Of a DNA stretch of 38,287 nucleotides, positions 1 to 38,287 are shown piece after piece. Each line of letters begins with the position of its first letter. Positions within the stretch are counted from its first letter, which is position 1. Position numbers and translations under genes: made by a program. The stretch comes from Pseudomonadota bacterium. Lineage in GTDB: Bacteria; Pseudomonadota; Alphaproteobacteria; JAAXGF01. The stretch lies in the NCBI GenBank assembly GCA_022563655.1, contig JADFMW010000002.1, forward strand, positions 1 to 38,287, written 5' to 3'. The notes under the pieces are model-generated. The model did not search any database, was not told the DNA's origin, and saw only the letters and a program-made list of their open reading frames with translations.

Positions 1-540
1 ATGGCCCAGCGCGAGATCGGGCTGTCGGCAGGCGAGCCGCCCACCACCAAGGGCTATACGCCCACCGTCTTCGCCGAGCTGCCCAAGCTCCTGGAACGGG
101 CCGGGCCGGGCAGCGGCGTTGGCGTGATCACCGGACTGTTCACCGTGCTGGTCGAGGGCGACGATCACAACGAGCCCATCTCCGACGCGGTGCGCGGCAT
201 CCTCGACGGTCACATCGTGCTCGACCGCGCCATCGCCGAGCGCGGCCGTTTCCCGGCGGTCAACGTGCTGCGCAGCGTCTCGCGCACCATGCCCCATTGC
301 AACAGCGAGGCCGAGAACCGGCTGGTCTACCGCGCCCGGGCGCTGATGGCGACCTACGAGGACATGGCCGAAATGATCCGTCTCGGTGCTTACCGGGCGG
401 GCTCGAATGCGGCTGTCGACGAGGCGATCCGCTACCACGGCGCGCTCGAGGCGTTCCTTGCCCAGGACAAGACCGAACGCAGCGAGCTTGCCGCCGGCTA
501 CGCCAAGCTCGCCGAGATTCTCGAGCCAGAGGCGCAGTGA
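1..540 (+). CDS. fliI: Flagellum-specific ATPase FliI, C-terminal part (5' end outside window)
   Basis: Translation [14 protein letters not shown]...[29 protein letters not shown]...[13 protein letters not shown] matches the conserved catalytic and C-terminal region of T3SS/F1-type FliI ATPases. Its stop overlaps the next gene's start (GTGA). Confidence 0.9.
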
Positions 541-956
541 AGGCGCTCAGGACGCTGATTCGGCTGCACAAGCAGCACCTCGACGAGCAGTGCGTTCGCC
601 TGGTCGGGTTCGAGATGGAGCAGGAGGCGCTGCGCGCGCGTGCCGCGGGCCTCGCCGCCGAGGTCGAGGCCGAGGGGCGCATGGCCGCGACGTCCTTCGA
701 GGCGAGCCGGTCGTTCTCTCCCTACGTCGAGCGCGTCGGCGCCGAGCAGCGCGCGTTGGCCGCACAGATCGCCGAGCTCGACGCCGCCATCGCCGAGGCC
801 GGCGAGGCTGTCGCGGCGGCTTACCAGGATCTCGAGAAGTACAAGATCACTCACGGCGTGCGCGAGCAGCGCGCAAGGGCGTCCGAGGCCCGGCGCGAGC
901 AAGCGCAGCTCGACGAGACCGGCATCACGATCTACCGGCGCAAGCGGGCGGGCTGA
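537..956 (+). CDS. fliJ: Flagellar export protein FliJ (coiled-coil stalk)
   Basis: GTG at 537 overlaps the fliI stop by 4 nt. The 139-aa product is Ala/Glu/Arg-rich and helical ([18 protein letters not shown]...YQDLEKYKI), with the size, composition and position expected of FliJ. The ORF-track start at 297 lies inside fliI in another frame. Confidence 0.65.
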
Positions 957-1067
957 GCCGATCGTCCGGTCTCCTGGCGCCGGCCGCGGGCGCATCGCTC
1001 CGAGCAGGCGGCCGCTGCGCCGCTTCTAAACCATACGTCGCCAAACAAAATCGGTTGCCGGTTCGCT

Positions 1068-1430
1068 GTGATCGCTGCGACACTGACGCCGATGAGCATG
1101 ACCAGGATGAAATGGTCGTTCGTGGGCCTGGCGCTGCTGGGGGGCGTCGCTCTCGGGCTCATATACGCCCTCGACCAGGGCGAGGAGGCGCCTTGGGAGA
1201 CGTCCATCGCCGCCGGCCAAGAGGCGTCCCGGCAAGGTAATTACGCCGAGGCCGAGCCGCTCTATGCGCGGGCGCTGGCGATCATGGAAAAGGCCCCGGG
1301 GCCGGAGCGCCCGGGCTTGATCAAGATACTGGAAACCTCCGCCGCCCTGCTCGGCGAGGCCGGGCGCGGCGCCGAGGCCAAGGAAATGGCGACCCGCGCC
1401 AAGCAAGCCAAGGAAAAGCCGGCGAACTGA
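1068..1430 (+). CDS. Small membrane-anchored/secreted protein with TPR-like helical repeat (hypothetical)
   Basis: Hydrophobic N-terminus (KWSFVGLALLGGVALGLIYAL) followed by a TPR-like segment (GNYAEAEPLYARALAIMEKA). The start is ambiguous: GTG 1068, or ATG 1092, 1098 or 1107. Confidence 0.5.
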   Translation: MIAATLTPMSMTRMKWSFVGLALLGGVALGLIYALDQGEEAPWETSIAAGQEASRQGNYAEAEPLYARALAIMEKAPGPERPGLIKILETSAALLGEAGRGAEAKEMATRAKQAKEKPAN

Positions 1431-1490
1431 CGTGAAACCCGTGGGCTGAGTTTAAGGTTCCGGCGGGAACCAAGCGCCCGAGGTGTTTGC

Positions 1491-2495
1491 CTATGCCACC
1501 ACGCCGCCGCGCTTGCCGGCGGCGATGGCCTCGAGGGGGGCGACCGGGAAGCGCTTGGTCACCTGGAAGCTGAGCGCCCCCGTAAGCCTGCCAAGGGCGA
1601 GCCCTTGCGAGAAGATGGCGGCGATGTCGCGGCGCGCGCCATCGGCCAGGGGCACGCGGCTGCGCAGGATCAGGTCGAAACGCCGCTGGTGCAGGAAGCC
1701 GTCGAGCTGCACCTCGCCGAGACGGCTCAGGTCGACCTCGACGACGAAGCGCGCCTCGCCGTCGTCCTTCTTGGCGTCGTCGCGGCGGCGGCGCACGAAC
1801 AGCCGCAGTTGCCTCAGCGCGTCGCCGTCGTACACCGGCACGAGGAACGGTTGCCAGTCCCCTGGCGTGGGCTGATCGGCGAGACGGGCGATCTGGCCGA
1901 AGTCGGCGGCGAGACGGCGCACCAGATTGCCGCGGCCGCTGTCCTCGAGCGCGCGGACCGCCGCCCGGCCGAGCCAGCTGGCAAGGTTGCCGCCGCGCAG
2001 CGCCGCCAGAAAGGCCAGCGCCGTGGCCGCCAGGCTGCCGCCGGGGTGGGGAACCGCGCGTTCGACCATCGCCCCGGCAAGCTGCGGGTCGATCTGCCGC
2101 AACGCCTCGACGGCCTCGCGCAGGGCCGGCCAGCCTCGGGCGAGGTCGAGCGACGTCAGCGGGCGCGATTCAGGCGCCGGGAGAGGCGTCGGTGGCGCGG
2201 CGCGGACGGTCTCGGGCGGCCGGCCGTCGACTAGCTCGACGGTCGCGCTGAACACCGGACCGCCGCGCACCCGCAGGGTCACGGTGCTGCCGCGCCGCAG
2301 ATCGAGATGGCTGGCGAGGACGAGGGTGCCGGCCGTCGTGCGCACCAGCACGCGCCCGGCCGCGTCGAGCCCGGTAACCGCGCCGACGACGAGCGCGCCG
2401 GCCGGCAGGTTGGCGAGCGCCGGCGGAACGCGGCCCGGCGACGTCAACGCCACGCTCCCCCGCGGCGACGGCGGCTGGCCTGTTGGCTGCAACAC
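1491..2495 (-). CDS. Conserved hypothetical protein, last gene of the fliF-flhA transcription unit; C-terminus resembles the FliK C-terminal (Flg_hook) fold pattern
   Basis: 334-aa ORF starting (GTG) 66 nt downstream of flhA. C-terminal ARFVVEVDLSRLGEVQLDGFLHQRRFDLILRS...RRDIAAIFSQGLALGRLTGALSF resembles the FliK C-terminal pattern (L.P..LG.v.v.l......v.f......r..l......L...L...G). The N-terminal beta-rich segment (VVGAVTGLDAAGRVLVRTTAGTLVLASHLDLRRGSTVTLRV) and Pro-rich linker also fit. The resemblance is by eye only. Confidence 0.5.
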   Translation of the reverse strand: MLQPTGQPPSPRGSVALTSPGRVPPALANLPAGALVVGAVTGLDAAGRVLVRTTAGTLVLASHLDLRRGSTVTLRVRGGPVFSATVELVDGRPPETVRAAPPTPLPAPESRPLTSLDLARGWPALREAVEALRQIDPQLAGAMVERAVPHPGGSLAATALAFLAALRGGNLASWLGRAAVRALEDSGRGNLVRRLAADFGQIARLADQPTPGDWQPFLVPVYDGDALRQLRLFVRRRRDDAKKDDGEARFVVEVDLSRLGEVQLDGFLHQRRFDLILRSRVPLADGARRDIAAIFSQGLALGRLTGALSFQVTKRFPVAPLEAIAAGKRGGVVA

Positions 2496-2560
2496 GGCGG
2501 CCTAGCCCTCGGCCCTCGGCGCCGCGGTCACGGGCGCCAGCCGGGCTCCCCGACGGCGCA

Positions 2561-4657
2561 TCAGATCTGCCCCACGGTGCGGATCCTTGCCTTCGGGTGA
2601 ATCTCGTTCTGCGACATCACCAGAGTGGTGGCGCGGAAGCGCTCGACGATCGAGCGCACGAACGAGCGAATCGCAGGGCTGGTCAGCAACACCGGCGTCT
2701 CGCCCAGCATGGCGTGGCGCTCGAAGGTCTGACGCACCGCGGTGATGAACTCTTGCAGCTTGCTTGGCGCCATCGACAGCTGCCGTTCCTCGCCGCTGCC
2801 GCTCATCGCCTCGGCGAACGCCTGCTCCCATTCGGGCGACAGCGTCACCAGCGGGATCACGCCCTCGGCGTTCATGTTGGCGTGGCACAGCTGGCGGGCG
2901 AGCCGGGTGCGCACGTGCTCGGTGATCATGGTGATGTTCTGGGTGAAGCCCCACGCCTCCGAGATGCCCTCGAGGATGGTCGGCAAGTCGCGGATCGAGA
3001 CGCGCTCGGCGAGAAGGTTCTGCAGCACGCGTTGGATGCCGCTGACCGAGATCTGCGACGGCACCATGTCGGCGACGAGCTTCTGGTGCTCCTTGTCGAG
3101 CTCGTCGAGCAGCTTCTGCGTCTCGCTGTACGACAACAGCTCGGACATGTGCTCCTTGATGATCTCGGTGAGGTGGGTGGTGATCACCGTCGCCGGCTCG
3201 ACCACGGTGTAGCCGCGGAACGCCGCCTCTTCGCGGTTGCTCTCGGCGACCCACATGGCGGGCAACCCGAAGGTGGGCTCGGTCGTCTCCTCGCCCGTGA
3301 GCGCGATCTTGTCGCCGCGCGGGTCCATCGCCAGCACCATGTTGGGGCGCACCTCGCCGCGACCGGACTCGATGTCCTTGATGCGGATCACGTAGGCGTT
3401 GGCCGCGAGCTGCATGTTGTCCTGGATGCGCACGGACGGCATGACGAAGCCCATCTCGGACGCGATCTGGCGGCGCAGCGCTTTGATCTGCTCGGTCAGC
3501 CGATGGCCCTTTTCGGTGTTGATGAGCGAGAGCAGCCCGTAGCCTAGCTCGAGGCGGATCTGGTTGATTTGCAGGGCGTTCGAGATTGGCTCCTCGGCCG
3601 GCGCCGCCGGCGCCTCGGCTTCGGCCTCGGCCGCGGCGCTTGCCTCGGCCTGCTGCCGCGAGAGGTGCCAGGCGATCACGCCGGAGCCACCGGCGAGCAG
3701 CAGGAACGGCGCCATCGGAATCCCGGGCAACAGAGCCAGCACGCCGAGCATGGCGCCGTTCAGGCCGAACGCGCGCGGGTAGCGGCCGAGCTGGCTGAAC
3801 ACCGCCTTGTCGGTCGAGCCTTCGACGCTGGCCTTGGTGACGAGCAGGCCCGCCGCGGTGGAGACGATGAGCGCCGGAATCTGGGTAACCAAGCCGTCGC
3901 CGACGGTGAGCATCGCGTAGGCGGTGAGCGCCTGAGAGAACGACAGATCCTGCTGAACGACGCCAATGATGATGCCGGCGACGATGTTGATGAAGGTGAT
4001 CAAGAGCCCCGCGATGGCGTCGCCGCGCACGAACTTGGCGGCGCCGTCCATGGCGCCGAAGAAGTTGCTCTCGTCTTCGAGCTGCTTGCGCCTCGTGCGC
4101 GCCTGGTCCTCGTTGATCAGGCCCGACGACAGGTCGGCGTCGATCGCCATCTGCTTGCCCGGCATGGCGTCGAGGCTGAACCGGGCGGAGACCTCGGCAA
4201 TGCGCCCCGAACCCTTGGTGATGACGACGAAGTTGACGATCACCAGGATGGCGAAGACGATGATGCCGATGACGAAATTGCCGCCCATCACGAAGTTTCC
4301 GAACGCCTCGATCACTTGGCCGGCGGCGCCTGGACCCTCGTGCCCGTGCGCCAGGATCAGCCGCGTCGAGGCGAGGTTGAGCGACAGCCGCAACATGGTC
4401 GCGATGAGCAGCACCGTCGGGAACGAGCTGAAGTCGATCGGCCGGCTTATGAACAGCGTGGTCAGCAGTATCAGGCCGGAAAAGGTGAGCGAGACGGTCA
4501 GCATGATGTCGAGCAGCCAACTCGGCATCGGCAGGATCAAGATGACCAGGATGAAGATGATGCCGAGGGCCAGCGCGATGTCGCCCTGGCGCATGGCCGT
4601 GACGAGGCGGGCGAGCCCGCCTGGCACCGCCGGCGTGGTGAGGTCGTTCTCGGCCAC
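2561..4657 (-). CDS. flhA: Flagellar export gate protein FlhA
   Basis: 698 aa with hallmark motifs FPTVLLIATMLRLSLNLASTRLIL, GNFVIGIIVFAILVIVNFVVITKGSGRIAEVSARFSLDAMPGKQMAIDADL and FFGAMDGAAKFVRGDAIAG, plus the cytoplasmic C-terminal domain. GTG start. Confidence 0.95.
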   Translation of the reverse strand: MAENDLTTPAVPGGLARLVTAMRQGDIALALGIIFILVILILPMPSWLLDIMLTVSLTFSGLILLTTLFISRPIDFSSFPTVLLIATMLRLSLNLASTRLILAHGHEGPGAAGQVIEAFGNFVMGGNFVIGIIVFAILVIVNFVVITKGSGRIAEVSARFSLDAMPGKQMAIDADLSSGLINEDQARTRRKQLEDESNFFGAMDGAAKFVRGDAIAGLLITFINIVAGIIIGVVQQDLSFSQALTAYAMLTVGDGLVTQIPALIVSTAAGLLVTKASVEGSTDKAVFSQLGRYPRAFGLNGAMLGVLALLPGIPMAPFLLLAGGSGVIAWHLSRQQAEASAAAEAEAEAPAAPAEEPISNALQINQIRLELGYGLLSLINTEKGHRLTEQIKALRRQIASEMGFVMPSVRIQDNMQLAANAYVIRIKDIESGRGEVRPNMVLAMDPRGDKIALTGEETTEPTFGLPAMWVAESNREEAAFRGYTVVEPATVITTHLTEIIKEHMSELLSYSETQKLLDELDKEHQKLVADMVPSQISVSGIQRVLQNLLAERVSIRDLPTILEGISEAWGFTQNITMITEHVRTRLARQLCHANMNAEGVIPLVTLSPEWEQAFAEAMSGSGEERQLSMAPSKLQEFITAVRQTFERHAMLGETPVLLTSPAIRSFVRSIVERFRATTLVMSQNEIHPKARIRTVGQI

Positions 4658-4678
4658 TATGCGTTCTGCGGGTCTCGG

Positions 4679-6040
4679 CTAGATCGCCGCGCGCTGCGCC
4701 TCGCCGGGCAGCGGCACCTTGACGCCTTCGTCGATGTACTGCCTGAGCTTGTTGCGCAGGGTGCGGATCGAGATGCCAAGGATATTGGCGGCGTGGGTAC
4801 GGTTGCCGAGGCAGTGGCCGAGGGTCTCGATGATGAGGTCGCGCTCGACGGCGGCAACGGTGCGCCCCACGAGGCCGCTCGCCGGATGGGCCGCCGCCCC
4901 GGAAGCGCCTGCGTAGGTCGGCGCCGCGGATGCCGTGTGCCCGCCGTTGCCGAACGTGACCGCCTCGGCGCCGATTTCGTCGCCGCTCGCGAGCAACACC
5001 GCGCGGTGTATTGTGTTCTCGAGCTCGCGCACGTTGCCGCGCCACGTATGGCGCAACAAGGCGTCGCGCGCCGCCGGCGCCAGCGGTCGCTCGGGCAGCC
5101 CGTTGGCCTGGGTGTATTTCTTGATGAAATGCCGGTAGAGCGGCGGAATGTCCGCGGGGCGCTCGCGCAGCGGCGGGATGTGCAGGTTGACCACGTTGAG
5201 GCGGAACAGCAGATCGTCGCGAAAGGCGCCCTTCGCCACCTCGGCCTCGAGGTCGCGGTTGCTCGTGGCAATCAGGCGGATGTCGATCTTGATCGGCTTG
5301 CTGCCGCCGACGCGGTCGATTTCGCGTTCTTGGAGCACGCGCAACAGCTTGGCTTGCATGCGTGGCTCCATCTCGCCGATTTCGTCGAGCAGCAGGGTTC
5401 CGCCGTTGGCCTCCTCGAACTTGCCGATGCGCCGCGCCACGGCGCCGGTGAAGGCGCCCTTCTCGTATCCGAAGAGCTCGGATTCGAGAAGGTTGTCTGG
5501 GATGGCGGCGCAGTTGACCGGGACGAAAGGCTGCTTGGCGCGGCGGCTGTGGCGGTGCACGAAGCGCGCGAAAAGCTCCTTGCCGGTGCCCGATTCACCG
5601 GTGATCAGCATGCTCGCGTTCGACGGCGCGACCTGCTCGGCCAGGCGCAGCAGCTCGGAGGTGGCGGCGTCGGCGTGGATGATGGTGTGGCTGTCCTCCG
5701 CCACCGCCTCGAGAACGGCGGCGATCAACTCGGCCTGAGGGGGCAAGGGGATGAACTCGCGGGCGCCGGCCTTGATTGCCCGCACAGCGGTATCGCTGTC
5801 GGTGCCGACGCCGCAGGCGACCACCGGCACGCTGATGCGCTCGGACCTCAGGCTGGCGATGAACCTCGCGATGTCGAGCTTGACGTCGACCATGACCAGC
5901 TCGGCTCCCTGGCCCATGCGCAGCGTCGCCAGCGCGGCGTCGATGTCATCCGCGTGGCCGACCTTCGCGCCCCGATCGAGGGCGATCTTGCTGGCGGCGC
6001 CGATTTCACCCCCAATCGGGCCAACTATCAGTAACCGCAT
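4679..6040 (-). CDS. flbD: Sigma54-dependent flagellar transcriptional activator FlbD (atypical receiver + AAA+ + HTH)
   Basis: AAA+ Walker A GESGTGKE, GAFTGA sigma54-contact loop, ESELFGYEKGAFTG, RGNVRELEN, and C-terminal HTH CLGNRTHAANILGISIRTLRNKL. The receiver lacks the N-terminal acidic pair (LLIVGPIGG), as in Caulobacter FlbD. ATG 6040 is preceded by AAGGAG; the ORF track starts one codon earlier at GTG 6043. Confidence 0.9.
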   Translation of the reverse strand: MRLLIVGPIGGEIGAASKIALDRGAKVGHADDIDAALATLRMGQGAELVMVDVKLDIARFIASLRSERISVPVVACGVGTDSDTAVRAIKAGAREFIPLPPQAELIAAVLEAVAEDSHTIIHADAATSELLRLAEQVAPSNASMLITGESGTGKELFARFVHRHSRRAKQPFVPVNCAAIPDNLLESELFGYEKGAFTGAVARRIGKFEEANGGTLLLDEIGEMEPRMQAKLLRVLQEREIDRVGGSKPIKIDIRLIATSNRDLEAEVAKGAFRDDLLFRLNVVNLHIPPLRERPADIPPLYRHFIKKYTQANGLPERPLAPAARDALLRHTWRGNVRELENTIHRAVLLASGDEIGAEAVTFGNGGHTASAAPTYAGASGAAAHPASGLVGRTVAAVERDLIIETLGHCLGNRTHAANILGISIRTLRNKLRQYIDEGVKVPLPGEAQRAAI

Positions 6041-6160
6041 CACGCTTCTCCTTACAAACCGCCGATCGTTGCGCTGACTAACCGGCCTCCTGCGCGCGCC
6101 GGAGCGGCGGCGGGATGACGCCCGGCGCCGCGGGTTGCTGGAGGCATCGCAGCCGGCCGG

Positions 6161-6622
6161 TCATCGTTTCGACTTGATGATTTCCGTCATGGTGACGCCG
6201 AGGCGGTCCTCGACGACCACCACCTCGCCGCGCGCGACGAGCCGGTCGTTGATGTAGATGTCGATGGCCTCGCCGACCTTGCGGTCGAGCTCGACGATCG
6301 CGCCGCGGCCGAGCTTCAACAGTTGGCTGACTTGCAGCGTGGCCTTGCCGAGCACCGCCGAGACCTGCACAGGCACGTCGTACACCGCTCGCAGGTCGGC
6401 GGCCGTCGTCGCCCGCGCGGGCTGCAAGGACGCTGCGTCTGGCGCTTCAGCTGCGTTCTGTGTGCTCTGTGTGCTCTGTGTGCTCTGTGCGCTCTGTGCG
6501 GCCGCTGTGTCCTGCGCGTCCTGCACGTTCGCGGTCTCGGCCTGGGACGGCGCCTTATCGTCGGTCTTGAGCTCGGGGAGGTCGATCTCCTGTTTCTCCG
6601 CCACTTCATTTGGATTCGTCAC
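6161..6622 (-). CDS. fliN: Flagellar motor switch protein FliN
   Basis: C-terminal SpoA domain VPVQVSAVLGKATLQVSQLLKLGRGAIVELDRKVGEAIDIYINDRLVARGEVVVVEDRLGVTMTEI. The N-terminus is low-complexity and Gln/Ser/Thr/Ala-rich. GTG start preceded by AGGAG. Confidence 0.9.
   Translation of the reverse strand: MTNPNEVAEKQEIDLPELKTDDKAPSQAETANVQDAQDTAAAQSAQSTQSTQSTQNAAEAPDAASLQPARATTAADLRAVYDVPVQVSAVLGKATLQVSQLLKLGRGAIVELDRKVGEAIDIYINDRLVARGEVVVVEDRLGVTMTEIIKSKR
6457..6501. repeat. 9-bp tandem repeat (tctgtgtgc x3 plus 2 variant units) inside fliN, encoding the QST repeats
   Basis: Read directly: tctgtgtgc tctgtgtgc tctgtgtgc tctgtgcgc tctgtgcgg. On the coding strand this gives AQSAQSTQSTQSTQ in the FliN N-terminal linker. 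Confidence 0.85.
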
Positions 6623-6631
6623 TATGATCTC

Positions 6632-7306
6632 CTAATCATTGGAGTGTAAGGATTTTTCAGCCACCCCATCGCAGGGTGCCGAAGCCACGGGCGCGGGCTC
6701 GGCGGCTGTGTTGAGCAGCCGCTCGAGGCCCGTCTCGATCTCATGCCACACGGCGCCCGAGTCGCGCTCGGCGCCGCCGTCCGCCCACTCTATGCGGCAG
6801 TCGCCGGCGCCAAGCGACGGCTCGGCGAGCAGGACGACGTTGCCTTCGAAGCCGCAGCCCTTGGCCAGCCCTGCGATCCGATCCGTGATCTCGTCGAGCA
6901 CGGCGTCCGCGACGCGGATGACGACGCGCGGCTCGTCGACCAGCTCCGGCAAGCACTCGCGGATCATCGCCTCGATCTCGACCACGGGCTGGCGGCGCAT
7001 GGCTTCGGGTGCGATCTTGCGGGCGATCGCCAGAGCCAGCTTGGTGGCGTGCTTGATGGTGTGGTCGAGAACCGCGGCCTGGGTTTGGGCAATGCCGGAA
7101 AGATGCTCGCCGACCGCTTCCAGGGCCGCGGCCTGTTGGCGCTCGATCGTCTCCTGCTCGCGTACGGTCCCTTCCTGAAAGCCGGCGCGCCAAGCTTCTT
7201 CGCGCGCCGCTTCGAGGTCGTCGTGGCTGAAGGTCTCGACCCACCCGCTCTTGCCGGCGACGCTGGCGAAAACGGTGTCGAACTTGAACTTGACGGGTTG
7301 AGCCAT
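6632..7306 (-). CDS. fliH: Flagellar assembly protein FliH (FliI regulator)
   Basis: 224 aa from ATG 7306 (MAQPVKFKFDTVF...), which is preceded by GAGGGA. The C-terminal pattern PRVVIRVADAVLDEI...LLAEPSLGAGDCRIEWADGGAERD is typical of FliH and it sits between fliG and fliN. The long ORF-track version (to 8008) overlaps fliG in another frame. Confidence 0.7.
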   Translation of the reverse strand: MAQPVKFKFDTVFASVAGKSGWVETFSHDDLEAAREEAWRAGFQEGTVREQETIERQQAAALEAVGEHLSGIAQTQAAVLDHTIKHATKLALAIARKIAPEAMRRQPVVEIEAMIRECLPELVDEPRVVIRVADAVLDEITDRIAGLAKGCGFEGNVVLLAEPSLGAGDCRIEWADGGAERDSGAVWHEIETGLERLLNTAAEPAPVASAPCDGVAEKSLHSND

Positions 7307-7320
7307 GCTGCCGTGGTCCC

Positions 7321-8340
7321 TCAGTACACCAACTCGTCGTCGCCCTTCTGATCCGCGATCATGATCTCGTCGTTGGCGGCGAGTTCCTTGGCGAGATTCA
7401 CCATTAACTGCTGCGCCTCGTCGACGTCGCGCAGGCGGACCGGGCCAAGGGCCTGCATATCTTCGCGCAGCAGCCTGCAGGCGCGCTCGGACATGTTGGT
7501 GAAGATCAGGTTGCGCAGGGTCTCGGACGCGCCCTTCAGCGCGACCGCCAGCTTCCGCTTGTCGAATTTGCGCACCAGGGTCTGGACGCCCCCGGGGTCG
7601 AGCTTGATCAGGTCCTCGAAGGTGAACATGAGGGCGCGGATTCGCTCGGCGGCTTCCTTGTTGCGCTTCTCGAGCGCGGTGAGAAAACGGCTCTCGGTCG
7701 AACGGTCGAGGTTGTTGAAGATCTCGGCCATCCGCTCGTAGCTGTCGCCTTTGTTGGTGCGGGAGAGGTTGCTCATGAACTCGGTGCGCAACGTGCGCTC
7801 GACGTCGGCGAGAATTTCCTTTTGCACGGCTTCCATGCGCAGCATTCGCGACACCACCTCCATCGCGAATTCCTCGGGCAGAGCGGCCAGAACCCGGGCG
7901 GCGTGTTCGGATTTGATCTTCGAGAGAACGACCGCAACGGTTTGCGGGTATTCGTTCTTCAGGTAGTTGGCGAGGACGGACTCGTTGACGTTGCCCAGCT
8001 TGTCCCACATGGTGCGTCCGGCCGGGCCGCGGATTTCTTCCATGATGTTATCGACCCGTTCGCCGGGGAGAGTGCTCGCCAGCAACCGCTCGACGGTGTC
8101 GTAGCTGCCGACCAGCGTGCCCACGGAGGTCAACTGCTCGGCGAACTCGACGAACAGCCGGTCGACGGTGTCTCTCGTCAACGCCCCGAGGTTTGATATG
8201 CGGTGGGAAATCTCCTTGATCTCCTCGTCGTCCATGCGGCTGAACAGCTTGCTGGCGTGCTCCGTGCCGAGCGACAGCAAAAAGGCGGCGGCCCGATCGG
8301 GTCCCGAAAGAGGACTGCGCGGCTCCTGCTTTCCCGGCAT
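7321..8340 (-). CDS. fliG: Flagellar motor switch protein FliG
   Basis: 339 aa: [21 protein letters not shown]...[59 protein letters not shown]. Canonical FliG. Confidence 0.95.
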
Positions 8341-8348
8341 AGCGTCGG

Positions 8349-10016
8349 TTAGGCTTCCTGGTACAGCCAGTTACGGATGATCGCGAGGGCCTCCTCGGGA
8401 TGGCTGTCGACGATCTCGCCGATCTTCTTGATCGACGATTCCTTGACCTTGCCTTCGATGCGGTCGAAGTCGATCCCGGAGTCGTCCTCTTCGACCGCCT
8501 TGGGTTCGGCCGTCAGCTGCGCCGGCGTCTGCCCGGATTCGGCGGGCAGGGCGGCCTGAGGTTCGCTCGCCGCCGCGGTCGCCGGCCGCAGGGTGAGCAC
8601 GTGCGTCGCCAGCGGCCGCAGCACGAGCAGAACGACGAGCAGACCAACGATGAAAAGGACGGCGATCTCGGCGGTCTTGAAGTAGTCGCCCTTGCCAAAC
8701 TCGAGCATCGACGGCTCGCCGACCTCGGGGGCCTCGACGGACGTGAACGGCATGTTGACGATCTCGACGCTGTCGCCGCGCTCGGGGTCGTAGCCGATGG
8801 CCGAGCGCACCAGGGTGGCAAGCTGCTCGAGCTCCTCGGCGCTGCGGGGCTGGTAGGTCCGTTCGCCGTTTGCTTCGGAAGTGTAGGTGCCGTCGACCAG
8901 CACGGCGACCGACAGCCGCTTGACCGTGCCGCTTTCCAGTACTTGGTTGCGGACGACCTTGGAAATTTCGTAGTTGGTGGTCTCTTCGGTGCGCGCCGTG
9001 GTGTTGCCGCCGGCCGCTCCGAGGGTCTCCTCGGTCGTGGCGCCGGGCAGGTTTTGGCCGATGCTCACCGCCACGGCCCCGCCGGGCTCCGAGCTGGTTG
9101 TCTGCTCCTCGATGAGTTGGGTCGAGCGCGCCACTTGGCTGTCTGGGTCGAAGGTCTCGGCGCTGGTGGTAACCCGCGTGAAGTCGATCTCGGCGGTGAC
9201 CTCGGCGCGCACCTTGCCGAAGCCCATCGAGCGCTCGAGCAGCCCCTCGATCATGTGCTTGATCCGGGTCTCGAGCGCCGACCGGTAGTCCTGCGCGGCG
9301 GTGCCGGCGACGCTCGAGTCGTCCGTGCCGTCTTCTCCCCGGGCGAGCAGCGTGCCTTGGGTGTCGATGATCGAGACGCGCGAGCTCTTGAGCCCGGGCA
9401 CGGCGGCGGCGACCAAGTGCCGAATGGCCGTCACCTGCGCCCGGTTCAGCCGGGCGCTGCCGATCACGGAGAGCACGATCGAGGCGCTCGGCTCGCGCCG
9501 CTCGCGGGAGAACAGATCGCGCTTGGGCAACACCAGGTGCACCCGCGCCGACGAGATGCGCGATAGCGAGCGAATCGTGCGCGCGAGCTCGCCCTCGAGG
9601 GCCCGCAACAGGTTGATGTTCTGCATGCTGCGCGTGGTGCCCAGGGTGTCCGAGCGGTCGAACACCTCGTAGCCGATGGAGCCGCCGCTCGGCAGCCCTT
9701 CCTCGGCCAGCGCCATGCGCAGGCGCACCGCGCGATCGCTGGGGACGAAGATCGCCGAGCCGCCGGCCCGCAGATCGTAATCGACGGTCATGCCTTCGAG
9801 CTTGGTGACGATTTTGCTCGCATCACCCTGGTCGAGGTCGGCGTACAACAGGCTCATGGCGGGCACGCTCAGGCGCGTGGCGAGATAGATGAGAATCCCG
9901 ATGACGACCGCGGCCACCCCCAGGGCAACCAGTAGCCGAGATGCGCCTTGACCCGTGAGCGCCCTAGTCAACGCATCTGGCACTGAAATCCTCGTGTTGG
10001 TGTATTCAGTAAACAT
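8349..10016 (-). CDS. fliF: Flagellar M-ring protein FliF
   Basis: YscJ/FliF signature: [26 protein letters not shown]...[59 protein letters not shown], and a C-terminal FliG-binding tail. ATG 10016 is preferred because the ORF-track TTG at 10064 sits only 8 nt from a CtrA-like box at 10072-10086. Confidence 0.9.
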
Positions 10017-10071
10017 GCGAGGCGATGCGCAAGAGACAGTCACCGCGCGGCCCAACGCTAACAACCTGGCG

Positions 10072-10105
10072 TGAATCAGGCGTTAACGGGCGGCAGACTT
10101 TGCCT
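10072..10105 (-). promoter_or_regulatory. Putative fliF class II promoter region: CtrA-like box (TTAA-N7-TTCA in gene orientation) abutting a GGCA-N5-TGCC dyad
   Basis: Plus strand tgaatcaggcgttaac (10072-10087) reads GTTAA-CGCCTGA-TTCA on the gene strand. The dyad CGGCAGACTTTGCCT lies at 10091-10105. The region is 56-90 nt upstream of ATG 10016. Confidence 0.4.
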
Positions 10106-10194
10106 AGAGGCTGGGGAAATATTTGCCAGGCAGTGCGCCGACGAGGGGTTGGCTTGCCCGCGCCCGTTGCGACGCCGGGGTATTCGGGCCTACG

Positions 10195-10488
10195 CTACTC
10201 GGCAAGATCCGAGGAGGCGCGGTACTCTTGCAGCCGGGTTACGCGGAGGCCGCGCAAGCCGTGCCTGTCTATGGCGTTCTCCCACGAGAGGAACTCCTCT
10301 ACCGACAGGGTATAGCGGCGGCACGCCTCCTCGAGGCTGATCAGCCCGGCGTTCACTGCCTCGACCACGGCGGCCTTGCGCCGCACGACCCAGCGCGTGG
10401 TGTTGGCCGGCGGCAAGCCATCCGGCGCCGCCGAAACTCCGTGCGGTCGCCTGACGGTTGCTTGCTGCTCTCGCGCGACTTCGTTCAT
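10195..10488 (-). CDS. DUF1153-type small helix-turn-helix protein, SciP-like (CtrA-associated regulator)
   Basis: LPPANTTRWVVRRKAAVVEAVNAGLISLEEACRRYTLSVEEFLSWENAIDRHGLRGLRVTRLQEYR matches my recollection of the DUF1153/SciP family. Its position between flgE and fliF mirrors Caulobacter. Start is ATG 10488 or GTG 10497. Confidence 0.6.
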   Translation of the reverse strand: MNEVAREQQATVRRPHGVSAAPDGLPPANTTRWVVRRKAAVVEAVNAGLISLEEACRRYTLSVEEFLSWENAIDRHGLRGLRVTRLQEYRASSDLAE

Positions 10489-10541
10489 CGGTGCCACCTG
10501 AGGCTACCTGCTGGTATGCTGCACAGCCTACTCGGCGGGTT

Positions 10542-10592
10542 TTAAAATTTGCCTAAGGAAAAGGGTTAACTATTTGTGGCGAAAGGGTTAAC
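10542..10592 (-). promoter_or_regulatory. CtrA-like box (TTAG-N7-TTAA in gene orientation) plus two GTTAAC palindromes upstream of the SciP-like gene
   Basis: ttaaaatttgcctaa at 10542-10556. GTTAAC at 10565-10570 and 10587-10592, 22 bp apart. The region is 54-104 nt upstream of ATG 10488. Confidence 0.35.
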
Positions 10593-10623
10593 CGGCCCGG
10601 CGGCGAAGCGCCGCCGGGCCGGT
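10591..10623 (-). terminator. Stem-loop downstream of flgE (15-bp perfect GC-rich stem, 3-nt loop)
   Basis: accggcccggcggcg-aag-cgccgccgggccggt is a perfect inverted repeat starting 19 nt after the flgE stop. The trailing U-tract is weak (UAACCCUUUC). Confidence 0.55.
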
Positions 10624-10642
10624 GCTAGCCAACCGGCGGAGG

Positions 10643-12355
10643 CTATCGCCTGATCCGGATCAGCTCGTCGAGCATGTCGTCGACGGTGGTGATCACCCGC
10701 GAGCTCGCGGCGAACGCGCGCTGGGTGATGATCATGTTGGTGAACTCCTCGCCGATGTCGACGTTCGCGGACTCGAGCGCGGACGGGGCGACGGTTCCGG
10801 CGCCGCCCTCCCCGGACTCGTGCAGGTTGAATTCGCCCGAATCCTGGGTGCGCGCATAAACGTTTCCGGTGCGCGCCTCGAGCCTGGAGACGTCGGCGAA
10901 GGTGGCGATCGGCAGCTTGAAGACGCGCTGCGTCTCGCCGTTGCTGAACGAGGCGATGACGACGCCCTCATCGTCGATGGAAATGCCGTTCAGCTGGCCG
11001 ACCTCGGAACCGTTCTGGTTGACGAAGGAGACGTTGAAGCCGCCGGCGAACTGGCTCAGCCCGTCGGTCAAGCCGCTGCCGAGCGGACCCGCCGTGCCTA
11101 AGTCGAAGATGATGGCGCTGGGGGTGGCCCCGCCGCTCCAGGCGATTGCCGACGGGTCGGAGATGCTGCTGGCGACGCTGGAAAGGCTGCCGTCGCCGTT
11201 GAAGGTGATCTCGCCGGTGGCGATCTGGCCGTTGACGAGCGGGCTGCCCACGGTCACTTCGTCGGGCGGGTTGGCGAATATCTCGACCGCCCAGGTGTTG
11301 TTGGCGACCTTGAGAAAGGAAATCTGCAGGTCGTGACCCGTGCCTTGGGCGTCGAACACGCGGACCGCGCGGCTGAAGTGGGCGCCGGTGGTGGCCGAGG
11401 CCATGTTCCTGGTGGCGTCCGTCGGGTCGTAGGTTTTGGTGGTCGTGACCGGCGAGGTGCCGCCGAACAGGTCGGTGCCGACGGTGCCAGTGGTGTCGGT
11501 GATGACCAGGTCTTTGCGCGAGTCGGCCCCGCTCACGGTGAGCGCGACATCGTTGGTCGGGCCGCCGATCTGCGCCGTCAGGCCGCTGACCGCGTTGATC
11601 AGGTCGGCGAGCTCTTGCAGCGTCGTGAACTGGTTGGCTCCGAGCGCCGCGTTGTACTCGAAGGTGCCGAGCACCGAGGTGCCGTTGCTGATCGTGAACG
11701 TGTCGCCCGTCGTCAGGCTGAAGGGCGCGGCGCCAAGGTCGGTCGCGGCCGTGACGCCGTTGGCGATGGTTGAGTCCTGCGGGCCGGCGAGGATGGTCTG
11801 CGAGGCCGAGAGGTTGGCGCCGAGCGCCACGGTCGTGGTCGCCGCGGCGGCCCCGTTGATCGAGCTCGCGGACACCGTGGCGAGGCTCGCCAGGTCGGCG
11901 CTCGATGTGGTGTTGGTGGTGTTGCCGGGCTCGCCGGGGATGAGGCCGTTAGGGTCGAGCGCCCAGCCCTGGAGATAGAAACCGGCCGTGTTGACGAGAT
12001 TGCCGAGGGCGTCCTGGCGGAACGAGCCGGCGCGCGTGTACAGCACCTGGCCGGAGCCGTCGGCGCTGGTGTTGACGACGAAGAAACCCTGGCCGGAGAT
12101 CGCCAGATCGGTGGACGAGGCGCTCGCCTGCACGAGGCCTTGCTGGTCGACCAGCGCGACCGGGCGCGTGCGCACGCCGCCGGGCGAGAACGAGGTGGCC
12201 GTCGCCGCGGTCGTGACGAGCGTTTCGAATCTTGCGGTCGTCGCCTTAAAGCCGGTCGTGTTCAGGTTGGCGATGTTGTCCGAGATGATCCCCATCGCCA
12301 CGCTTTGGGCTTTGAGGGCGGACACCCCGGAGAATAACGATCCGAATAGACTCAT
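10643..12355 (-). CDS. flgE: Flagellar hook protein FlgE
   Basis: N-terminus MSLFGSLFSGVSALKAQSVAMGIISDNIANLNTTGFK and C-terminus LESANVDIGEEFTNMIITQRAFAASSRVITTVDDMLDELIRI are the canonical rod/hook axial-protein termini. 570 aa, with AGAGGAGA ahead of the ATG. Confidence 0.9.
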   Translation of the reverse strand: MSLFGSLFSGVSALKAQSVAMGIISDNIANLNTTGFKATTARFETLVTTAATATSFSPGGVRTRPVALVDQQGLVQASASSTDLAISGQGFFVVNTSADGSGQVLYTRAGSFRQDALGNLVNTAGFYLQGWALDPNGLIPGEPGNTTNTTSSADLASLATVSASSINGAAAATTTVALGANLSASQTILAGPQDSTIANGVTAATDLGAAPFSLTTGDTFTISNGTSVLGTFEYNAALGANQFTTLQELADLINAVSGLTAQIGGPTNDVALTVSGADSRKDLVITDTTGTVGTDLFGGTSPVTTTKTYDPTDATRNMASATTGAHFSRAVRVFDAQGTGHDLQISFLKVANNTWAVEIFANPPDEVTVGSPLVNGQIATGEITFNGDGSLSSVASSISDPSAIAWSGGATPSAIIFDLGTAGPLGSGLTDGLSQFAGGFNVSFVNQNGSEVGQLNGISIDDEGVVIASFSNGETQRVFKLPIATFADVSRLEARTGNVYARTQDSGEFNLHESGEGGAGTVAPSALESANVDIGEEFTNMIITQRAFAASSRVITTVDDMLDELIRIRR

Positions 12356-12430
12356 TTTTAATCTCCTCTAAGAGGTACGCGGTTGAGGTGAACTAGCTGC
12401 GAAGTATCGCGCTGTGGGTGGTGCGCCGTG

Positions 12431-13108
12431 TCATTGCGAGGGCGGCTGCTGGGCAGCGCCCGCGATGACCGAAACGACGTTTTCGAACGGCACGGTGATG
12501 CCGTTGACGACGAGAACAAGCTTGCTCTCGAGCGTTTCTATGCCGGTGACCCGGCCGCTGATCATGGTGGTGACGGGAACGATGTTGCCGTTCGCGTCGC
12601 GCGCCGAGAGGCTGATCTTGTAGACGCCCTCGGGTTGCGCCACGCCGTCGGTGTTGCGGCCGTCCCAGTCGAAGACGTGTTCGCCTGCGCTGGTTCCGCC
12701 ATCGCCCGTGAACGCCACCTCGCCCTGGTCGTTGGTGATCATGATGCCCGTCGAGGCGGCCGTCTCGGGCAGGCGGTAGAGGTATATCGCCTTGCCGTCG
12801 GCCAGCACGGTGGTGTCGCCCTTGGCCTCGATGGTGGTGCCGAGGTAGCCGATCGCCGAGGCCGACTGGCTGAGCTTGAACAGGTTTATCAGCGCCTCGA
12901 GATTGGCGTTGCTCCTGACCGCCTGCTCGACCCCCGTGAAGCTCACGAGCTGCGCCACGAAGTCGTTCGAATCGAGCGGGTCGAGCGGGTCCTGGTGCTG
13001 CAGCTGGGTCGTCAGCAAGGTGAGGAAGTTGTCAAAGTCGACGGCCAGCGTGGTGCGCGCACGCTCGGCGGCGCTCGCGGGGGCAGGTGTGACCGGGTGT
13101 ATTTCCAT
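12431..13108 (-). CDS. flgD: Flagellar hook capping/assembly protein FlgD
   Basis: FDNFLTLLTTQLQHQDPLDPLDSNDFVAQLVSFTGVEQ is the FlgD N-terminal signature. The C-terminal FlgD Ig-like region contains FDWDGRNTDGVAQPEGVY. Confidence 0.9.
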   Translation of the reverse strand: MEIHPVTPAPASAAERARTTLAVDFDNFLTLLTTQLQHQDPLDPLDSNDFVAQLVSFTGVEQAVRSNANLEALINLFKLSQSASAIGYLGTTIEAKGDTTVLADGKAIYLYRLPETAASTGIMITNDQGEVAFTGDGGTSAGEHVFDWDGRNTDGVAQPEGVYKISLSARDANGNIVPVTTMISGRVTGIETLESKLVLVVNGITVPFENVVSVIAGAAQQPPSQ

Positions 13109-13120
13109 TGTCTTAGTACC

Positions 13121-14506
13121 TCAGACTTCGATATCGAGCGCGTGATTCGACGCGCTGGTGGGTGGGCTGGCGAACTCGTTCGCCTCTTCCGCCGCGGCCG
13201 TGGGGTAGGCGGGCTCGGGGTCCGCCGGGGCGGCGCCGTCGGCGGGATCATGGTGGCCGTCGCCACGCAGGTTGAAGCTCAGGCTGCCCGAGTCGGTGCG
13301 CAGGCCGGCGTCCTGCAGCGCCCGCTCGAGCCCGCGCGCGTCGCGCTGCAACAGCTCGAGCGTGTCGGATCGGTCGGCGGCGATGACCGCCGAGACGCGG
13401 CCGTCGGACGCCACGTCGAGGGTGATGTTGATGGTGCCGAGCGCCGCCGGCTTAAGCTGGATGGTGATGCGATCGAGACCCTTGCGAATCGCGATTTGCA
13501 GTTGCAGGGCGACCTGCTCGGCCGGTGGCTGCGGCGTGCTCGGCGCGCGCTCCGCCTGAAGCGCGGACTCGGGCGGGTTCGACGCGGCCTGCGCCGGCTG
13601 TTGTTGAGCGGGGTTGACGCCCTGCGCACGCGCCGCGCCGCCGTCCTGCGGCTGGGTCGCGAGCTCGAGCACCTCGACCAAGGCAGGAAGGGGCCGGTCG
13701 CTGCTCTGTGCGGGTGCCGGGCTTGTTGCTTCGCCGTCGACCACCGCAGCACCGCCTGGCGCCGTGCCGAGCGTTGCCGGTTTCGTCGTCGTCCCGGCTT
13801 GGCGCGGTGGCGCGAGCGTCCCCGCCGCGGCGGCGGCCTCGGCCGTCGGCTGTTCGGCGGGTGGAGCGTGCGAAGCGGGTCCGGCTGCTACTGCCGCGGT
13901 GGCGAACTGGCCGATCGGCGCCATGGGCGCGCGCGCCGCGATGGTGAGCGCAATACCGGCGGGGCTGGTGGCCGCGGGAACAGCGGGGGTGGCGGCGGAC
14001 GCGGGACTGGCCGGTATGGCTGTGGTCGCGGGAGTGGCCGGGGTGGCGGCGGTCGCGGGGCTCGCCGGGGCGGCTGCGACCGCGGGACTTGCCGGAGTGG
14101 TGGCCGCGGGGCCGGCCGGGGCGGCAGGCGGGACGCCGTCCTGGGCGAAGGCGGGCGGAACGTTGATCGGAGCGGCCGGCGCGGTGTTGACCAAAATGGC
14201 GGCGGGCGCGGTGCTGGTGAGGCCGGGCTGAGCTGCGCCGGGGTTGGTCACGAGCGCTGCGAATGGCGCTCCCACGGCGCCCGCGTCGAGCAAAAGCCCC
14301 AGCGGCGGGCCGTCGGGGGTGCTTTCCGGGGCGCTTTCGGGTTGGCCCTCTAGCGGCGCGGCGCCTGGCACGAGTCGCGGGTCCGTGCCCGCGACCGTGG
14401 CCATCAGCACGGCGAACGTAGGTACGCCTGCGCCGGCGGCGCTCGCGGCCGCCGGGTTGGCGCCTGGCAACAGGGCCTCGCTGAGAAACGCAACCGGAAC
14501 CGTCAC
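13121..14506 (-). CDS. fliK: Flagellar hook-length control protein FliK
   Basis: Pro/Ala-rich central region with ATPA/SPA repeats. C-terminal Flg_hook domain: ITIQLKPAALGTINITLDVASDGRVSAVIAADRSDTLELLQRDARGLERALQDAGL. GTG 14506 (AGGGGA 7 nt upstream) is preferred over the ORF-track TTG 14527, which lies about 6 nt from the predicted sigma54 transcription start. Confidence 0.8.
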   Translation of the reverse strand: MTVPVAFLSEALLPGANPAAASAAGAGVPTFAVLMATVAGTDPRLVPGAAPLEGQPESAPESTPDGPPLGLLLDAGAVGAPFAALVTNPGAAQPGLTSTAPAAILVNTAPAAPINVPPAFAQDGVPPAAPAGPAATTPASPAVAAAPASPATAATPATPATTAIPASPASAATPAVPAATSPAGIALTIAARAPMAPIGQFATAAVAAGPASHAPPAEQPTAEAAAAAGTLAPPRQAGTTTKPATLGTAPGGAAVVDGEATSPAPAQSSDRPLPALVEVLELATQPQDGGAARAQGVNPAQQQPAQAASNPPESALQAERAPSTPQPPAEQVALQLQIAIRKGLDRITIQLKPAALGTINITLDVASDGRVSAVIAADRSDTLELLQRDARGLERALQDAGLRTDSGSLSFNLRGDGHHDPADGAAPADPEPAYPTAAAEEANEFASPPTSASNHALDIEV

Positions 14507-14544
14507 TACGGTATCCCCTGATGACAATCCTGGCCTTCGCTAAA

Positions 14545-14559
14545 GCAATTCGCGGGCCA
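14545..14559 (-). promoter_or_regulatory. Sigma54 (-24/-12) promoter of the fliK-flgD-flgE hook operon
   Basis: The gene strand reads TTGGCCCGCGAATTGCT, i.e. TGGCCC-N5-TTGC with exact GG-N10-GC spacing, about 39 nt upstream of GTG 14506. Confidence 0.65.
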
Positions 14560-14663
14560 ACTCGGGGATCGCGCTAACATGTTGAAATTGATTGTTCTTT
14601 TCTGGAGCCGCGGGCCGTGCCCGGACACAGGCAGGTGCCGTTGGGTAATCCCTGCTGGGGCGG

Positions 14664-14678
14664 CGGCAGTTTGTGCCG
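14664..14678. promoter_or_regulatory. Dyad CGGCA-N5-TGCCG, candidate FlbD enhancer (ftr-like) for the hook operon
   Basis: CGGCAGTTTGTGCCG is a perfect 5+5 dyad centred about 115 bp upstream of the sigma54 element at 14545-14559. Confidence 0.45.
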
Positions 14679-14725
14679 AATGCCTGGAGTGCGGGCTTCC
14701 GTCGTCGTGAGCGCGGCCGCCGGGG

Positions 14726-14755
14726 CAAACGAAACGCCGGCGCGAGGGCGCCGGC
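14726..14755 (-). terminator. Probable intrinsic terminator after fliS
   Basis: GCCGGCGC-GAGG-GCGCCGGC hairpin at 14736-14755, followed on the gene strand by GTTTCGTTTG. It starts about 50 nt after the fliS stop. Confidence 0.4.
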
Positions 14756-14804
14756 GCGGCGGTGGGCGAATGGTGGGAAGGCGCGGCGGCGCCCTCGCGC
14801 CGGT

Positions 14805-15368
14805 TCAGGCCGTGCTGAACACGCGGCCGCTCGGGGCCGGCTCGTGCGTCTTCTTGTCGCGGCCGTAGCTCGGTGCCGCGGCGTCCGGCGACGCTTGCGC
14901 TTCGCGCTCCGCGGGTACCGCGCCGTTGGTGAGCAGACGTCGGTCGAGCTCGCACCATGAGCGGTGCAAGGGCTCGAGCAAGCCGATCACCGCACGCGCC
15001 GGGGCGGGGTCGTTGCGCAGATCGACGGTGGCGAGCTGGCGCATCATGAACGTATACAGCCGCTTGAGGTCGCCGGCGATTTCACCGCCGCGCTCGAGGT
15101 CGAGCGTGAGCAGCAGATGCTCGATGATGTCGATGGCGCGCTTGTTGGCGCGCCAACGCCGCTCGATCTCGCCGGTCTCGATGGCCTGGATGGCTTGGCG
15201 CAGCGCGGTGATCGCGGCTTCGTACAATTTGGCGACGAGCCGCGCCGGCGACGCGGTCAGGATTTCCTGCGCCCGATACGCGTTCGCGCCGCCGCTTCTC
15301 GGGGCCGCTTCGCCGCGCGAGGCTCCGTCCGGTGTTTGCCGGGGCCGCGGTGATCCCTCGGCTTTCAT
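14805..15368 (-). CDS. fliS: Flagellin-specific export chaperone FliS (with about 35-aa basic N-terminal extension)
   Basis: YRAQEILTASPARLVAKLYEAAI...IERRWRANKRAIDIIEHLLLTLDLERGGEIAGDLKRLYTFMMRQL...LLEPLHRSW follows the FliS four-helix pattern. Its ATG overlaps the fliD stop (ATGA). Confidence 0.85.
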   Translation of the reverse strand: MKAEGSPRPRQTPDGASRGEAAPRSGGANAYRAQEILTASPARLVAKLYEAAITALRQAIQAIETGEIERRWRANKRAIDIIEHLLLTLDLERGGEIAGDLKRLYTFMMRQLATVDLRNDPAPARAVIGLLEPLHRSWCELDRRLLTNGAVPAEREAQASPDAAAPSYGRDKKTHEPAPSGRVFSTA

Positions 15369-18355
15369 CGTCTATTCGCCAGCACTTCGAAGGTTTGACG
15401 GATCGATTCGAGAAGGGTTTCCATCCGCGCCAGCGCCTGTTCCGCGGCGATGAACCGCGCGGTCATCGATTCGCGCAGGATCGCGAGTCGTCTGTCGATG
15501 CCATCGATGCGGTCCTGGGCAGTTATGTTCTGCCCTTCGAGCGTGGCGATCTCGCCCTGGATCGCGCCGTTCGTCTTGTCGAGGAAACCGTCCAGCGTGA
15601 AGTACGTCTGGGCCCCGACGCCGATGGTGAAATCGAGCTGAATGCCCGAGGTGCTCGCGGCGCCCGAATAGAACACCTGCAAGCCCTCGGCGCCGCTTTG
15701 GAGCGAGACCGTGAGCGCGCGGCCGCTGATCGATACCGTGCCGTCGCCGCTGCCGTCGGCGGCGCCGTTGATGTTGGCCGAGTCGATGATGTTGGCGTCG
15801 GGCGTGAACGACATCTTGGTCAGCAGGTCGCCGGTGTCGTTGTCGATGACCAACGGATCGATGCTCGAGTTGACCGCGATGTGCGCGCCGGTCGTGTCGT
15901 CGACGACGATTGCGGTGACACCGCTGATGGCCGCGTCGTTGATCGCCGTGGCAAGCGTCTCGAGGGTGTCGGTCGTTACGTCGTAGGCGACGGCGAAGCC
16001 GTTGATGTCGAAGGTCCCCGAGGTGGTGGCGCCGGTGCTGCTCGCGTCGTCGAGCGTCGCCGTCTTGTCGACGACGATCGCCGAGTTCTGGTCGAAGTTG
16101 CCTATGGTGCCGATGTTGAGCGTGTAGCCGCTGGTGTTGAAGCTGGTATTGCCGGTGAAGCTGATGAGGGAGACGTTGGGGTCGGAGCTGCTAAATTCGA
16201 ACGTAAACAGCCGGCGCACGTCGTCGATGTTGCCCAGCAGCGCCGTGTCGAGCTTCGTGTCGTCGATCCCGAGCGTGTTGAAGTCGAGCTCGCTGCTCTG
16301 CTCGGCGTTGTTGACCAGATCGACGCCGATCTGCGCCAGCACCGAGAAGTCGATGCTCACGCCCGTCGCGCCCAGGCCCACGATGTTGGCGAGCTGGCTG
16401 CGTACGTCGTTCATGATCCGGCTGCCGAACAGGACCCCGCTCTCGTCTCCTTTGAGACCGGTGGCCGGGTCGACCTGGTTTTCCGTGTTGATGAAGACGC
16501 GCACGGCGTTGTAGGCGTCGACCAGACCCACGATCGCCGACTTCACCGCCGCCAGGTCCTGCTCGATGTCGATCTTGATTTTGGTGTCCGGCTCGCTTTG
16601 GAACAGCGATAGCGTAACGCCGGCGAAGATGTCGGAGATAGTGTTGCCCGAGCGCTCGATCACCAGGTCGTTGTCGACGCCAAGATTGCCCAGGAGCCCG
16701 GTAGTGTCGGTGACGGTGAGCGAGGCGTTGGTGGTGGTGATGTCCATGCGGAAGCCGGCGCCGTCCTCGACCACCGTGGCGGTGACGTTGGCGACGGTGC
16801 TGGTGATGCGGTCGGCGATGTCCTGGAGCGAATCGACGCTGGCGTCGTAAGAGACCGACGTCGCATCGACCAGGAAGCTGCCGGTCGCGTTGGTCACCGA
16901 GATCACGTCCGCGAGGTCGCCCGTCTTGCTGGTGATCACGTTCGATTCGAAGCGGTCGGCGTCGACCAGCCCGTCGGCGGTCAGGCGCGCCGTCTGCGCC
17001 TTCTGCAGCACGTTGGCGAACGGGTTGCCGCTCGACATCACCAGGTTCTCGAGCTCGTGCAGCTCGATCGAGGCCGCTGTCTCGGTGCCGTCGAAGGTCG
17101 CGGTCACGTTGAACTCTATATCGAGCGAGTTGCCGCCGCCGTCGCTCAGCGTGACGGTCTTGAGCCCGGTCGAGGTTCCGTCGAAGGTGCCGCTGAAGGC
17201 GCCCGCCGTGATCGTGATGGCGGCGGGGGTCGCTAGACTTCCGAAGGTCAGCGTCGTCGAGGCGATGCCCGAGACGTCGCCGGTGCTGTCGGTGATCTTG
17301 ATCGTCGCGGCATCGATCGCGCCGGTGCCCAGGGTGATCGACGCCGTGTCGGCTGCGACGGTGATGTCGGTGCTCTTGTCGAAGTTCTCGTTGAGCACGA
17401 TGCTAACGCCGAACGAGTCGAAGCTCGCGGTCTCGATCTTGCCGGTTGCGATCGCGGTCGACGACAGCGTCGCCGTGTCGGTGGCGCCGTCGCCGCGCGT
17501 CAGGGTAAGGAGCTTGGTGGCGCTGTCGTAGCTGATCAGGAAGGCCGAGTCGCTTTGCGTGCCGTCGAAGGCGACGTGTGCGAACCCGTCGGCGCTTTCG
17601 ACCTTGCTGGCCGCGAGCCCGTTGCGGAACCCGGCGGTGCCGTTGGTCGACGACAGCCCAAGGCTAGACAGCACGGTTCCCGAATCGGTGATCACCAGGT
17701 CGGCGCCGGTCGCGTCGTTGGTGATGATGAGGTAGTGCTCGGTGCTGGTCACCGTGACGATGCTCGCGGTCACGCCGCTTGGCGTGGTGCCGGTGTTGGC
17801 GTTGTTGATGCGCTCGCGGATGTCGAGCAGGCTGTCCGTTGCCGCGACGGTGATCGTGGTGTCGGTGGAAGCGCCGGTGATGGTGAAGCTGCCCGAGATG
17901 GCGAGCGCGTCGGACTGGCTGGCGAACGCCGTGCTGGAGATCTTGTGCGCGGTGGCGATGCGCCTGATCTCGATTTCGTGGCTGCCGGTGGCGGCGGCGC
18001 TGGTCACGCTCACCCCCATCAGGCTGCCGGCGGCCGCCGGCGTCTGGCCGTCGGTGCGGCTGGTCGAGGCGAACACTTGGTTGTTGTTGAATATGTCTCC
18101 CGAGCCGCCGACCGTCACGGCGCCGCGCAAGGTGCTCACGGCGTTCTTGAGGCTGTCCATGAGCGCGCGCAGATCGGTGAGCGCGGCGATCTCCTCTTCG
18201 TTGCCCGTGATTCGGGTCTCCAGGGTAACCGCCGGGATCCGCTTGGCCGCGATGATGGCGTCGACGGTGCCGACGAAGTCGATGCCCGTCGCGAGGCCCG
18301 AGAACGACGCGCGGCCCGAGCTGTCGACGACGAGACTATCGAGGTTCAGAGGCAT
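15365..18355 (-). CDS. fliD: Flagellar filament cap protein FliD (HAP2), unusually large at 996 aa
   Basis: N-terminus FSGLATGIDFVGTVDAIIAAKRIP...LTDLRALMDSLKNAV. Central VLFGSRIMNDVRSQL...LAQIGVDL...LGIDDTKLDTALLGNIDDVRRLF. C-terminal coiled coil IATLEGQNITAQDRIDGIDRRLAILRESMTARFIAAEQALARMETLLESI. All are FliD hallmarks. Confidence 0.9.
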   Translation of the reverse strand: MPLNLDSLVVDSSGRASFSGLATGIDFVGTVDAIIAAKRIPAVTLETRITGNEEEIAALTDLRALMDSLKNAVSTLRGAVTVGGSGDIFNNNQVFASTSRTDGQTPAAAGSLMGVSVTSAAATGSHEIEIRRIATAHKISSTAFASQSDALAISGSFTITGASTDTTITVAATDSLLDIRERINNANTGTTPSGVTASIVTVTSTEHYLIITNDATGADLVITDSGTVLSSLGLSSTNGTAGFRNGLAASKVESADGFAHVAFDGTQSDSAFLISYDSATKLLTLTRGDGATDTATLSSTAIATGKIETASFDSFGVSIVLNENFDKSTDITVAADTASITLGTGAIDAATIKITDSTGDVSGIASTTLTFGSLATPAAITITAGAFSGTFDGTSTGLKTVTLSDGGGNSLDIEFNVTATFDGTETAASIELHELENLVMSSGNPFANVLQKAQTARLTADGLVDADRFESNVITSKTGDLADVISVTNATGSFLVDATSVSYDASVDSLQDIADRITSTVANVTATVVEDGAGFRMDITTTNASLTVTDTTGLLGNLGVDNDLVIERSGNTISDIFAGVTLSLFQSEPDTKIKIDIEQDLAAVKSAIVGLVDAYNAVRVFINTENQVDPATGLKGDESGVLFGSRIMNDVRSQLANIVGLGATGVSIDFSVLAQIGVDLVNNAEQSSELDFNTLGIDDTKLDTALLGNIDDVRRLFTFEFSSSDPNVSLISFTGNTSFNTSGYTLNIGTIGNFDQNSAIVVDKTATLDDASSTGATTSGTFDINGFAVAYDVTTDTLETLATAINDAAISGVTAIVVDDTTGAHIAVNSSIDPLVIDNDTGDLLTKMSFTPDANIIDSANINGAADGSGDGTVSISGRALTVSLQSGAEGLQVFYSGAASTSGIQLDFTIGVGAQTYFTLDGFLDKTNGAIQGEIATLEGQNITAQDRIDGIDRRLAILRESMTARFIAAEQALARMETLLESIRQTFEVLANRR

Positions 18356-18483
18356 TTCGGTGTCCGGTCGGTGAGGCTAGGCAACTTTTATCGCAACCCG
18401 AACCGCTCCCGTCGAAACCGCTGCGGCGCTTGTGGCGTCCATCGCGCCCTCGCTTCGCCCTCGGCGCCGACGTCCGCGGGGAG

Positions 18484-18519
18484 GAAAAAGGTGGAGGGAG
18501 GATGCGATCCCCCCTCCAC
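18484..18519 (-). terminator. Rho-independent terminator of the flagellin gene
   Basis: Gene-strand RNA GUGGAGGGGGGAU-CGC-AUCCUCCCUCCAC forms a 13-bp stem with one G-U pair, followed by CUUUUUCC. It begins 9 nt after the flagellin stop. Confidence 0.7.
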
Positions 18520-18528
18520 TCGGTACTA

Positions 18529-19725
18529 CTACTGCAACAGCCTGAGCAGGTTCTGCGGGATCTGGTTGGCCTGGGCCAACATCGCCACGCCAGCCTGCAA
18601 CAGCACTTGCTTGCTGGTGAAGTTGATGATCTCGGAAGCGATGTCGAGGTCCATCAGAGTGCTCCGGGCCGCCTCGGCGTTCTCGATCGACGAGGCCAGG
18701 TTGGCGGACGCGAACTCGAGCCGGTTCTGGCTCGCGCCGATGGTCGCCCGCGACTGGTTGAGGGTGTCGATGGCGCTCGCCAGCGCCGTGATCGACGCGT
18801 TGGCGTTCGAGCTGGTGGCGCCGCTGATGACCGAGGCGCTGACGCCAAGGGCGGACGAGGTGACCGAATCGATCGTGAACGACAGATCGTCTTCCGTGGA
18901 GATGGTGCCCGTCCCCACCTTGAACGTAACGGTCGTGCCGGCGGTGCCGGTGAGGGTGATCGTCGAGTCGGTGGTCGCGTACGTATCGGCCGCCGAGTTG
19001 AACGCGGTGTTCAACTGTAGCGTGATGGTGCCGTTCTCGGTGGACGAGTTGTTGGTCAGCACGACCACGGTGCTGGTGAGCAACGCGTTGGCGCCCGCGC
19101 CGCCATTGAGAGCAGTCGCATCGATCGTGCCGGTGTAGGCGGTGCCGCCAACGGTTATCTCGAAGATGTTGGTGCTGGCGGTGTAGTTGGCAGTCGTCGA
19201 GGCGGCGGCGGTGATCCCGGTGGACGAGATCGACTCGACGCCGTCGCTGACGGCAAAACCAGCACCCGCGCCGGTACCGGCGGCCGTCTCCGAACCGCTG
19301 ACCCCGCCTTGCGTGAGCTTGGTGCCGTTGAACTCGGTGTCGTTCGCGATCCGGTCGATTTCCGACCGCAGCGCCGTGAACTCGCTGTTCAGAATGGCCC
19401 GCTCGGTAGTGCCGAGCTGGTCGGATGCCGCTTGCGTGGCCAGCGACTTCATCCGCACCAGGATGTCCGCCACCGTGGCCATCGCGCCGTCGGCGACCTG
19501 CAACATCGAGGATGCCTGGCCGGTGTTGACGTTGGCCTGCTTGAGGGCCTCGACCTCGGCCCTGAGGCGCGATCCGACGGCCAGTGACGCGGCGTCGTCC
19601 TTGGCCGAAACCACGCGCGTACCTGCTGAGAGCTTCGACAGCGAGGACGTCACCTGCATGTCGGTCCGCGCGAGGTTGCGGTGGGCGACGTTCGCCGCGA
19701 AGTTGGAAATAATGTTAAGAGCCAT
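18529..19725 (-). CDS. fliC: Flagellin
   Basis: N-terminus MALNIISNFAANVAHRNLARTDMQVTSSLSKLSAGTRVVSAKDDAASLAVGSRLRAE and C-terminus NRLEFASANLASSIENAEAARSTLMDLDIASEIINFTSKQVLLQAGVAMLAQANQIPQNLLRLLQ are canonical D0/D1 segments. The central domain is Ser/Thr/Gly/Ala-rich. TAGGAGAA precedes the ATG. Confidence 0.95.
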   Translation of the reverse strand: MALNIISNFAANVAHRNLARTDMQVTSSLSKLSAGTRVVSAKDDAASLAVGSRLRAEVEALKQANVNTGQASSMLQVADGAMATVADILVRMKSLATQAASDQLGTTERAILNSEFTALRSEIDRIANDTEFNGTKLTQGGVSGSETAAGTGAGAGFAVSDGVESISSTGITAAASTTANYTASTNIFEITVGGTAYTGTIDATALNGGAGANALLTSTVVVLTNNSSTENGTITLQLNTAFNSAADTYATTDSTITLTGTAGTTVTFKVGTGTISTEDDLSFTIDSVTSSALGVSASVISGATSSNANASITALASAIDTLNQSRATIGASQNRLEFASANLASSIENAEAARSTLMDLDIASEIINFTSKQVLLQAGVAMLAQANQIPQNLLRLLQ

Positions 19726-19821
19726 GACTAAGTTCTCCTACTTGGATTTACGAGGTTGGCGTCATGCCAGTGCGCGCCGCCTCCGCTTCGGGGACGAAAC
19801 GCGCTTCTCGCCGTGCTTTGT

Positions 19822-19837
19822 TGCAAGCTGCGGGCCA
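19822..19837 (-). promoter_or_regulatory. Sigma54 (-24/-12) promoter of the flagellin gene
   Basis: The gene strand reads TTGGCCCGCAGCTTGCAA, i.e. TGGCCC-N5-TTGCA with exact GG-N10-GC spacing, about 97 nt upstream of ATG 19725. The core is nearly identical to the fliK promoter. Confidence 0.65.
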
Positions 19838-19866
19838 ACCGTGCCAAGGGCGTAGTTTCAACGGCT

Positions 19867-19980
19867 TAGCCGGGGTCCGCGGCGCCCGGCCGCGCCTGGA
19901 CCGGCAAAAATTTCCGCCGCTTGTCGAATGTTGCCCGGCAAAAGCTGCCGCCCTGCGCGGCCCCGACCGCGGCCCGCTCG
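19867..19980. repeat. Direct repeat copy A (114 bp) containing two GGCA-N5 dyads; upstream activating region of the flagellin promoter
   Basis: Matches 25362-25474 in the same orientation with 3 substitutions and 1 single-base indel (aligned by eye). Contains CGGCAAAAATTTCCG (19902-19916), CGGCAAAAGCTGCCG (19936-19950) and a GGTCC...GGACC hairpin-capable segment. Confidence 0.85.
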
Positions 19981-20353
19981 ACGGCCCGGAGTTGCCCGGC
20001 GAGGAAAACAAGCAACAAGACATCGACGCTCTGCTGGCCGGGCTTGAATGAGCGGCTGTGGAAAAGGCCTGGAACCCAAGCGACAGGAAACGCGCGGCCC
20101 CCCGGCCTTCGTCCTGCTCATCCTGTTGAGCCGCACTTAGCGAATAGTAGCGATGTCTCAACAGGCTAGCCGACAGAACTTCAAGCTCAATCGCTCCGCC
20201 GCGTTGGCAGAGTGGCGTCAACTCGCCGCGTTAGAGTCTTGACCGCCCCGACCTACCAGCTCACGCCCAGTTAATCTGACAAAGCCCCACGAACGCATCA
20301 AGCAGGAAAACCTCGCGGCGGCGGCGGCGACGACGGCTTGCTGGCCGGAGACC

Positions 20354-20398
20354 AAAAAGACTGCGAAGAAAAAGACTGCGAAGAAAAAGACCGCTAAG
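20354..20398. repeat. 15-bp tandem repeat x3 (aaaaagactgcgaag, aaaaagactgcgaag, aaaaagaccgctaag)
   Basis: Read directly. In one plus frame it encodes KKTAKKKTAKKKTAKPL-stop, but that frame (open from 20243) has no ATG, GTG or TTG. Confidence 0.8.
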
Positions 20399-20418
20399 CC
20401 GCTCTAAACCCCTCTCCC

Positions 20419-20434
20419 TTAAAGAGTTATTAAG
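20419..20434 (+). promoter_or_regulatory. CtrA-type box TTAA-N7-TTAAG upstream of the flhB-C-like/fliO/fliP block
   Basis: ttaa-agagtta-ttaag has exact TTAA-N7-TTAA spacing. It lies 80-125 nt upstream of the candidate start codons at 20514 and 20544. Confidence 0.45.
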
Positions 20435-20543
20435 CATACGGCTGCGATACTCCGCGCACAGTCGAAGGCCGAAACCTCTATCGGCCCGGGCCCTGCAAAG
20501 AGTTATCCAGGCCATGAGCGCATCGCTCGCGCCACGACCCAAA

Positions 20544-20857
20544 ATGACGCTCGCCGTCGCGCTCGCCGAGGGTGCTTCAAACCATGACGAGAGTCCCCGT
20601 GTCACGGCGACGGCCGGGGCGCCGTGGCCGAGCAGATCATCGCCATCGCTCTCGACCATGGCGTCAAGCTGCGCGAGGACGCCGACCTGGCCGGGGTCCT
20701 GGCGGCGCTCGACATCGACAGCCCCATACCCCTCGGCGCCCTGAGCACGGTCACCGGAATCCTGAGCTATGTTCACCGCGCCAGAGGCGCGCCCGATAAT
20801 TGCGCCAGAGGCGCGCCCGATGATTCCGCCATGGACAATTCGGAGGACGCTCCATGA
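20544..20857 (+). pseudogene. FlhB C-terminal-domain-like small protein (YlqH/FhlB family) with an apparent -1 frameshift near 20607-20612
   Basis: Frame 0 gives MTLAVALAEGASNHDESPRVTA. Frame 2 continues (D)GRGAVAEQIIAIALDHGVKLREDADLAGVLAALDIDSPIPLGALSTVTGILSYVHRA. Joined, these follow the family pattern AVAL.Y......P.V.AKG.G..AE.I...A.EH.IP..ED..L...L..LD....IP..LY..VAEI..FV across the break. Confidence 0.6.
20778..20825. repeat. 24-bp tandem duplication at the 3' end of the FlhB-C-like gene
   Basis: gcgccagaggcgcgcccgataatt followed by gcgccagaggcgcgcccgatgatt, encoding ARGAPDNC/ARGAPDDS. Confidence 0.85.
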
Positions 20858-21186
20858 TGACTGAAGATCTCAAACCGGTGGAGCTCAAGGCCCGGCTCGC
20901 CGAGGCGAGCGCCACCATCGATGTGGCGCGCCGCGCCCTGAACGACGGCAAGGTCGTCAGTCTCGACGGCCTCGAGGCCCATGTGGATATCACCTGCAAG
21001 GGGATCATCGCCCTGCCGAAGGCCGAGAGCGAGGTATTGCAGCCGCCGATGCTGGCGCTGATCGACGGCCTCGAGCAGCTTTCCGGCGCGCTCGGTCAGG
21101 ATCATCGTGAAACCCAGGACGCCCTCAACACCCTGAACGACCGCCAACGCGCCCAGTCGGCTTATGCAAAGAACAGCAGGGGCTGA
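20854..21186 (+). CDS. Hypothetical 110-aa soluble helical protein in the fliO/fliP operon
   Basis: Its ATG overlaps the upstream stop (ATGA) and fliO follows 30 nt later. I recognise no family. Confidence 0.55.
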   Translation: MMTEDLKPVELKARLAEASATIDVARRALNDGKVVSLDGLEAHVDITCKGIIALPKAESEVLQPPMLALIDGLEQLSGALGQDHRETQDALNTLNDRQRAQSAYAKNSRG

Positions 21187-21215
21187 CCGCCGTGCGTCAT
21201 AGCGGTTCCTGAACC

Positions 21216-21524
21216 ATGGACCTGGACAGTTACTTCCGATTCCTGGCGGCGCTGGTCCTGGTGATCGCGCTGATCGGCGCGGTCGCCTGGGTGGTGCGCA
21301 GATTTGGCCTCGCCGGGCGGTTGCCGTCGATCGGCGGGCGGACCGCGCGCCGTCTCGGCGTGGTCGAATACATGACGCTCGACCCCAAGACCCGCCTGGT
21401 GCTCATACGGCGCGACGACACCCAGCATCTGCTGCTGCTGGGCGCCGCCGGCCCGGTCGTCGTCGAACGGGGCATCGAGGCGCTGCCCGAACCCGAAACA
21501 ATCAAGGCGGAGGCCGCCGAATGA
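21216..21524 (+). CDS. fliO: Flagellar biosynthesis protein FliO
   Basis: 102 aa with a single TM helix (FRFLAALVLVIALIGAVAWVVRRF) followed by LGVVEYMTLDPKTRLVLIRRDDTQHLLLLG, the FliO pattern. Its stop overlaps the fliP start. Confidence 0.8.
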   Translation: MDLDSYFRFLAALVLVIALIGAVAWVVRRFGLAGRLPSIGGRTARRLGVVEYMTLDPKTRLVLIRRDDTQHLLLLGAAGPVVVERGIEALPEPETIKAEAAE

Positions 21525-22273
21525 TCCGCAGATTCTCCACCCTGTTCTGTCTTTCGGCCGTTTGTCTGATTGTCCTGGCGACGATGGCGACGCCGGCAGT
21601 GGCGCAATCCTTCTCGTTCGACATGGGCGACGCCGGCGGCAGTTTCACCGGGCGCATCATCCAGCTTCTCGTCCTCATGACGGTCTTGACCCTGGCGCCG
21701 TCGATCCTGGTGGTGGTGACCTCATTCACCCGGATCGTGGTGGTGCTGTCGATCATCCGCAGCGCCCTCGGCCTGCAGCAGACCCCGCCCAACGCGGTGC
21801 TCATAAGCCTGGCGCTGTTTCTCACCGCCTTCATCATGGCGCCGACCTTCGAGACCGCCTATGTCAACGGCATCGAGCCGCTGATCAACGAAGAGATTTC
21901 CGAGGAAGAGGCCTTCGAGCGCACCGTGGCGCCGGTCCACGGCTTCATGATGCAGCATGTGCGCGAGAAGGACCTGGCGTTGTTTCTCAACATCGCCGAC
22001 GAGCCGCCGCCGGAAAGCGCCGCCGATGTGCCGCTCAGGATCCTGGTGCCGTCCTTCATCATAAGCGAACTCAAGCGCGCCTTCGAGATCGGCTTCCTGG
22101 TGTTCATACCCTTTGTCATCATCGACATGGTTGTCGCCTCGGTGCTCATGCCCATGGGCATGATGATGCTGCCCCCGGTGATGATCTCCCTGCCGTTCAA
22201 GCTGATTTTCTTTGTCCTAGTCGACGGCTGGTATCTGATCACCGGCAGCCTCGTGCAAAGTTTCAGCGTCTGA
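21521..22273 (+). CDS. fliP: Flagellar export apparatus protein FliP
   Basis: LTLAPSILVVVTSFTRIVVVLSIIRSALGLQQTPPNAVLISLALFLTAFIMAP, SELKRAFEIGFLVFIPFVIIDMVVASVLMPMGMMMLPP and PFKLIFFVLVDGW are canonical FliP/SctR motifs. Confidence 0.95.
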   Translation: MIRRFSTLFCLSAVCLIVLATMATPAVAQSFSFDMGDAGGSFTGRIIQLLVLMTVLTLAPSILVVVTSFTRIVVVLSIIRSALGLQQTPPNAVLISLALFLTAFIMAPTFETAYVNGIEPLINEEISEEEAFERTVAPVHGFMMQHVREKDLALFLNIADEPPPESAADVPLRILVPSFIISELKRAFEIGFLVFIPFVIIDMVVASVLMPMGMMMLPPVMISLPFKLIFFVLVDGWYLITGSLVQSFSV

Positions 22274-22276
22274 TCC

Positions 22277-24793
22277 ATGAACAGGGCGGAGAAACGTCGC
22301 CAAGAGAAGCTGGCGCGGAAGGCCGCGAAGAAACCCCGCGTCGTTTCGCTACGTCCCGGAGAACAGGCCGCTGGCGGCGTCCCCGAGGACTATCTGGAGG
22401 AACTCGCGAGCAAGGGGATTCAGCTCCATCTGGCGGGTCGGGTGCAGGACGCGGAGAACATCTATCGCCAGATTCTCGAAATCGATCCCGATCACGCCGA
22501 TGCCAATCACCTGCTGGGCGGCTTGGCCTGTCAGGCCGGCAACCCTGCGCAGGCCATCGGGTTGATCTCCAAGGCGATCGTCAGGGCGCCCGATCGGCCG
22601 CTGTATCACTTCAACCTGGGAACCGTGTACCAGAGCCTGGAACGATTGGCGGAAGCCGTCGACAGTTGCCGAAACGCCCTCGCCCTCAAACCCGATTACG
22701 CCGAGGCGCATTTTGGCCTGGGAATGTCGCTCCACGGGCTGGGGCGTTTGGAAGACGCCACCGCCAGTTACCGCCAGGCCCTCGCCGTCAAGCCCGACAA
22801 CGCCGTGACCCACAACAATCTCGGCGCCGCCCTTCAGGGTCTGGGGCGGATGGATGACGCCGTTGCCTGCTTTCGCCGAGCCATCGCCCTCGATCCCGGC
22901 TACGCCGAGGCGCACGGCAATTTGGGAAATGCCCATCTGGAAATGGGGCGGATGGAAGACGCCGTGGCCAGCAACCGGCAAGCGCTCGTCCTCGATCCCG
23001 ATCTGGTCGAGACCCATAGCAATCTGGGAAACGCGTTTCAGAAACTGGGCCGCTCCGAGGACGCCGTCGCCAGCTATCGCCGGGCCATCGCCCTCCAGCC
23101 GGACAACGCCAAGGCGCACAGCAACCTGGGAAACGTCCTGCAAGGCATGGGGCGTTTAGAAGACGCCGCCGCCAGTTACCGCCAAGCCCTCGCCGTCAAG
23201 CCCGATAACGCCGTGATCCACAACAATCTCGGCGTCGCCCTTCAGGGTCTGGGGCGGATGGATGACGCCGTTGCCTGCTTTCGCCGAACCATCGCCCTCC
23301 AGCCGGATTTCGCGGTCGCCTGGAATAACCTCAAGTCCGCGACCAAGGCCGTCCAGTATGCGGACGGGCGGCTGGTCCAAAACCGGGACCGGCATCTGGC
23401 CGGGCTTGGCGACGCCGCCCGCGCGACCGGCGAATTCGCCATGCTCGAATATTCTCTGGCGGCGTTCAGACCCCATCGGGCCGACGGCGGCTTCCATAAG
23501 GCGACGGCGGGCCTGCCGCCCCGCGATGACGAAGACGTCGTCATCGATCGTGTTTCTGACGCCGACCGGCCGTCGGGCGGGCCGCCGGAACTTTCCGAAA
23601 ATCTCATCGCCCTGCTGCATTTCGGACGCAGCGGGACCGGGCTGCTCCATAGCCTGATCGACGGCCACCCGGAAATTTCGACGCTTCCCGGCATCTATCT
23701 TCGCGGTTACTTCAACGCCGGCGTCTGGCAGACGCTCAGCGCCGGCGGCTGGCGGGAATTGCCCGACCGGTTCGCCGATATGTTCGAGGTTCTGTTCGAC
23801 GCCTCCTCCGCCAAGATCACCCCCGGTATTCTGGGGGAGAAAATCGCCAATTTGGGCGTCAAGGAAGGCATGACCGCAGTCGGGGAACATCGTGACGAAT
23901 CACTGTCCCTGGATCGGGAAACATTCCGCGCCGAAACCCTTGGACTGATGCGCCGGCTCGACAGGGTCGATCCCATGTCATTCCTGCAAATCGTTCACGC
24001 GGCCTATGAAAAGATCCTGGGTGCGACCACTCACAAGCAGACGATGTTCTACCACATCCACGATCCGGAAAATTTCACCAAACTCAATTTTCTGCGCTAC
24101 GCCCCCGACGCCCGGCTGTTGATGATGGTTCGCGAGCCCATCCAGTGCTGCGAATCATGGCTGCGGGTGCCGTTCGCCGACAACGACTATGGCCAGGTCG
24201 CCGATAAAATCATCAACATGCTGTTCGCCATCGACCAGGTTCCGTTCCGCGTCCGGGATTCGGTGGGGGTGCGTCTGGAGGATTTGAAAAACCGGCCCGA
24301 GGACACCATGGGCGCCCTGTGCGCCTGGATGGAGGTTGGCGAATCCCCGAGCCTCTATGAGATGACCGCCCAGGGAAAGAAATGGTGGGGCGATCCGTCG
24401 AGCCTCGATTACGGGAAAGACACGGCCCTCTCGCCGTTCGGCAAATCTTCCGTGAAACGCGCCGTCGGTTCGATATTCAGCGCAACGGACCAGTTGGTGT
24501 TGGGCACGTTGTTCTATCCCTTCAGCGTGCGGTTCGGTTACCGCGAGCCCGATCAAGCCGGGTTTGAACGGGACTTGCGGAAGATCAGACCGTTGTTGGA
24601 CGGTATGCTGGATTTCGAGAAGGCGATGGCGGAACGGTCGAACAGGGATCACGACGCCTTCAAGGCCGGCGGCGCCTACCGCCTGCTTCGCGCGGGCCTA
24701 TTGGAGCGCTGGGAGGTTCTCGATGAATTGGGCGATTACCCCCATATGCTGACCCCGCTGGTCCCGCCCGACACCGGAAAGACCGACACATGA
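22277..24793 (+). CDS. TPR-repeat / sulfotransferase fusion protein (838 aa)
   Basis: About nine 34-aa TPR units span aa 40-350. The C-terminal half carries the sulfotransferase 5'-PSB loop FGRSGTGLL (nt 23621-23647), the 3'-PB motif VREPIQCCES (R-x-P-x5-S, nt 24128-24157) and VRLEDLKNRPEDTMGALCAWMEV. It starts 4 nt after the fliP stop. Confidence 0.85.
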   Translation: MNRAEKRRQEKLARKAAKKPRVVSLRPGEQAAGGVPEDYLEELASKGIQLHLAGRVQDAENIYRQILEIDPDHADANHLLGGLACQAGNPAQAIGLISKAIVRAPDRPLYHFNLGTVYQSLERLAEAVDSCRNALALKPDYAEAHFGLGMSLHGLGRLEDATASYRQALAVKPDNAVTHNNLGAALQGLGRMDDAVACFRRAIALDPGYAEAHGNLGNAHLEMGRMEDAVASNRQALVLDPDLVETHSNLGNAFQKLGRSEDAVASYRRAIALQPDNAKAHSNLGNVLQGMGRLEDAAASYRQALAVKPDNAVIHNNLGVALQGLGRMDDAVACFRRTIALQPDFAVAWNNLKSATKAVQYADGRLVQNRDRHLAGLGDAARATGEFAMLEYSLAAFRPHRADGGFHKATAGLPPRDDEDVVIDRVSDADRPSGGPPELSENLIALLHFGRSGTGLLHSLIDGHPEISTLPGIYLRGYFNAGVWQTLSAGGWRELPDRFADMFEVLFDASSAKITPGILGEKIANLGVKEGMTAVGEHRDESLSLDRETFRAETLGLMRRLDRVDPMSFLQIVHAAYEKILGATTHKQTMFYHIHDPENFTKLNFLRYAPDARLLMMVREPIQCCESWLRVPFADNDYGQVADKIINMLFAIDQVPFRVRDSVGVRLEDLKNRPEDTMGALCAWMEVGESPSLYEMTAQGKKWWGDPSSLDYGKDTALSPFGKSSVKRAVGSIFSATDQLVLGTLFYPFSVRFGYREPDQAGFERDLRKIRPLLDGMLDFEKAMAERSNRDHDAFKAGGAYRLLRAGLLERWEVLDELGDYPHMLTPLVPPDTGKTDT
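22741..23304. repeat. Near-identical 156-bp intragenic duplication (22741-22896 and 23149-23304, period 408 bp = 4 TPR units)
   Basis: Direct comparison of the two segments shows only a handful of substitutions. The proteins read GLGRLEDATASYRQALAVKPDNAVTHNNLGAALQGLGRMDDAVACFRRAIALDP and GMGRLEDAAASYRQALAVKPDNAVIHNNLGVALQGLGRMDDAVACFRRTIALQP. Confidence 0.9.
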
Positions 24794-25005
24794 ACAAGGA
24801 ATTGCTCTGCACCCTCGGACCGGCCTCGATGAACGATCGGGTGATCGGTCGCCTGACGGAGCTCGGCGTGGCCCTGTTCCGCATCAATCTGTCCCATACG
24901 GCGCTTAAGCCGGGCGAGCCGCTTCCCGACTGGTTCATGCGCGACGTCGTCCAGGATGTGCTGCGCGGCAGGATCGAGGCCGGCGGCGATGTCTTCGTCC
25001 CCTGA
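24790..25005 (+). pseudogene. Pyruvate-kinase-like N-terminal fragment (71-aa ORF)
   Basis: KELLCTLGPASMNDRVIGRLTELGVALFRINLSHT resembles the pyruvate kinase N-terminus (K.vcTiGPas...e.l..l...Gm.v.R.NfSHg). Similarity then ends, and the ORF is about one-seventh the length of a pyruvate kinase. Its ATG overlaps the sulfotransferase stop. Confidence 0.4.
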
Positions 25006-25219
25006 CGGCTGCCCGGTCTTCTGGTTTACCGGACTGTCGGGGGCGGGCAAGACCACGGCCGCCGAATCCGTATCGGTCATACTGGCGCAAAGGGGGTTGA
25101 CCGTCGTCCTCTTCGACGGCGACGAGGTGCGCCGGCGCCCGAACGGTTCATCAACGAACCCCTGTGGCCCGAGTTCCAGGAGCTCAATCAGGTCTTGGTG
25201 GACTATCCGTCACAGTTGA
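24989..25219 (+). pseudogene. Adenylylsulfate (APS) kinase CysC-like N-terminal fragment
   Basis: MSSSPDGCPVFWFTGLSGAGKTTAAESVSVILAQRGLTVVLFDGDEVRR matches the APS kinase start (v.WlTGLSGsGKsT.a..l...L...g....lLDGDnvR), with the P-loop at nt 25031-25057. Similarity stops near 25137 and no frame continues the family pattern. Confidence 0.55.
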
Positions 25220-25361
25220 CGGAACGTATCATTCGCGAGGAAGTCTTCTCACAAACGTCTGAAGCCCAGGAGGTGGACGAGCCCAACGACTTCCGGGTTG
25301 ATGCTGGAATTCACATCACCATCGATGCCGCGCACATTCACTTTTGGCCTTGTGGCTTGGG

Positions 25362-25474
25362 TAGCCGGGGTCCGCGGCGCCCGGCCGCGCCTGGACCGGC
25401 AAGAATTTCCGCCGCTTGTCGACTGTTGCCCGGCAAAAGCTGCCGCGCTGCGCGGCCCCGACCGCGGCCGCTCG
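25362..25474. repeat. Direct repeat copy B (113 bp), immediately 3' of fliW; same dyads as copy A but no adjacent sigma54 promoter
   Basis: See copy A. The dyads are CGGCAAGAATTTCCG (25397-25411) and CGGCAAAAGCTGCCG (25431-25445). I found no GG-N10-GC element in the 100 bp to its left. Confidence 0.85.
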
Positions 25475-25509
25475 CCGCGCCGCCCGGCGCCGATGCGCGG
25501 CCGTGAAGC

Positions 25510-26052
25510 CTATGAGCCGGTTTCCGTGAGTGGGTAGCGCACGGGGTAGCGTTCGCTGGCCAGCACGTGCTGGACGCCGACCCGGCTGGCGGTGTCGAGC
25601 AACAGCGGCGCGCGCAGGTTGGCCGAGACGAGAACGCCCGCGGCCGTCTTGTGCACCGTCACCACCAGCAAGACGGCGAGGTCCTCGGCCGCGATCGACA
25701 GGGCCTCGCAGGACGCGGCCAGATCGGCCGCGGCGATGACGCCGCTTTCCGGATCGAGGGGCAGCACCAGGAACGACAATTGGTGATCGTCGAGGCACTG
25801 CAGCACCTTGAACTGCGGTAGGCGGGGATCGGCGAGGTCGGCAAGCGCGTAGCTGTGGAGATCGCCGAAGCCGAGCAGTCCTCGCGGGAACTCGACCGCG
25901 TTCTGCGGCCCGATGGCAAGGGTGCCGAAGCGGCTTTCGATGACCAGCCGGTGCTCGCCGGAGGCGGGCGCTTGGCCGCTTGGCCGCGTTAAGTTCGCTG
26001 TCGCATCGGCAGCGGTTCCGACAACGGCGTCAACGGCGTCTACTTGGTACAT
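25510..26052 (-). CDS. fliW: Flagellar assembly factor FliW (flagellin-binding protein; CsrA antagonist in other phyla)
   Basis: IESRFGTLAIGPQNAVEFPRGLLGFGDLHSYAL...FKVLQCLDDHQLSFLVLP...ANLRAPLLLDTASRVGVQHVL follows the FliW/DUF180 pattern (F..Gl.GF...f.l......f..LqS.....sF.v..P ... NL.aPi.in.....g.Q.vl). There is an N-terminal extension of about 35 aa. Confidence 0.8.
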   Translation of the reverse strand: MYQVDAVDAVVGTAADATANLTRPSGQAPASGEHRLVIESRFGTLAIGPQNAVEFPRGLLGFGDLHSYALADLADPRLPQFKVLQCLDDHQLSFLVLPLDPESGVIAAADLAASCEALSIAAEDLAVLLVVTVHKTAAGVLVSANLRAPLLLDTASRVGVQHVLASERYPVRYPLTETGS

Positions 26053-26108
26053 GGCTCGACCTTTCGTTACGGGTGTGAGGAGGGTAGGGGCGCACGCATG
26101 GCCGGGCG

Positions 26109-27011
26109 CTAGTTAAGGAAGTCGACCAGCGAGAGGTTGCTCACGCGGGCGAGGGTGAGGAACGAGGCCTCGAGGATGAGCTGGTCGCTCGCGAGCCGCG
26201 TCACGGTGGCGGGGATGTTGACGTTCTCGATGTCGCTGATGACCTGCTCGATGAAGGTGAGGTAGTCGCCGCTCCTGAGGTCGGCCTGCTCGATCGTCTT
26301 GAGGTCCGAACCGATCTCGGTGCGGTACCCAGCGAGCGCCTGGATGGCGTTGCTCGCAAGGCTTAGCGCCGAATTAAGCAGGCTGGTGTTGTTGGTGTTG
26401 GCGCCCTCGATAGCCGCCTTCAACGCCCCGATCGCCTGCTGGAACGCCAAGCGGTCGGCGGTCATGCCGTAGGTGATGGTGGTGGTTTCGTCGATCCGCG
26501 CCGCGAGCTCGACCGAGTCGCCGCTGTAGTAGTTGGTGTCGACGACGCCGAAGACGGCCGGGTCGGGCAACGGCGATTGGACGGGCCGGGTGGTGGTCTG
26601 CGTACCCGCGAAAATGAACCGGCCGTCATCCTTGGTGTTGAGCGCCCCGGCAACCATGTCGAGCAGGTTCTGGGCCACCGTCGCGACCGGTACTGCGCCG
26701 CCGGAGGACGCATTGAGCGCCTGGAGAAGCATCACGCGCAGTTCGCTGACGGCGTCGAAGATGGTCGAGACCGCCGAGTCCATGCGCTCGAGGCGGCGCT
26801 CGATGGTCGTGTTGTTCTTGATGAAGCGGTCGATCCGGGTGTGCAGGCCCTTAAGCGAAACCAGCTGGCTCGCGTCCTCGGCGATGCCGGCGTAGCTGAG
26901 CGACCTCCTGCCGGTGGCGATCTGGATCTGGGCGTTCTGCACCCGCTCCTCGGCGCTGAGAATGTTCCTCAGCGTGAGAGTCTGCTGCGCGATTTGGCTA
27001 ACCCGGCTCAT
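26109..27011 (-). CDS. flgL: Flagellar hook-filament junction protein FlgL (HAP3)
   Basis: 300 aa with flagellin-like termini (MSRVSQIAQQTLTLRNILSAEERVQNAQIQIATGRR ... TVTRLASDQLILEASFLTLARVSNLSLVDFL). It lies directly after flgK. Confidence 0.85.
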   Translation of the reverse strand: MSRVSQIAQQTLTLRNILSAEERVQNAQIQIATGRRSLSYAGIAEDASQLVSLKGLHTRIDRFIKNNTTIERRLERMDSAVSTIFDAVSELRVMLLQALNASSGGAVPVATVAQNLLDMVAGALNTKDDGRFIFAGTQTTTRPVQSPLPDPAVFGVVDTNYYSGDSVELAARIDETTTITYGMTADRLAFQQAIGALKAAIEGANTNNTSLLNSALSLASNAIQALAGYRTEIGSDLKTIEQADLRSGDYLTFIEQVISDIENVNIPATVTRLASDQLILEASFLTLARVSNLSLVDFLN

Positions 27012-27014
27012 TTC

Positions 27015-28808
27015 CTATCTCACCAGATTGATCAATACGTCGAACATCTCGGCCGTGGTGTTCAGGACCCGCGCCGAGGCGGCGAAGGCCTGCTCGAACA
27101 CGATCATGTTCGCCATTTCCTCGTCGATGTTGACGCCGCTGATCGAGCTGGTGCGGAATTCGAGGTTGTTGAACAGGTCCCGCTGAAGACTTGCGTGTTG
27201 GAAAGCGGAGGCCGCTTGCACGGCGTTCAGTCCGGTGATCGCGGCGGCGTAATCGGCGATGGTGTAGCTGCCGGCCGGCAGGCCGCCGACGGCGGCGAAG
27301 GTGATGCTCTCCTCGGTAAAGGCGGCGAGCTTGAGAGCGACCCGATTGTCGCCGATGGCGATGCCGGTTTCTCCGGCCACCGCGGTCGGGCTCAATAGTC
27401 CCACCGAGAGCAGGCTGGGGTCGTTCATGATGTCGGTGCGCACCGAGAAGTCGGCCGCGGCGGTGCCCGCGAAGAAGTCGTTGAGCCCGAAGAAGTCGCT
27501 GAACGCTTGCGTCGTGCCGCCCGCTTGGCTGTCGCCCTCGTTGATGGCGATGCCATTGGCGCCGTCGGTGGCGGTGATTTCCAGCTTGCCGTTGACGATG
27601 GCGGCGGTGGCGTTGGCCCCGAGGGCGGCGTCGATCGTCGCCGCCAGGTCGCCGACGGTGATCGCGCCGAGCGCGGCGAGGTCGAGGTCGAGCGGCGGCC
27701 CCACGATGGCGCCGCTGCCGTCGACCACGGCGATGCGTACCGTGCCGGTGCCGGAGAATGGGTCGCCGGCGCTGACGGGGCGCGTCCCGGTCAGGGTGTT
27801 GGGCGCCGGGAAGCTGGTGCCGGTGTTGTGGATGGCATTGTAGCCGTCGCGCACCGCGGCGGCGAAGGACTCGACCTGGGCGGCAAGGTCGTGCAGCGTG
27901 CCGTCGCGGATGGCGAGCAATCCCTTGATCCGACCGGAATCGAATGTACTGACGACCGTGTCGCTGGTGCCGCCGGTGACGATCACCTCGCCCGCTCCGA
28001 CCTTTTCACCGGTCACCGAGTCGACGGCGAAGATCGTGATGGGACTGAATACGGTGTCGGATTTCACCAGCGCCGAGGTGCTGTACTCGAGCTGGCGAAG
28101 CTGCTGGTCGAGCAGCGTCTTACCGTCCGAGGTCAAGATCGACAGCTGGCCGTTGTCGCGTGCGAAGGTGGTGATGGAGATATTGGCGGCGATGGTGGCG
28201 ACGGCGCGGTCGCGCAGGTCTTCGAGCGAGGACGAACTCTCGCCGTTCACCTGGGCGCGGGAGATCCTGTCGTTGAGGTCCTTGACCACGATCAGCTCGG
28301 CGTTGATCGTATCGACCGCAGCCTTGATCTTCCTGTCGGCCTCGGCGCGTAGCTTCTGTACGCTGGTCGCCAGTTCGCTGATGCCGTTCGCCAGCCGGAT
28401 GCCGGCGGCAACCACCTCGAAACGCAACGCCTGGTCTTCGGGGTTGGTCGCCAGGGATTCGATCGCGGCGGCGAAGTCGGCGAGATTGGCCGAGCTGGTG
28501 CTGTCGTTGGCCGTGGTGCCGAAGCGCGCCTGGATTTCGTTGAAGAACGTTTCCGCCGCCGCGGCCGCGCCGAGGGCCGAAGCCTGGCTCTGCAACTCGC
28601 GCACCAGGAAGCTGTCGACGATGCGGTTGATGCTGGCGACCTCGACGCCGTTGAGCACGCCGCCGATGATCCGCTGCTGCAGGCTGATGACTTGGCGCGA
28701 ATAGCCAACGGTGTTGGCGTTGGCCACGTTCTGCGAGACCGTGGCGAGGCCGGCCTGGCTGACATTGAGCCCGCTGAGGGCGTTCGAAAGCGCTATGGAA
28801 AGCGACAT
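27015..28808 (-). CDS. flgK: Flagellar hook-associated protein FlgK (HAP1)
   Basis: N-terminus MSLSIALSNALSGLNVSQAGLATVSQNVANANTVGYSRQ and C-terminus ISGVNIDEEMANMIVFEQAFAASARVLNTTAEMFDVLINL are canonical FlgK. Confidence 0.9.
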   Translation of the reverse strand: MSLSIALSNALSGLNVSQAGLATVSQNVANANTVGYSRQVISLQQRIIGGVLNGVEVASINRIVDSFLVRELQSQASALGAAAAAETFFNEIQARFGTTANDSTSSANLADFAAAIESLATNPEDQALRFEVVAAGIRLANGISELATSVQKLRAEADRKIKAAVDTINAELIVVKDLNDRISRAQVNGESSSSLEDLRDRAVATIAANISITTFARDNGQLSILTSDGKTLLDQQLRQLEYSTSALVKSDTVFSPITIFAVDSVTGEKVGAGEVIVTGGTSDTVVSTFDSGRIKGLLAIRDGTLHDLAAQVESFAAAVRDGYNAIHNTGTSFPAPNTLTGTRPVSAGDPFSGTGTVRIAVVDGSGAIVGPPLDLDLAALGAITVGDLAATIDAALGANATAAIVNGKLEITATDGANGIAINEGDSQAGGTTQAFSDFFGLNDFFAGTAAADFSVRTDIMNDPSLLSVGLLSPTAVAGETGIAIGDNRVALKLAAFTEESITFAAVGGLPAGSYTIADYAAAITGLNAVQAASAFQHASLQRDLFNNLEFRTSSISGVNIDEEMANMIVFEQAFAASARVLNTTAEMFDVLINLVR

Positions 28809-28818
28809 CGCGCGGCGG

Positions 28819-29259
28819 TCAGATGCGGTTGTCGACGGCCAGCGACACCCGGCCCGCCGCCGATGCGGGCGGGGCGGTTCCGCCGGTCGAGGTGTAGGCG
28901 GCGACCGGCATGAGCGTCTCGGCGACGGCTGCGCTCAACGCCCTGATCAAGCGCTCGTTGAGCGCCTTCGCGGCGGTTATGGCGCGCACGTTGTCCTCGA
29001 CCGTCGCCTGCAGGCTCGCGGTTGCCTCCTTGAGCACCCCGCGCAGCCTGGGCTCGGCGTCCGTCACGGCGGCGGGGTTCTGGCGCACGGTCTCGAAGGC
29101 GCCGGCGTAGGCGGCGGCCAGCCGCGCTTTCTCTTCCTGCAGCGTGGCGATCTCGCTCGAGCGCATCGCGCGCAAATGCTCCACCTCGCGCGCCATCACC
29201 TCGGTGAGGCGCTCGGTGAGGTCGATCAGCGTGCCGATCTGGCCGTTTGCGCTCATCAC
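28819..29259 (-). CDS. FlbY / FlgN-like flagellar protein (putative chaperone for FlgK/FlgL)
   Basis: 146-aa helical protein (LIDLTERLTEVMAREVEHLRAMRSSEIATLQEEKARLAAAY) overlapping the upstream stop. It occupies the third position of a flgI-cheL-flbY-type operon as in Caulobacter, immediately before flgK. The call rests on position and composition. Confidence 0.45.
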   Translation of the reverse strand: MMSANGQIGTLIDLTERLTEVMAREVEHLRAMRSSEIATLQEEKARLAAAYAGAFETVRQNPAAVTDAEPRLRGVLKEATASLQATVEDNVRAITAAKALNERLIRALSAAVAETLMPVAAYTSTGGTAPPASAAGRVSLAVDNRI

Positions 29260-29573
29260 GATTCGCTTTCTTGAAGCTTGAGAATCTCTCGATACACCGC
29301 GTCGGCGATGCCGATTCCGCCGGCGCGGCTGACGAGCTTGCCGTACTCGTCGGACAGCAGTGAGCGGTAGATGGTTTCGGCGTGGCCGCCGCCGTACGGG
29401 CCGTCGGTGGGGATGCCGGTGAACATGTGCTGGATCATCTGGGCCAGGAAGAAGGCCTCGAAGTCCTCGGCGACGCGCCTCGCCTCGCCAACGCTCTTGA
29501 CCGGCGCGATGCGCGGGCCGGCCTGGGTTTGCGCCAGCAGCGACTGCGACAGGAGCTTGTCGGAGCCGTCCAT
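29256..29573 (-). CDS. Rod-binding protein (FlgJ N-terminal domain-only; CheL-like)
   Basis: ARRVAEDFEAFFLAQMIQHMF...GGGHAETIYRSLLSDEYGKLVSRAGGIGIADAVYREI is the Rod-binding (FlgJ N-terminal) signature. 105 aa with no muramidase domain. Confidence 0.85.
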   Translation of the reverse strand: MDGSDKLLSQSLLAQTQAGPRIAPVKSVGEARRVAEDFEAFFLAQMIQHMFTGIPTDGPYGGGHAETIYRSLLSDEYGKLVSRAGGIGIADAVYREILKLQESES

Positions 29574-30739
29574 TACAGCACCTTGATCTCAGCCTGCAGG
29601 GCGCCCGCCGACTTGATCGCCTGGAGGATCATGATGATATCGCGCGGGCCGACGCCGAGCGCGTTCAGGCCCTCGACCAACTCGTGCAGGCTGACGCCGG
29701 GCGACAACACCGCCATGCGGCGCTCCGTGGCCTCGTCGATCTCGATTTCGGTGCGCGGAACGACGACCGTCGCTGCGCCCTGGGGGGCGAACGGGCCGGG
29801 CTGAGAGACCTGCGGGGTTTCGGTGATGCGGACCGTGAGCTTGCCCTGGGCGATCGCCACGGTGCTGATGCGCACGTTCTCGCCCATCACGATGATGCCC
29901 GAGCGCTCGTCGATCACGACCCGCGCCGGCTGGTCGGGCTCGACCAGGAGCTGCTCGATCTCGGTCAGCAACTTGGCCACCTTATTCTGATAGCGGTCGG
30001 GCACCTGAAGGTGGACCGTGCCGGGGTCGGTTGCCTCCGCGGCGGGCTCGCCGATGCGGGCGTTGATCGCCCGGGCGATGCGGGTGGCGGTGGTGAAGTC
30101 GGGGTTGCGCAGCGCGATGTTGAGGTTTGGCAGGCTGGCCAGATCGAACTCCGATTCGCGCTCGATGATGGCGCCGTTCGGGATTCGCGCGCTCGTCGGC
30201 ACGCCCTGGCTGACGGAGGAGCCCGATGCGCCCGACGCCGCGAAGCCGCCGACCGCGAGCTGGCCCTGGGCGACGGCGTAGACTTCGCTGTCGGCGCCCA
30301 TGAGAGGCGTCACCAGCAGGGTGCCGCCGAGCAGGTTGGTCGCGTCGCCCAGCGCGCTGATGGTGACGTCGATGCGCCTGCCCTGGCGGGCAAAAGACGG
30401 CAATGTCGCGGTCACCATGACCGCGGCGATGTTGGCGGTTTTGAGGTTCAAGCCCCGGGTGTTGACTCCGAGCCGCTCGAGCATGCCAATCAGGCTTTGC
30501 CGGGTGAACGGCGAGTTGTTCAGGCTGTCGCCGGTTCCGTTGAGGCCGACGACGAGGCCGTAGCCGACCAGCTGGTTCTCTCGCACGCCCTCGAAATCGG
30601 CGATGTCTTTGATGCGCGACATGGCGTCCGCGGCGCCGGCGGCGGCGAGGACAAGCAGCGCCGCCAGGGCGCCGAGCACAAGGCGGCGGAGCTTGGTTTG
30701 GCGTGCCTTGGGGGTGAAGAGGGTCGAGTTGCGCTTCAT
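29573..30739 (-). CDS. flgI: Flagellar P-ring protein FlgI
   Basis: Signal peptide (LVLGALAALLVLAAAGAADA), then RIKDIADFEGVRENQLVGYGLVVGLNGTGDS and the C-terminus LHELVEGLNALGVGPRDIIMILQAIKSAGALQAEIKVL. ATG 30739 is preferred because the ORF-track start at 30805 lies upstream of the predicted sigma54 promoter. Confidence 0.95.
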   Translation of the reverse strand: MKRNSTLFTPKARQTKLRRLVLGALAALLVLAAAGAADAMSRIKDIADFEGVRENQLVGYGLVVGLNGTGDSLNNSPFTRQSLIGMLERLGVNTRGLNLKTANIAAVMVTATLPSFARQGRRIDVTISALGDATNLLGGTLLVTPLMGADSEVYAVAQGQLAVGGFAASGASGSSVSQGVPTSARIPNGAIIERESEFDLASLPNLNIALRNPDFTTATRIARAINARIGEPAAEATDPGTVHLQVPDRYQNKVAKLLTEIEQLLVEPDQPARVVIDERSGIIVMGENVRISTVAIAQGKLTVRITETPQVSQPGPFAPQGAATVVVPRTEIEIDEATERRMAVLSPGVSLHELVEGLNALGVGPRDIIMILQAIKSAGALQAEIKVL

Positions 30740-30782
30740 GGCCGTCGGTCGACTGCTGCTCCGCGGTTCAGGCGTTGCCAAT

Positions 30783-30797
30783 GCGAACCGCGTGCCA
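30783..30797 (-). promoter_or_regulatory. Sigma54 (-24/-12) promoter of the flgI operon
   Basis: The gene strand reads TTGGCACGCGGTTCGCAT, i.e. TGGCAC-N5-TCGC with exact GG-N10-GC spacing, about 44 nt upstream of ATG 30739. Confidence 0.55.
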
Positions 30798-30882
30798 AAG
30801 GGCACGGCCTCGCTAAGTCACTGGTTTTGATTGAGTCCTCGCCCGCACCGGAGGCGGCGCTGGCCGGGCGCGCGGCGGGATC

Positions 30883-30918
30883 AGGCAATGGCTGCCATGG
30901 CGCAGGCATATGTTGCCT
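30883..30918. promoter_or_regulatory. Two GGCA-N5-TGCC dyads, 21 bp centre to centre: candidate FlbD enhancer for flgI
   Basis: AGGCAATGGCTGCCA (30883-30897) and AGGCATATGTTGCCT (30904-30918) lie about 95-125 bp upstream of the promoter at 30783-30797. Confidence 0.4.
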
Positions 30919-31161
30919 AGTTCGCCGGCCCTGAAAAAAATCTTCGTTATGCCGTTTAATCCGGATGGTCTCGAACCACGCTCCGGGATACAAGCGGCGA
31001 TTGGCGGGTTCCGCTTACGCGCAGCGGTGCCCGATCCGCGCCGCGCCCAACGTTGATAACCGCGCGACCAAATACAGAAATCGGGACTCCTCCGCGGGCA
31101 GGGGCCGGCGGCCGAGAGGAGGCACCGCCGGCCCCGCGCGCTCGCACGTCATACGGTTTTT

Positions 31162-31410
31162 TTACATGCCGCCGAGAATGATCCTCGTTGCCTCGGCCAG
31201 GCTCTTGACAGCGGCTTTGTGGTCCCCGCTGCCGTGCTGGGCCATGCCCTGGTCGCGCAGCCTTTTCACGTCGGCGGTTTGGGCCGCGCTCAGGTTGCCC
31301 TTGGCTATGGCCGCGTCGATGGCCTTGCCTTGTTTCGGGCAGTAATACGCTGAAGCCGGCGCCGACAACGCCATCAGAATGGCGGCAACGAATAGCGACC
31401 GTGCAATCAT
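31162..31410 (-). CDS. Small secreted protein (82 aa, signal peptide), unknown function
   Basis: ATG 31410 is preceded by GAGGAGGAA. MIARSLFVAAILMALSAPASA-YYCPKQGK... is followed by a helical Lys/Ala-rich mature part. It lies between flgI and fliX. Confidence 0.6.
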   Translation of the reverse strand: MIARSLFVAAILMALSAPASAYYCPKQGKAIDAAIAKGNLSAAQTADVKRLRDQGMAQHGSGDHKAAVKSLAEATRIILGGM

Positions 31411-31672
31411 GGATTCCTCCTCAAGTTTTCCGATTATGGTTGATGTCAGCGGGAAGCCAAAGGCTTTACCCGAGATTCCCCGGATGACCACTCGCGGTCA
31501 CCGGTAGCGTAGCAAAAATGGCGGTCGAAGGCGAATCCGGTCCCGGTCCGGAAGTTTGCATGGCGATCTCCTATGTTGATTGTCCAGAGCGGCACGCCGG
31601 CGGCGCGTCGGGGTGAATCATCACGCGGCTGTTGGGGAATTGACCTTCGTTCGCGCGGCTGGGCCCGTGTGC

Positions 31673-31688
31673 TTAACACGTTTTTAAC
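31673..31688 (+). promoter_or_regulatory. Perfect CtrA box TTAA-N7-TTAAC upstream of fliX
   Basis: ttaa-cacgttt-ttaac, 67-82 nt upstream of the fliX ATG at 31755. Confidence 0.55.
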
Positions 31689-31754
31689 CGTACTCGGCGA
31701 TGTTGGCGCCTGCGGTTGCACCTCAACGGCAGCACCGGTCAACATTCGCAAACT

Positions 31755-32174
31755 ATGAAGATCACCGGTCCTGGTCCCATCCGCCCGACGACGACACGCC
31801 CGAGCCGGGTTTCGCGCGGCGCCAAGAGCGCCGAATTCTCGAGCCAGGTTTTGCGTGAGTCGGAGGCTGCGAACCATGTCGTCCCGGTTACGACGGTGGG
31901 CGCGCTCGGCGGCCTGCTCGCCGCGCAGGAGGTGCCTGATGCGACCGATGACCGCTCGCGCGGCATCGCCCGCGGCGCCGACCTGCTCGACCGGCTCGAC
32001 GAGATCCGCCACGCGCTGCTCAGCGGCACCATCGCGCGCGAGAGGCTCGTCGAGCTGCGGCGCCACGTGCAAGCGCAGAGAACGGCGTTCGACGACGCGC
32101 GCCTGGACGCGGTGCTCGACGAAATCGATCTCAGGGCCTCGGTTGAGCTTGCCAAGCTCGGTATAACACCCTGA
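31755..32174 (+). CDS. fliX: Flagellar assembly regulator FliX (trans-acting partner of FlbD)
   Basis: MKITGPGP... with a low-complexity N-terminus, then LLAAQEV...RSRGIARGADLLDRLDEIRHALLSGTI...LRRHVQAQR...DARLDAVLDEIDLRASVELAKLG. This matches my recollection of the FliX family (class II flagellar assembly regulator). It lies divergent from the flgI operon, with the small secreted-protein gene between them. Confidence 0.75.
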   Translation: MKITGPGPIRPTTTRPSRVSRGAKSAEFSSQVLRESEAANHVVPVTTVGALGGLLAAQEVPDATDDRSRGIARGADLLDRLDEIRHALLSGTIARERLVELRRHVQAQRTAFDDARLDAVLDEIDLRASVELAKLGITP

Positions 32175-32311
32175 ACCCGGCACAGGGCCGGGAACGAACC
32201 CCGGCGCGTGCACAATGGCTTGCGGTTGCCGGCGAAGGCCCATATATAGTCCGCCGAGAAACGTACCTATGGACCGCTCAGTCGAGCCGGTTCGCGCGGG
32301 GGAGCTTTAAG

Positions 32312-32731
32312 ATGCGGCAGCGGTTGCCTCTCGATTATCATCCATCGGGGGACGAGCCGTTCATGAACTCGAGGCAGCTCGAGTATTTTCGCTGGAAGCT
32401 GCTCAGATGGCGCGAAGAGCTGCTGGCCGACACGACCCAGACGCTCAAGCATCTCAAGGAGGAGAACGAGCACGAGCCCGACTTCGCCGACCGCGCGTCG
32501 GTCGAAACCGAACGCGCGCTCGAGCTGCGGACGCGCGACCGCGAGCGCAAGCTCGTCGCCAAAATCGATGCCGCCCTCAAGCGGATAGAGGACGGCACCT
32601 ACGGTTATTGTGAACAGACGGGCGCGCCGATCAGCCTGCGCCGGCTACAGGCCCGCCCCATCGCCACGCTCGGCATCGACGCTCAGAAACGCCACGAGCG
32701 GCGCGAAAAGCACTATCGTAACGACGGCTGA
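32312..32731 (+). CDS. dksA: RNA polymerase-binding regulator DksA (one-cysteine variant)
   Basis: FMNSRQLEYFRWKLLRWREELL, DFADRASVETERALELRTRDRERKLVAKIDAALKRIEDGTYGYCEQTGAPISLRRLQARPIATLGIDAQ. The DksA coiled coil with the DxxDxA tip is present. Only 1 of the 4 canonical zinc-finger Cys residues is present. Confidence 0.9.
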   Translation: MRQRLPLDYHPSGDEPFMNSRQLEYFRWKLLRWREELLADTTQTLKHLKEENEHEPDFADRASVETERALELRTRDRERKLVAKIDAALKRIEDGTYGYCEQTGAPISLRRLQARPIATLGIDAQKRHERREKHYRNDG

Positions 32732-32756
32732 CGCCGCGGCCGAACGCGGCCTCCCT

Positions 32757-33002
32757 TTAGTACCTTTCCAGCTCGGCGAAATCGCGATAATTGCGTAACG
32801 GCGTGCGGACGTACACGGTGTACCTGCCCGTCGGATCCTGGTAGGCCGACGTGCTCGTGCTCGCCAAGTACAGCGGCCCGCGACCGATATCGATCGCCGC
32901 ATCCGTACGGGCGCTCGCGTGAGGATCAAGCGCGAGGAACCCGACTCCGATCATCCAACCGCTGAGCAGGAACGCGATGATAACGACAGTTTGACGTAAC
33001 AT
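32757..33002 (-). CDS. Small membrane-anchored/secreted protein (81 aa), unknown function
   Basis: Strong SD (AAGGAGGAAG) ahead of the ATG and a hydrophobic N-terminus (VVIIAFLLSGWMIGVGFLAL). I recognise no family. Confidence 0.55.
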   Translation of the reverse strand: MLRQTVVIIAFLLSGWMIGVGFLALDPHASARTDAAIDIGRGPLYLASTSTSAYQDPTGRYTVYVRTPLRNYRDFAELERY

Positions 33003-33267
33003 TGCTCTTCCTCCTTCTGCGCGGCCCGGCGACCACCCTTGCGGTGTCGTCGTCGCGTCTTGTTAGGAAATATGCGCCGAGATTGCACTTCTGCAAGTGA
33101 CGGCAATCACAGAAAGAACATAATACTCGGCGATATTTGTGATGGCCGTCACATCTTAGCGGTTTTTACGCCGAAATAGCGCTGAACGCGGCCGCCACGA
33201 CGCGCGGCCAAGGGCGGGCACGAGTCCTACAAACTCGCACCGACCCGACAAACCGGTATCGATCGGC

Positions 33268-33972
33268 TCAGGTCAGCAAGTCCGCGAGTTCGGCCATATC
33301 CGAAACCACGACGTCGGGTTCGTGTCGCGTCCGGCCGAACGGGCGGTCCCGCCTATTGATGAACGCCGCGCGCATGCCGAACGCCTTGGCGCCGATACAA
33401 TCGAAGGCGTGACTGGCAACATGCATGATCTCGAGGCGATCCACCCCCAGCGTCCTTGCCGCGTTCTCGTAAGTCTTGTGGTGGGGCTTGAAATAGCCGG
33501 CATCCTGAACGGAGATGGTGTGGTCGAACTTGAAGCCGATATGCGGCTCGGCCGCCTCCAGCATGTCGCGATCGCCGTTCGAAAGGATCGCCAGTCTGTA
33601 GTCGGCCGCCAAGCGTTCGAGCGCCGGCACGACTTCCGGAAAGGGCTTTAGGCGCTCGATTTCGGACACCAGCCGTTCGACCTCTTCGCTGGTATGGGGG
33701 ACGCCGGCGCGTTCAAGGGTATAGCTCACGGCGCGATGGCCGATCTCTCGATAAGGCGTATGCCCGCGGTCGCACAGCGCATCGATCATCGAATTCTCGA
33801 AATGCGTCCGCCGCCACCAGGTCACGAATCTATTCGGGTCGCCATCCCATCCCTTGCTTTTGAGCAGGGGCGCGGCGGCCTCGCGAAGACCCGCCTGCAT
33901 GTCGACGATGGTTCCATACAGATCGAAGGTAAGGACCTTGATCTCGCGCTTTAGAAGCCCGATGTCGGCCAT
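33268..33972 (-). CDS. HAD-superfamily hydrolase, haloacid dehalogenase type II-like
   Basis: FDLYGTIVD (nucleophile motif DxYGT), AILSNGD, GYFKPHHKTYE, and MHVASHAFDCIGAKAFGMRAAFINR. ATG 33972 (GGAAGG upstream) is preferred over ATG 34023, which has no SD. Confidence 0.8.
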   Translation of the reverse strand: MADIGLLKREIKVLTFDLYGTIVDMQAGLREAAAPLLKSKGWDGDPNRFVTWWRRTHFENSMIDALCDRGHTPYREIGHRAVSYTLERAGVPHTSEEVERLVSEIERLKPFPEVVPALERLAADYRLAILSNGDRDMLEAAEPHIGFKFDHTISVQDAGYFKPHHKTYENAARTLGVDRLEIMHVASHAFDCIGAKAFGMRAAFINRRDRPFGRTRHEPDVVVSDMAELADLLT

Positions 33973-34193
33973 CGTTAGGCGCCTTCCTGTCTTCCGGGTC
34001 TCGCGAGCGATGTCGGCTTCCATGGCGGCGGCGACCCGCGCGTCCGAGCGGCTGGGGCCGGCTGGAATGCCTAGCCGAGTCGGACGGTGTCATCACCGGC
34101 AATGATACCATGGAGCGTCGGCTGTCCGCCTCCGCCCTCGCGGCCGTCGATGCGTGCGCCGGACCTGCCAGCTAGCCACGGCCCGTCAAGCCG

Positions 34194-34958
34194 TCAGAAC
34201 GGGTAGATGATGTCGAAGATTTCCTGGCCGTAACGCGGCTGCTGTACGTCGCTCAGGGTGCCGCGGCCACCATAGATGATGCGCGCCTCGGCGATCTGGT
34301 CGTGGCGCACGGTGTTGTCGGAGTCGATGTCTTCGCGGCGCACGACGCCGATGACGGAAAGCTCGCGCACCTCGAAGTTGACGCGCACCTGCTGCGTGCC
34401 GTGGATTACCAGGTTGCCGTTGGGCAGCACCTGCGTGACGACCGCGGCGATGCGCAGGTTGATCTCCTCCTTTCGCCCGATCTGGCCGGCGCCGCTGCTC
34501 TTCGAGTCGCTGCCGAAGTCGATCAGATTGCTGGGAACGATCCCTTCGGGGAAGATCTTGCTGAGCTGTGTCTCGAACCCGAAGAAGCCGCCGAGCGAAG
34601 CGCCCTCGTCGTTGTCGCGCGTGCGCGACGTCGAGTTGTTGACGCTGGCGTCGTCGTCGATCTGGATCAGCACGGTGAGGATGTCGCCGATGCGGTGCGC
34701 GCGCTGATCCTTGAAGAAGGTGCGCGCGCCGGCGCGCCACAGCGAGTTGGCGTGGAACCTGGCTATCGCCGGCTGCGGCATCGGCAGGCTCACGGGACGG
34801 TAGCCGGATTTGAGCGTGGGGTTCTCGATGGGTTCTAGTTCCGGCGTGTTTCCCACCGCGGCGAGGCGGTCGACCATGGTGCAGCCGGCGAGAGTCAGCG
34901 CGCCGACGATCGCCAGCGCGAGGCAACGCAAACCCGCCGCGCTGGGCGAGGAGGTCAT
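34194..34958 (-). CDS. flgH: Flagellar L-ring lipoprotein FlgH
   Basis: Lipobox LTLAGC, plus SLWRAGARTFFKDQRAHRIGDILTVLI, LRIAAVVTQVLPNGNLVIHGTQQVRVNFEVRELSVIGVVRREDI and ARIIYGGRG. Its ATG overlaps the flgA stop (ATGA). Confidence 0.95.
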   Translation of the reverse strand: MTSSPSAAGLRCLALAIVGALTLAGCTMVDRLAAVGNTPELEPIENPTLKSGYRPVSLPMPQPAIARFHANSLWRAGARTFFKDQRAHRIGDILTVLIQIDDDASVNNSTSRTRDNDEGASLGGFFGFETQLSKIFPEGIVPSNLIDFGSDSKSSGAGQIGRKEEINLRIAAVVTQVLPNGNLVIHGTQQVRVNFEVRELSVIGVVRREDIDSDNTVRHDQIAEARIIYGGRGTLSDVQQPRYGQEIFDIIYPF

Positions 34959-36025
34959 CGCTGGTTCGCTCCCGCCACCCGGGCGTCGAGGCGCGGCGGA
35001 GCGCCAAGGCCGGCAACGGTCACCAGGGAGCTGCCCGACACCGTGGCTTCCACGACCACCTTGGTTTGGCTGTTGAGAACGCGGATCGTTTCGCCCATGG
35101 CCCCGTCCTCGAGCGCGCGCCCCGGCGCGGCGAGCACCATCGCCGGCGTGCGATAGGTCATGGTGACGCTGCTGCCTTTCGCCACCACGATGGGGATGCG
35201 CACGTCGCCGGCGCGGATCGGCTCACCCGGCCTGAGCGTGCGCCGCGGCGTGCGGCCGATGAGATCGGCGGGGTCGGTGATGACCGTCGCAGGCAGCCGG
35301 TCGGCGCGCACCTCGATCCAATCGATGTCGTCCTCGCCGATGACCTCGCCCCGGCGCACGGACTGGAGCAGCACCGGCGCCTCGATGACCTCGAATGCGC
35401 GGCCGATTACCTTGGTGCGCAACGTACGCGAGGAGCCGCCCGAGGCCACGAGCGTGACGCTGAAGCGGCCGTTGCGGGGGTCGTATGCGAGGTTCTCGAC
35501 GTCGAGCGCGGCGGCGTCCATATCGGTCGGCAAGTGAAACTCCTGCACGCGATTTGACAGCTCGACGCGCAGGTTCTTGCCCGGCACTATGTCGGCCAGC
35601 GCTAGAAGCAGGCGGTCCTCGATGTCGGCGGGGGCGATGCGCCGGCTGGCGCGCTGCACGATGACACGGTCGAGGCCGTGAAGTGGCCGCCAATCAAGCC
35701 CGCTCGCCCGCGCGACCGCGTAAATCTGCGGCACGCCGATGATCATGCGCTGGCCGGGCTCGGGTGCCCGCGCGACCACGGCGTCGGCGGCGCTCGCGGC
35801 GCCGTCGAGCACGTCGCCGAGGGTGACCACGTTGGCGTCGACCACGACGCGGGCGCGCAACCGCAGCTCGGGCGCCCGCGCGGCCACGGCGTCGTCGAGC
35901 ACGTCGTCGAGGGTGACCACGTTGGCGTCGACCACGACGCGGGCGCGCAACCTCAGCTCGGCCGCCTGGGCGGCGGCGGCGGCGAGCAGCATGACGGCGG
36001 CGAGGCCGAGAAGGCGTGGGCTCAT
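34955..36025 (-). CDS. flgA: Flagellar P-ring assembly chaperone FlgA (with internal 30-aa tandem duplication)
   Basis: Signal peptide, then the C-terminal SAF/ChapFlgA pattern LRPGEPIRAGDVRIPIVVAKGSSVTMTYRTPAMVLAAPGRALEDGAMGETIRVLNSQTKVVVEATV. AGGGAGA precedes the ATG. Confidence 0.8.
   Translation of the reverse strand: MSPRLLGLAAVMLLAAAAAQAAELRLRARVVVDANVVTLDDVLDDAVAARAPELRLRARVVVDANVVTLGDVLDGAASAADAVVARAPEPGQRMIIGVPQIYAVARASGLDWRPLHGLDRVIVQRASRRIAPADIEDRLLLALADIVPGKNLRVELSNRVQEFHLPTDMDAAALDVENLAYDPRNGRFSVTLVASGGSSRTLRTKVIGRAFEVIEAPVLLQSVRRGEVIGEDDIDWIEVRADRLPATVITDPADLIGRTPRRTLRPGEPIRAGDVRIPIVVAKGSSVTMTYRTPAMVLAAPGRALEDGAMGETIRVLNSQTKVVVEATVSGSSLVTVAGLGAPPRLDARVAGANQR
35765..35962. repeat. 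In-frame tandem duplication inside flgA (69-bp cores at 35804-35872 and 35894-35962, period 90 bp, 2 mismatches)
   Basis: Read directly: gtcgagcacgtcg(c/t)cgagggtgaccacgttggcgtcgaccacgacgcgggcgcgcaacc(g/t)cagctcgg occurs twice. The flanking gcccgcgcgRccacggcgtc is also repeated. The protein shows ELRLRARVVVDANVVTL(D/G)DVLD twice. Confidence 0.9.
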
Positions 36026-36036
36026 GGCTTATCTCC

Positions 36037-36822
36037 CTAACGCAGCTGGCTCACCGCCGCCATCATCTCGTCGGCGGTGGTGATGACCTTTGAGTTCAAT
36101 TCGTAGGCGCGCTGCGCGTTGATCAAGCTCGTGATCTCCGACACCGCATTGACATTCGAGGTCTCGAGGAACCCTTGCTGGAGGGTGCCGTAGCCGGTCG
36201 AGCCGGGGCTGCCGGCGGTGGCCCCGCCCGAGGACGGCGTTTCAAGCAACAGGTTGCCGCCGATGGCCTCGAGGCCGGCATCGTTGGGGAACGTGACCAG
36301 CTCGAGTTGGCCCACGTTCTGCGGCTGCACCTGCCCGTCGAGCTTGACCTGCACCTCGCCGCTGGCGTTGATGCTGATGTCCTTGGCCTCGGCCGGGATG
36401 GTGATGCCCGGGCCGACGGTGAAGCCGTCGAGAGTGACGATCTGTCCTTGGGCGCTGATCTGGAATGTGCCGGCGCGGGTGTAGGCGTCGTCGCCGCTGG
36501 GCAACTCGATGCGGAAGAACCCCTTGCCCTGGATGGCGAGGTCAAGGCTGTTGCCGGTCGAGATCAGGTTCCCTTGCTCGGTGATGCGGTAGACCGCCGC
36601 CGTCTTGACGCCGACGCCGATCTGCACCCCGGATGGCAGGATCGTGCCGGCGTCGGACGACGTCGCGCCGATTTGCTTCAGGTTCTGGTACAGCAGATCC
36701 TGGAACTCGGGCCGCTGGCGCTTGAACCCGGTGGTGTTCATGTTGGCGATGTTGTTGGCGATGACGTCGACGTTGGTCTGTTGGGCCAACATTCCGGTCG
36801 ACGCGATACTTAGGGATTTCAC
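36037..36822 (-). CDS. flgG: Flagellar distal rod protein FlgG
   Basis: MKSLSIASTGMLAQQTNVDVIANNIANMNTTGFKRQR ... LETSNVNAVSEITSLINAQRAYELNSKVITTADEMM. 261 aa, GTG start with AAAGGAGGA upstream. Confidence 0.95.
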   Translation of the reverse strand: MKSLSIASTGMLAQQTNVDVIANNIANMNTTGFKRQRPEFQDLLYQNLKQIGATSSDAGTILPSGVQIGVGVKTAAVYRITEQGNLISTGNSLDLAIQGKGFFRIELPSGDDAYTRAGTFQISAQGQIVTLDGFTVGPGITIPAEAKDISINASGEVQVKLDGQVQPQNVGQLELVTFPNDAGLEAIGGNLLLETPSSGGATAGSPGSTGYGTLQQGFLETSNVNAVSEITSLINAQRAYELNSKVITTADEMMAAVSQLR

Positions 36823-36879
36823 CGCACGATCCTCCTTTGGTGATACCGGGCCGGGCCGGCGCTCGGTCGCCGCCCGTGT

Positions 36880-37605
36880 TCAGACGTTCTGGCTGACATT
36901 GGCAAGGCTGCTGATCGCCTGGTTCCTGAGTTCATCCTGGCGGTCGGCGAAGGTCTGCGCCGCCTGATAGGCGCGCAGGAGCGAGATCATCCGCGTCATC
37001 TCGACGATCGGTTGGACGTTCGAGCCCTCGAGGGAACCCTGGACGACCTTGGCGTCGGTGGCCGGCAACGGCGTGGCCTCGGTCGCGTAGAGGCCGGCGC
37101 CCTGCTTGACCAGGGTGCCGGGATCCTCGAAGAAAACGAGCCCGAGACGGCCGATCTCGCCGGTCTCCGACGTGACCGTGCCCTTGGAGTCGATCCTGAT
37201 CTCGGTGTCGCCCGGAATCGTCAGGATGGGGAATCCGTCGTCGCCGAGGACGAGGTGGCCGTCGCTGGTGACCAGGGCGCCGTCGGCGTCGAGTTCGAAA
37301 TGCCCGGCGCGCGTGAAGCGTATGCCGTCCGGCGTGTCGACCTGGAAAAAGGCGTCGCCACGAATCGCCACGTCGAGGGCATTGCCCGTCGCCGTGATCG
37401 GGCCTTCCGATAGATCGATCGCGACCGCGAAGTCCTTGACGAAGGCGAGTTCCTGGCCGTCGATCTCCTGCATATAGGTCTCGAACAACACCCGCTCTTC
37501 CTTGTAGGCGGTGGTGTTGACGTTGGCGATGTTATGGGCGATGACATCCATCTGGCGGCGCAGCGCCGTGTTCAGCGAGAGCACCAGCAGGACGGTGTTT
37601 TCCAT
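36880..37605 (-). CDS. flgF: Flagellar proximal rod protein FlgF
   Basis: From ATG 37605 (GAGGAAAG upstream): MENTVLLVLSLNTALRRQMDVIAHNIANVNTTAYK ... LEGSNVQPIVEMTRMISLLRAYQAAQ. 241 aa. The ORF-track start at 37746 lies upstream of the sigma54 promoter. Confidence 0.9.
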   Translation of the reverse strand: MENTVLLVLSLNTALRRQMDVIAHNIANVNTTAYKEERVLFETYMQEIDGQELAFVKDFAVAIDLSEGPITATGNALDVAIRGDAFFQVDTPDGIRFTRAGHFELDADGALVTSDGHLVLGDDGFPILTIPGDTEIRIDSKGTVTSETGEIGRLGLVFFEDPGTLVKQGAGLYATEATPLPATDAKVVQGSLEGSNVQPIVEMTRMISLLRAYQAAQTFADRQDELRNQAISSLANVSQNV

Positions 37606-37672
37606 GTCATCTTTCCTCGCCATTATGTCGTGCCGCTCGGGTGCTTGCGCACCGCGTGGCGTGACTCGTGCT

Positions 37673-37687
37673 GCACGCGTCGTGCCA
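37673..37687 (-). promoter_or_regulatory. Sigma54 (-24/-12) promoter of flgF-flgG-flgA-flgH
   Basis: The gene strand reads TTGGCACGACGCGTGCAG, i.e. TGGCAC-N5-GTGCA with exact GG-N10-GC spacing, about 68 nt upstream of ATG 37605. Confidence 0.6.
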
Positions 37688-37759
37688 ATGTGAAAATTCA
37701 GCCCTAGTAAGGACTTGCCCAAGAGCGGCGGGCCCATGGGCGGCACGTCGGTGGCACGG

Positions 37760-37774
37760 CGGCAGCCGTTGCCG
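37760..37774. promoter_or_regulatory. Dyad CGGCA-N5-TGCCG, candidate FlbD enhancer for the flgF operon
   Basis: CGGCAGCCGTTGCCG is a perfect dyad about 80-95 bp upstream of the promoter at 37673-37687, in the flgF/fliL divergent region. Confidence 0.45.
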
Positions 37775-37950
37775 GGCAGAAACTACCGGGGCGGCGGCGA
37801 CCCCCGCCCGAACCGGGGGGCAGCGGCAATCCGCCGGTTACGCTCGTTCATAACCTCTTGTTAACGCGCTGTTTGCTATAACGCTAGCCACCGCCGGCCG
37901 CGGCGCGGCGAGGGTCGCCTGCGCGCTTTGCACGTCAACGCGAGAATTCC

Positions 37951-38287
37951 ATGACCGACGTAACGGCAGACGAAAGCATCGAGGAGGGGATAGATCTACC
38001 GGACGATGAACCGGAATCGTCTACTCCGAGGTTTAGCCGCAAGACCATAATATTCGCTGCCGCTGGTGTCCTGGCCTTGCTTATCGTTATTGGCGCGGGC
38101 GTGTTCTTCGCCATGCCGCTTTTTACGGCGGAGCAATCCAATGCGCCAAGTTCCGACGTCGTATTCTACGACTTGCCCGAAATGGTCGTGAACCTTGCGT
38201 CGGCCTCGAACAAACGGACGTATCTGAAGATTCAGATCAGCCTCGAACTCGATCGAGCACAAGATGTCGAGGCGTTGCAAAAGCTTC
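37951..38287 (+). CDS. fliL: Flagellar basal-body-associated protein FliL (3' end outside window; not in the ORF track)
   Basis: My translation from ATG 37951: MTDVTADESIEEGIDLPDDEPESSTPRFSRKTIIFAAAGVLALLIVIGAGVFFAMPLFTAEQSNAPSSDVVFYDLPEMVVNLASASNKRTYLKIQISLELDRAQDVEALQKL. This shows an acidic N-terminus, a single TM helix, then the FliL signature (f.dLpe..VNL.....r.yLk......). It is divergent from flgF, as in Caulobacter fliLM. Confidence 0.8.
   Translation, partial: MTDVTADESIEEGIDLPDDEPESSTPRFSRKTIIFAAAGVLALLIVIGAGVFFAMPLFTAEQSNAPSSDVVFYDLPEMVVNLASASNKRTYLKIQISLELDRAQDVEALQKL

Follow-up and report, generated by a model that had tools for sequence, protein, structure and literature searches.

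In an alphaproteobacterial contig of 38,287 nucleotides (the whole stretch of DNA analyzed, hereafter the window), two near-identical direct repeats bracket a block of genes that separates fliW from the flagellin gene and runs opposite to both. How did the block come to lie there, and what is the repeated sequence? The flagellin gene (18529..19725, with Flagellin_N and Flagellin_C domains) and fliW (25510..26052, PF02623) are on the minus strand, as are the genes for FliD, FliS, FlgL, and FlgK, an FlgN-like gene, and a rod-binding gene. Between the repeats, the plus strand encodes FliO, FliP, a TPR-sulfotransferase, and pyruvate-kinase-like (PK) and APS-kinase fragments. Gene annotation bears out the predicted layout, an opposite-strand block set within minus-strand flagellar genes.

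The flagellin upstream region is duplicated around the block

The repeats, originally described as 113/114 bp long, are copy A (19867..19983) and copy B (25362..25478). Alignment of copy A with copy B confirms them, with three substitutions (19908 A/G, 19928 A/C, and 19952 C/G) and one 1-nt indel near 19975; the divergence is 2.7%. The similarity stops sharply at 19866/25361 and fades around 19983/25478. Copy A appears to remain in use as the upstream activating region of the flagellin gene. The other copy, B, is orphaned and begins 31 nt past the fliW stop, the same position relative to fliW as in relatives with an uninterrupted arrangement. The unit is the sole long near-identical dispersed repeat in the window (family D5, 97%) and has two copies there.

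In L001, the closest relative (95% DNA identity), fliW, a short spacer, a single unit, a sigma-54 promoter, a leader, and the flagellin ATG are contiguous. The left flank of the L001 unit matches the outer flank of copy B, and its right flank that of copy A. In L001, precisely the outer flanks of the window's two copies are brought together, which upholds the earlier suggestion of a cassette insertion with duplication of the flagellin upstream region. The proposed synteny comparison gives the same picture in the more distant L003, L093, and L121, where flagellin directly follows fliW with one unit or its homologue and a sigma-54 promoter. No gene lies between fliW and flagellin in any of these four relatives. 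The unit is a native part of the fliW-flagellin intergenic region. The repeats are one piece of the flagellin upstream control region, duplicated, and neither a mobile nor a dispersed element.

Two other readings of the repeat, a dispersed family and the upstream region of a lost tandem flagellin gene behind copy B, have nothing in their favor except the repeat itself and are scarcely credible. A 21-mer of the unit has no match in 185,579 genomes or in JGI metagenome contigs, collections that do not contain this species. A REP-like family, expected at many unrelated loci, is rejected with two copies found in the window. A tandem flagellin array is likewise rejected: L001 has a single unit, and tblastn with flagellin against 19984-25361 detects no second gene or remnant, with nothing better than E = 1.3. 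An assembly artefact, in which the repeat misled the assembler and the true order is fliW-unit-flagellin with the block elsewhere or circular, is highly improbable. Logan k=31 contigs break at a 41-nt stretch identical in both copies, ending at 19896 and 25391 and starting at 19878 and 25373, and these data are compatible with either way of joining the flanks. However, the 41-nt stretch is shorter than the read length, and an independent k141 contig from a different sample (L085) covers fliW, copy B, the block, copy A, and flagellin in identical order at 99.9% identity. Assemblies L086 and L092 also cross the copy-B junction. Each block end is joined to unit sequence inside single contigs, on both sides, and depth in run X2 is even over the block and its flanks. 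The arrangement is real, and three other assemblies agree on it.

A predicted flagellin enhancer

The unit contains two dyads, CGGCAAAAATTTCCG and CGGCAAAAGCTGCCG, 34 bp apart at 19902..19950, which are predicted FlbD-type activator sites. The same pair is present in copy B at 25397-25445. The dyads have the form CGGCA-N5-TGCCG; a perfect TGGCCC-N5-TTGCA promoter follows downstream, at a distance of 65-115 bp. This sigma-54 promoter of the flagellin gene, TGGCCCGCAGCTTGCA (19822..19837, minus strand), sits just outside copy A and agrees with the consensus TGGCMC-N5-TTGCW (-24 GG/-12 GC) at 11/11 positions. Only one other perfect sigma-54 promoter is found in the window, at 14544-14559. Activator sites should be dyads some 70-150 bp upstream that recur at the other sigma-54 flagellar promoters, and this is the pattern seen. 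The relaxed motif CGG[CA]A-N5-T[GT]CCG has six matches in 38 kb, all of them upstream of the flagellin, fliK, or flgF sigma-54 promoters or in copy B. The dyads are conserved in L001, L093, L003, and L121, the TGGCCCGCAGCTTGCA promoter in L001, L093, and L121, and the dyad spacing together with the promoter in L093 and L121.

An NtrC-family activator is encoded with the flagellar genes. This FlbD-type protein (4679-6043, minus strand) has Response_reg, Sigma54_activat, and HTH_8 domains, and its gene is downstream of fliF-fliG-fliN in the same operon. Because the same dyad precedes other sigma-54 promoters and an FlbD homologue is encoded nearby, we infer that the unit is a flagellin enhancer with predicted FlbD-type binding. 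RNA runs yielded next to nothing from this organism. Judged by architecture, the unit dyads are presumably the counterpart of Caulobacter ftr. Comparison alone defines a conserved two-dyad enhancer and sigma-54 promoter for the flagellin genes of one group of marine-sediment Alphaproteobacteria.

The block is a decayed and polymorphic second gene cluster

The block is colinear with an intact cluster in L091 over 20419-24905 and 24911-25134. On this evidence, it can be identified as a second, decayed csrA-flhBc-orf110-fliO-fliP-TPR-sulfotransferase-ATP-sulfurylase-APS-kinase cluster, accompanied by a cheZ 3' piece and an IS6 remnant. All block features are on the plus strand. The leftmost is a cheZ-like 3' end with its downstream flank (19969..20165), which reads ...QQDIDALLAGLE-stop (stop at 20049-20051). 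It resembles the 3' end of a small ORF, unannotated in L005, that sits where L091 has an annotated CheZ gene; we take the fragment to be cheZ from this position and from the C-terminal peptide. These 197 nt recur, at 93% identity and with other surroundings, in a further X2 contig. Next is an IS6-family remnant (20168..20286) with the last ~23 transposase codons and a probable right end, recognized by its similarity to the C-terminal end of transposases annotated as IS6. Depth in X3 reaches 5565 in this region, and its other contexts diverge after 20286.

A frameshifted csrA 3' remnant follows (20287..20410). Its homology to L089 starts within the L089 csrA gene, and tblastn aligns it to CsrA residues 41-88, spread over two frames. 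The startless KKTAK reading frame noted earlier as inner-edge debris is indeed part of a remnant, but what it represents is the csrA 3' end read out of frame. A TTAA-N7-TTAA box (20419-20434) precedes the FlhB-C-like gene (20514..20857, Bac_export_2 family), which is inactivated by a 1-nt deletion. This frameshift is real, as predicted: both the window and the independent contig L085 miss one C that is present in the intact 114-aa homologue of L091. Further along are orf110 (20854-21186), fliO (21216-21524), fliP (21521-22273), and the TPR-sulfotransferase gene (22277..24793), which, of the genes shared by all versions of the block, is the only one clearly intact. The PK-like and APS-kinase fragments expected at the right inner edge were found as remnants of a PK/PUA/ATP-sulfurylase fusion gene and an APS kinase gene that extend to 25134 (24790..25134). 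The fusion gene has an internal deletion of ~1.95 kb at 24905/24911. The right edge is a gene fragment (25135..25361) that matches C-terminal parts of short proteins, mostly unannotated and one with a GT2 domain.

The block is also polymorphic. A 1339-nt segment (20770..22108) that holds the end of flhBc, orf110, fliO, and fliP codons 1-196 is missing from L085, L092, and the main population of four metagenome runs, so that fliO and an intact fliP are gone from the block in most sampled genomes. In the window, this segment is 97-98% identical to an L091/L089-type organism, and the block's conserved parts are 86-92% identical to the L091-type organism. The only other fliP at backbone depth in runs X2 and X3 is 83% identical. 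On a reading that we consider doubtful, the fliOP-bearing allele goes back to a strain with the 1.3-kb deletion, in which homologous recombination with another species' DNA made good the loss. If true, a flagellar export gene would have been rescued naturally across species. For annotators, the window fliO and fliP lie in a decaying second copy already lost by most strains, and they should not be assumed to be working export-gate genes before the rest of the genome is checked.

Origin of the block and comparison with known systems

The best explanation, which we regard as probable, is that the enhancer was duplicated around a segment of at least 5.4 kb inserted into the fliW-flagellin intergenic region, and that the block then decayed. 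The ancestral order would have been the fliW stop, a short spacer, the unit, the sigma-54 promoter, a leader of ~85 nt, and flagellin. The segment would have been an already rearranged second copy of the cluster, carrying the cheZ 3' piece along with an IS6 element, and would have joined in the opposite orientation with the 113-117-bp unit left on both sides. With copy A next to the promoter, flagellin would have stayed under enhancer control, and copy B would have become an orphan behind fliW. Decay has included truncation of csrA by the IS, deletion of most of the IS, the frameshift in flhBc, the internal deletion of the sulfurylase gene, truncation of the APS kinase gene, and, in most genomes, loss of 1.3 kb with orf110, fliO, and most of fliP. 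The odd gene order is explained without a new element, and the locus offers a natural example of an insertion in a promoter region that is tolerated because the enhancer is duplicated.

A 113-bp target duplication is unusual, and several mechanisms fit the evidence. The preferred one is joining at short microhomologies, by break repair or by replication template switching, where the target was staggered or copied again. Both junctions show short overlaps: cheZ-derived sequence starts at or before 19969 and overlaps the unit, which extends to ~19983, and GGCTT adjoins both left ends of the unit. Transposition is not favored. A transposable element with target-site duplication was rejected: the duplication is 113-117 bp rather than about 2-14 bp, the block has no terminal inverted repeats, and the sole transposase trace is the 119-nt internal IS6 remnant.

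An older origin, in which the block and repeats predate the split from L001 and L001 lost the block by recombination between the copies, is unlikely. The copies differ by 2.7% and the lineages by ~5%; measured against lineage divergence, the duplication is therefore not very recent. Each copy is also 3-4 positions from the L001 unit, which at the three variable sites mixes A-like and B-like states, as a recombinant would. However, these three informative sites are the only ones, and such a mixture is also expected from shared ancestry. Moreover, the simple arrangement in L003, L093, and L121 means that an insertion with duplication is still required earlier, so that this scenario alters the timing only. 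It is quite improbable that a large tandem duplication, with one end where the unit begins on its left and the other in a remote fliOP region of opposite orientation, was followed by deletion of the duplicated flagellar genes, leaving the distal block between two unit copies. Such a history leaves a relocated segment between direct repeats of any length, with debris at the inner edges as seen. However, it makes the block a copy of the genome's own cluster, whereas the other fliP is 83% identical and copies A and B are 97% identical, and the conserved parts of the block are nearer the L091-type organism. It also requires that a deletion of more than 20 kb stopped at precisely the point that spares the enhancer.

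The preferred reading, insertion followed by decay, treats the repeats as a scar. That the two enhancer copies and the block form a working unit is doubtful. In such a unit, recombination between the copies could reversibly remove and restore the block, recoupling fliW and flagellin, or the orphan copy B could tune flagellin expression, either as an additional FlbD site at a distance or as a decoy. As raised earlier, the direct repeats could in principle recombine and excise fliOP; such an excised form was not observed.

The block shares features with two kinds of rearrangement. As in IS6/IS26-mediated rearrangements, a transposase remnant adjoins a truncated csrA, and the block is pieced together from truncated genes. 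Unlike in those, the remnant lies 184 nt inside the block, off its edge, and there is no second IS copy. IS6 elements make 8-bp target duplications, whereas the flanking duplication here is 113-117 bp. For the block, the analysis turned up no circular form, no integrase, and no donor molecule. Its native direct repeats bracketing foreign or relocated DNA and the short overlaps at its junctions resemble insertions with long target duplications, made by single crossover of a circle or by microhomology template switching.

The host group is poorly known and combines Caulobacter-type (CtrA/FlbD/FliX) with FliW/CsrA-type control. The FlbD/ftr/FliX scheme of Caulobacter crescentus has been described (PMC3930126; PMC3096577). 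Late flagellar promoters in that species combine sigma-54 with FlbD-bound ftr enhancers under FlbD and FliX control. The window shares with them a -24/-12 promoter of the TGGCCC-N5-TTGC type and dyads ~100 bp upstream; its FlbD gene closes the fliF-fliG-fliN operon, and the same cluster holds FliX and CtrA-type boxes. Unlike in that scheme, fliW is added here, along with csrA in relatives, and the enhancer is in two copies, one of them orphaned. The FliW-CsrA-flagellin partner switch of Bacillus and Campylobacter also has fliW directly upstream of flagellin after flgK-flgL, and CsrA is encoded in relatives of the window genome. The original analogy with Bacillus, in which the block takes the place of csrA, does not hold in detail. 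Unlike in the fliW-csrA-hag order, csrA lies between fliW and flagellin in none of L001, L003, L093, and L121; its native site is just upstream of flhBc-fliO-fliP, as in L089 and L090, and the csrA of the window is a truncated passenger of the block.

Repeat copies and the native fliW-flagellin interval

Pairwise alignment and a whole-window repeat scan agree that near-identical direct repeats lie between fliW and the flagellin gene. Copy A (19867 to ~19983, flagellin side) and copy B (25362 to ~25478, fliW side) differ by three substitutions (19908, 19928, and 19952) and a 1-nt indel near 19975. Their similarity ends sharply on the left (19866/25361) and gradually on the right. This unit is the sole long repeat of such quality in the window (family D5 of the scan). 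Pfam scans place flgF, flgG, flgA, flgH, flgI, a rod-binding gene, a flgN-like gene, flgK, flgL, and fliW (25510-26052) on the minus strand. The flagellin gene (18529-19725) is also on the minus strand, as are fliD, fliS, fliK, flgD, flgE, fliF, fliG, and fliN, which follow it, and a gene for an FlbD-type sigma-54 activator (4679-6043). All readable genes between the copies lie on the plus strand: a FlhB-C-like gene, orf110, fliO, fliP, a TPR-sulfotransferase gene, and pyruvate-kinase-like (PK) and APS-kinase fragments. The GC skew reverses between the copies, the pattern predicted for an inverted block. Thus, both the repeats and the opposite orientation of the block, as described in the original prediction, hold. 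No tRNA was found in the window.

The closest relative found, a Logan contig (L001), has a FliW 93% identical and DNA 95% identical to those of the window. Its contiguous order is flgK, flgL, fliW, a short spacer, one unit, a promoter-leader stretch of ~140 nt, and the start codon of flagellin. The sequence to the left of its unit resembles the copy-B flank of the window, and that to the right resembles the copy-A flank; the window therefore reads as the L001 arrangement opened, with a unit on both sides. In more distant relatives (L003, L093, and L121), fliW is directly followed by flagellin. Three explanations had been offered for the repeats, and the single unit joining both outer flanks in L001 supports an insertion that duplicated the flagellin upstream region. 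Loss of a second flagellin gene is not supported, as no flagellin remnant was found in the block. A dispersed repeat family fares no better: a 21-mer of the unit that A, B, and L001 share without change has zero matches in the genomes of 185,579 species (one genome each) and in JGI metagenome contigs, which indicates a local intergenic piece. The unit is also unlikely to be a structured RNA, as both strands of both copies fold no better than shuffled sequence and Rfam returned nothing over 19000-26500 and 20100-20350. The flagellar regions of five related long-read contigs (L003, L004, L091, L095, and L096) are rich in insertion sequences (IS1595, IS110, DDE_Tnp_1, IS66, and Mutator-type), and L003 has one IS element between flgL and fliW.

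Content of the block and its template

An intact cluster in another organism (L091, a 476-kb contig) encodes a FlhB-C-like protein (114 aa), orf109, fliO, fliP, a TPR-sulfotransferase (836 aa), a 720-aa PK/PUA/ATP-sulfurylase fusion, and APS kinase. Next to it, on the opposite strand, are a gene for a large TPR protein, motB, a 226-aa gene, cheZ, and cheY. Colinearity between the window and the intact cluster extends over 20419-24905 and 24911-25134. With L091 as a template, all unusual features of the block become interpretable except the last fragment. From the left, the block comprises the 3' end and flank of a cheZ-like gene (19969-20165), the last codons and end of an IS6-family element (20168-20286), a frameshifted csrA 3' part (20287-20410), and flhBc lacking one C (20514-20857). 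On the right, a deletion junction (24905/24911) has removed ~1.95 kb of the sulfurylase gene, and APS kinase ends at 25134. The remaining right-edge fragment (25135-25361) matches the tails of short unannotated proteins. A 'KKTAK' reading frame previously taken as debris at the inner edge is indeed debris, now read as the csrA 3' part.

In two further contigs (L089 and L090), csrA lies just upstream of the flhBc-orf-fliO-fliP operon, divergent from flgB-flgC-fliE-fliQ-fliR-flhB. These csrA genes (L089 3284-3550 and L090 6603-6839) are away from fliW, and the C-terminal tails of their products are acidic and proline-rich. The flhBc-orf-fliO-fliP core is found widely, in Sneathiella, Kordiimonas, Dongia, and unnamed Alphaproteobacteria, and never occurs within 10 kb of fliW or flagellin in the surveyed genomes. 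In L091 (8228-15010), fliP, the TPR-sulfotransferase, the fusion, and APS kinase share a strand, and the stop of each gene overlaps or abuts the start of the next. This adjacency ties a PAPS-making module to the flagellar export operon and fits sulfation of a flagellar component. The TPR-sulfotransferase gene of the window contains five 102-nt tandem TPR units (22612-23313); its product is 838 aa in the window and L085 and 702 aa, four units shorter, in L092 (272-2380).

The IS6 remnant, a transposase C-terminus and element end, adjoins the truncated csrA. A stretch of ~50-110 nt of this element reaches a summed depth of several thousand in sediment metagenomes and is present in metatranscriptome contigs, indicating an abundant, expressed IS family in these sediment communities. 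In RNA runs, the only match to the window is the IS6-like fragment.

Alleles of the block and origin of the duplication

The window sequence occurs in marine-sediment metagenomes from several studies. An independent k141 contig (L085, 55 kb) is 99.9% identical and has the order fliW, copy B, block, copy A, flagellin; two further contigs (L086 and L092) confirm the copy-B junction. Logan k=31 contigs stop exactly at a 41-nt stretch identical in A and B, which is expected and no argument against this order. A 1339-nt segment (20770-22108) is replaced by ATGCT in L085, L092, and contigs of four runs from four studies. The deleted allele lacks orf110 and fliO, retains fliP as a 48-codon stub, and is dominant in two metagenome runs (X2 and X3). 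Contig depths add up in run X1 (deleted 8.9, full ~7-10, flanks ~11-20) and in X2 (deleted 46.8, full 12-23, flanks 59-76), so block-bearing genomes with the full segment probably exist. Window positions ~20713-22235 are 97-98% identical to the L091/L089-type organism, as compared with 76-86% for the remainder of the block. All differences between the window and L085 cluster tightly around the deletion junction, and at these positions the window has the L091 state. The L091-like stretch in the full allele would reflect either interspecies recombination or a chimeric join in the assembly.

Searching X2 and X3 with the window segment at 80% likeness retrieved a second flhBc...fliP locus, ~83% identical and at the same depth as the window backbone. 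Its contigs are 2815 nt at depth 56 in X2 and 455 nt at depth 57 in X3 (matching window 20615-20724 and 21635-22273). Judged by depth alone, this locus is probably the organism's native fliOP copy. P0126 (L095 and L096) was considered as the native FliP cluster and rejected, as it comes from a different organism, one rich in IS elements, and does not fit the X2 contig fingerprint.

Transposition does not account for the insertion: the duplication is 113-117 bp, the block lacks terminal repeats (a search for inverted ones found none), and the transposase trace is only an internal remnant. Short overlaps are present at both junctions. The cheZ-derived sequence begins at or before 19969 and the unit extends to ~19983; GGCTT adjoins the left end of the unit in both copies. 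The favored explanation is that break repair or a replication template switch re-copied the target and would thereby have duplicated the unit. Alternatively, a circle carrying a copy of the unit may have integrated by a single crossover, a large tandem duplication may have been followed by deletion, or the insertion may be older, with the block later lost in the L001 lineage. The conserved parts of the block resemble the L091-type organism more than the presumed native fliP, which favors a block of acquired or long-separated DNA rather than one copied recently from the native locus. The locus is well explained as a rearrangement scar. Excision by recombination between the copies, which had also been proposed, is possible and would mostly remove dead genes. 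No excised form was observed; k=31 contigs are blind to excision, as crossing over within the 41 nt shared by both copies makes no new words. The analysis also yields a warning that the fliOP copy of the window is a decaying duplicate, and a conserved predicted flagellin enhancer.

Predicted flagellin enhancer and sigma-54 promoters

On the flagellin strand, the unit carries two dyads, CGGCAGCTTTTGCCG and CGGAAATTTTTGCCG, spaced 34 bp. A perfect flagellin sigma-54 promoter, TGGCCCGCAGCTTGCA (19837-19822), lies 65-115 bp downstream of the dyads, just beyond the unit. Only this promoter and that of fliK (14559-14544) match the consensus at 11 of 11 positions in the window; the flgF promoter matches at 10 of 11. 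The 38-kb window contains six instances of the dyad pattern: twice in each copy, once ~105 nt upstream of the fliK promoter, and once ~75-100 nt upstream of the flgF promoter. The fliK-flgD-flgE (14544-14678) and flgF-flgG (37672-37774) operons each have a sigma-54 promoter and, 75-120 nt upstream of it, one CGGCA-N5-TGCCG dyad. For flgF, the annotated start (37746) is probably ~50 codons too far upstream.

The same design is common to the window, L093, and L121. The L093 dyads, CGGCAAGATTTGCCG and CGGCAGAATTTGCCC, are 34 bp apart, and in both relatives the dyads are followed by a TGGCCC-N5-TTGC promoter (with a TTGCA end in L093) and a conserved ATCCAAGTAGGAGAA ribosome-binding region. When metagenome contigs were scanned with a degenerate enhancer pattern, 55 matches were obtained, of which L121 alone is a true relative; the other 54 are chance matches, mostly without a sigma-54 motif. 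From these sequence features, the unit is a predicted upstream enhancer of flagellin. Combined with the FlbD homologue and FliX, the dyads and sigma-54 promoters match the scheme of late flagellar gene control in Caulobacter (PMC3930126; PMC3096577). The likeness of the unit to Caulobacter ftr is architectural.

What the first reader, a model, noticed from the sequence alone, without database searches (positions are those of the whole stretch)
22277..24793. TPR-sulfotransferase fusion co-transcribed with fliO-fliP: candidate flagellar sulfation enzyme, an FlmG-like architecture with a swapped catalytic module
Seen in sequence: an 838-aa ORF starts 4 nt after the fliP stop. Residues 40-350 form about nine TPR units. 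The C-terminal half has both PAPS-binding signatures of sulfotransferases: the 5'-PSB loop FGRSGTGLL (nt 23621-23647) and the 3'-PB motif VREPIQCCES (nt 24128-24157), plus VRLEDL..P......C.W. Fragments of an APS kinase (PAPS synthesis) lie immediately downstream. Established: Caulobacter FlmG combines an N-terminal TPR flagellin-binding domain with a C-terminal glycosyltransferase to modify flagellins. Inference: this protein may use its TPR array to capture a flagellar substrate and sulfate it, or a glycan on it. Candidate substrates are the Ser/Thr-rich flagellin (18529-19725) and the giant Thr/Ser-rich FliD. I know of no described flagellin or flagellar-protein sulfotransferase. By eye the catalytic half (about 23900-24300) is more AT-rich than the flanking flagellar genes, hinting at foreign origin.
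Basis: partly seen in the sequence, partly recalled or inferred. Interest (0 to 1): 0.8.

Follow-up and report, generated by a model that had tools for sequence, protein, structure and literature searches.

The report
TPR-sulfotransferase gene fused onto fliOP operon
An intact, selectively maintained gene for a TPR-guided sulfotransferase sits directly behind the flagellar export gene fliP, and relatives of it have landed repeatedly next to flagellar genes in other marine bacteria, which suggests (but does not prove) an undescribed sulfation of flagellar proteins.

Summary
ORF 22277-24793 (838 aa) starts 3 nt after the fliP stop. It encodes nine TPR units plus a C-terminal Sulfotransfer_3 domain with intact PAPS-binding motifs and a confident sulfotransferase fold closest to protein-tyrosine sulfotransferases. 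The downstream "APS kinase fragments" are the wreck of a complete PAPS-synthesis pair (a pyruvate-kinase-barrel/ATP-sulfurylase fusion plus APS kinase). That pair normally accompanies this enzyme family. It looks intact as far as the contig reaches in a close relative (L141) but is deleted here. The gene is compositionally foreign (GC3 0.77 vs 0.88) yet under purifying selection (dN/dS 0.24). It has no deviation at 103 conserved positions. The family is large, marine and mostly not flagellar; it occurs even in SAR11. None of the 80 nearest fliP loci has it. Even so, at least five separate clades sit in flagellar loci (after fliP twice, beside fliC, with a fliS paralogue, near flgG). That is 9 of 56 clusters, against 5% or less expected. 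The best reading is a cytoplasmic, TPR-targeted sulfotransferase acting on a flagellar export substrate (confidence 0.42). The main rival is a mobile accessory enzyme with a non-flagellar target. The FlmG analogy concerns architecture, not homology.

The parts
22277..24793 (+). TPR-sulfotransferase gene (838 aa), intact
   Evidence: ORF list; Pfam TPR families plus Sulfotransfer_3; 750 homologues; dN/dS 0.32 overall against L141
22400..23317 (+). Nine TPR units (aa 42-347), the presumed substrate-recognition module
   Evidence: Direct reading of the translation; TPR_1 231 bits; 102-nt periodic DNA repeats up to 81% identical; a 4-unit shorter variant, P0001
23597..24790 (+). Sulfotransferase catalytic domain (aa ~441-838) with a family-specific C-terminal helical extension
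   Evidence: PF13469 over aa 450-687; AF2 model pLDDT 90.5; Foldseek top hits TPST2/TPST1, olefin-synthase/CurM ST and Stf9; 0 deviations at 103 conserved columns; dN/dS 0.24
23621..23647 (+). 5'-phosphosulfate-binding loop FGRSGTGLL (Arg451)
   Evidence: GRSGTG at least 90% conserved; aligns with PRSGTT of TPST1 and RSGST of CurM ST
24128..24157 (+). 3'-phosphate-binding motif VREPIQCCES (Arg619 invariant, Ser627 at least 90% conserved)
   Evidence: aligns with MVRDGRASVHS of TPST1
21521..22273 (+). fliP, immediately upstream with a 3-nt spacer
   Evidence: Pfam FliP 273 bits, TIGR01103; junction sequence
21216..21524 (+). fliO
   Evidence: Pfam FliO, TIGR03500
20624..21186 (+). FlhB-C-terminal-like small ORF plus a 110-aa ORF that head the same gene string
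   Evidence: Weak Bac_export_2 hit; the same order recurs in L038, L141 and 55 of 80 fliP loci
24790..25005 (+). Remnant of a pyruvate-kinase-barrel/PUA_2/ATP-sulfurylase fusion gene. Residues ~10-52 are joined in frame to residues 694-724, so about 640 codons are deleted.
   Evidence: tblastn of the L017 725-aa protein against the window; intact 720-aa gene next to P0017; the gene continues in the close relative L141
25016..25132 (+). Remnant of APS kinase (residues ~30-68 of 199, P-loop only; lies inside ORF 24956-25219)
   Evidence: Pfam APS_kinase positions 4-44 of 152; tblastn
19867..19974 (+). Upstream copy of a 108-nt direct repeat that brackets the fliOP/TPR-ST block
   Evidence: the repeat finder D2, 97% identity; alignment; 0 matches expected by chance
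25362..25469 (+). Downstream copy of the 108-nt direct repeat
18529..19725 (-). Flagellin, a candidate substrate (inference only)
   Evidence: Flagellin_N and Flagellin_C
15365..18355 (-). FliD (996 aa), a candidate substrate (inference only)
   Evidence: FliD_N and FliD_C

Best explanation
The gene encodes a soluble, cytoplasmic, PAPS-dependent sulfotransferase. Its nine-unit TPR array recruits a protein substrate to a catalytic domain related to protein-tyrosine sulfotransferases. In this organism it is transcribed, and probably translationally coupled, with fliO-fliP. It sulfates a flagellar export substrate before that substrate leaves through the flagellar type III system. The most likely substrate is flagellin; alternatives are FliD, another axial protein, or a glycan already attached to one of these. 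The gene arrived by horizontal transfer as a self-contained module: TPR-ST, a pyruvate-kinase-barrel/ATP-sulfurylase fusion, and APS kinase. The two PAPS-synthesis genes have since been deleted, so the enzyme now depends on PAPS made elsewhere in the genome.

Shown: an intact gene, conserved PAPS-binding motifs, a sulfotransferase fold, purifying selection, the ancestral PAPS module and its deletion, and recurrent flagellar linkage of the family.

Inferred: co-transcription, TPR-mediated substrate capture, the identity of the substrate, the timing before export, and the existence of another PAPS source.
For: (1) Enzyme integrity.
- PF13469 scores above its cut-off.
- The 5'-PSB and 3'-PB motifs lie in columns that are invariant or at least 90% conserved.
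- The window copy deviates at 0 of 103 conserved columns, against a family median of 3.
- The AF2 model has pLDDT 90.5, and all top PDB matches are sulfotransferases, led by TPST2 and TPST1.
- dN/dS of the ST domain against L141 is 0.24. FliP gives 0.18 and FliO 0.39.

(2) PAPS dependence. ATP-sulfurylase and/or APS-kinase genes lie next to family members in 50 of 135 loci, usually immediately downstream.

(3) Operon coupling. The spacer after fliP is 3 nt, on the same strand, with no terminator-like site between the genes. L141 (FliP 95% identical) has the same order.

(4) Recurrent flagellar linkage.
- A second, separate ST clade (L038, L122, L163, L165, L167, L171; 73-98% identical to one another) also starts right after fliP. 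So does a deep branch, L191, at 57%.
- The two fliP-linked clades are only 52% identical to each other. The window's clade is 63-67% identical to non-flagellar relatives.
- Other clades lie beside fliC-flaG-fliD-fliS in a gammaproteobacterium (L025) and between fliC and fliW in a relative of the window organism (L136). Further copies follow a FliS-like gene beside several flagellins (L128), lie near flgG/flgE (L210) and near fliF (L036).
- 9 of 56 clusters (70% identity, at least 5 kb of flank) are flagella-linked. The binomial P is 0.0017 at an assumed 5% background.

(5) Architecture precedent. The FlmG TPR domain is necessary and sufficient for flagellin binding (PMC7591256).

(6) Cytoplasmic location. 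There is no hydrophobic segment; the maximum 19-residue Kyte-Doolittle score is 1.16.

(7) Protein rather than polysaccharide targets. Family members keep company with other TPR-enzyme fusions next to flagellin or giant DUF4214 proteins. They are not found in polysaccharide clusters.
Against: - Most family members are not near flagellar genes (47 of 56 clusters).
- The closest homologue with a known context (P0002, 67% identical) and the window's clade-mates (P0017, P0042) are in unrelated or transposase-rich contexts.
- The family occurs in SAR11, which is not flagellated (from memory).
- None of the 80 nearest fliP loci carries the gene, so it is accessory to the flagellum.
- The dedicated PAPS genes are dead here, and no other PAPS source can be seen in the window.
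- No glycosyltransferase, Maf or nonulosonic-acid genes are in the window, so a glycan acceptor has no support.
- Flagellar clusters also host unrelated insertions, such as the selenoneine-like genes next to the L038 copy. Adjacency could therefore reflect tolerance of insertions.
- The 5% background is an estimate, not a measured null for accessory genes.
- There is no biochemical evidence of any kind.
Confidence: 0.42

Rival explanations
1. The gene is a mobile accessory sulfation module with a non-flagellar target. The TPR-ST, with its own PAPS supply, sulfates some other cytoplasmic substrate. That could be another secreted or surface protein such as the giant DUF4214-type proteins, or a small molecule. 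It has simply been inserted at a permissive operon end inside the flagellar cluster, and expression from the fliOP promoter is incidental.
For: - The majority of the family is non-flagellar, including copies in SAR11 among housekeeping genes.
- The clade-mate P0042 sits among IS66/DDE transposases.
- GC3 is 3.3 SD below that of the flagellar genes.
- 0 of 80 related fliP loci carry the gene.
- In Njordibacter, two of the three mapped copies sit beside giant DUF4214 proteins rather than flagellar genes.
- Unrelated genes also insert next to fliP-ST in L038.
Against: - Two different ST clades occupy exactly the same position directly after fliP, which is hard to explain by chance.
- Several further clades abut fliC or fliS-like genes.
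- Enrichment is 16-17% against 5% or less expected.
- The arrangement persists under purifying selection across the divergence between the window and L141, and across clade B (ST identity down to 57%).
Confidence: 0.38
2. The gene is a stranded or decaying passenger. After loss of the ATP-sulfurylase and APS-kinase genes the enzyme has no sulfate donor. It is functionally dead, or on its way to becoming a pseudogene, and its intact reading frame only reflects how recent the deletions are.
For: - The PK-Sat gene has lost about 640 codons, and APS kinase keeps about 40 of 199 residues.
- The surviving remnant pieces are still 57-59% identical to a distant homologue. This fits recent deletion rather than long decay.
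- Many alphaproteobacteria assimilate sulfate through APS without needing PAPS (general knowledge, not tested here).
Against: - The window copy has no deviation at 103 conserved columns, better than the family median.
- There are no frameshifts or stops in 838 codons.
- dN/dS is 0.24, although this averages over both lineages and over time before the deletion.
- Clade B copies have no adjacent PAPS genes and are nevertheless conserved across wide divergence. The enzyme can therefore persist without a linked PAPS supply.
Confidence: 0.12
3. The protein has a non-catalytic or regulatory role. It would use its TPR array as a scaffold or chaperone in flagellar assembly, as other flagellar TPR proteins do, and the sulfotransferase domain would bind a nucleotide as a sensor rather than transferring sulfate.
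For: TPR proteins with structural roles are common near flagellar genes. The survey in PMC11870540 had to filter enzyme-fused TPR proteins out. The catalytic base could not be assigned from sequence: the TPST catalytic Glu has no evident counterpart.
Against: The PAPS-binding residues and three histidines (His574, 593, 595) are invariant across the family. The family is tightly linked to PAPS-synthesis genes, which only makes sense for a donor-consuming enzyme.
Confidence: 0.05

Closest known systems
FlmG of Caulobacter crescentus (modular flagellin O-glycosyltransferase; PMC7591256)
   Same: It has an N-terminal TPR domain followed by a C-terminal transferase domain. It is a cytoplasmic enzyme genetically tied to the flagellum. 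In FlmG the TPR domain alone binds flagellins and is needed for modification.
   Different: The FlmG catalytic domain is a GT-B glycosyltransferase that uses a nucleotide sugar. Here it is a PAPS-dependent Sulfotransfer_3 domain. No homology beyond generic TPR repeats was shown. The TPR-ST family is mostly non-flagellar and appears to have moved into flagellar loci several times. Flagellin binding is untested.
Tyrosylprotein sulfotransferases TPST1/TPST2 (PDB 3AP1, 3AP3, 5WRJ)
   Same: They are the best structural matches (Foldseek E 5e-5 to 1e-4, probability 1.0). They share the 5'-PSB (P/G)RSGT(T/G) loop and the 3'-PB R-x7-S motif, which align residue for residue. They act on protein substrates.
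   Different: Identity is only 13-16%, and TM-scores are modest (0.35-0.5 normalised to the target) because the query has large insertions and a C-terminal extension of about 150 residues. The TPST catalytic Glu is not evident. TPST's 'KDP' lysine (the catalytic lysine, from memory) aligns with an invariant His. TPSTs are Golgi membrane proteins without TPRs. The acceptor residue here is unknown.
RaxST of Xanthomonas (bacterial protein-tyrosine sulfotransferase with dedicated PAPS synthesis, RaxPQ) - from memory, not tested
   Same: It is a bacterial sulfotransferase with a protein or peptide acceptor whose function depends on dedicated PAPS-synthesis genes.
   Different: RaxST has no TPR array, and its substrate RaxX is a secreted peptide. 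No sequence comparison was made here.
CurM / olefin-synthase sulfotransferase domains and mycobacterial Stf9 (PDB 4GBM, 4GOX, 2Z6V)
   Same: They have the same Sulfotransfer_3-type fold and PAPS motifs, and are the second tier of structural matches.
   Different: Those enzymes act on acyl-carrier-protein-bound polyketide intermediates or on lipids or glycolipids. They sit in polyketide or lipid contexts and have no TPRs.
Eukaryotic OGT / SPINDLY (TPR array plus a C-terminal transferase acting on many proteins)
   Same: The TPR region scores best against OGT and SPINDLY TPRs. The logic is the same: a long TPR superhelix feeds protein substrates to a C-terminal transferase.
   Different: The catalytic domain is an unrelated glycosyltransferase, and the TPR similarity is generic.
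NodH with NodPQ (rhizobial Nod-factor sulfation) - from memory
   Same: A sulfotransferase is encoded together with its own ATP-sulfurylase/APS-kinase genes, so that PAPS is supplied for one dedicated modification.
   Different: The acceptor is a lipo-chitooligosaccharide. NodH has no TPRs, and its PAPS genes (cysDN/cysC-type) have a different architecture from the PK-barrel/Sat fusion seen here.

Membership tests
Sulfotransfer_3 (PF13469) PAPS-dependent sulfotransferases | Profile match above the curated gathering score | tested here: met
   32.7 bits against a cut-off of 27, aa 450-687. Relatives also carry PF13469.
Sulfotransfer_3 (PF13469) PAPS-dependent sulfotransferases | 5'-phosphosulfate-binding loop and 3'-phosphate-binding Arg/Ser motif | tested here: met
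   GRSGTG (aa 450-455) and R619...S627 lie in columns that are invariant or at least 90% conserved. They align to the same motifs in TPST1 and CurM ST.
Sulfotransfer_3 (PF13469) PAPS-dependent sulfotransferases | Sulfotransferase (P-loop-like alpha/beta) fold | tested here: met
   AF2 pLDDT 90.5, pTM 0.89. The 19 best Foldseek PDB hits are all sulfotransferases.
Sulfotransfer_3 (PF13469) PAPS-dependent sulfotransferases | Sulfotransfer activity with PAPS | not testable with these tools
   Support is indirect only: genomic linkage of the family to ATP-sulfurylase and APS-kinase genes in 50 of 135 loci.
Tyrosylprotein sulfotransferase (TPST) family | Catalytic Glu base and Lys/Ser triad as in TPST2 (residue identities from memory) | tested here: inconclusive
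   In the alignment TPST's 'KDP' Lys aligns with the invariant His595. No conserved Glu follows the HPE motif, where Thr469 and Pro471 are invariant instead. No structural superposition of residues was possible.
Tyrosylprotein sulfotransferase (TPST) family | Significant sequence similarity to TPSTs | tested here: not met
   phmmer against PDB gives E 0.65-0.87. Only fold-level similarity at 13-16% identity was found.
FlmG-type modular flagellin modifiers | N-terminal TPR domain plus a C-terminal transferase domain | tested here: met
   Nine TPR units plus an ST domain.
FlmG-type modular flagellin modifiers | GT-B glycosyltransferase catalytic domain | tested here: not met
   No glycosyltransferase family was detected; the C-terminal domain is a sulfotransferase.
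FlmG-type modular flagellin modifiers | TPR domain binds flagellin; flagellin modification depends on the gene | not testable with these tools
   This needs two-hybrid or pull-down assays and mass spectrometry.
FlmG-type modular flagellin modifiers | Genetic linkage to flagellar genes | tested here: met
   The window and L141 copies lie after fliP. At least four further clades are in flagellar loci. This holds for only about 16% of family clusters.
Maf flagellin nonulosonic-acid transferases | Maf (DUF115-type) domain and linked nonulosonic-acid biosynthesis genes | tested here: not met
   No such domains were found in the protein or in the ORFs scanned across the window.

The most novel reading that the evidence does not exclude
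The TPR-ST family, with its dedicated PK-barrel/ATP-sulfurylase and APS-kinase genes, is a widespread marine bacterial system for direct O-sulfation of proteins. The TPR array selects large secreted or surface proteins as substrates. In several lineages, including this one, the chosen substrate is flagellin or another flagellar axial protein. That would make sulfation a new post-translational modification of bacterial flagella. As far as I recall, it would also be only the second kind of bacterial protein sulfotransferase, after RaxST. The companion TPR-2OG-oxygenase and TPR-methyltransferase genes would belong to the same modular toolkit of TPR-targeted protein-modifying enzymes.
Probability: 0.2. 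Interest if true: 0.85.

Novelty: new variant of a known kind. Interest (0 to 1): 0.6.

Why it matters
Many bacteria decorate their flagellins with sugars, methyl groups or phospho-linked groups. These decorations affect filament assembly, motility, phage and predator recognition, and immune detection. The searchable literature holds no report of bacterial flagellin sulfation. If these enzymes sulfate flagellar proteins, that adds a strongly anionic modification to the known set. It would also give a second example of the FlmG principle, a TPR domain delivering flagellin to a catalytic module, but with different chemistry. And it would open an uncharacterised family (218 clusters at E <= 1e-30, 1068 at E <= 0.001) that is abundant in ocean bacteria and carries its own PAPS factory. 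The hypothesis is directly testable by mass spectrometry. One carrier, Candidatus Njordibacter sp. Uisw_058, has a complete genome and may be in culture. Even if the target is not flagellar, the family is a candidate protein-sulfation system in bacteria, where very few are known.

Tried and rejected
- **Profile search of alignment A1 against PDB sequences.** It was swamped by residual TPR columns and said nothing about the ST domain. The single-sequence search and the fold search were used instead.
- **The Alteromonas paper that mentions sulfotransferases and a flagellin glycosylation island.** The sulfotransferases there belong to O-chain islands, not the flagellar island.
- **The SAR11 lead, a sulfotransferase next to pilin genes in HVR4 (PMC2217521).** My three SAR11 loci have housekeeping neighbours and no pilins. 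The idea that these enzymes generally modify surface-filament subunits was not supported there.
- **The 108-nt repeat as an RNA gene or known element.** There is no Rfam match. Its hairpin is no more stable than shuffled sequence (z = -1.1). It is absent from all 220 fetched loci.
- **A single ancestral insertion behind fliP shared by the window and L038.** This was rejected as the simplest reading. The two STs are 52% identical, and the window's ST is 63-67% identical to non-flagellar relatives. None of the 80 intervening fliP lineages has the gene. An ancient insertion with allele replacement cannot be excluded.
- **Foreign origin of only the catalytic half.** Rejected, because GC3 is equally low in both halves.
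- **A polysaccharide acceptor.** No family member that I mapped lies in a Wzx/Wzy or glycosyltransferase cluster. I give it low weight but have not excluded it.
- **First tree script.** It timed out and was rerun with simpler distances.


Full report
**1. Observation**

The fliP stop (TGA, 22271-22273) is followed by TCC and then the ATG. The upstream genes are FliP (Pfam 273 bits; TIGR01103 298.6 bits) and FliO. The start codon is credible because the N-terminal peptide MNRAEKRRQEKLARKAAK recurs at the start of many homologues.

Residues 42-347 read as nine consecutive 34-residue TPR units. Pfam TPR_1 scores 231 bits, and the DNA shows a 102-nt periodicity with copies up to 81% identical. The C-terminal half matches Sulfotransfer_3 above its gathering score (32.7 against 27 bits, aa 450-687). 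They fall in columns that are invariant or at least 90% conserved in alignments of 46 and 150 family members.

**2. The enzyme**

An AlphaFold2 model of aa 380-838, built on 46 sequences, is confident (mean pLDDT 90.5, pTM 0.89). The 19 best Foldseek matches in the PDB are all sulfotransferases. They are led by human TPST2 and TPST1 (E 5e-5 to 1e-4, probability 1.0), then the olefin-synthase and CurM sulfotransferase domains and Stf9. TM-scores are modest (0.35-0.5 normalised to the target) because the query carries large insertions and a C-terminal extension of about 150 residues.

At the sequence level TPST1's PRSGTT aligns with GRSGTG and its MVRDGRASVHS with MVREPIQCCES. TPST's "KDP" lysine aligns with an invariant histidine in FYHIHDP. 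I could not find a counterpart of the TPST catalytic glutamate (residue identities from memory), so the catalytic base is unassigned. His574, His593 and His595 are invariant candidates.

The protein has no hydrophobic segment (maximum 19-residue Kyte-Doolittle score 1.16), so it should be cytoplasmic. The window's copy deviates from consensus at none of 103 highly conserved columns, while the family median is 3.

**3. The downstream "fragments"**

In relatives, the gene that follows the TPR-ST is a 720-725-aa fusion of a pyruvate-kinase barrel, a PUA_2 domain and ATP sulfurylase, followed by APS kinase (P0017 context; L017). In the window, the 71-aa ORF at 24790-25005 consists of residues ~10-52 of that fusion joined in frame to residues 694-724. 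About 640 codons have been deleted. The APS-kinase ORF keeps only residues ~30-68 of 199.

ATP-sulfurylase and/or APS-kinase genes lie close to family members in 50 of 135 loci, many of them on short contigs. This is strong indirect evidence that the family consumes PAPS.

**4. History of this copy**

A metagenomic contig, L141, comes from a close relative: FliO is 97% and FliP 95% identical, and the flanks share 90.8% DNA identity. It has the same order: the FlhB-C-like ORF, a 110-aa ORF, fliO, fliP and a TPR-ST of 836 aa. A PK-Sat gene follows and aligns without interruption over residues 9-193, up to the contig end. Homology with the window runs about 115 nt into the PK-Sat gene and stops where the window's deletion begins. 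So the whole module once sat behind fliP, and the PAPS genes were lost later in the window's lineage.

Between the two genomes the ST domain has dN/dS 0.24 and the TPR region 0.40. FliP gives 0.18 and FliO 0.39. This indicates purifying selection, averaged over both lineages. The synonymous divergence of the TPR-ST (0.46) is 2-10 times that of the flanking genes (0.04-0.21). I cannot tell whether this reflects weaker codon bias or allele exchange.

The gene's third-position GC is 0.774, against 0.877 +/- 0.031 for the 19 genes of the flagellar cluster (18 flagellar genes plus orf20854). It is equally low in both halves. A clade-mate, P0042, lies among IS66/DDE transposases. Together these points indicate horizontal acquisition of the whole gene.

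**5. Is the family flagellar? Mostly not**

The catalytic domain has 750 word-indexed hits, nearly all with TPRs. The exhaustive search finds 218 cluster representatives at E <= 1e-30 and 1068 at E <= 0.001. Carriers are marine Rhodospirillales, SAR116, Rhodobacteraceae, SAR11, SAR324, Nitrospinaceae and some gammaproteobacteria.

- The closest homologue with a long contig (P0002, 67% identical) lies among TRAP-transporter and housekeeping genes.
- P0017 lies among amino-acid catabolism genes.
- SAR11 copies sit beside tsaD/hemCD in one locus and clpX/lon in another. The first of these still has its own APS kinase and a PK-barrel gene.
- In the reverse survey, none of the 80 genome loci with the most similar FliP (60-79% identity) has a TPR-ST, PK-Sat or APS-kinase gene within 6 kb.
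- Nothing downstream of fliP is shared with the nearest relatives.

The gene is therefore accessory to the flagellum.

**6. A minority is flagellar, repeatedly**

- **Clade A** (window and L141): directly after fliP.
- **Clade B** (L038, L122, L163, L165, L167, L171; 73-98% identical to one another) and a deep branch, L191, at 57%: also directly after fliP, starting 1-2 nt after its stop where gene calls are available.
- **Clade C**: L025, from the complete genome of the gammaproteobacterium Candidatus Njordibacter. The order is TPR-2OG oxygenase, TPR protein, TPR-ST, APS kinase, cytidylyltransferase, flagellin, FlaG, FliD, FliS and a sigma-54 activator, the usual site of a flagellin-modification island. 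L210 has two STs plus APS kinase beside flgG/flgE.
- **Clade D**: L128 has a FliS-like gene, a small ORF and a TPR-ST, next to three or four flagellins, FliD and FliS. L036 lies near fliF.
- **Clade F**: L136 shares the window's backbone (fliS-fliD-fliC ... fliW-flgL-flgK ... flgI; flagellin N-terminus 74% and FlgI 67% identical). Between fliC and fliW it holds three TPR-fusion genes, two of them STs only 38-40% identical to the window's.

Clades A and B are 52% identical to each other. Clade A is 63-67% identical to non-flagellar relatives. So the two fliP-adjacent genes are not simple orthologues.

After clustering at 70% identity, 9 of 56 clusters with at least 5 kb of flank, and 12 of 70 loci of at least 8 kb, have flagellar genes within 10 kb. 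I estimate a background of 5% or less for a random gene in a flagellated genome. Against that, the binomial probability is about 0.002. This null is an estimate and ignores the tendency of accessory genes to cluster in variable regions.

A 2025 preprint on flagellar TPR scaffolds lists sulfotransferase-fused TPR proteins among those it filtered out near flagellar clusters. Such genes have therefore been seen but not studied (PMC11870540).

**7. What the non-flagellar copies suggest**

In the Njordibacter genome two other copies lie in arrays of TPR-fusion genes: four or five TPR-2OG-Fe(II) oxygenases, the TPR-ST and a TPR-methyltransferase. These arrays lie beside giant DUF4214 proteins of 1338 and 1583 aa. 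P0009 lies near a 2448-aa protein, further TPR proteins, APS kinase and methyltransferases. I found no copy in a polysaccharide-synthesis cluster.

This pattern fits a toolkit of TPR-targeted enzymes that act on large secreted or surface proteins, with flagellin as one recurrent neighbour. It also fits the fold's nearest relatives being protein sulfotransferases. All of this is inference.

**8. Mechanism proposed**

The enzyme is made from the fliOP transcript. The spacer is 3 nt, there is no terminator-like site between the genes, and the only promoter-like match lies upstream at 20772-20800. The enzyme stays in the cytoplasm. It uses its TPR array to hold a flagellar export substrate and transfers sulfate from PAPS to a hydroxyl on the protein, or on a glycan attached to it, before export.

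FlmG is the precedent for TPR-mediated capture: its TPR domain alone binds flagellins and is required for modification (PMC7591256). Because the linked PAPS genes are dead, PAPS must come from elsewhere. Clade B shows that copies without linked PAPS genes can persist.

I put 0.42 on a flagellar substrate, 0.38 on a non-flagellar substrate with incidental placement, 0.12 on a stranded inactive gene and 0.05 on a non-catalytic role.

**9. Comparison and novelty**

The protein is a member of the Sulfotransfer_3 superfamily: the profile, motif and fold tests are all met. It is not demonstrably a TPST (sequence similarity not significant, catalytic residues unresolved). It is not an FlmG homologue (the catalytic domain test is not met). 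It may work like FlmG.

Six phrasings for flagellin sulfation returned no paper, and searches combining sulfotransferase with flagellin found nothing relevant.

I rate it a new variant of a known kind: a modular, TPR-guided modifier in a flagellar operon with a chemistry not described for bacterial flagella. The evidence is comparative genomics only.

**10. Verdict**

It fails for the family as a whole. Interest is 0.6. The association is real and surprising enough to justify a mass-spectrometry test, but the substrate is unproven and this particular copy has lost its PAPS supply genes.

Noticed in passing
L038 8560-14087; also the P0120 and P0110 (L122) contexts: Directly downstream of the fliP/TPR-ST pair in clade B lie four genes: a Pyr_redox_2 + AIRS/AIRS_C fusion (SelD-like), a GT1 glycosyltransferase, a DinB_2 + FGE-sulfatase protein (EgtB-like) and a Methyltransf_33 protein. 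This looks like a selenoneine/ergothioneine-type cluster, unrelated to flagella.
   Followed up: no
P0017 context; L017 7078-9782; L029 11390-12926: The usual partner of the TPR-ST is a fusion of a pyruvate-kinase barrel, PUA_2 and ATP sulfurylase (720-725 aa), followed by APS kinase. In SAR11 the PK barrel is a separate 340-aa gene after APS kinase. Why a pyruvate-kinase domain accompanies PAPS synthesis is unexplained; it might regenerate ATP from the ADP made by APS kinase.
   Followed up: partly
window 19867-19974 and 25362-25469: A 108-nt direct repeat, 97% identical, brackets the block from the FlhB-C-like ORF through fliOP, the TPR-ST and the PAPS-gene remnants. Homology with the close relative L141 ends at window ~20283, and L141 has flgC upstream where the window has fliC, so the block has been rearranged. 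The repeat has no Rfam match, no significant fold, and no copy in 220 other loci.
   Followed up: partly
L127 1225-20599 and L022 4100-17836 (Candidatus Njordibacter sp. Uisw_058): These loci hold arrays of consecutive TPR-fusion genes next to giant DUF4214 proteins of 1338 and 1583 aa. The arrays contain four or five TPR-2OG-FeII_Oxy_5 oxygenases, one TPR-ST and one TPR-methyltransferase. The same TPR-oxygenase plus TPR-ST pairing sits beside flagellin in L025.
   Followed up: partly
window 22277-23320, compared with protein P0001: Another assembly holds the same protein minus 136 residues, exactly four TPR units (702 against 838 aa, otherwise identical). This is either real repeat-number variation or an assembly collapse of the 102-nt periodic repeats.
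   Followed up: partly
window 22277-22340 (aa 1-21): A strongly basic N-terminal peptide, MNRAEKRRQ.KLARKAAK, is conserved at the start of many family members. Of 206 full-length proteins, 62 have at least 8 Lys/Arg in their first 30 residues. Its role is unknown.
   Followed up: no
window 22277-24793 compared with L141 4096-6606: Synonymous divergence of the TPR-ST between the two close relatives is 0.46. The adjacent FlhB-C-like ORF, the 110-aa ORF, fliO and fliP give 0.04-0.21. This could reflect allele exchange at this locus or weaker codon bias.
   Followed up: no
window 15365-18355: FliD is 996 aa, roughly twice the usual length, with a long Thr/Ser/Gly/Ala-rich middle region. The L136 relative has a similarly long FliD.
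   Followed up: no
L141 3841-4092: The close relative has an extra 258 bp between fliP and the TPR-ST, including an 83-aa ORF with no Pfam match. The window has only a 3-nt spacer at this point.
   Followed up: partly
window 33268-34023: A HAD-family hydrolase gene inside the flagellar cluster has the same low third-position GC (0.766) as the TPR-ST. It may be a second foreign insertion.
   Followed up: no
window 1491-2495(-), 31446-32243(-), 34186-35016(-), 14506-14958(-): Several long ORFs within the flagellar cluster have no Pfam match. Whether they are real genes was not examined.
   Followed up: no
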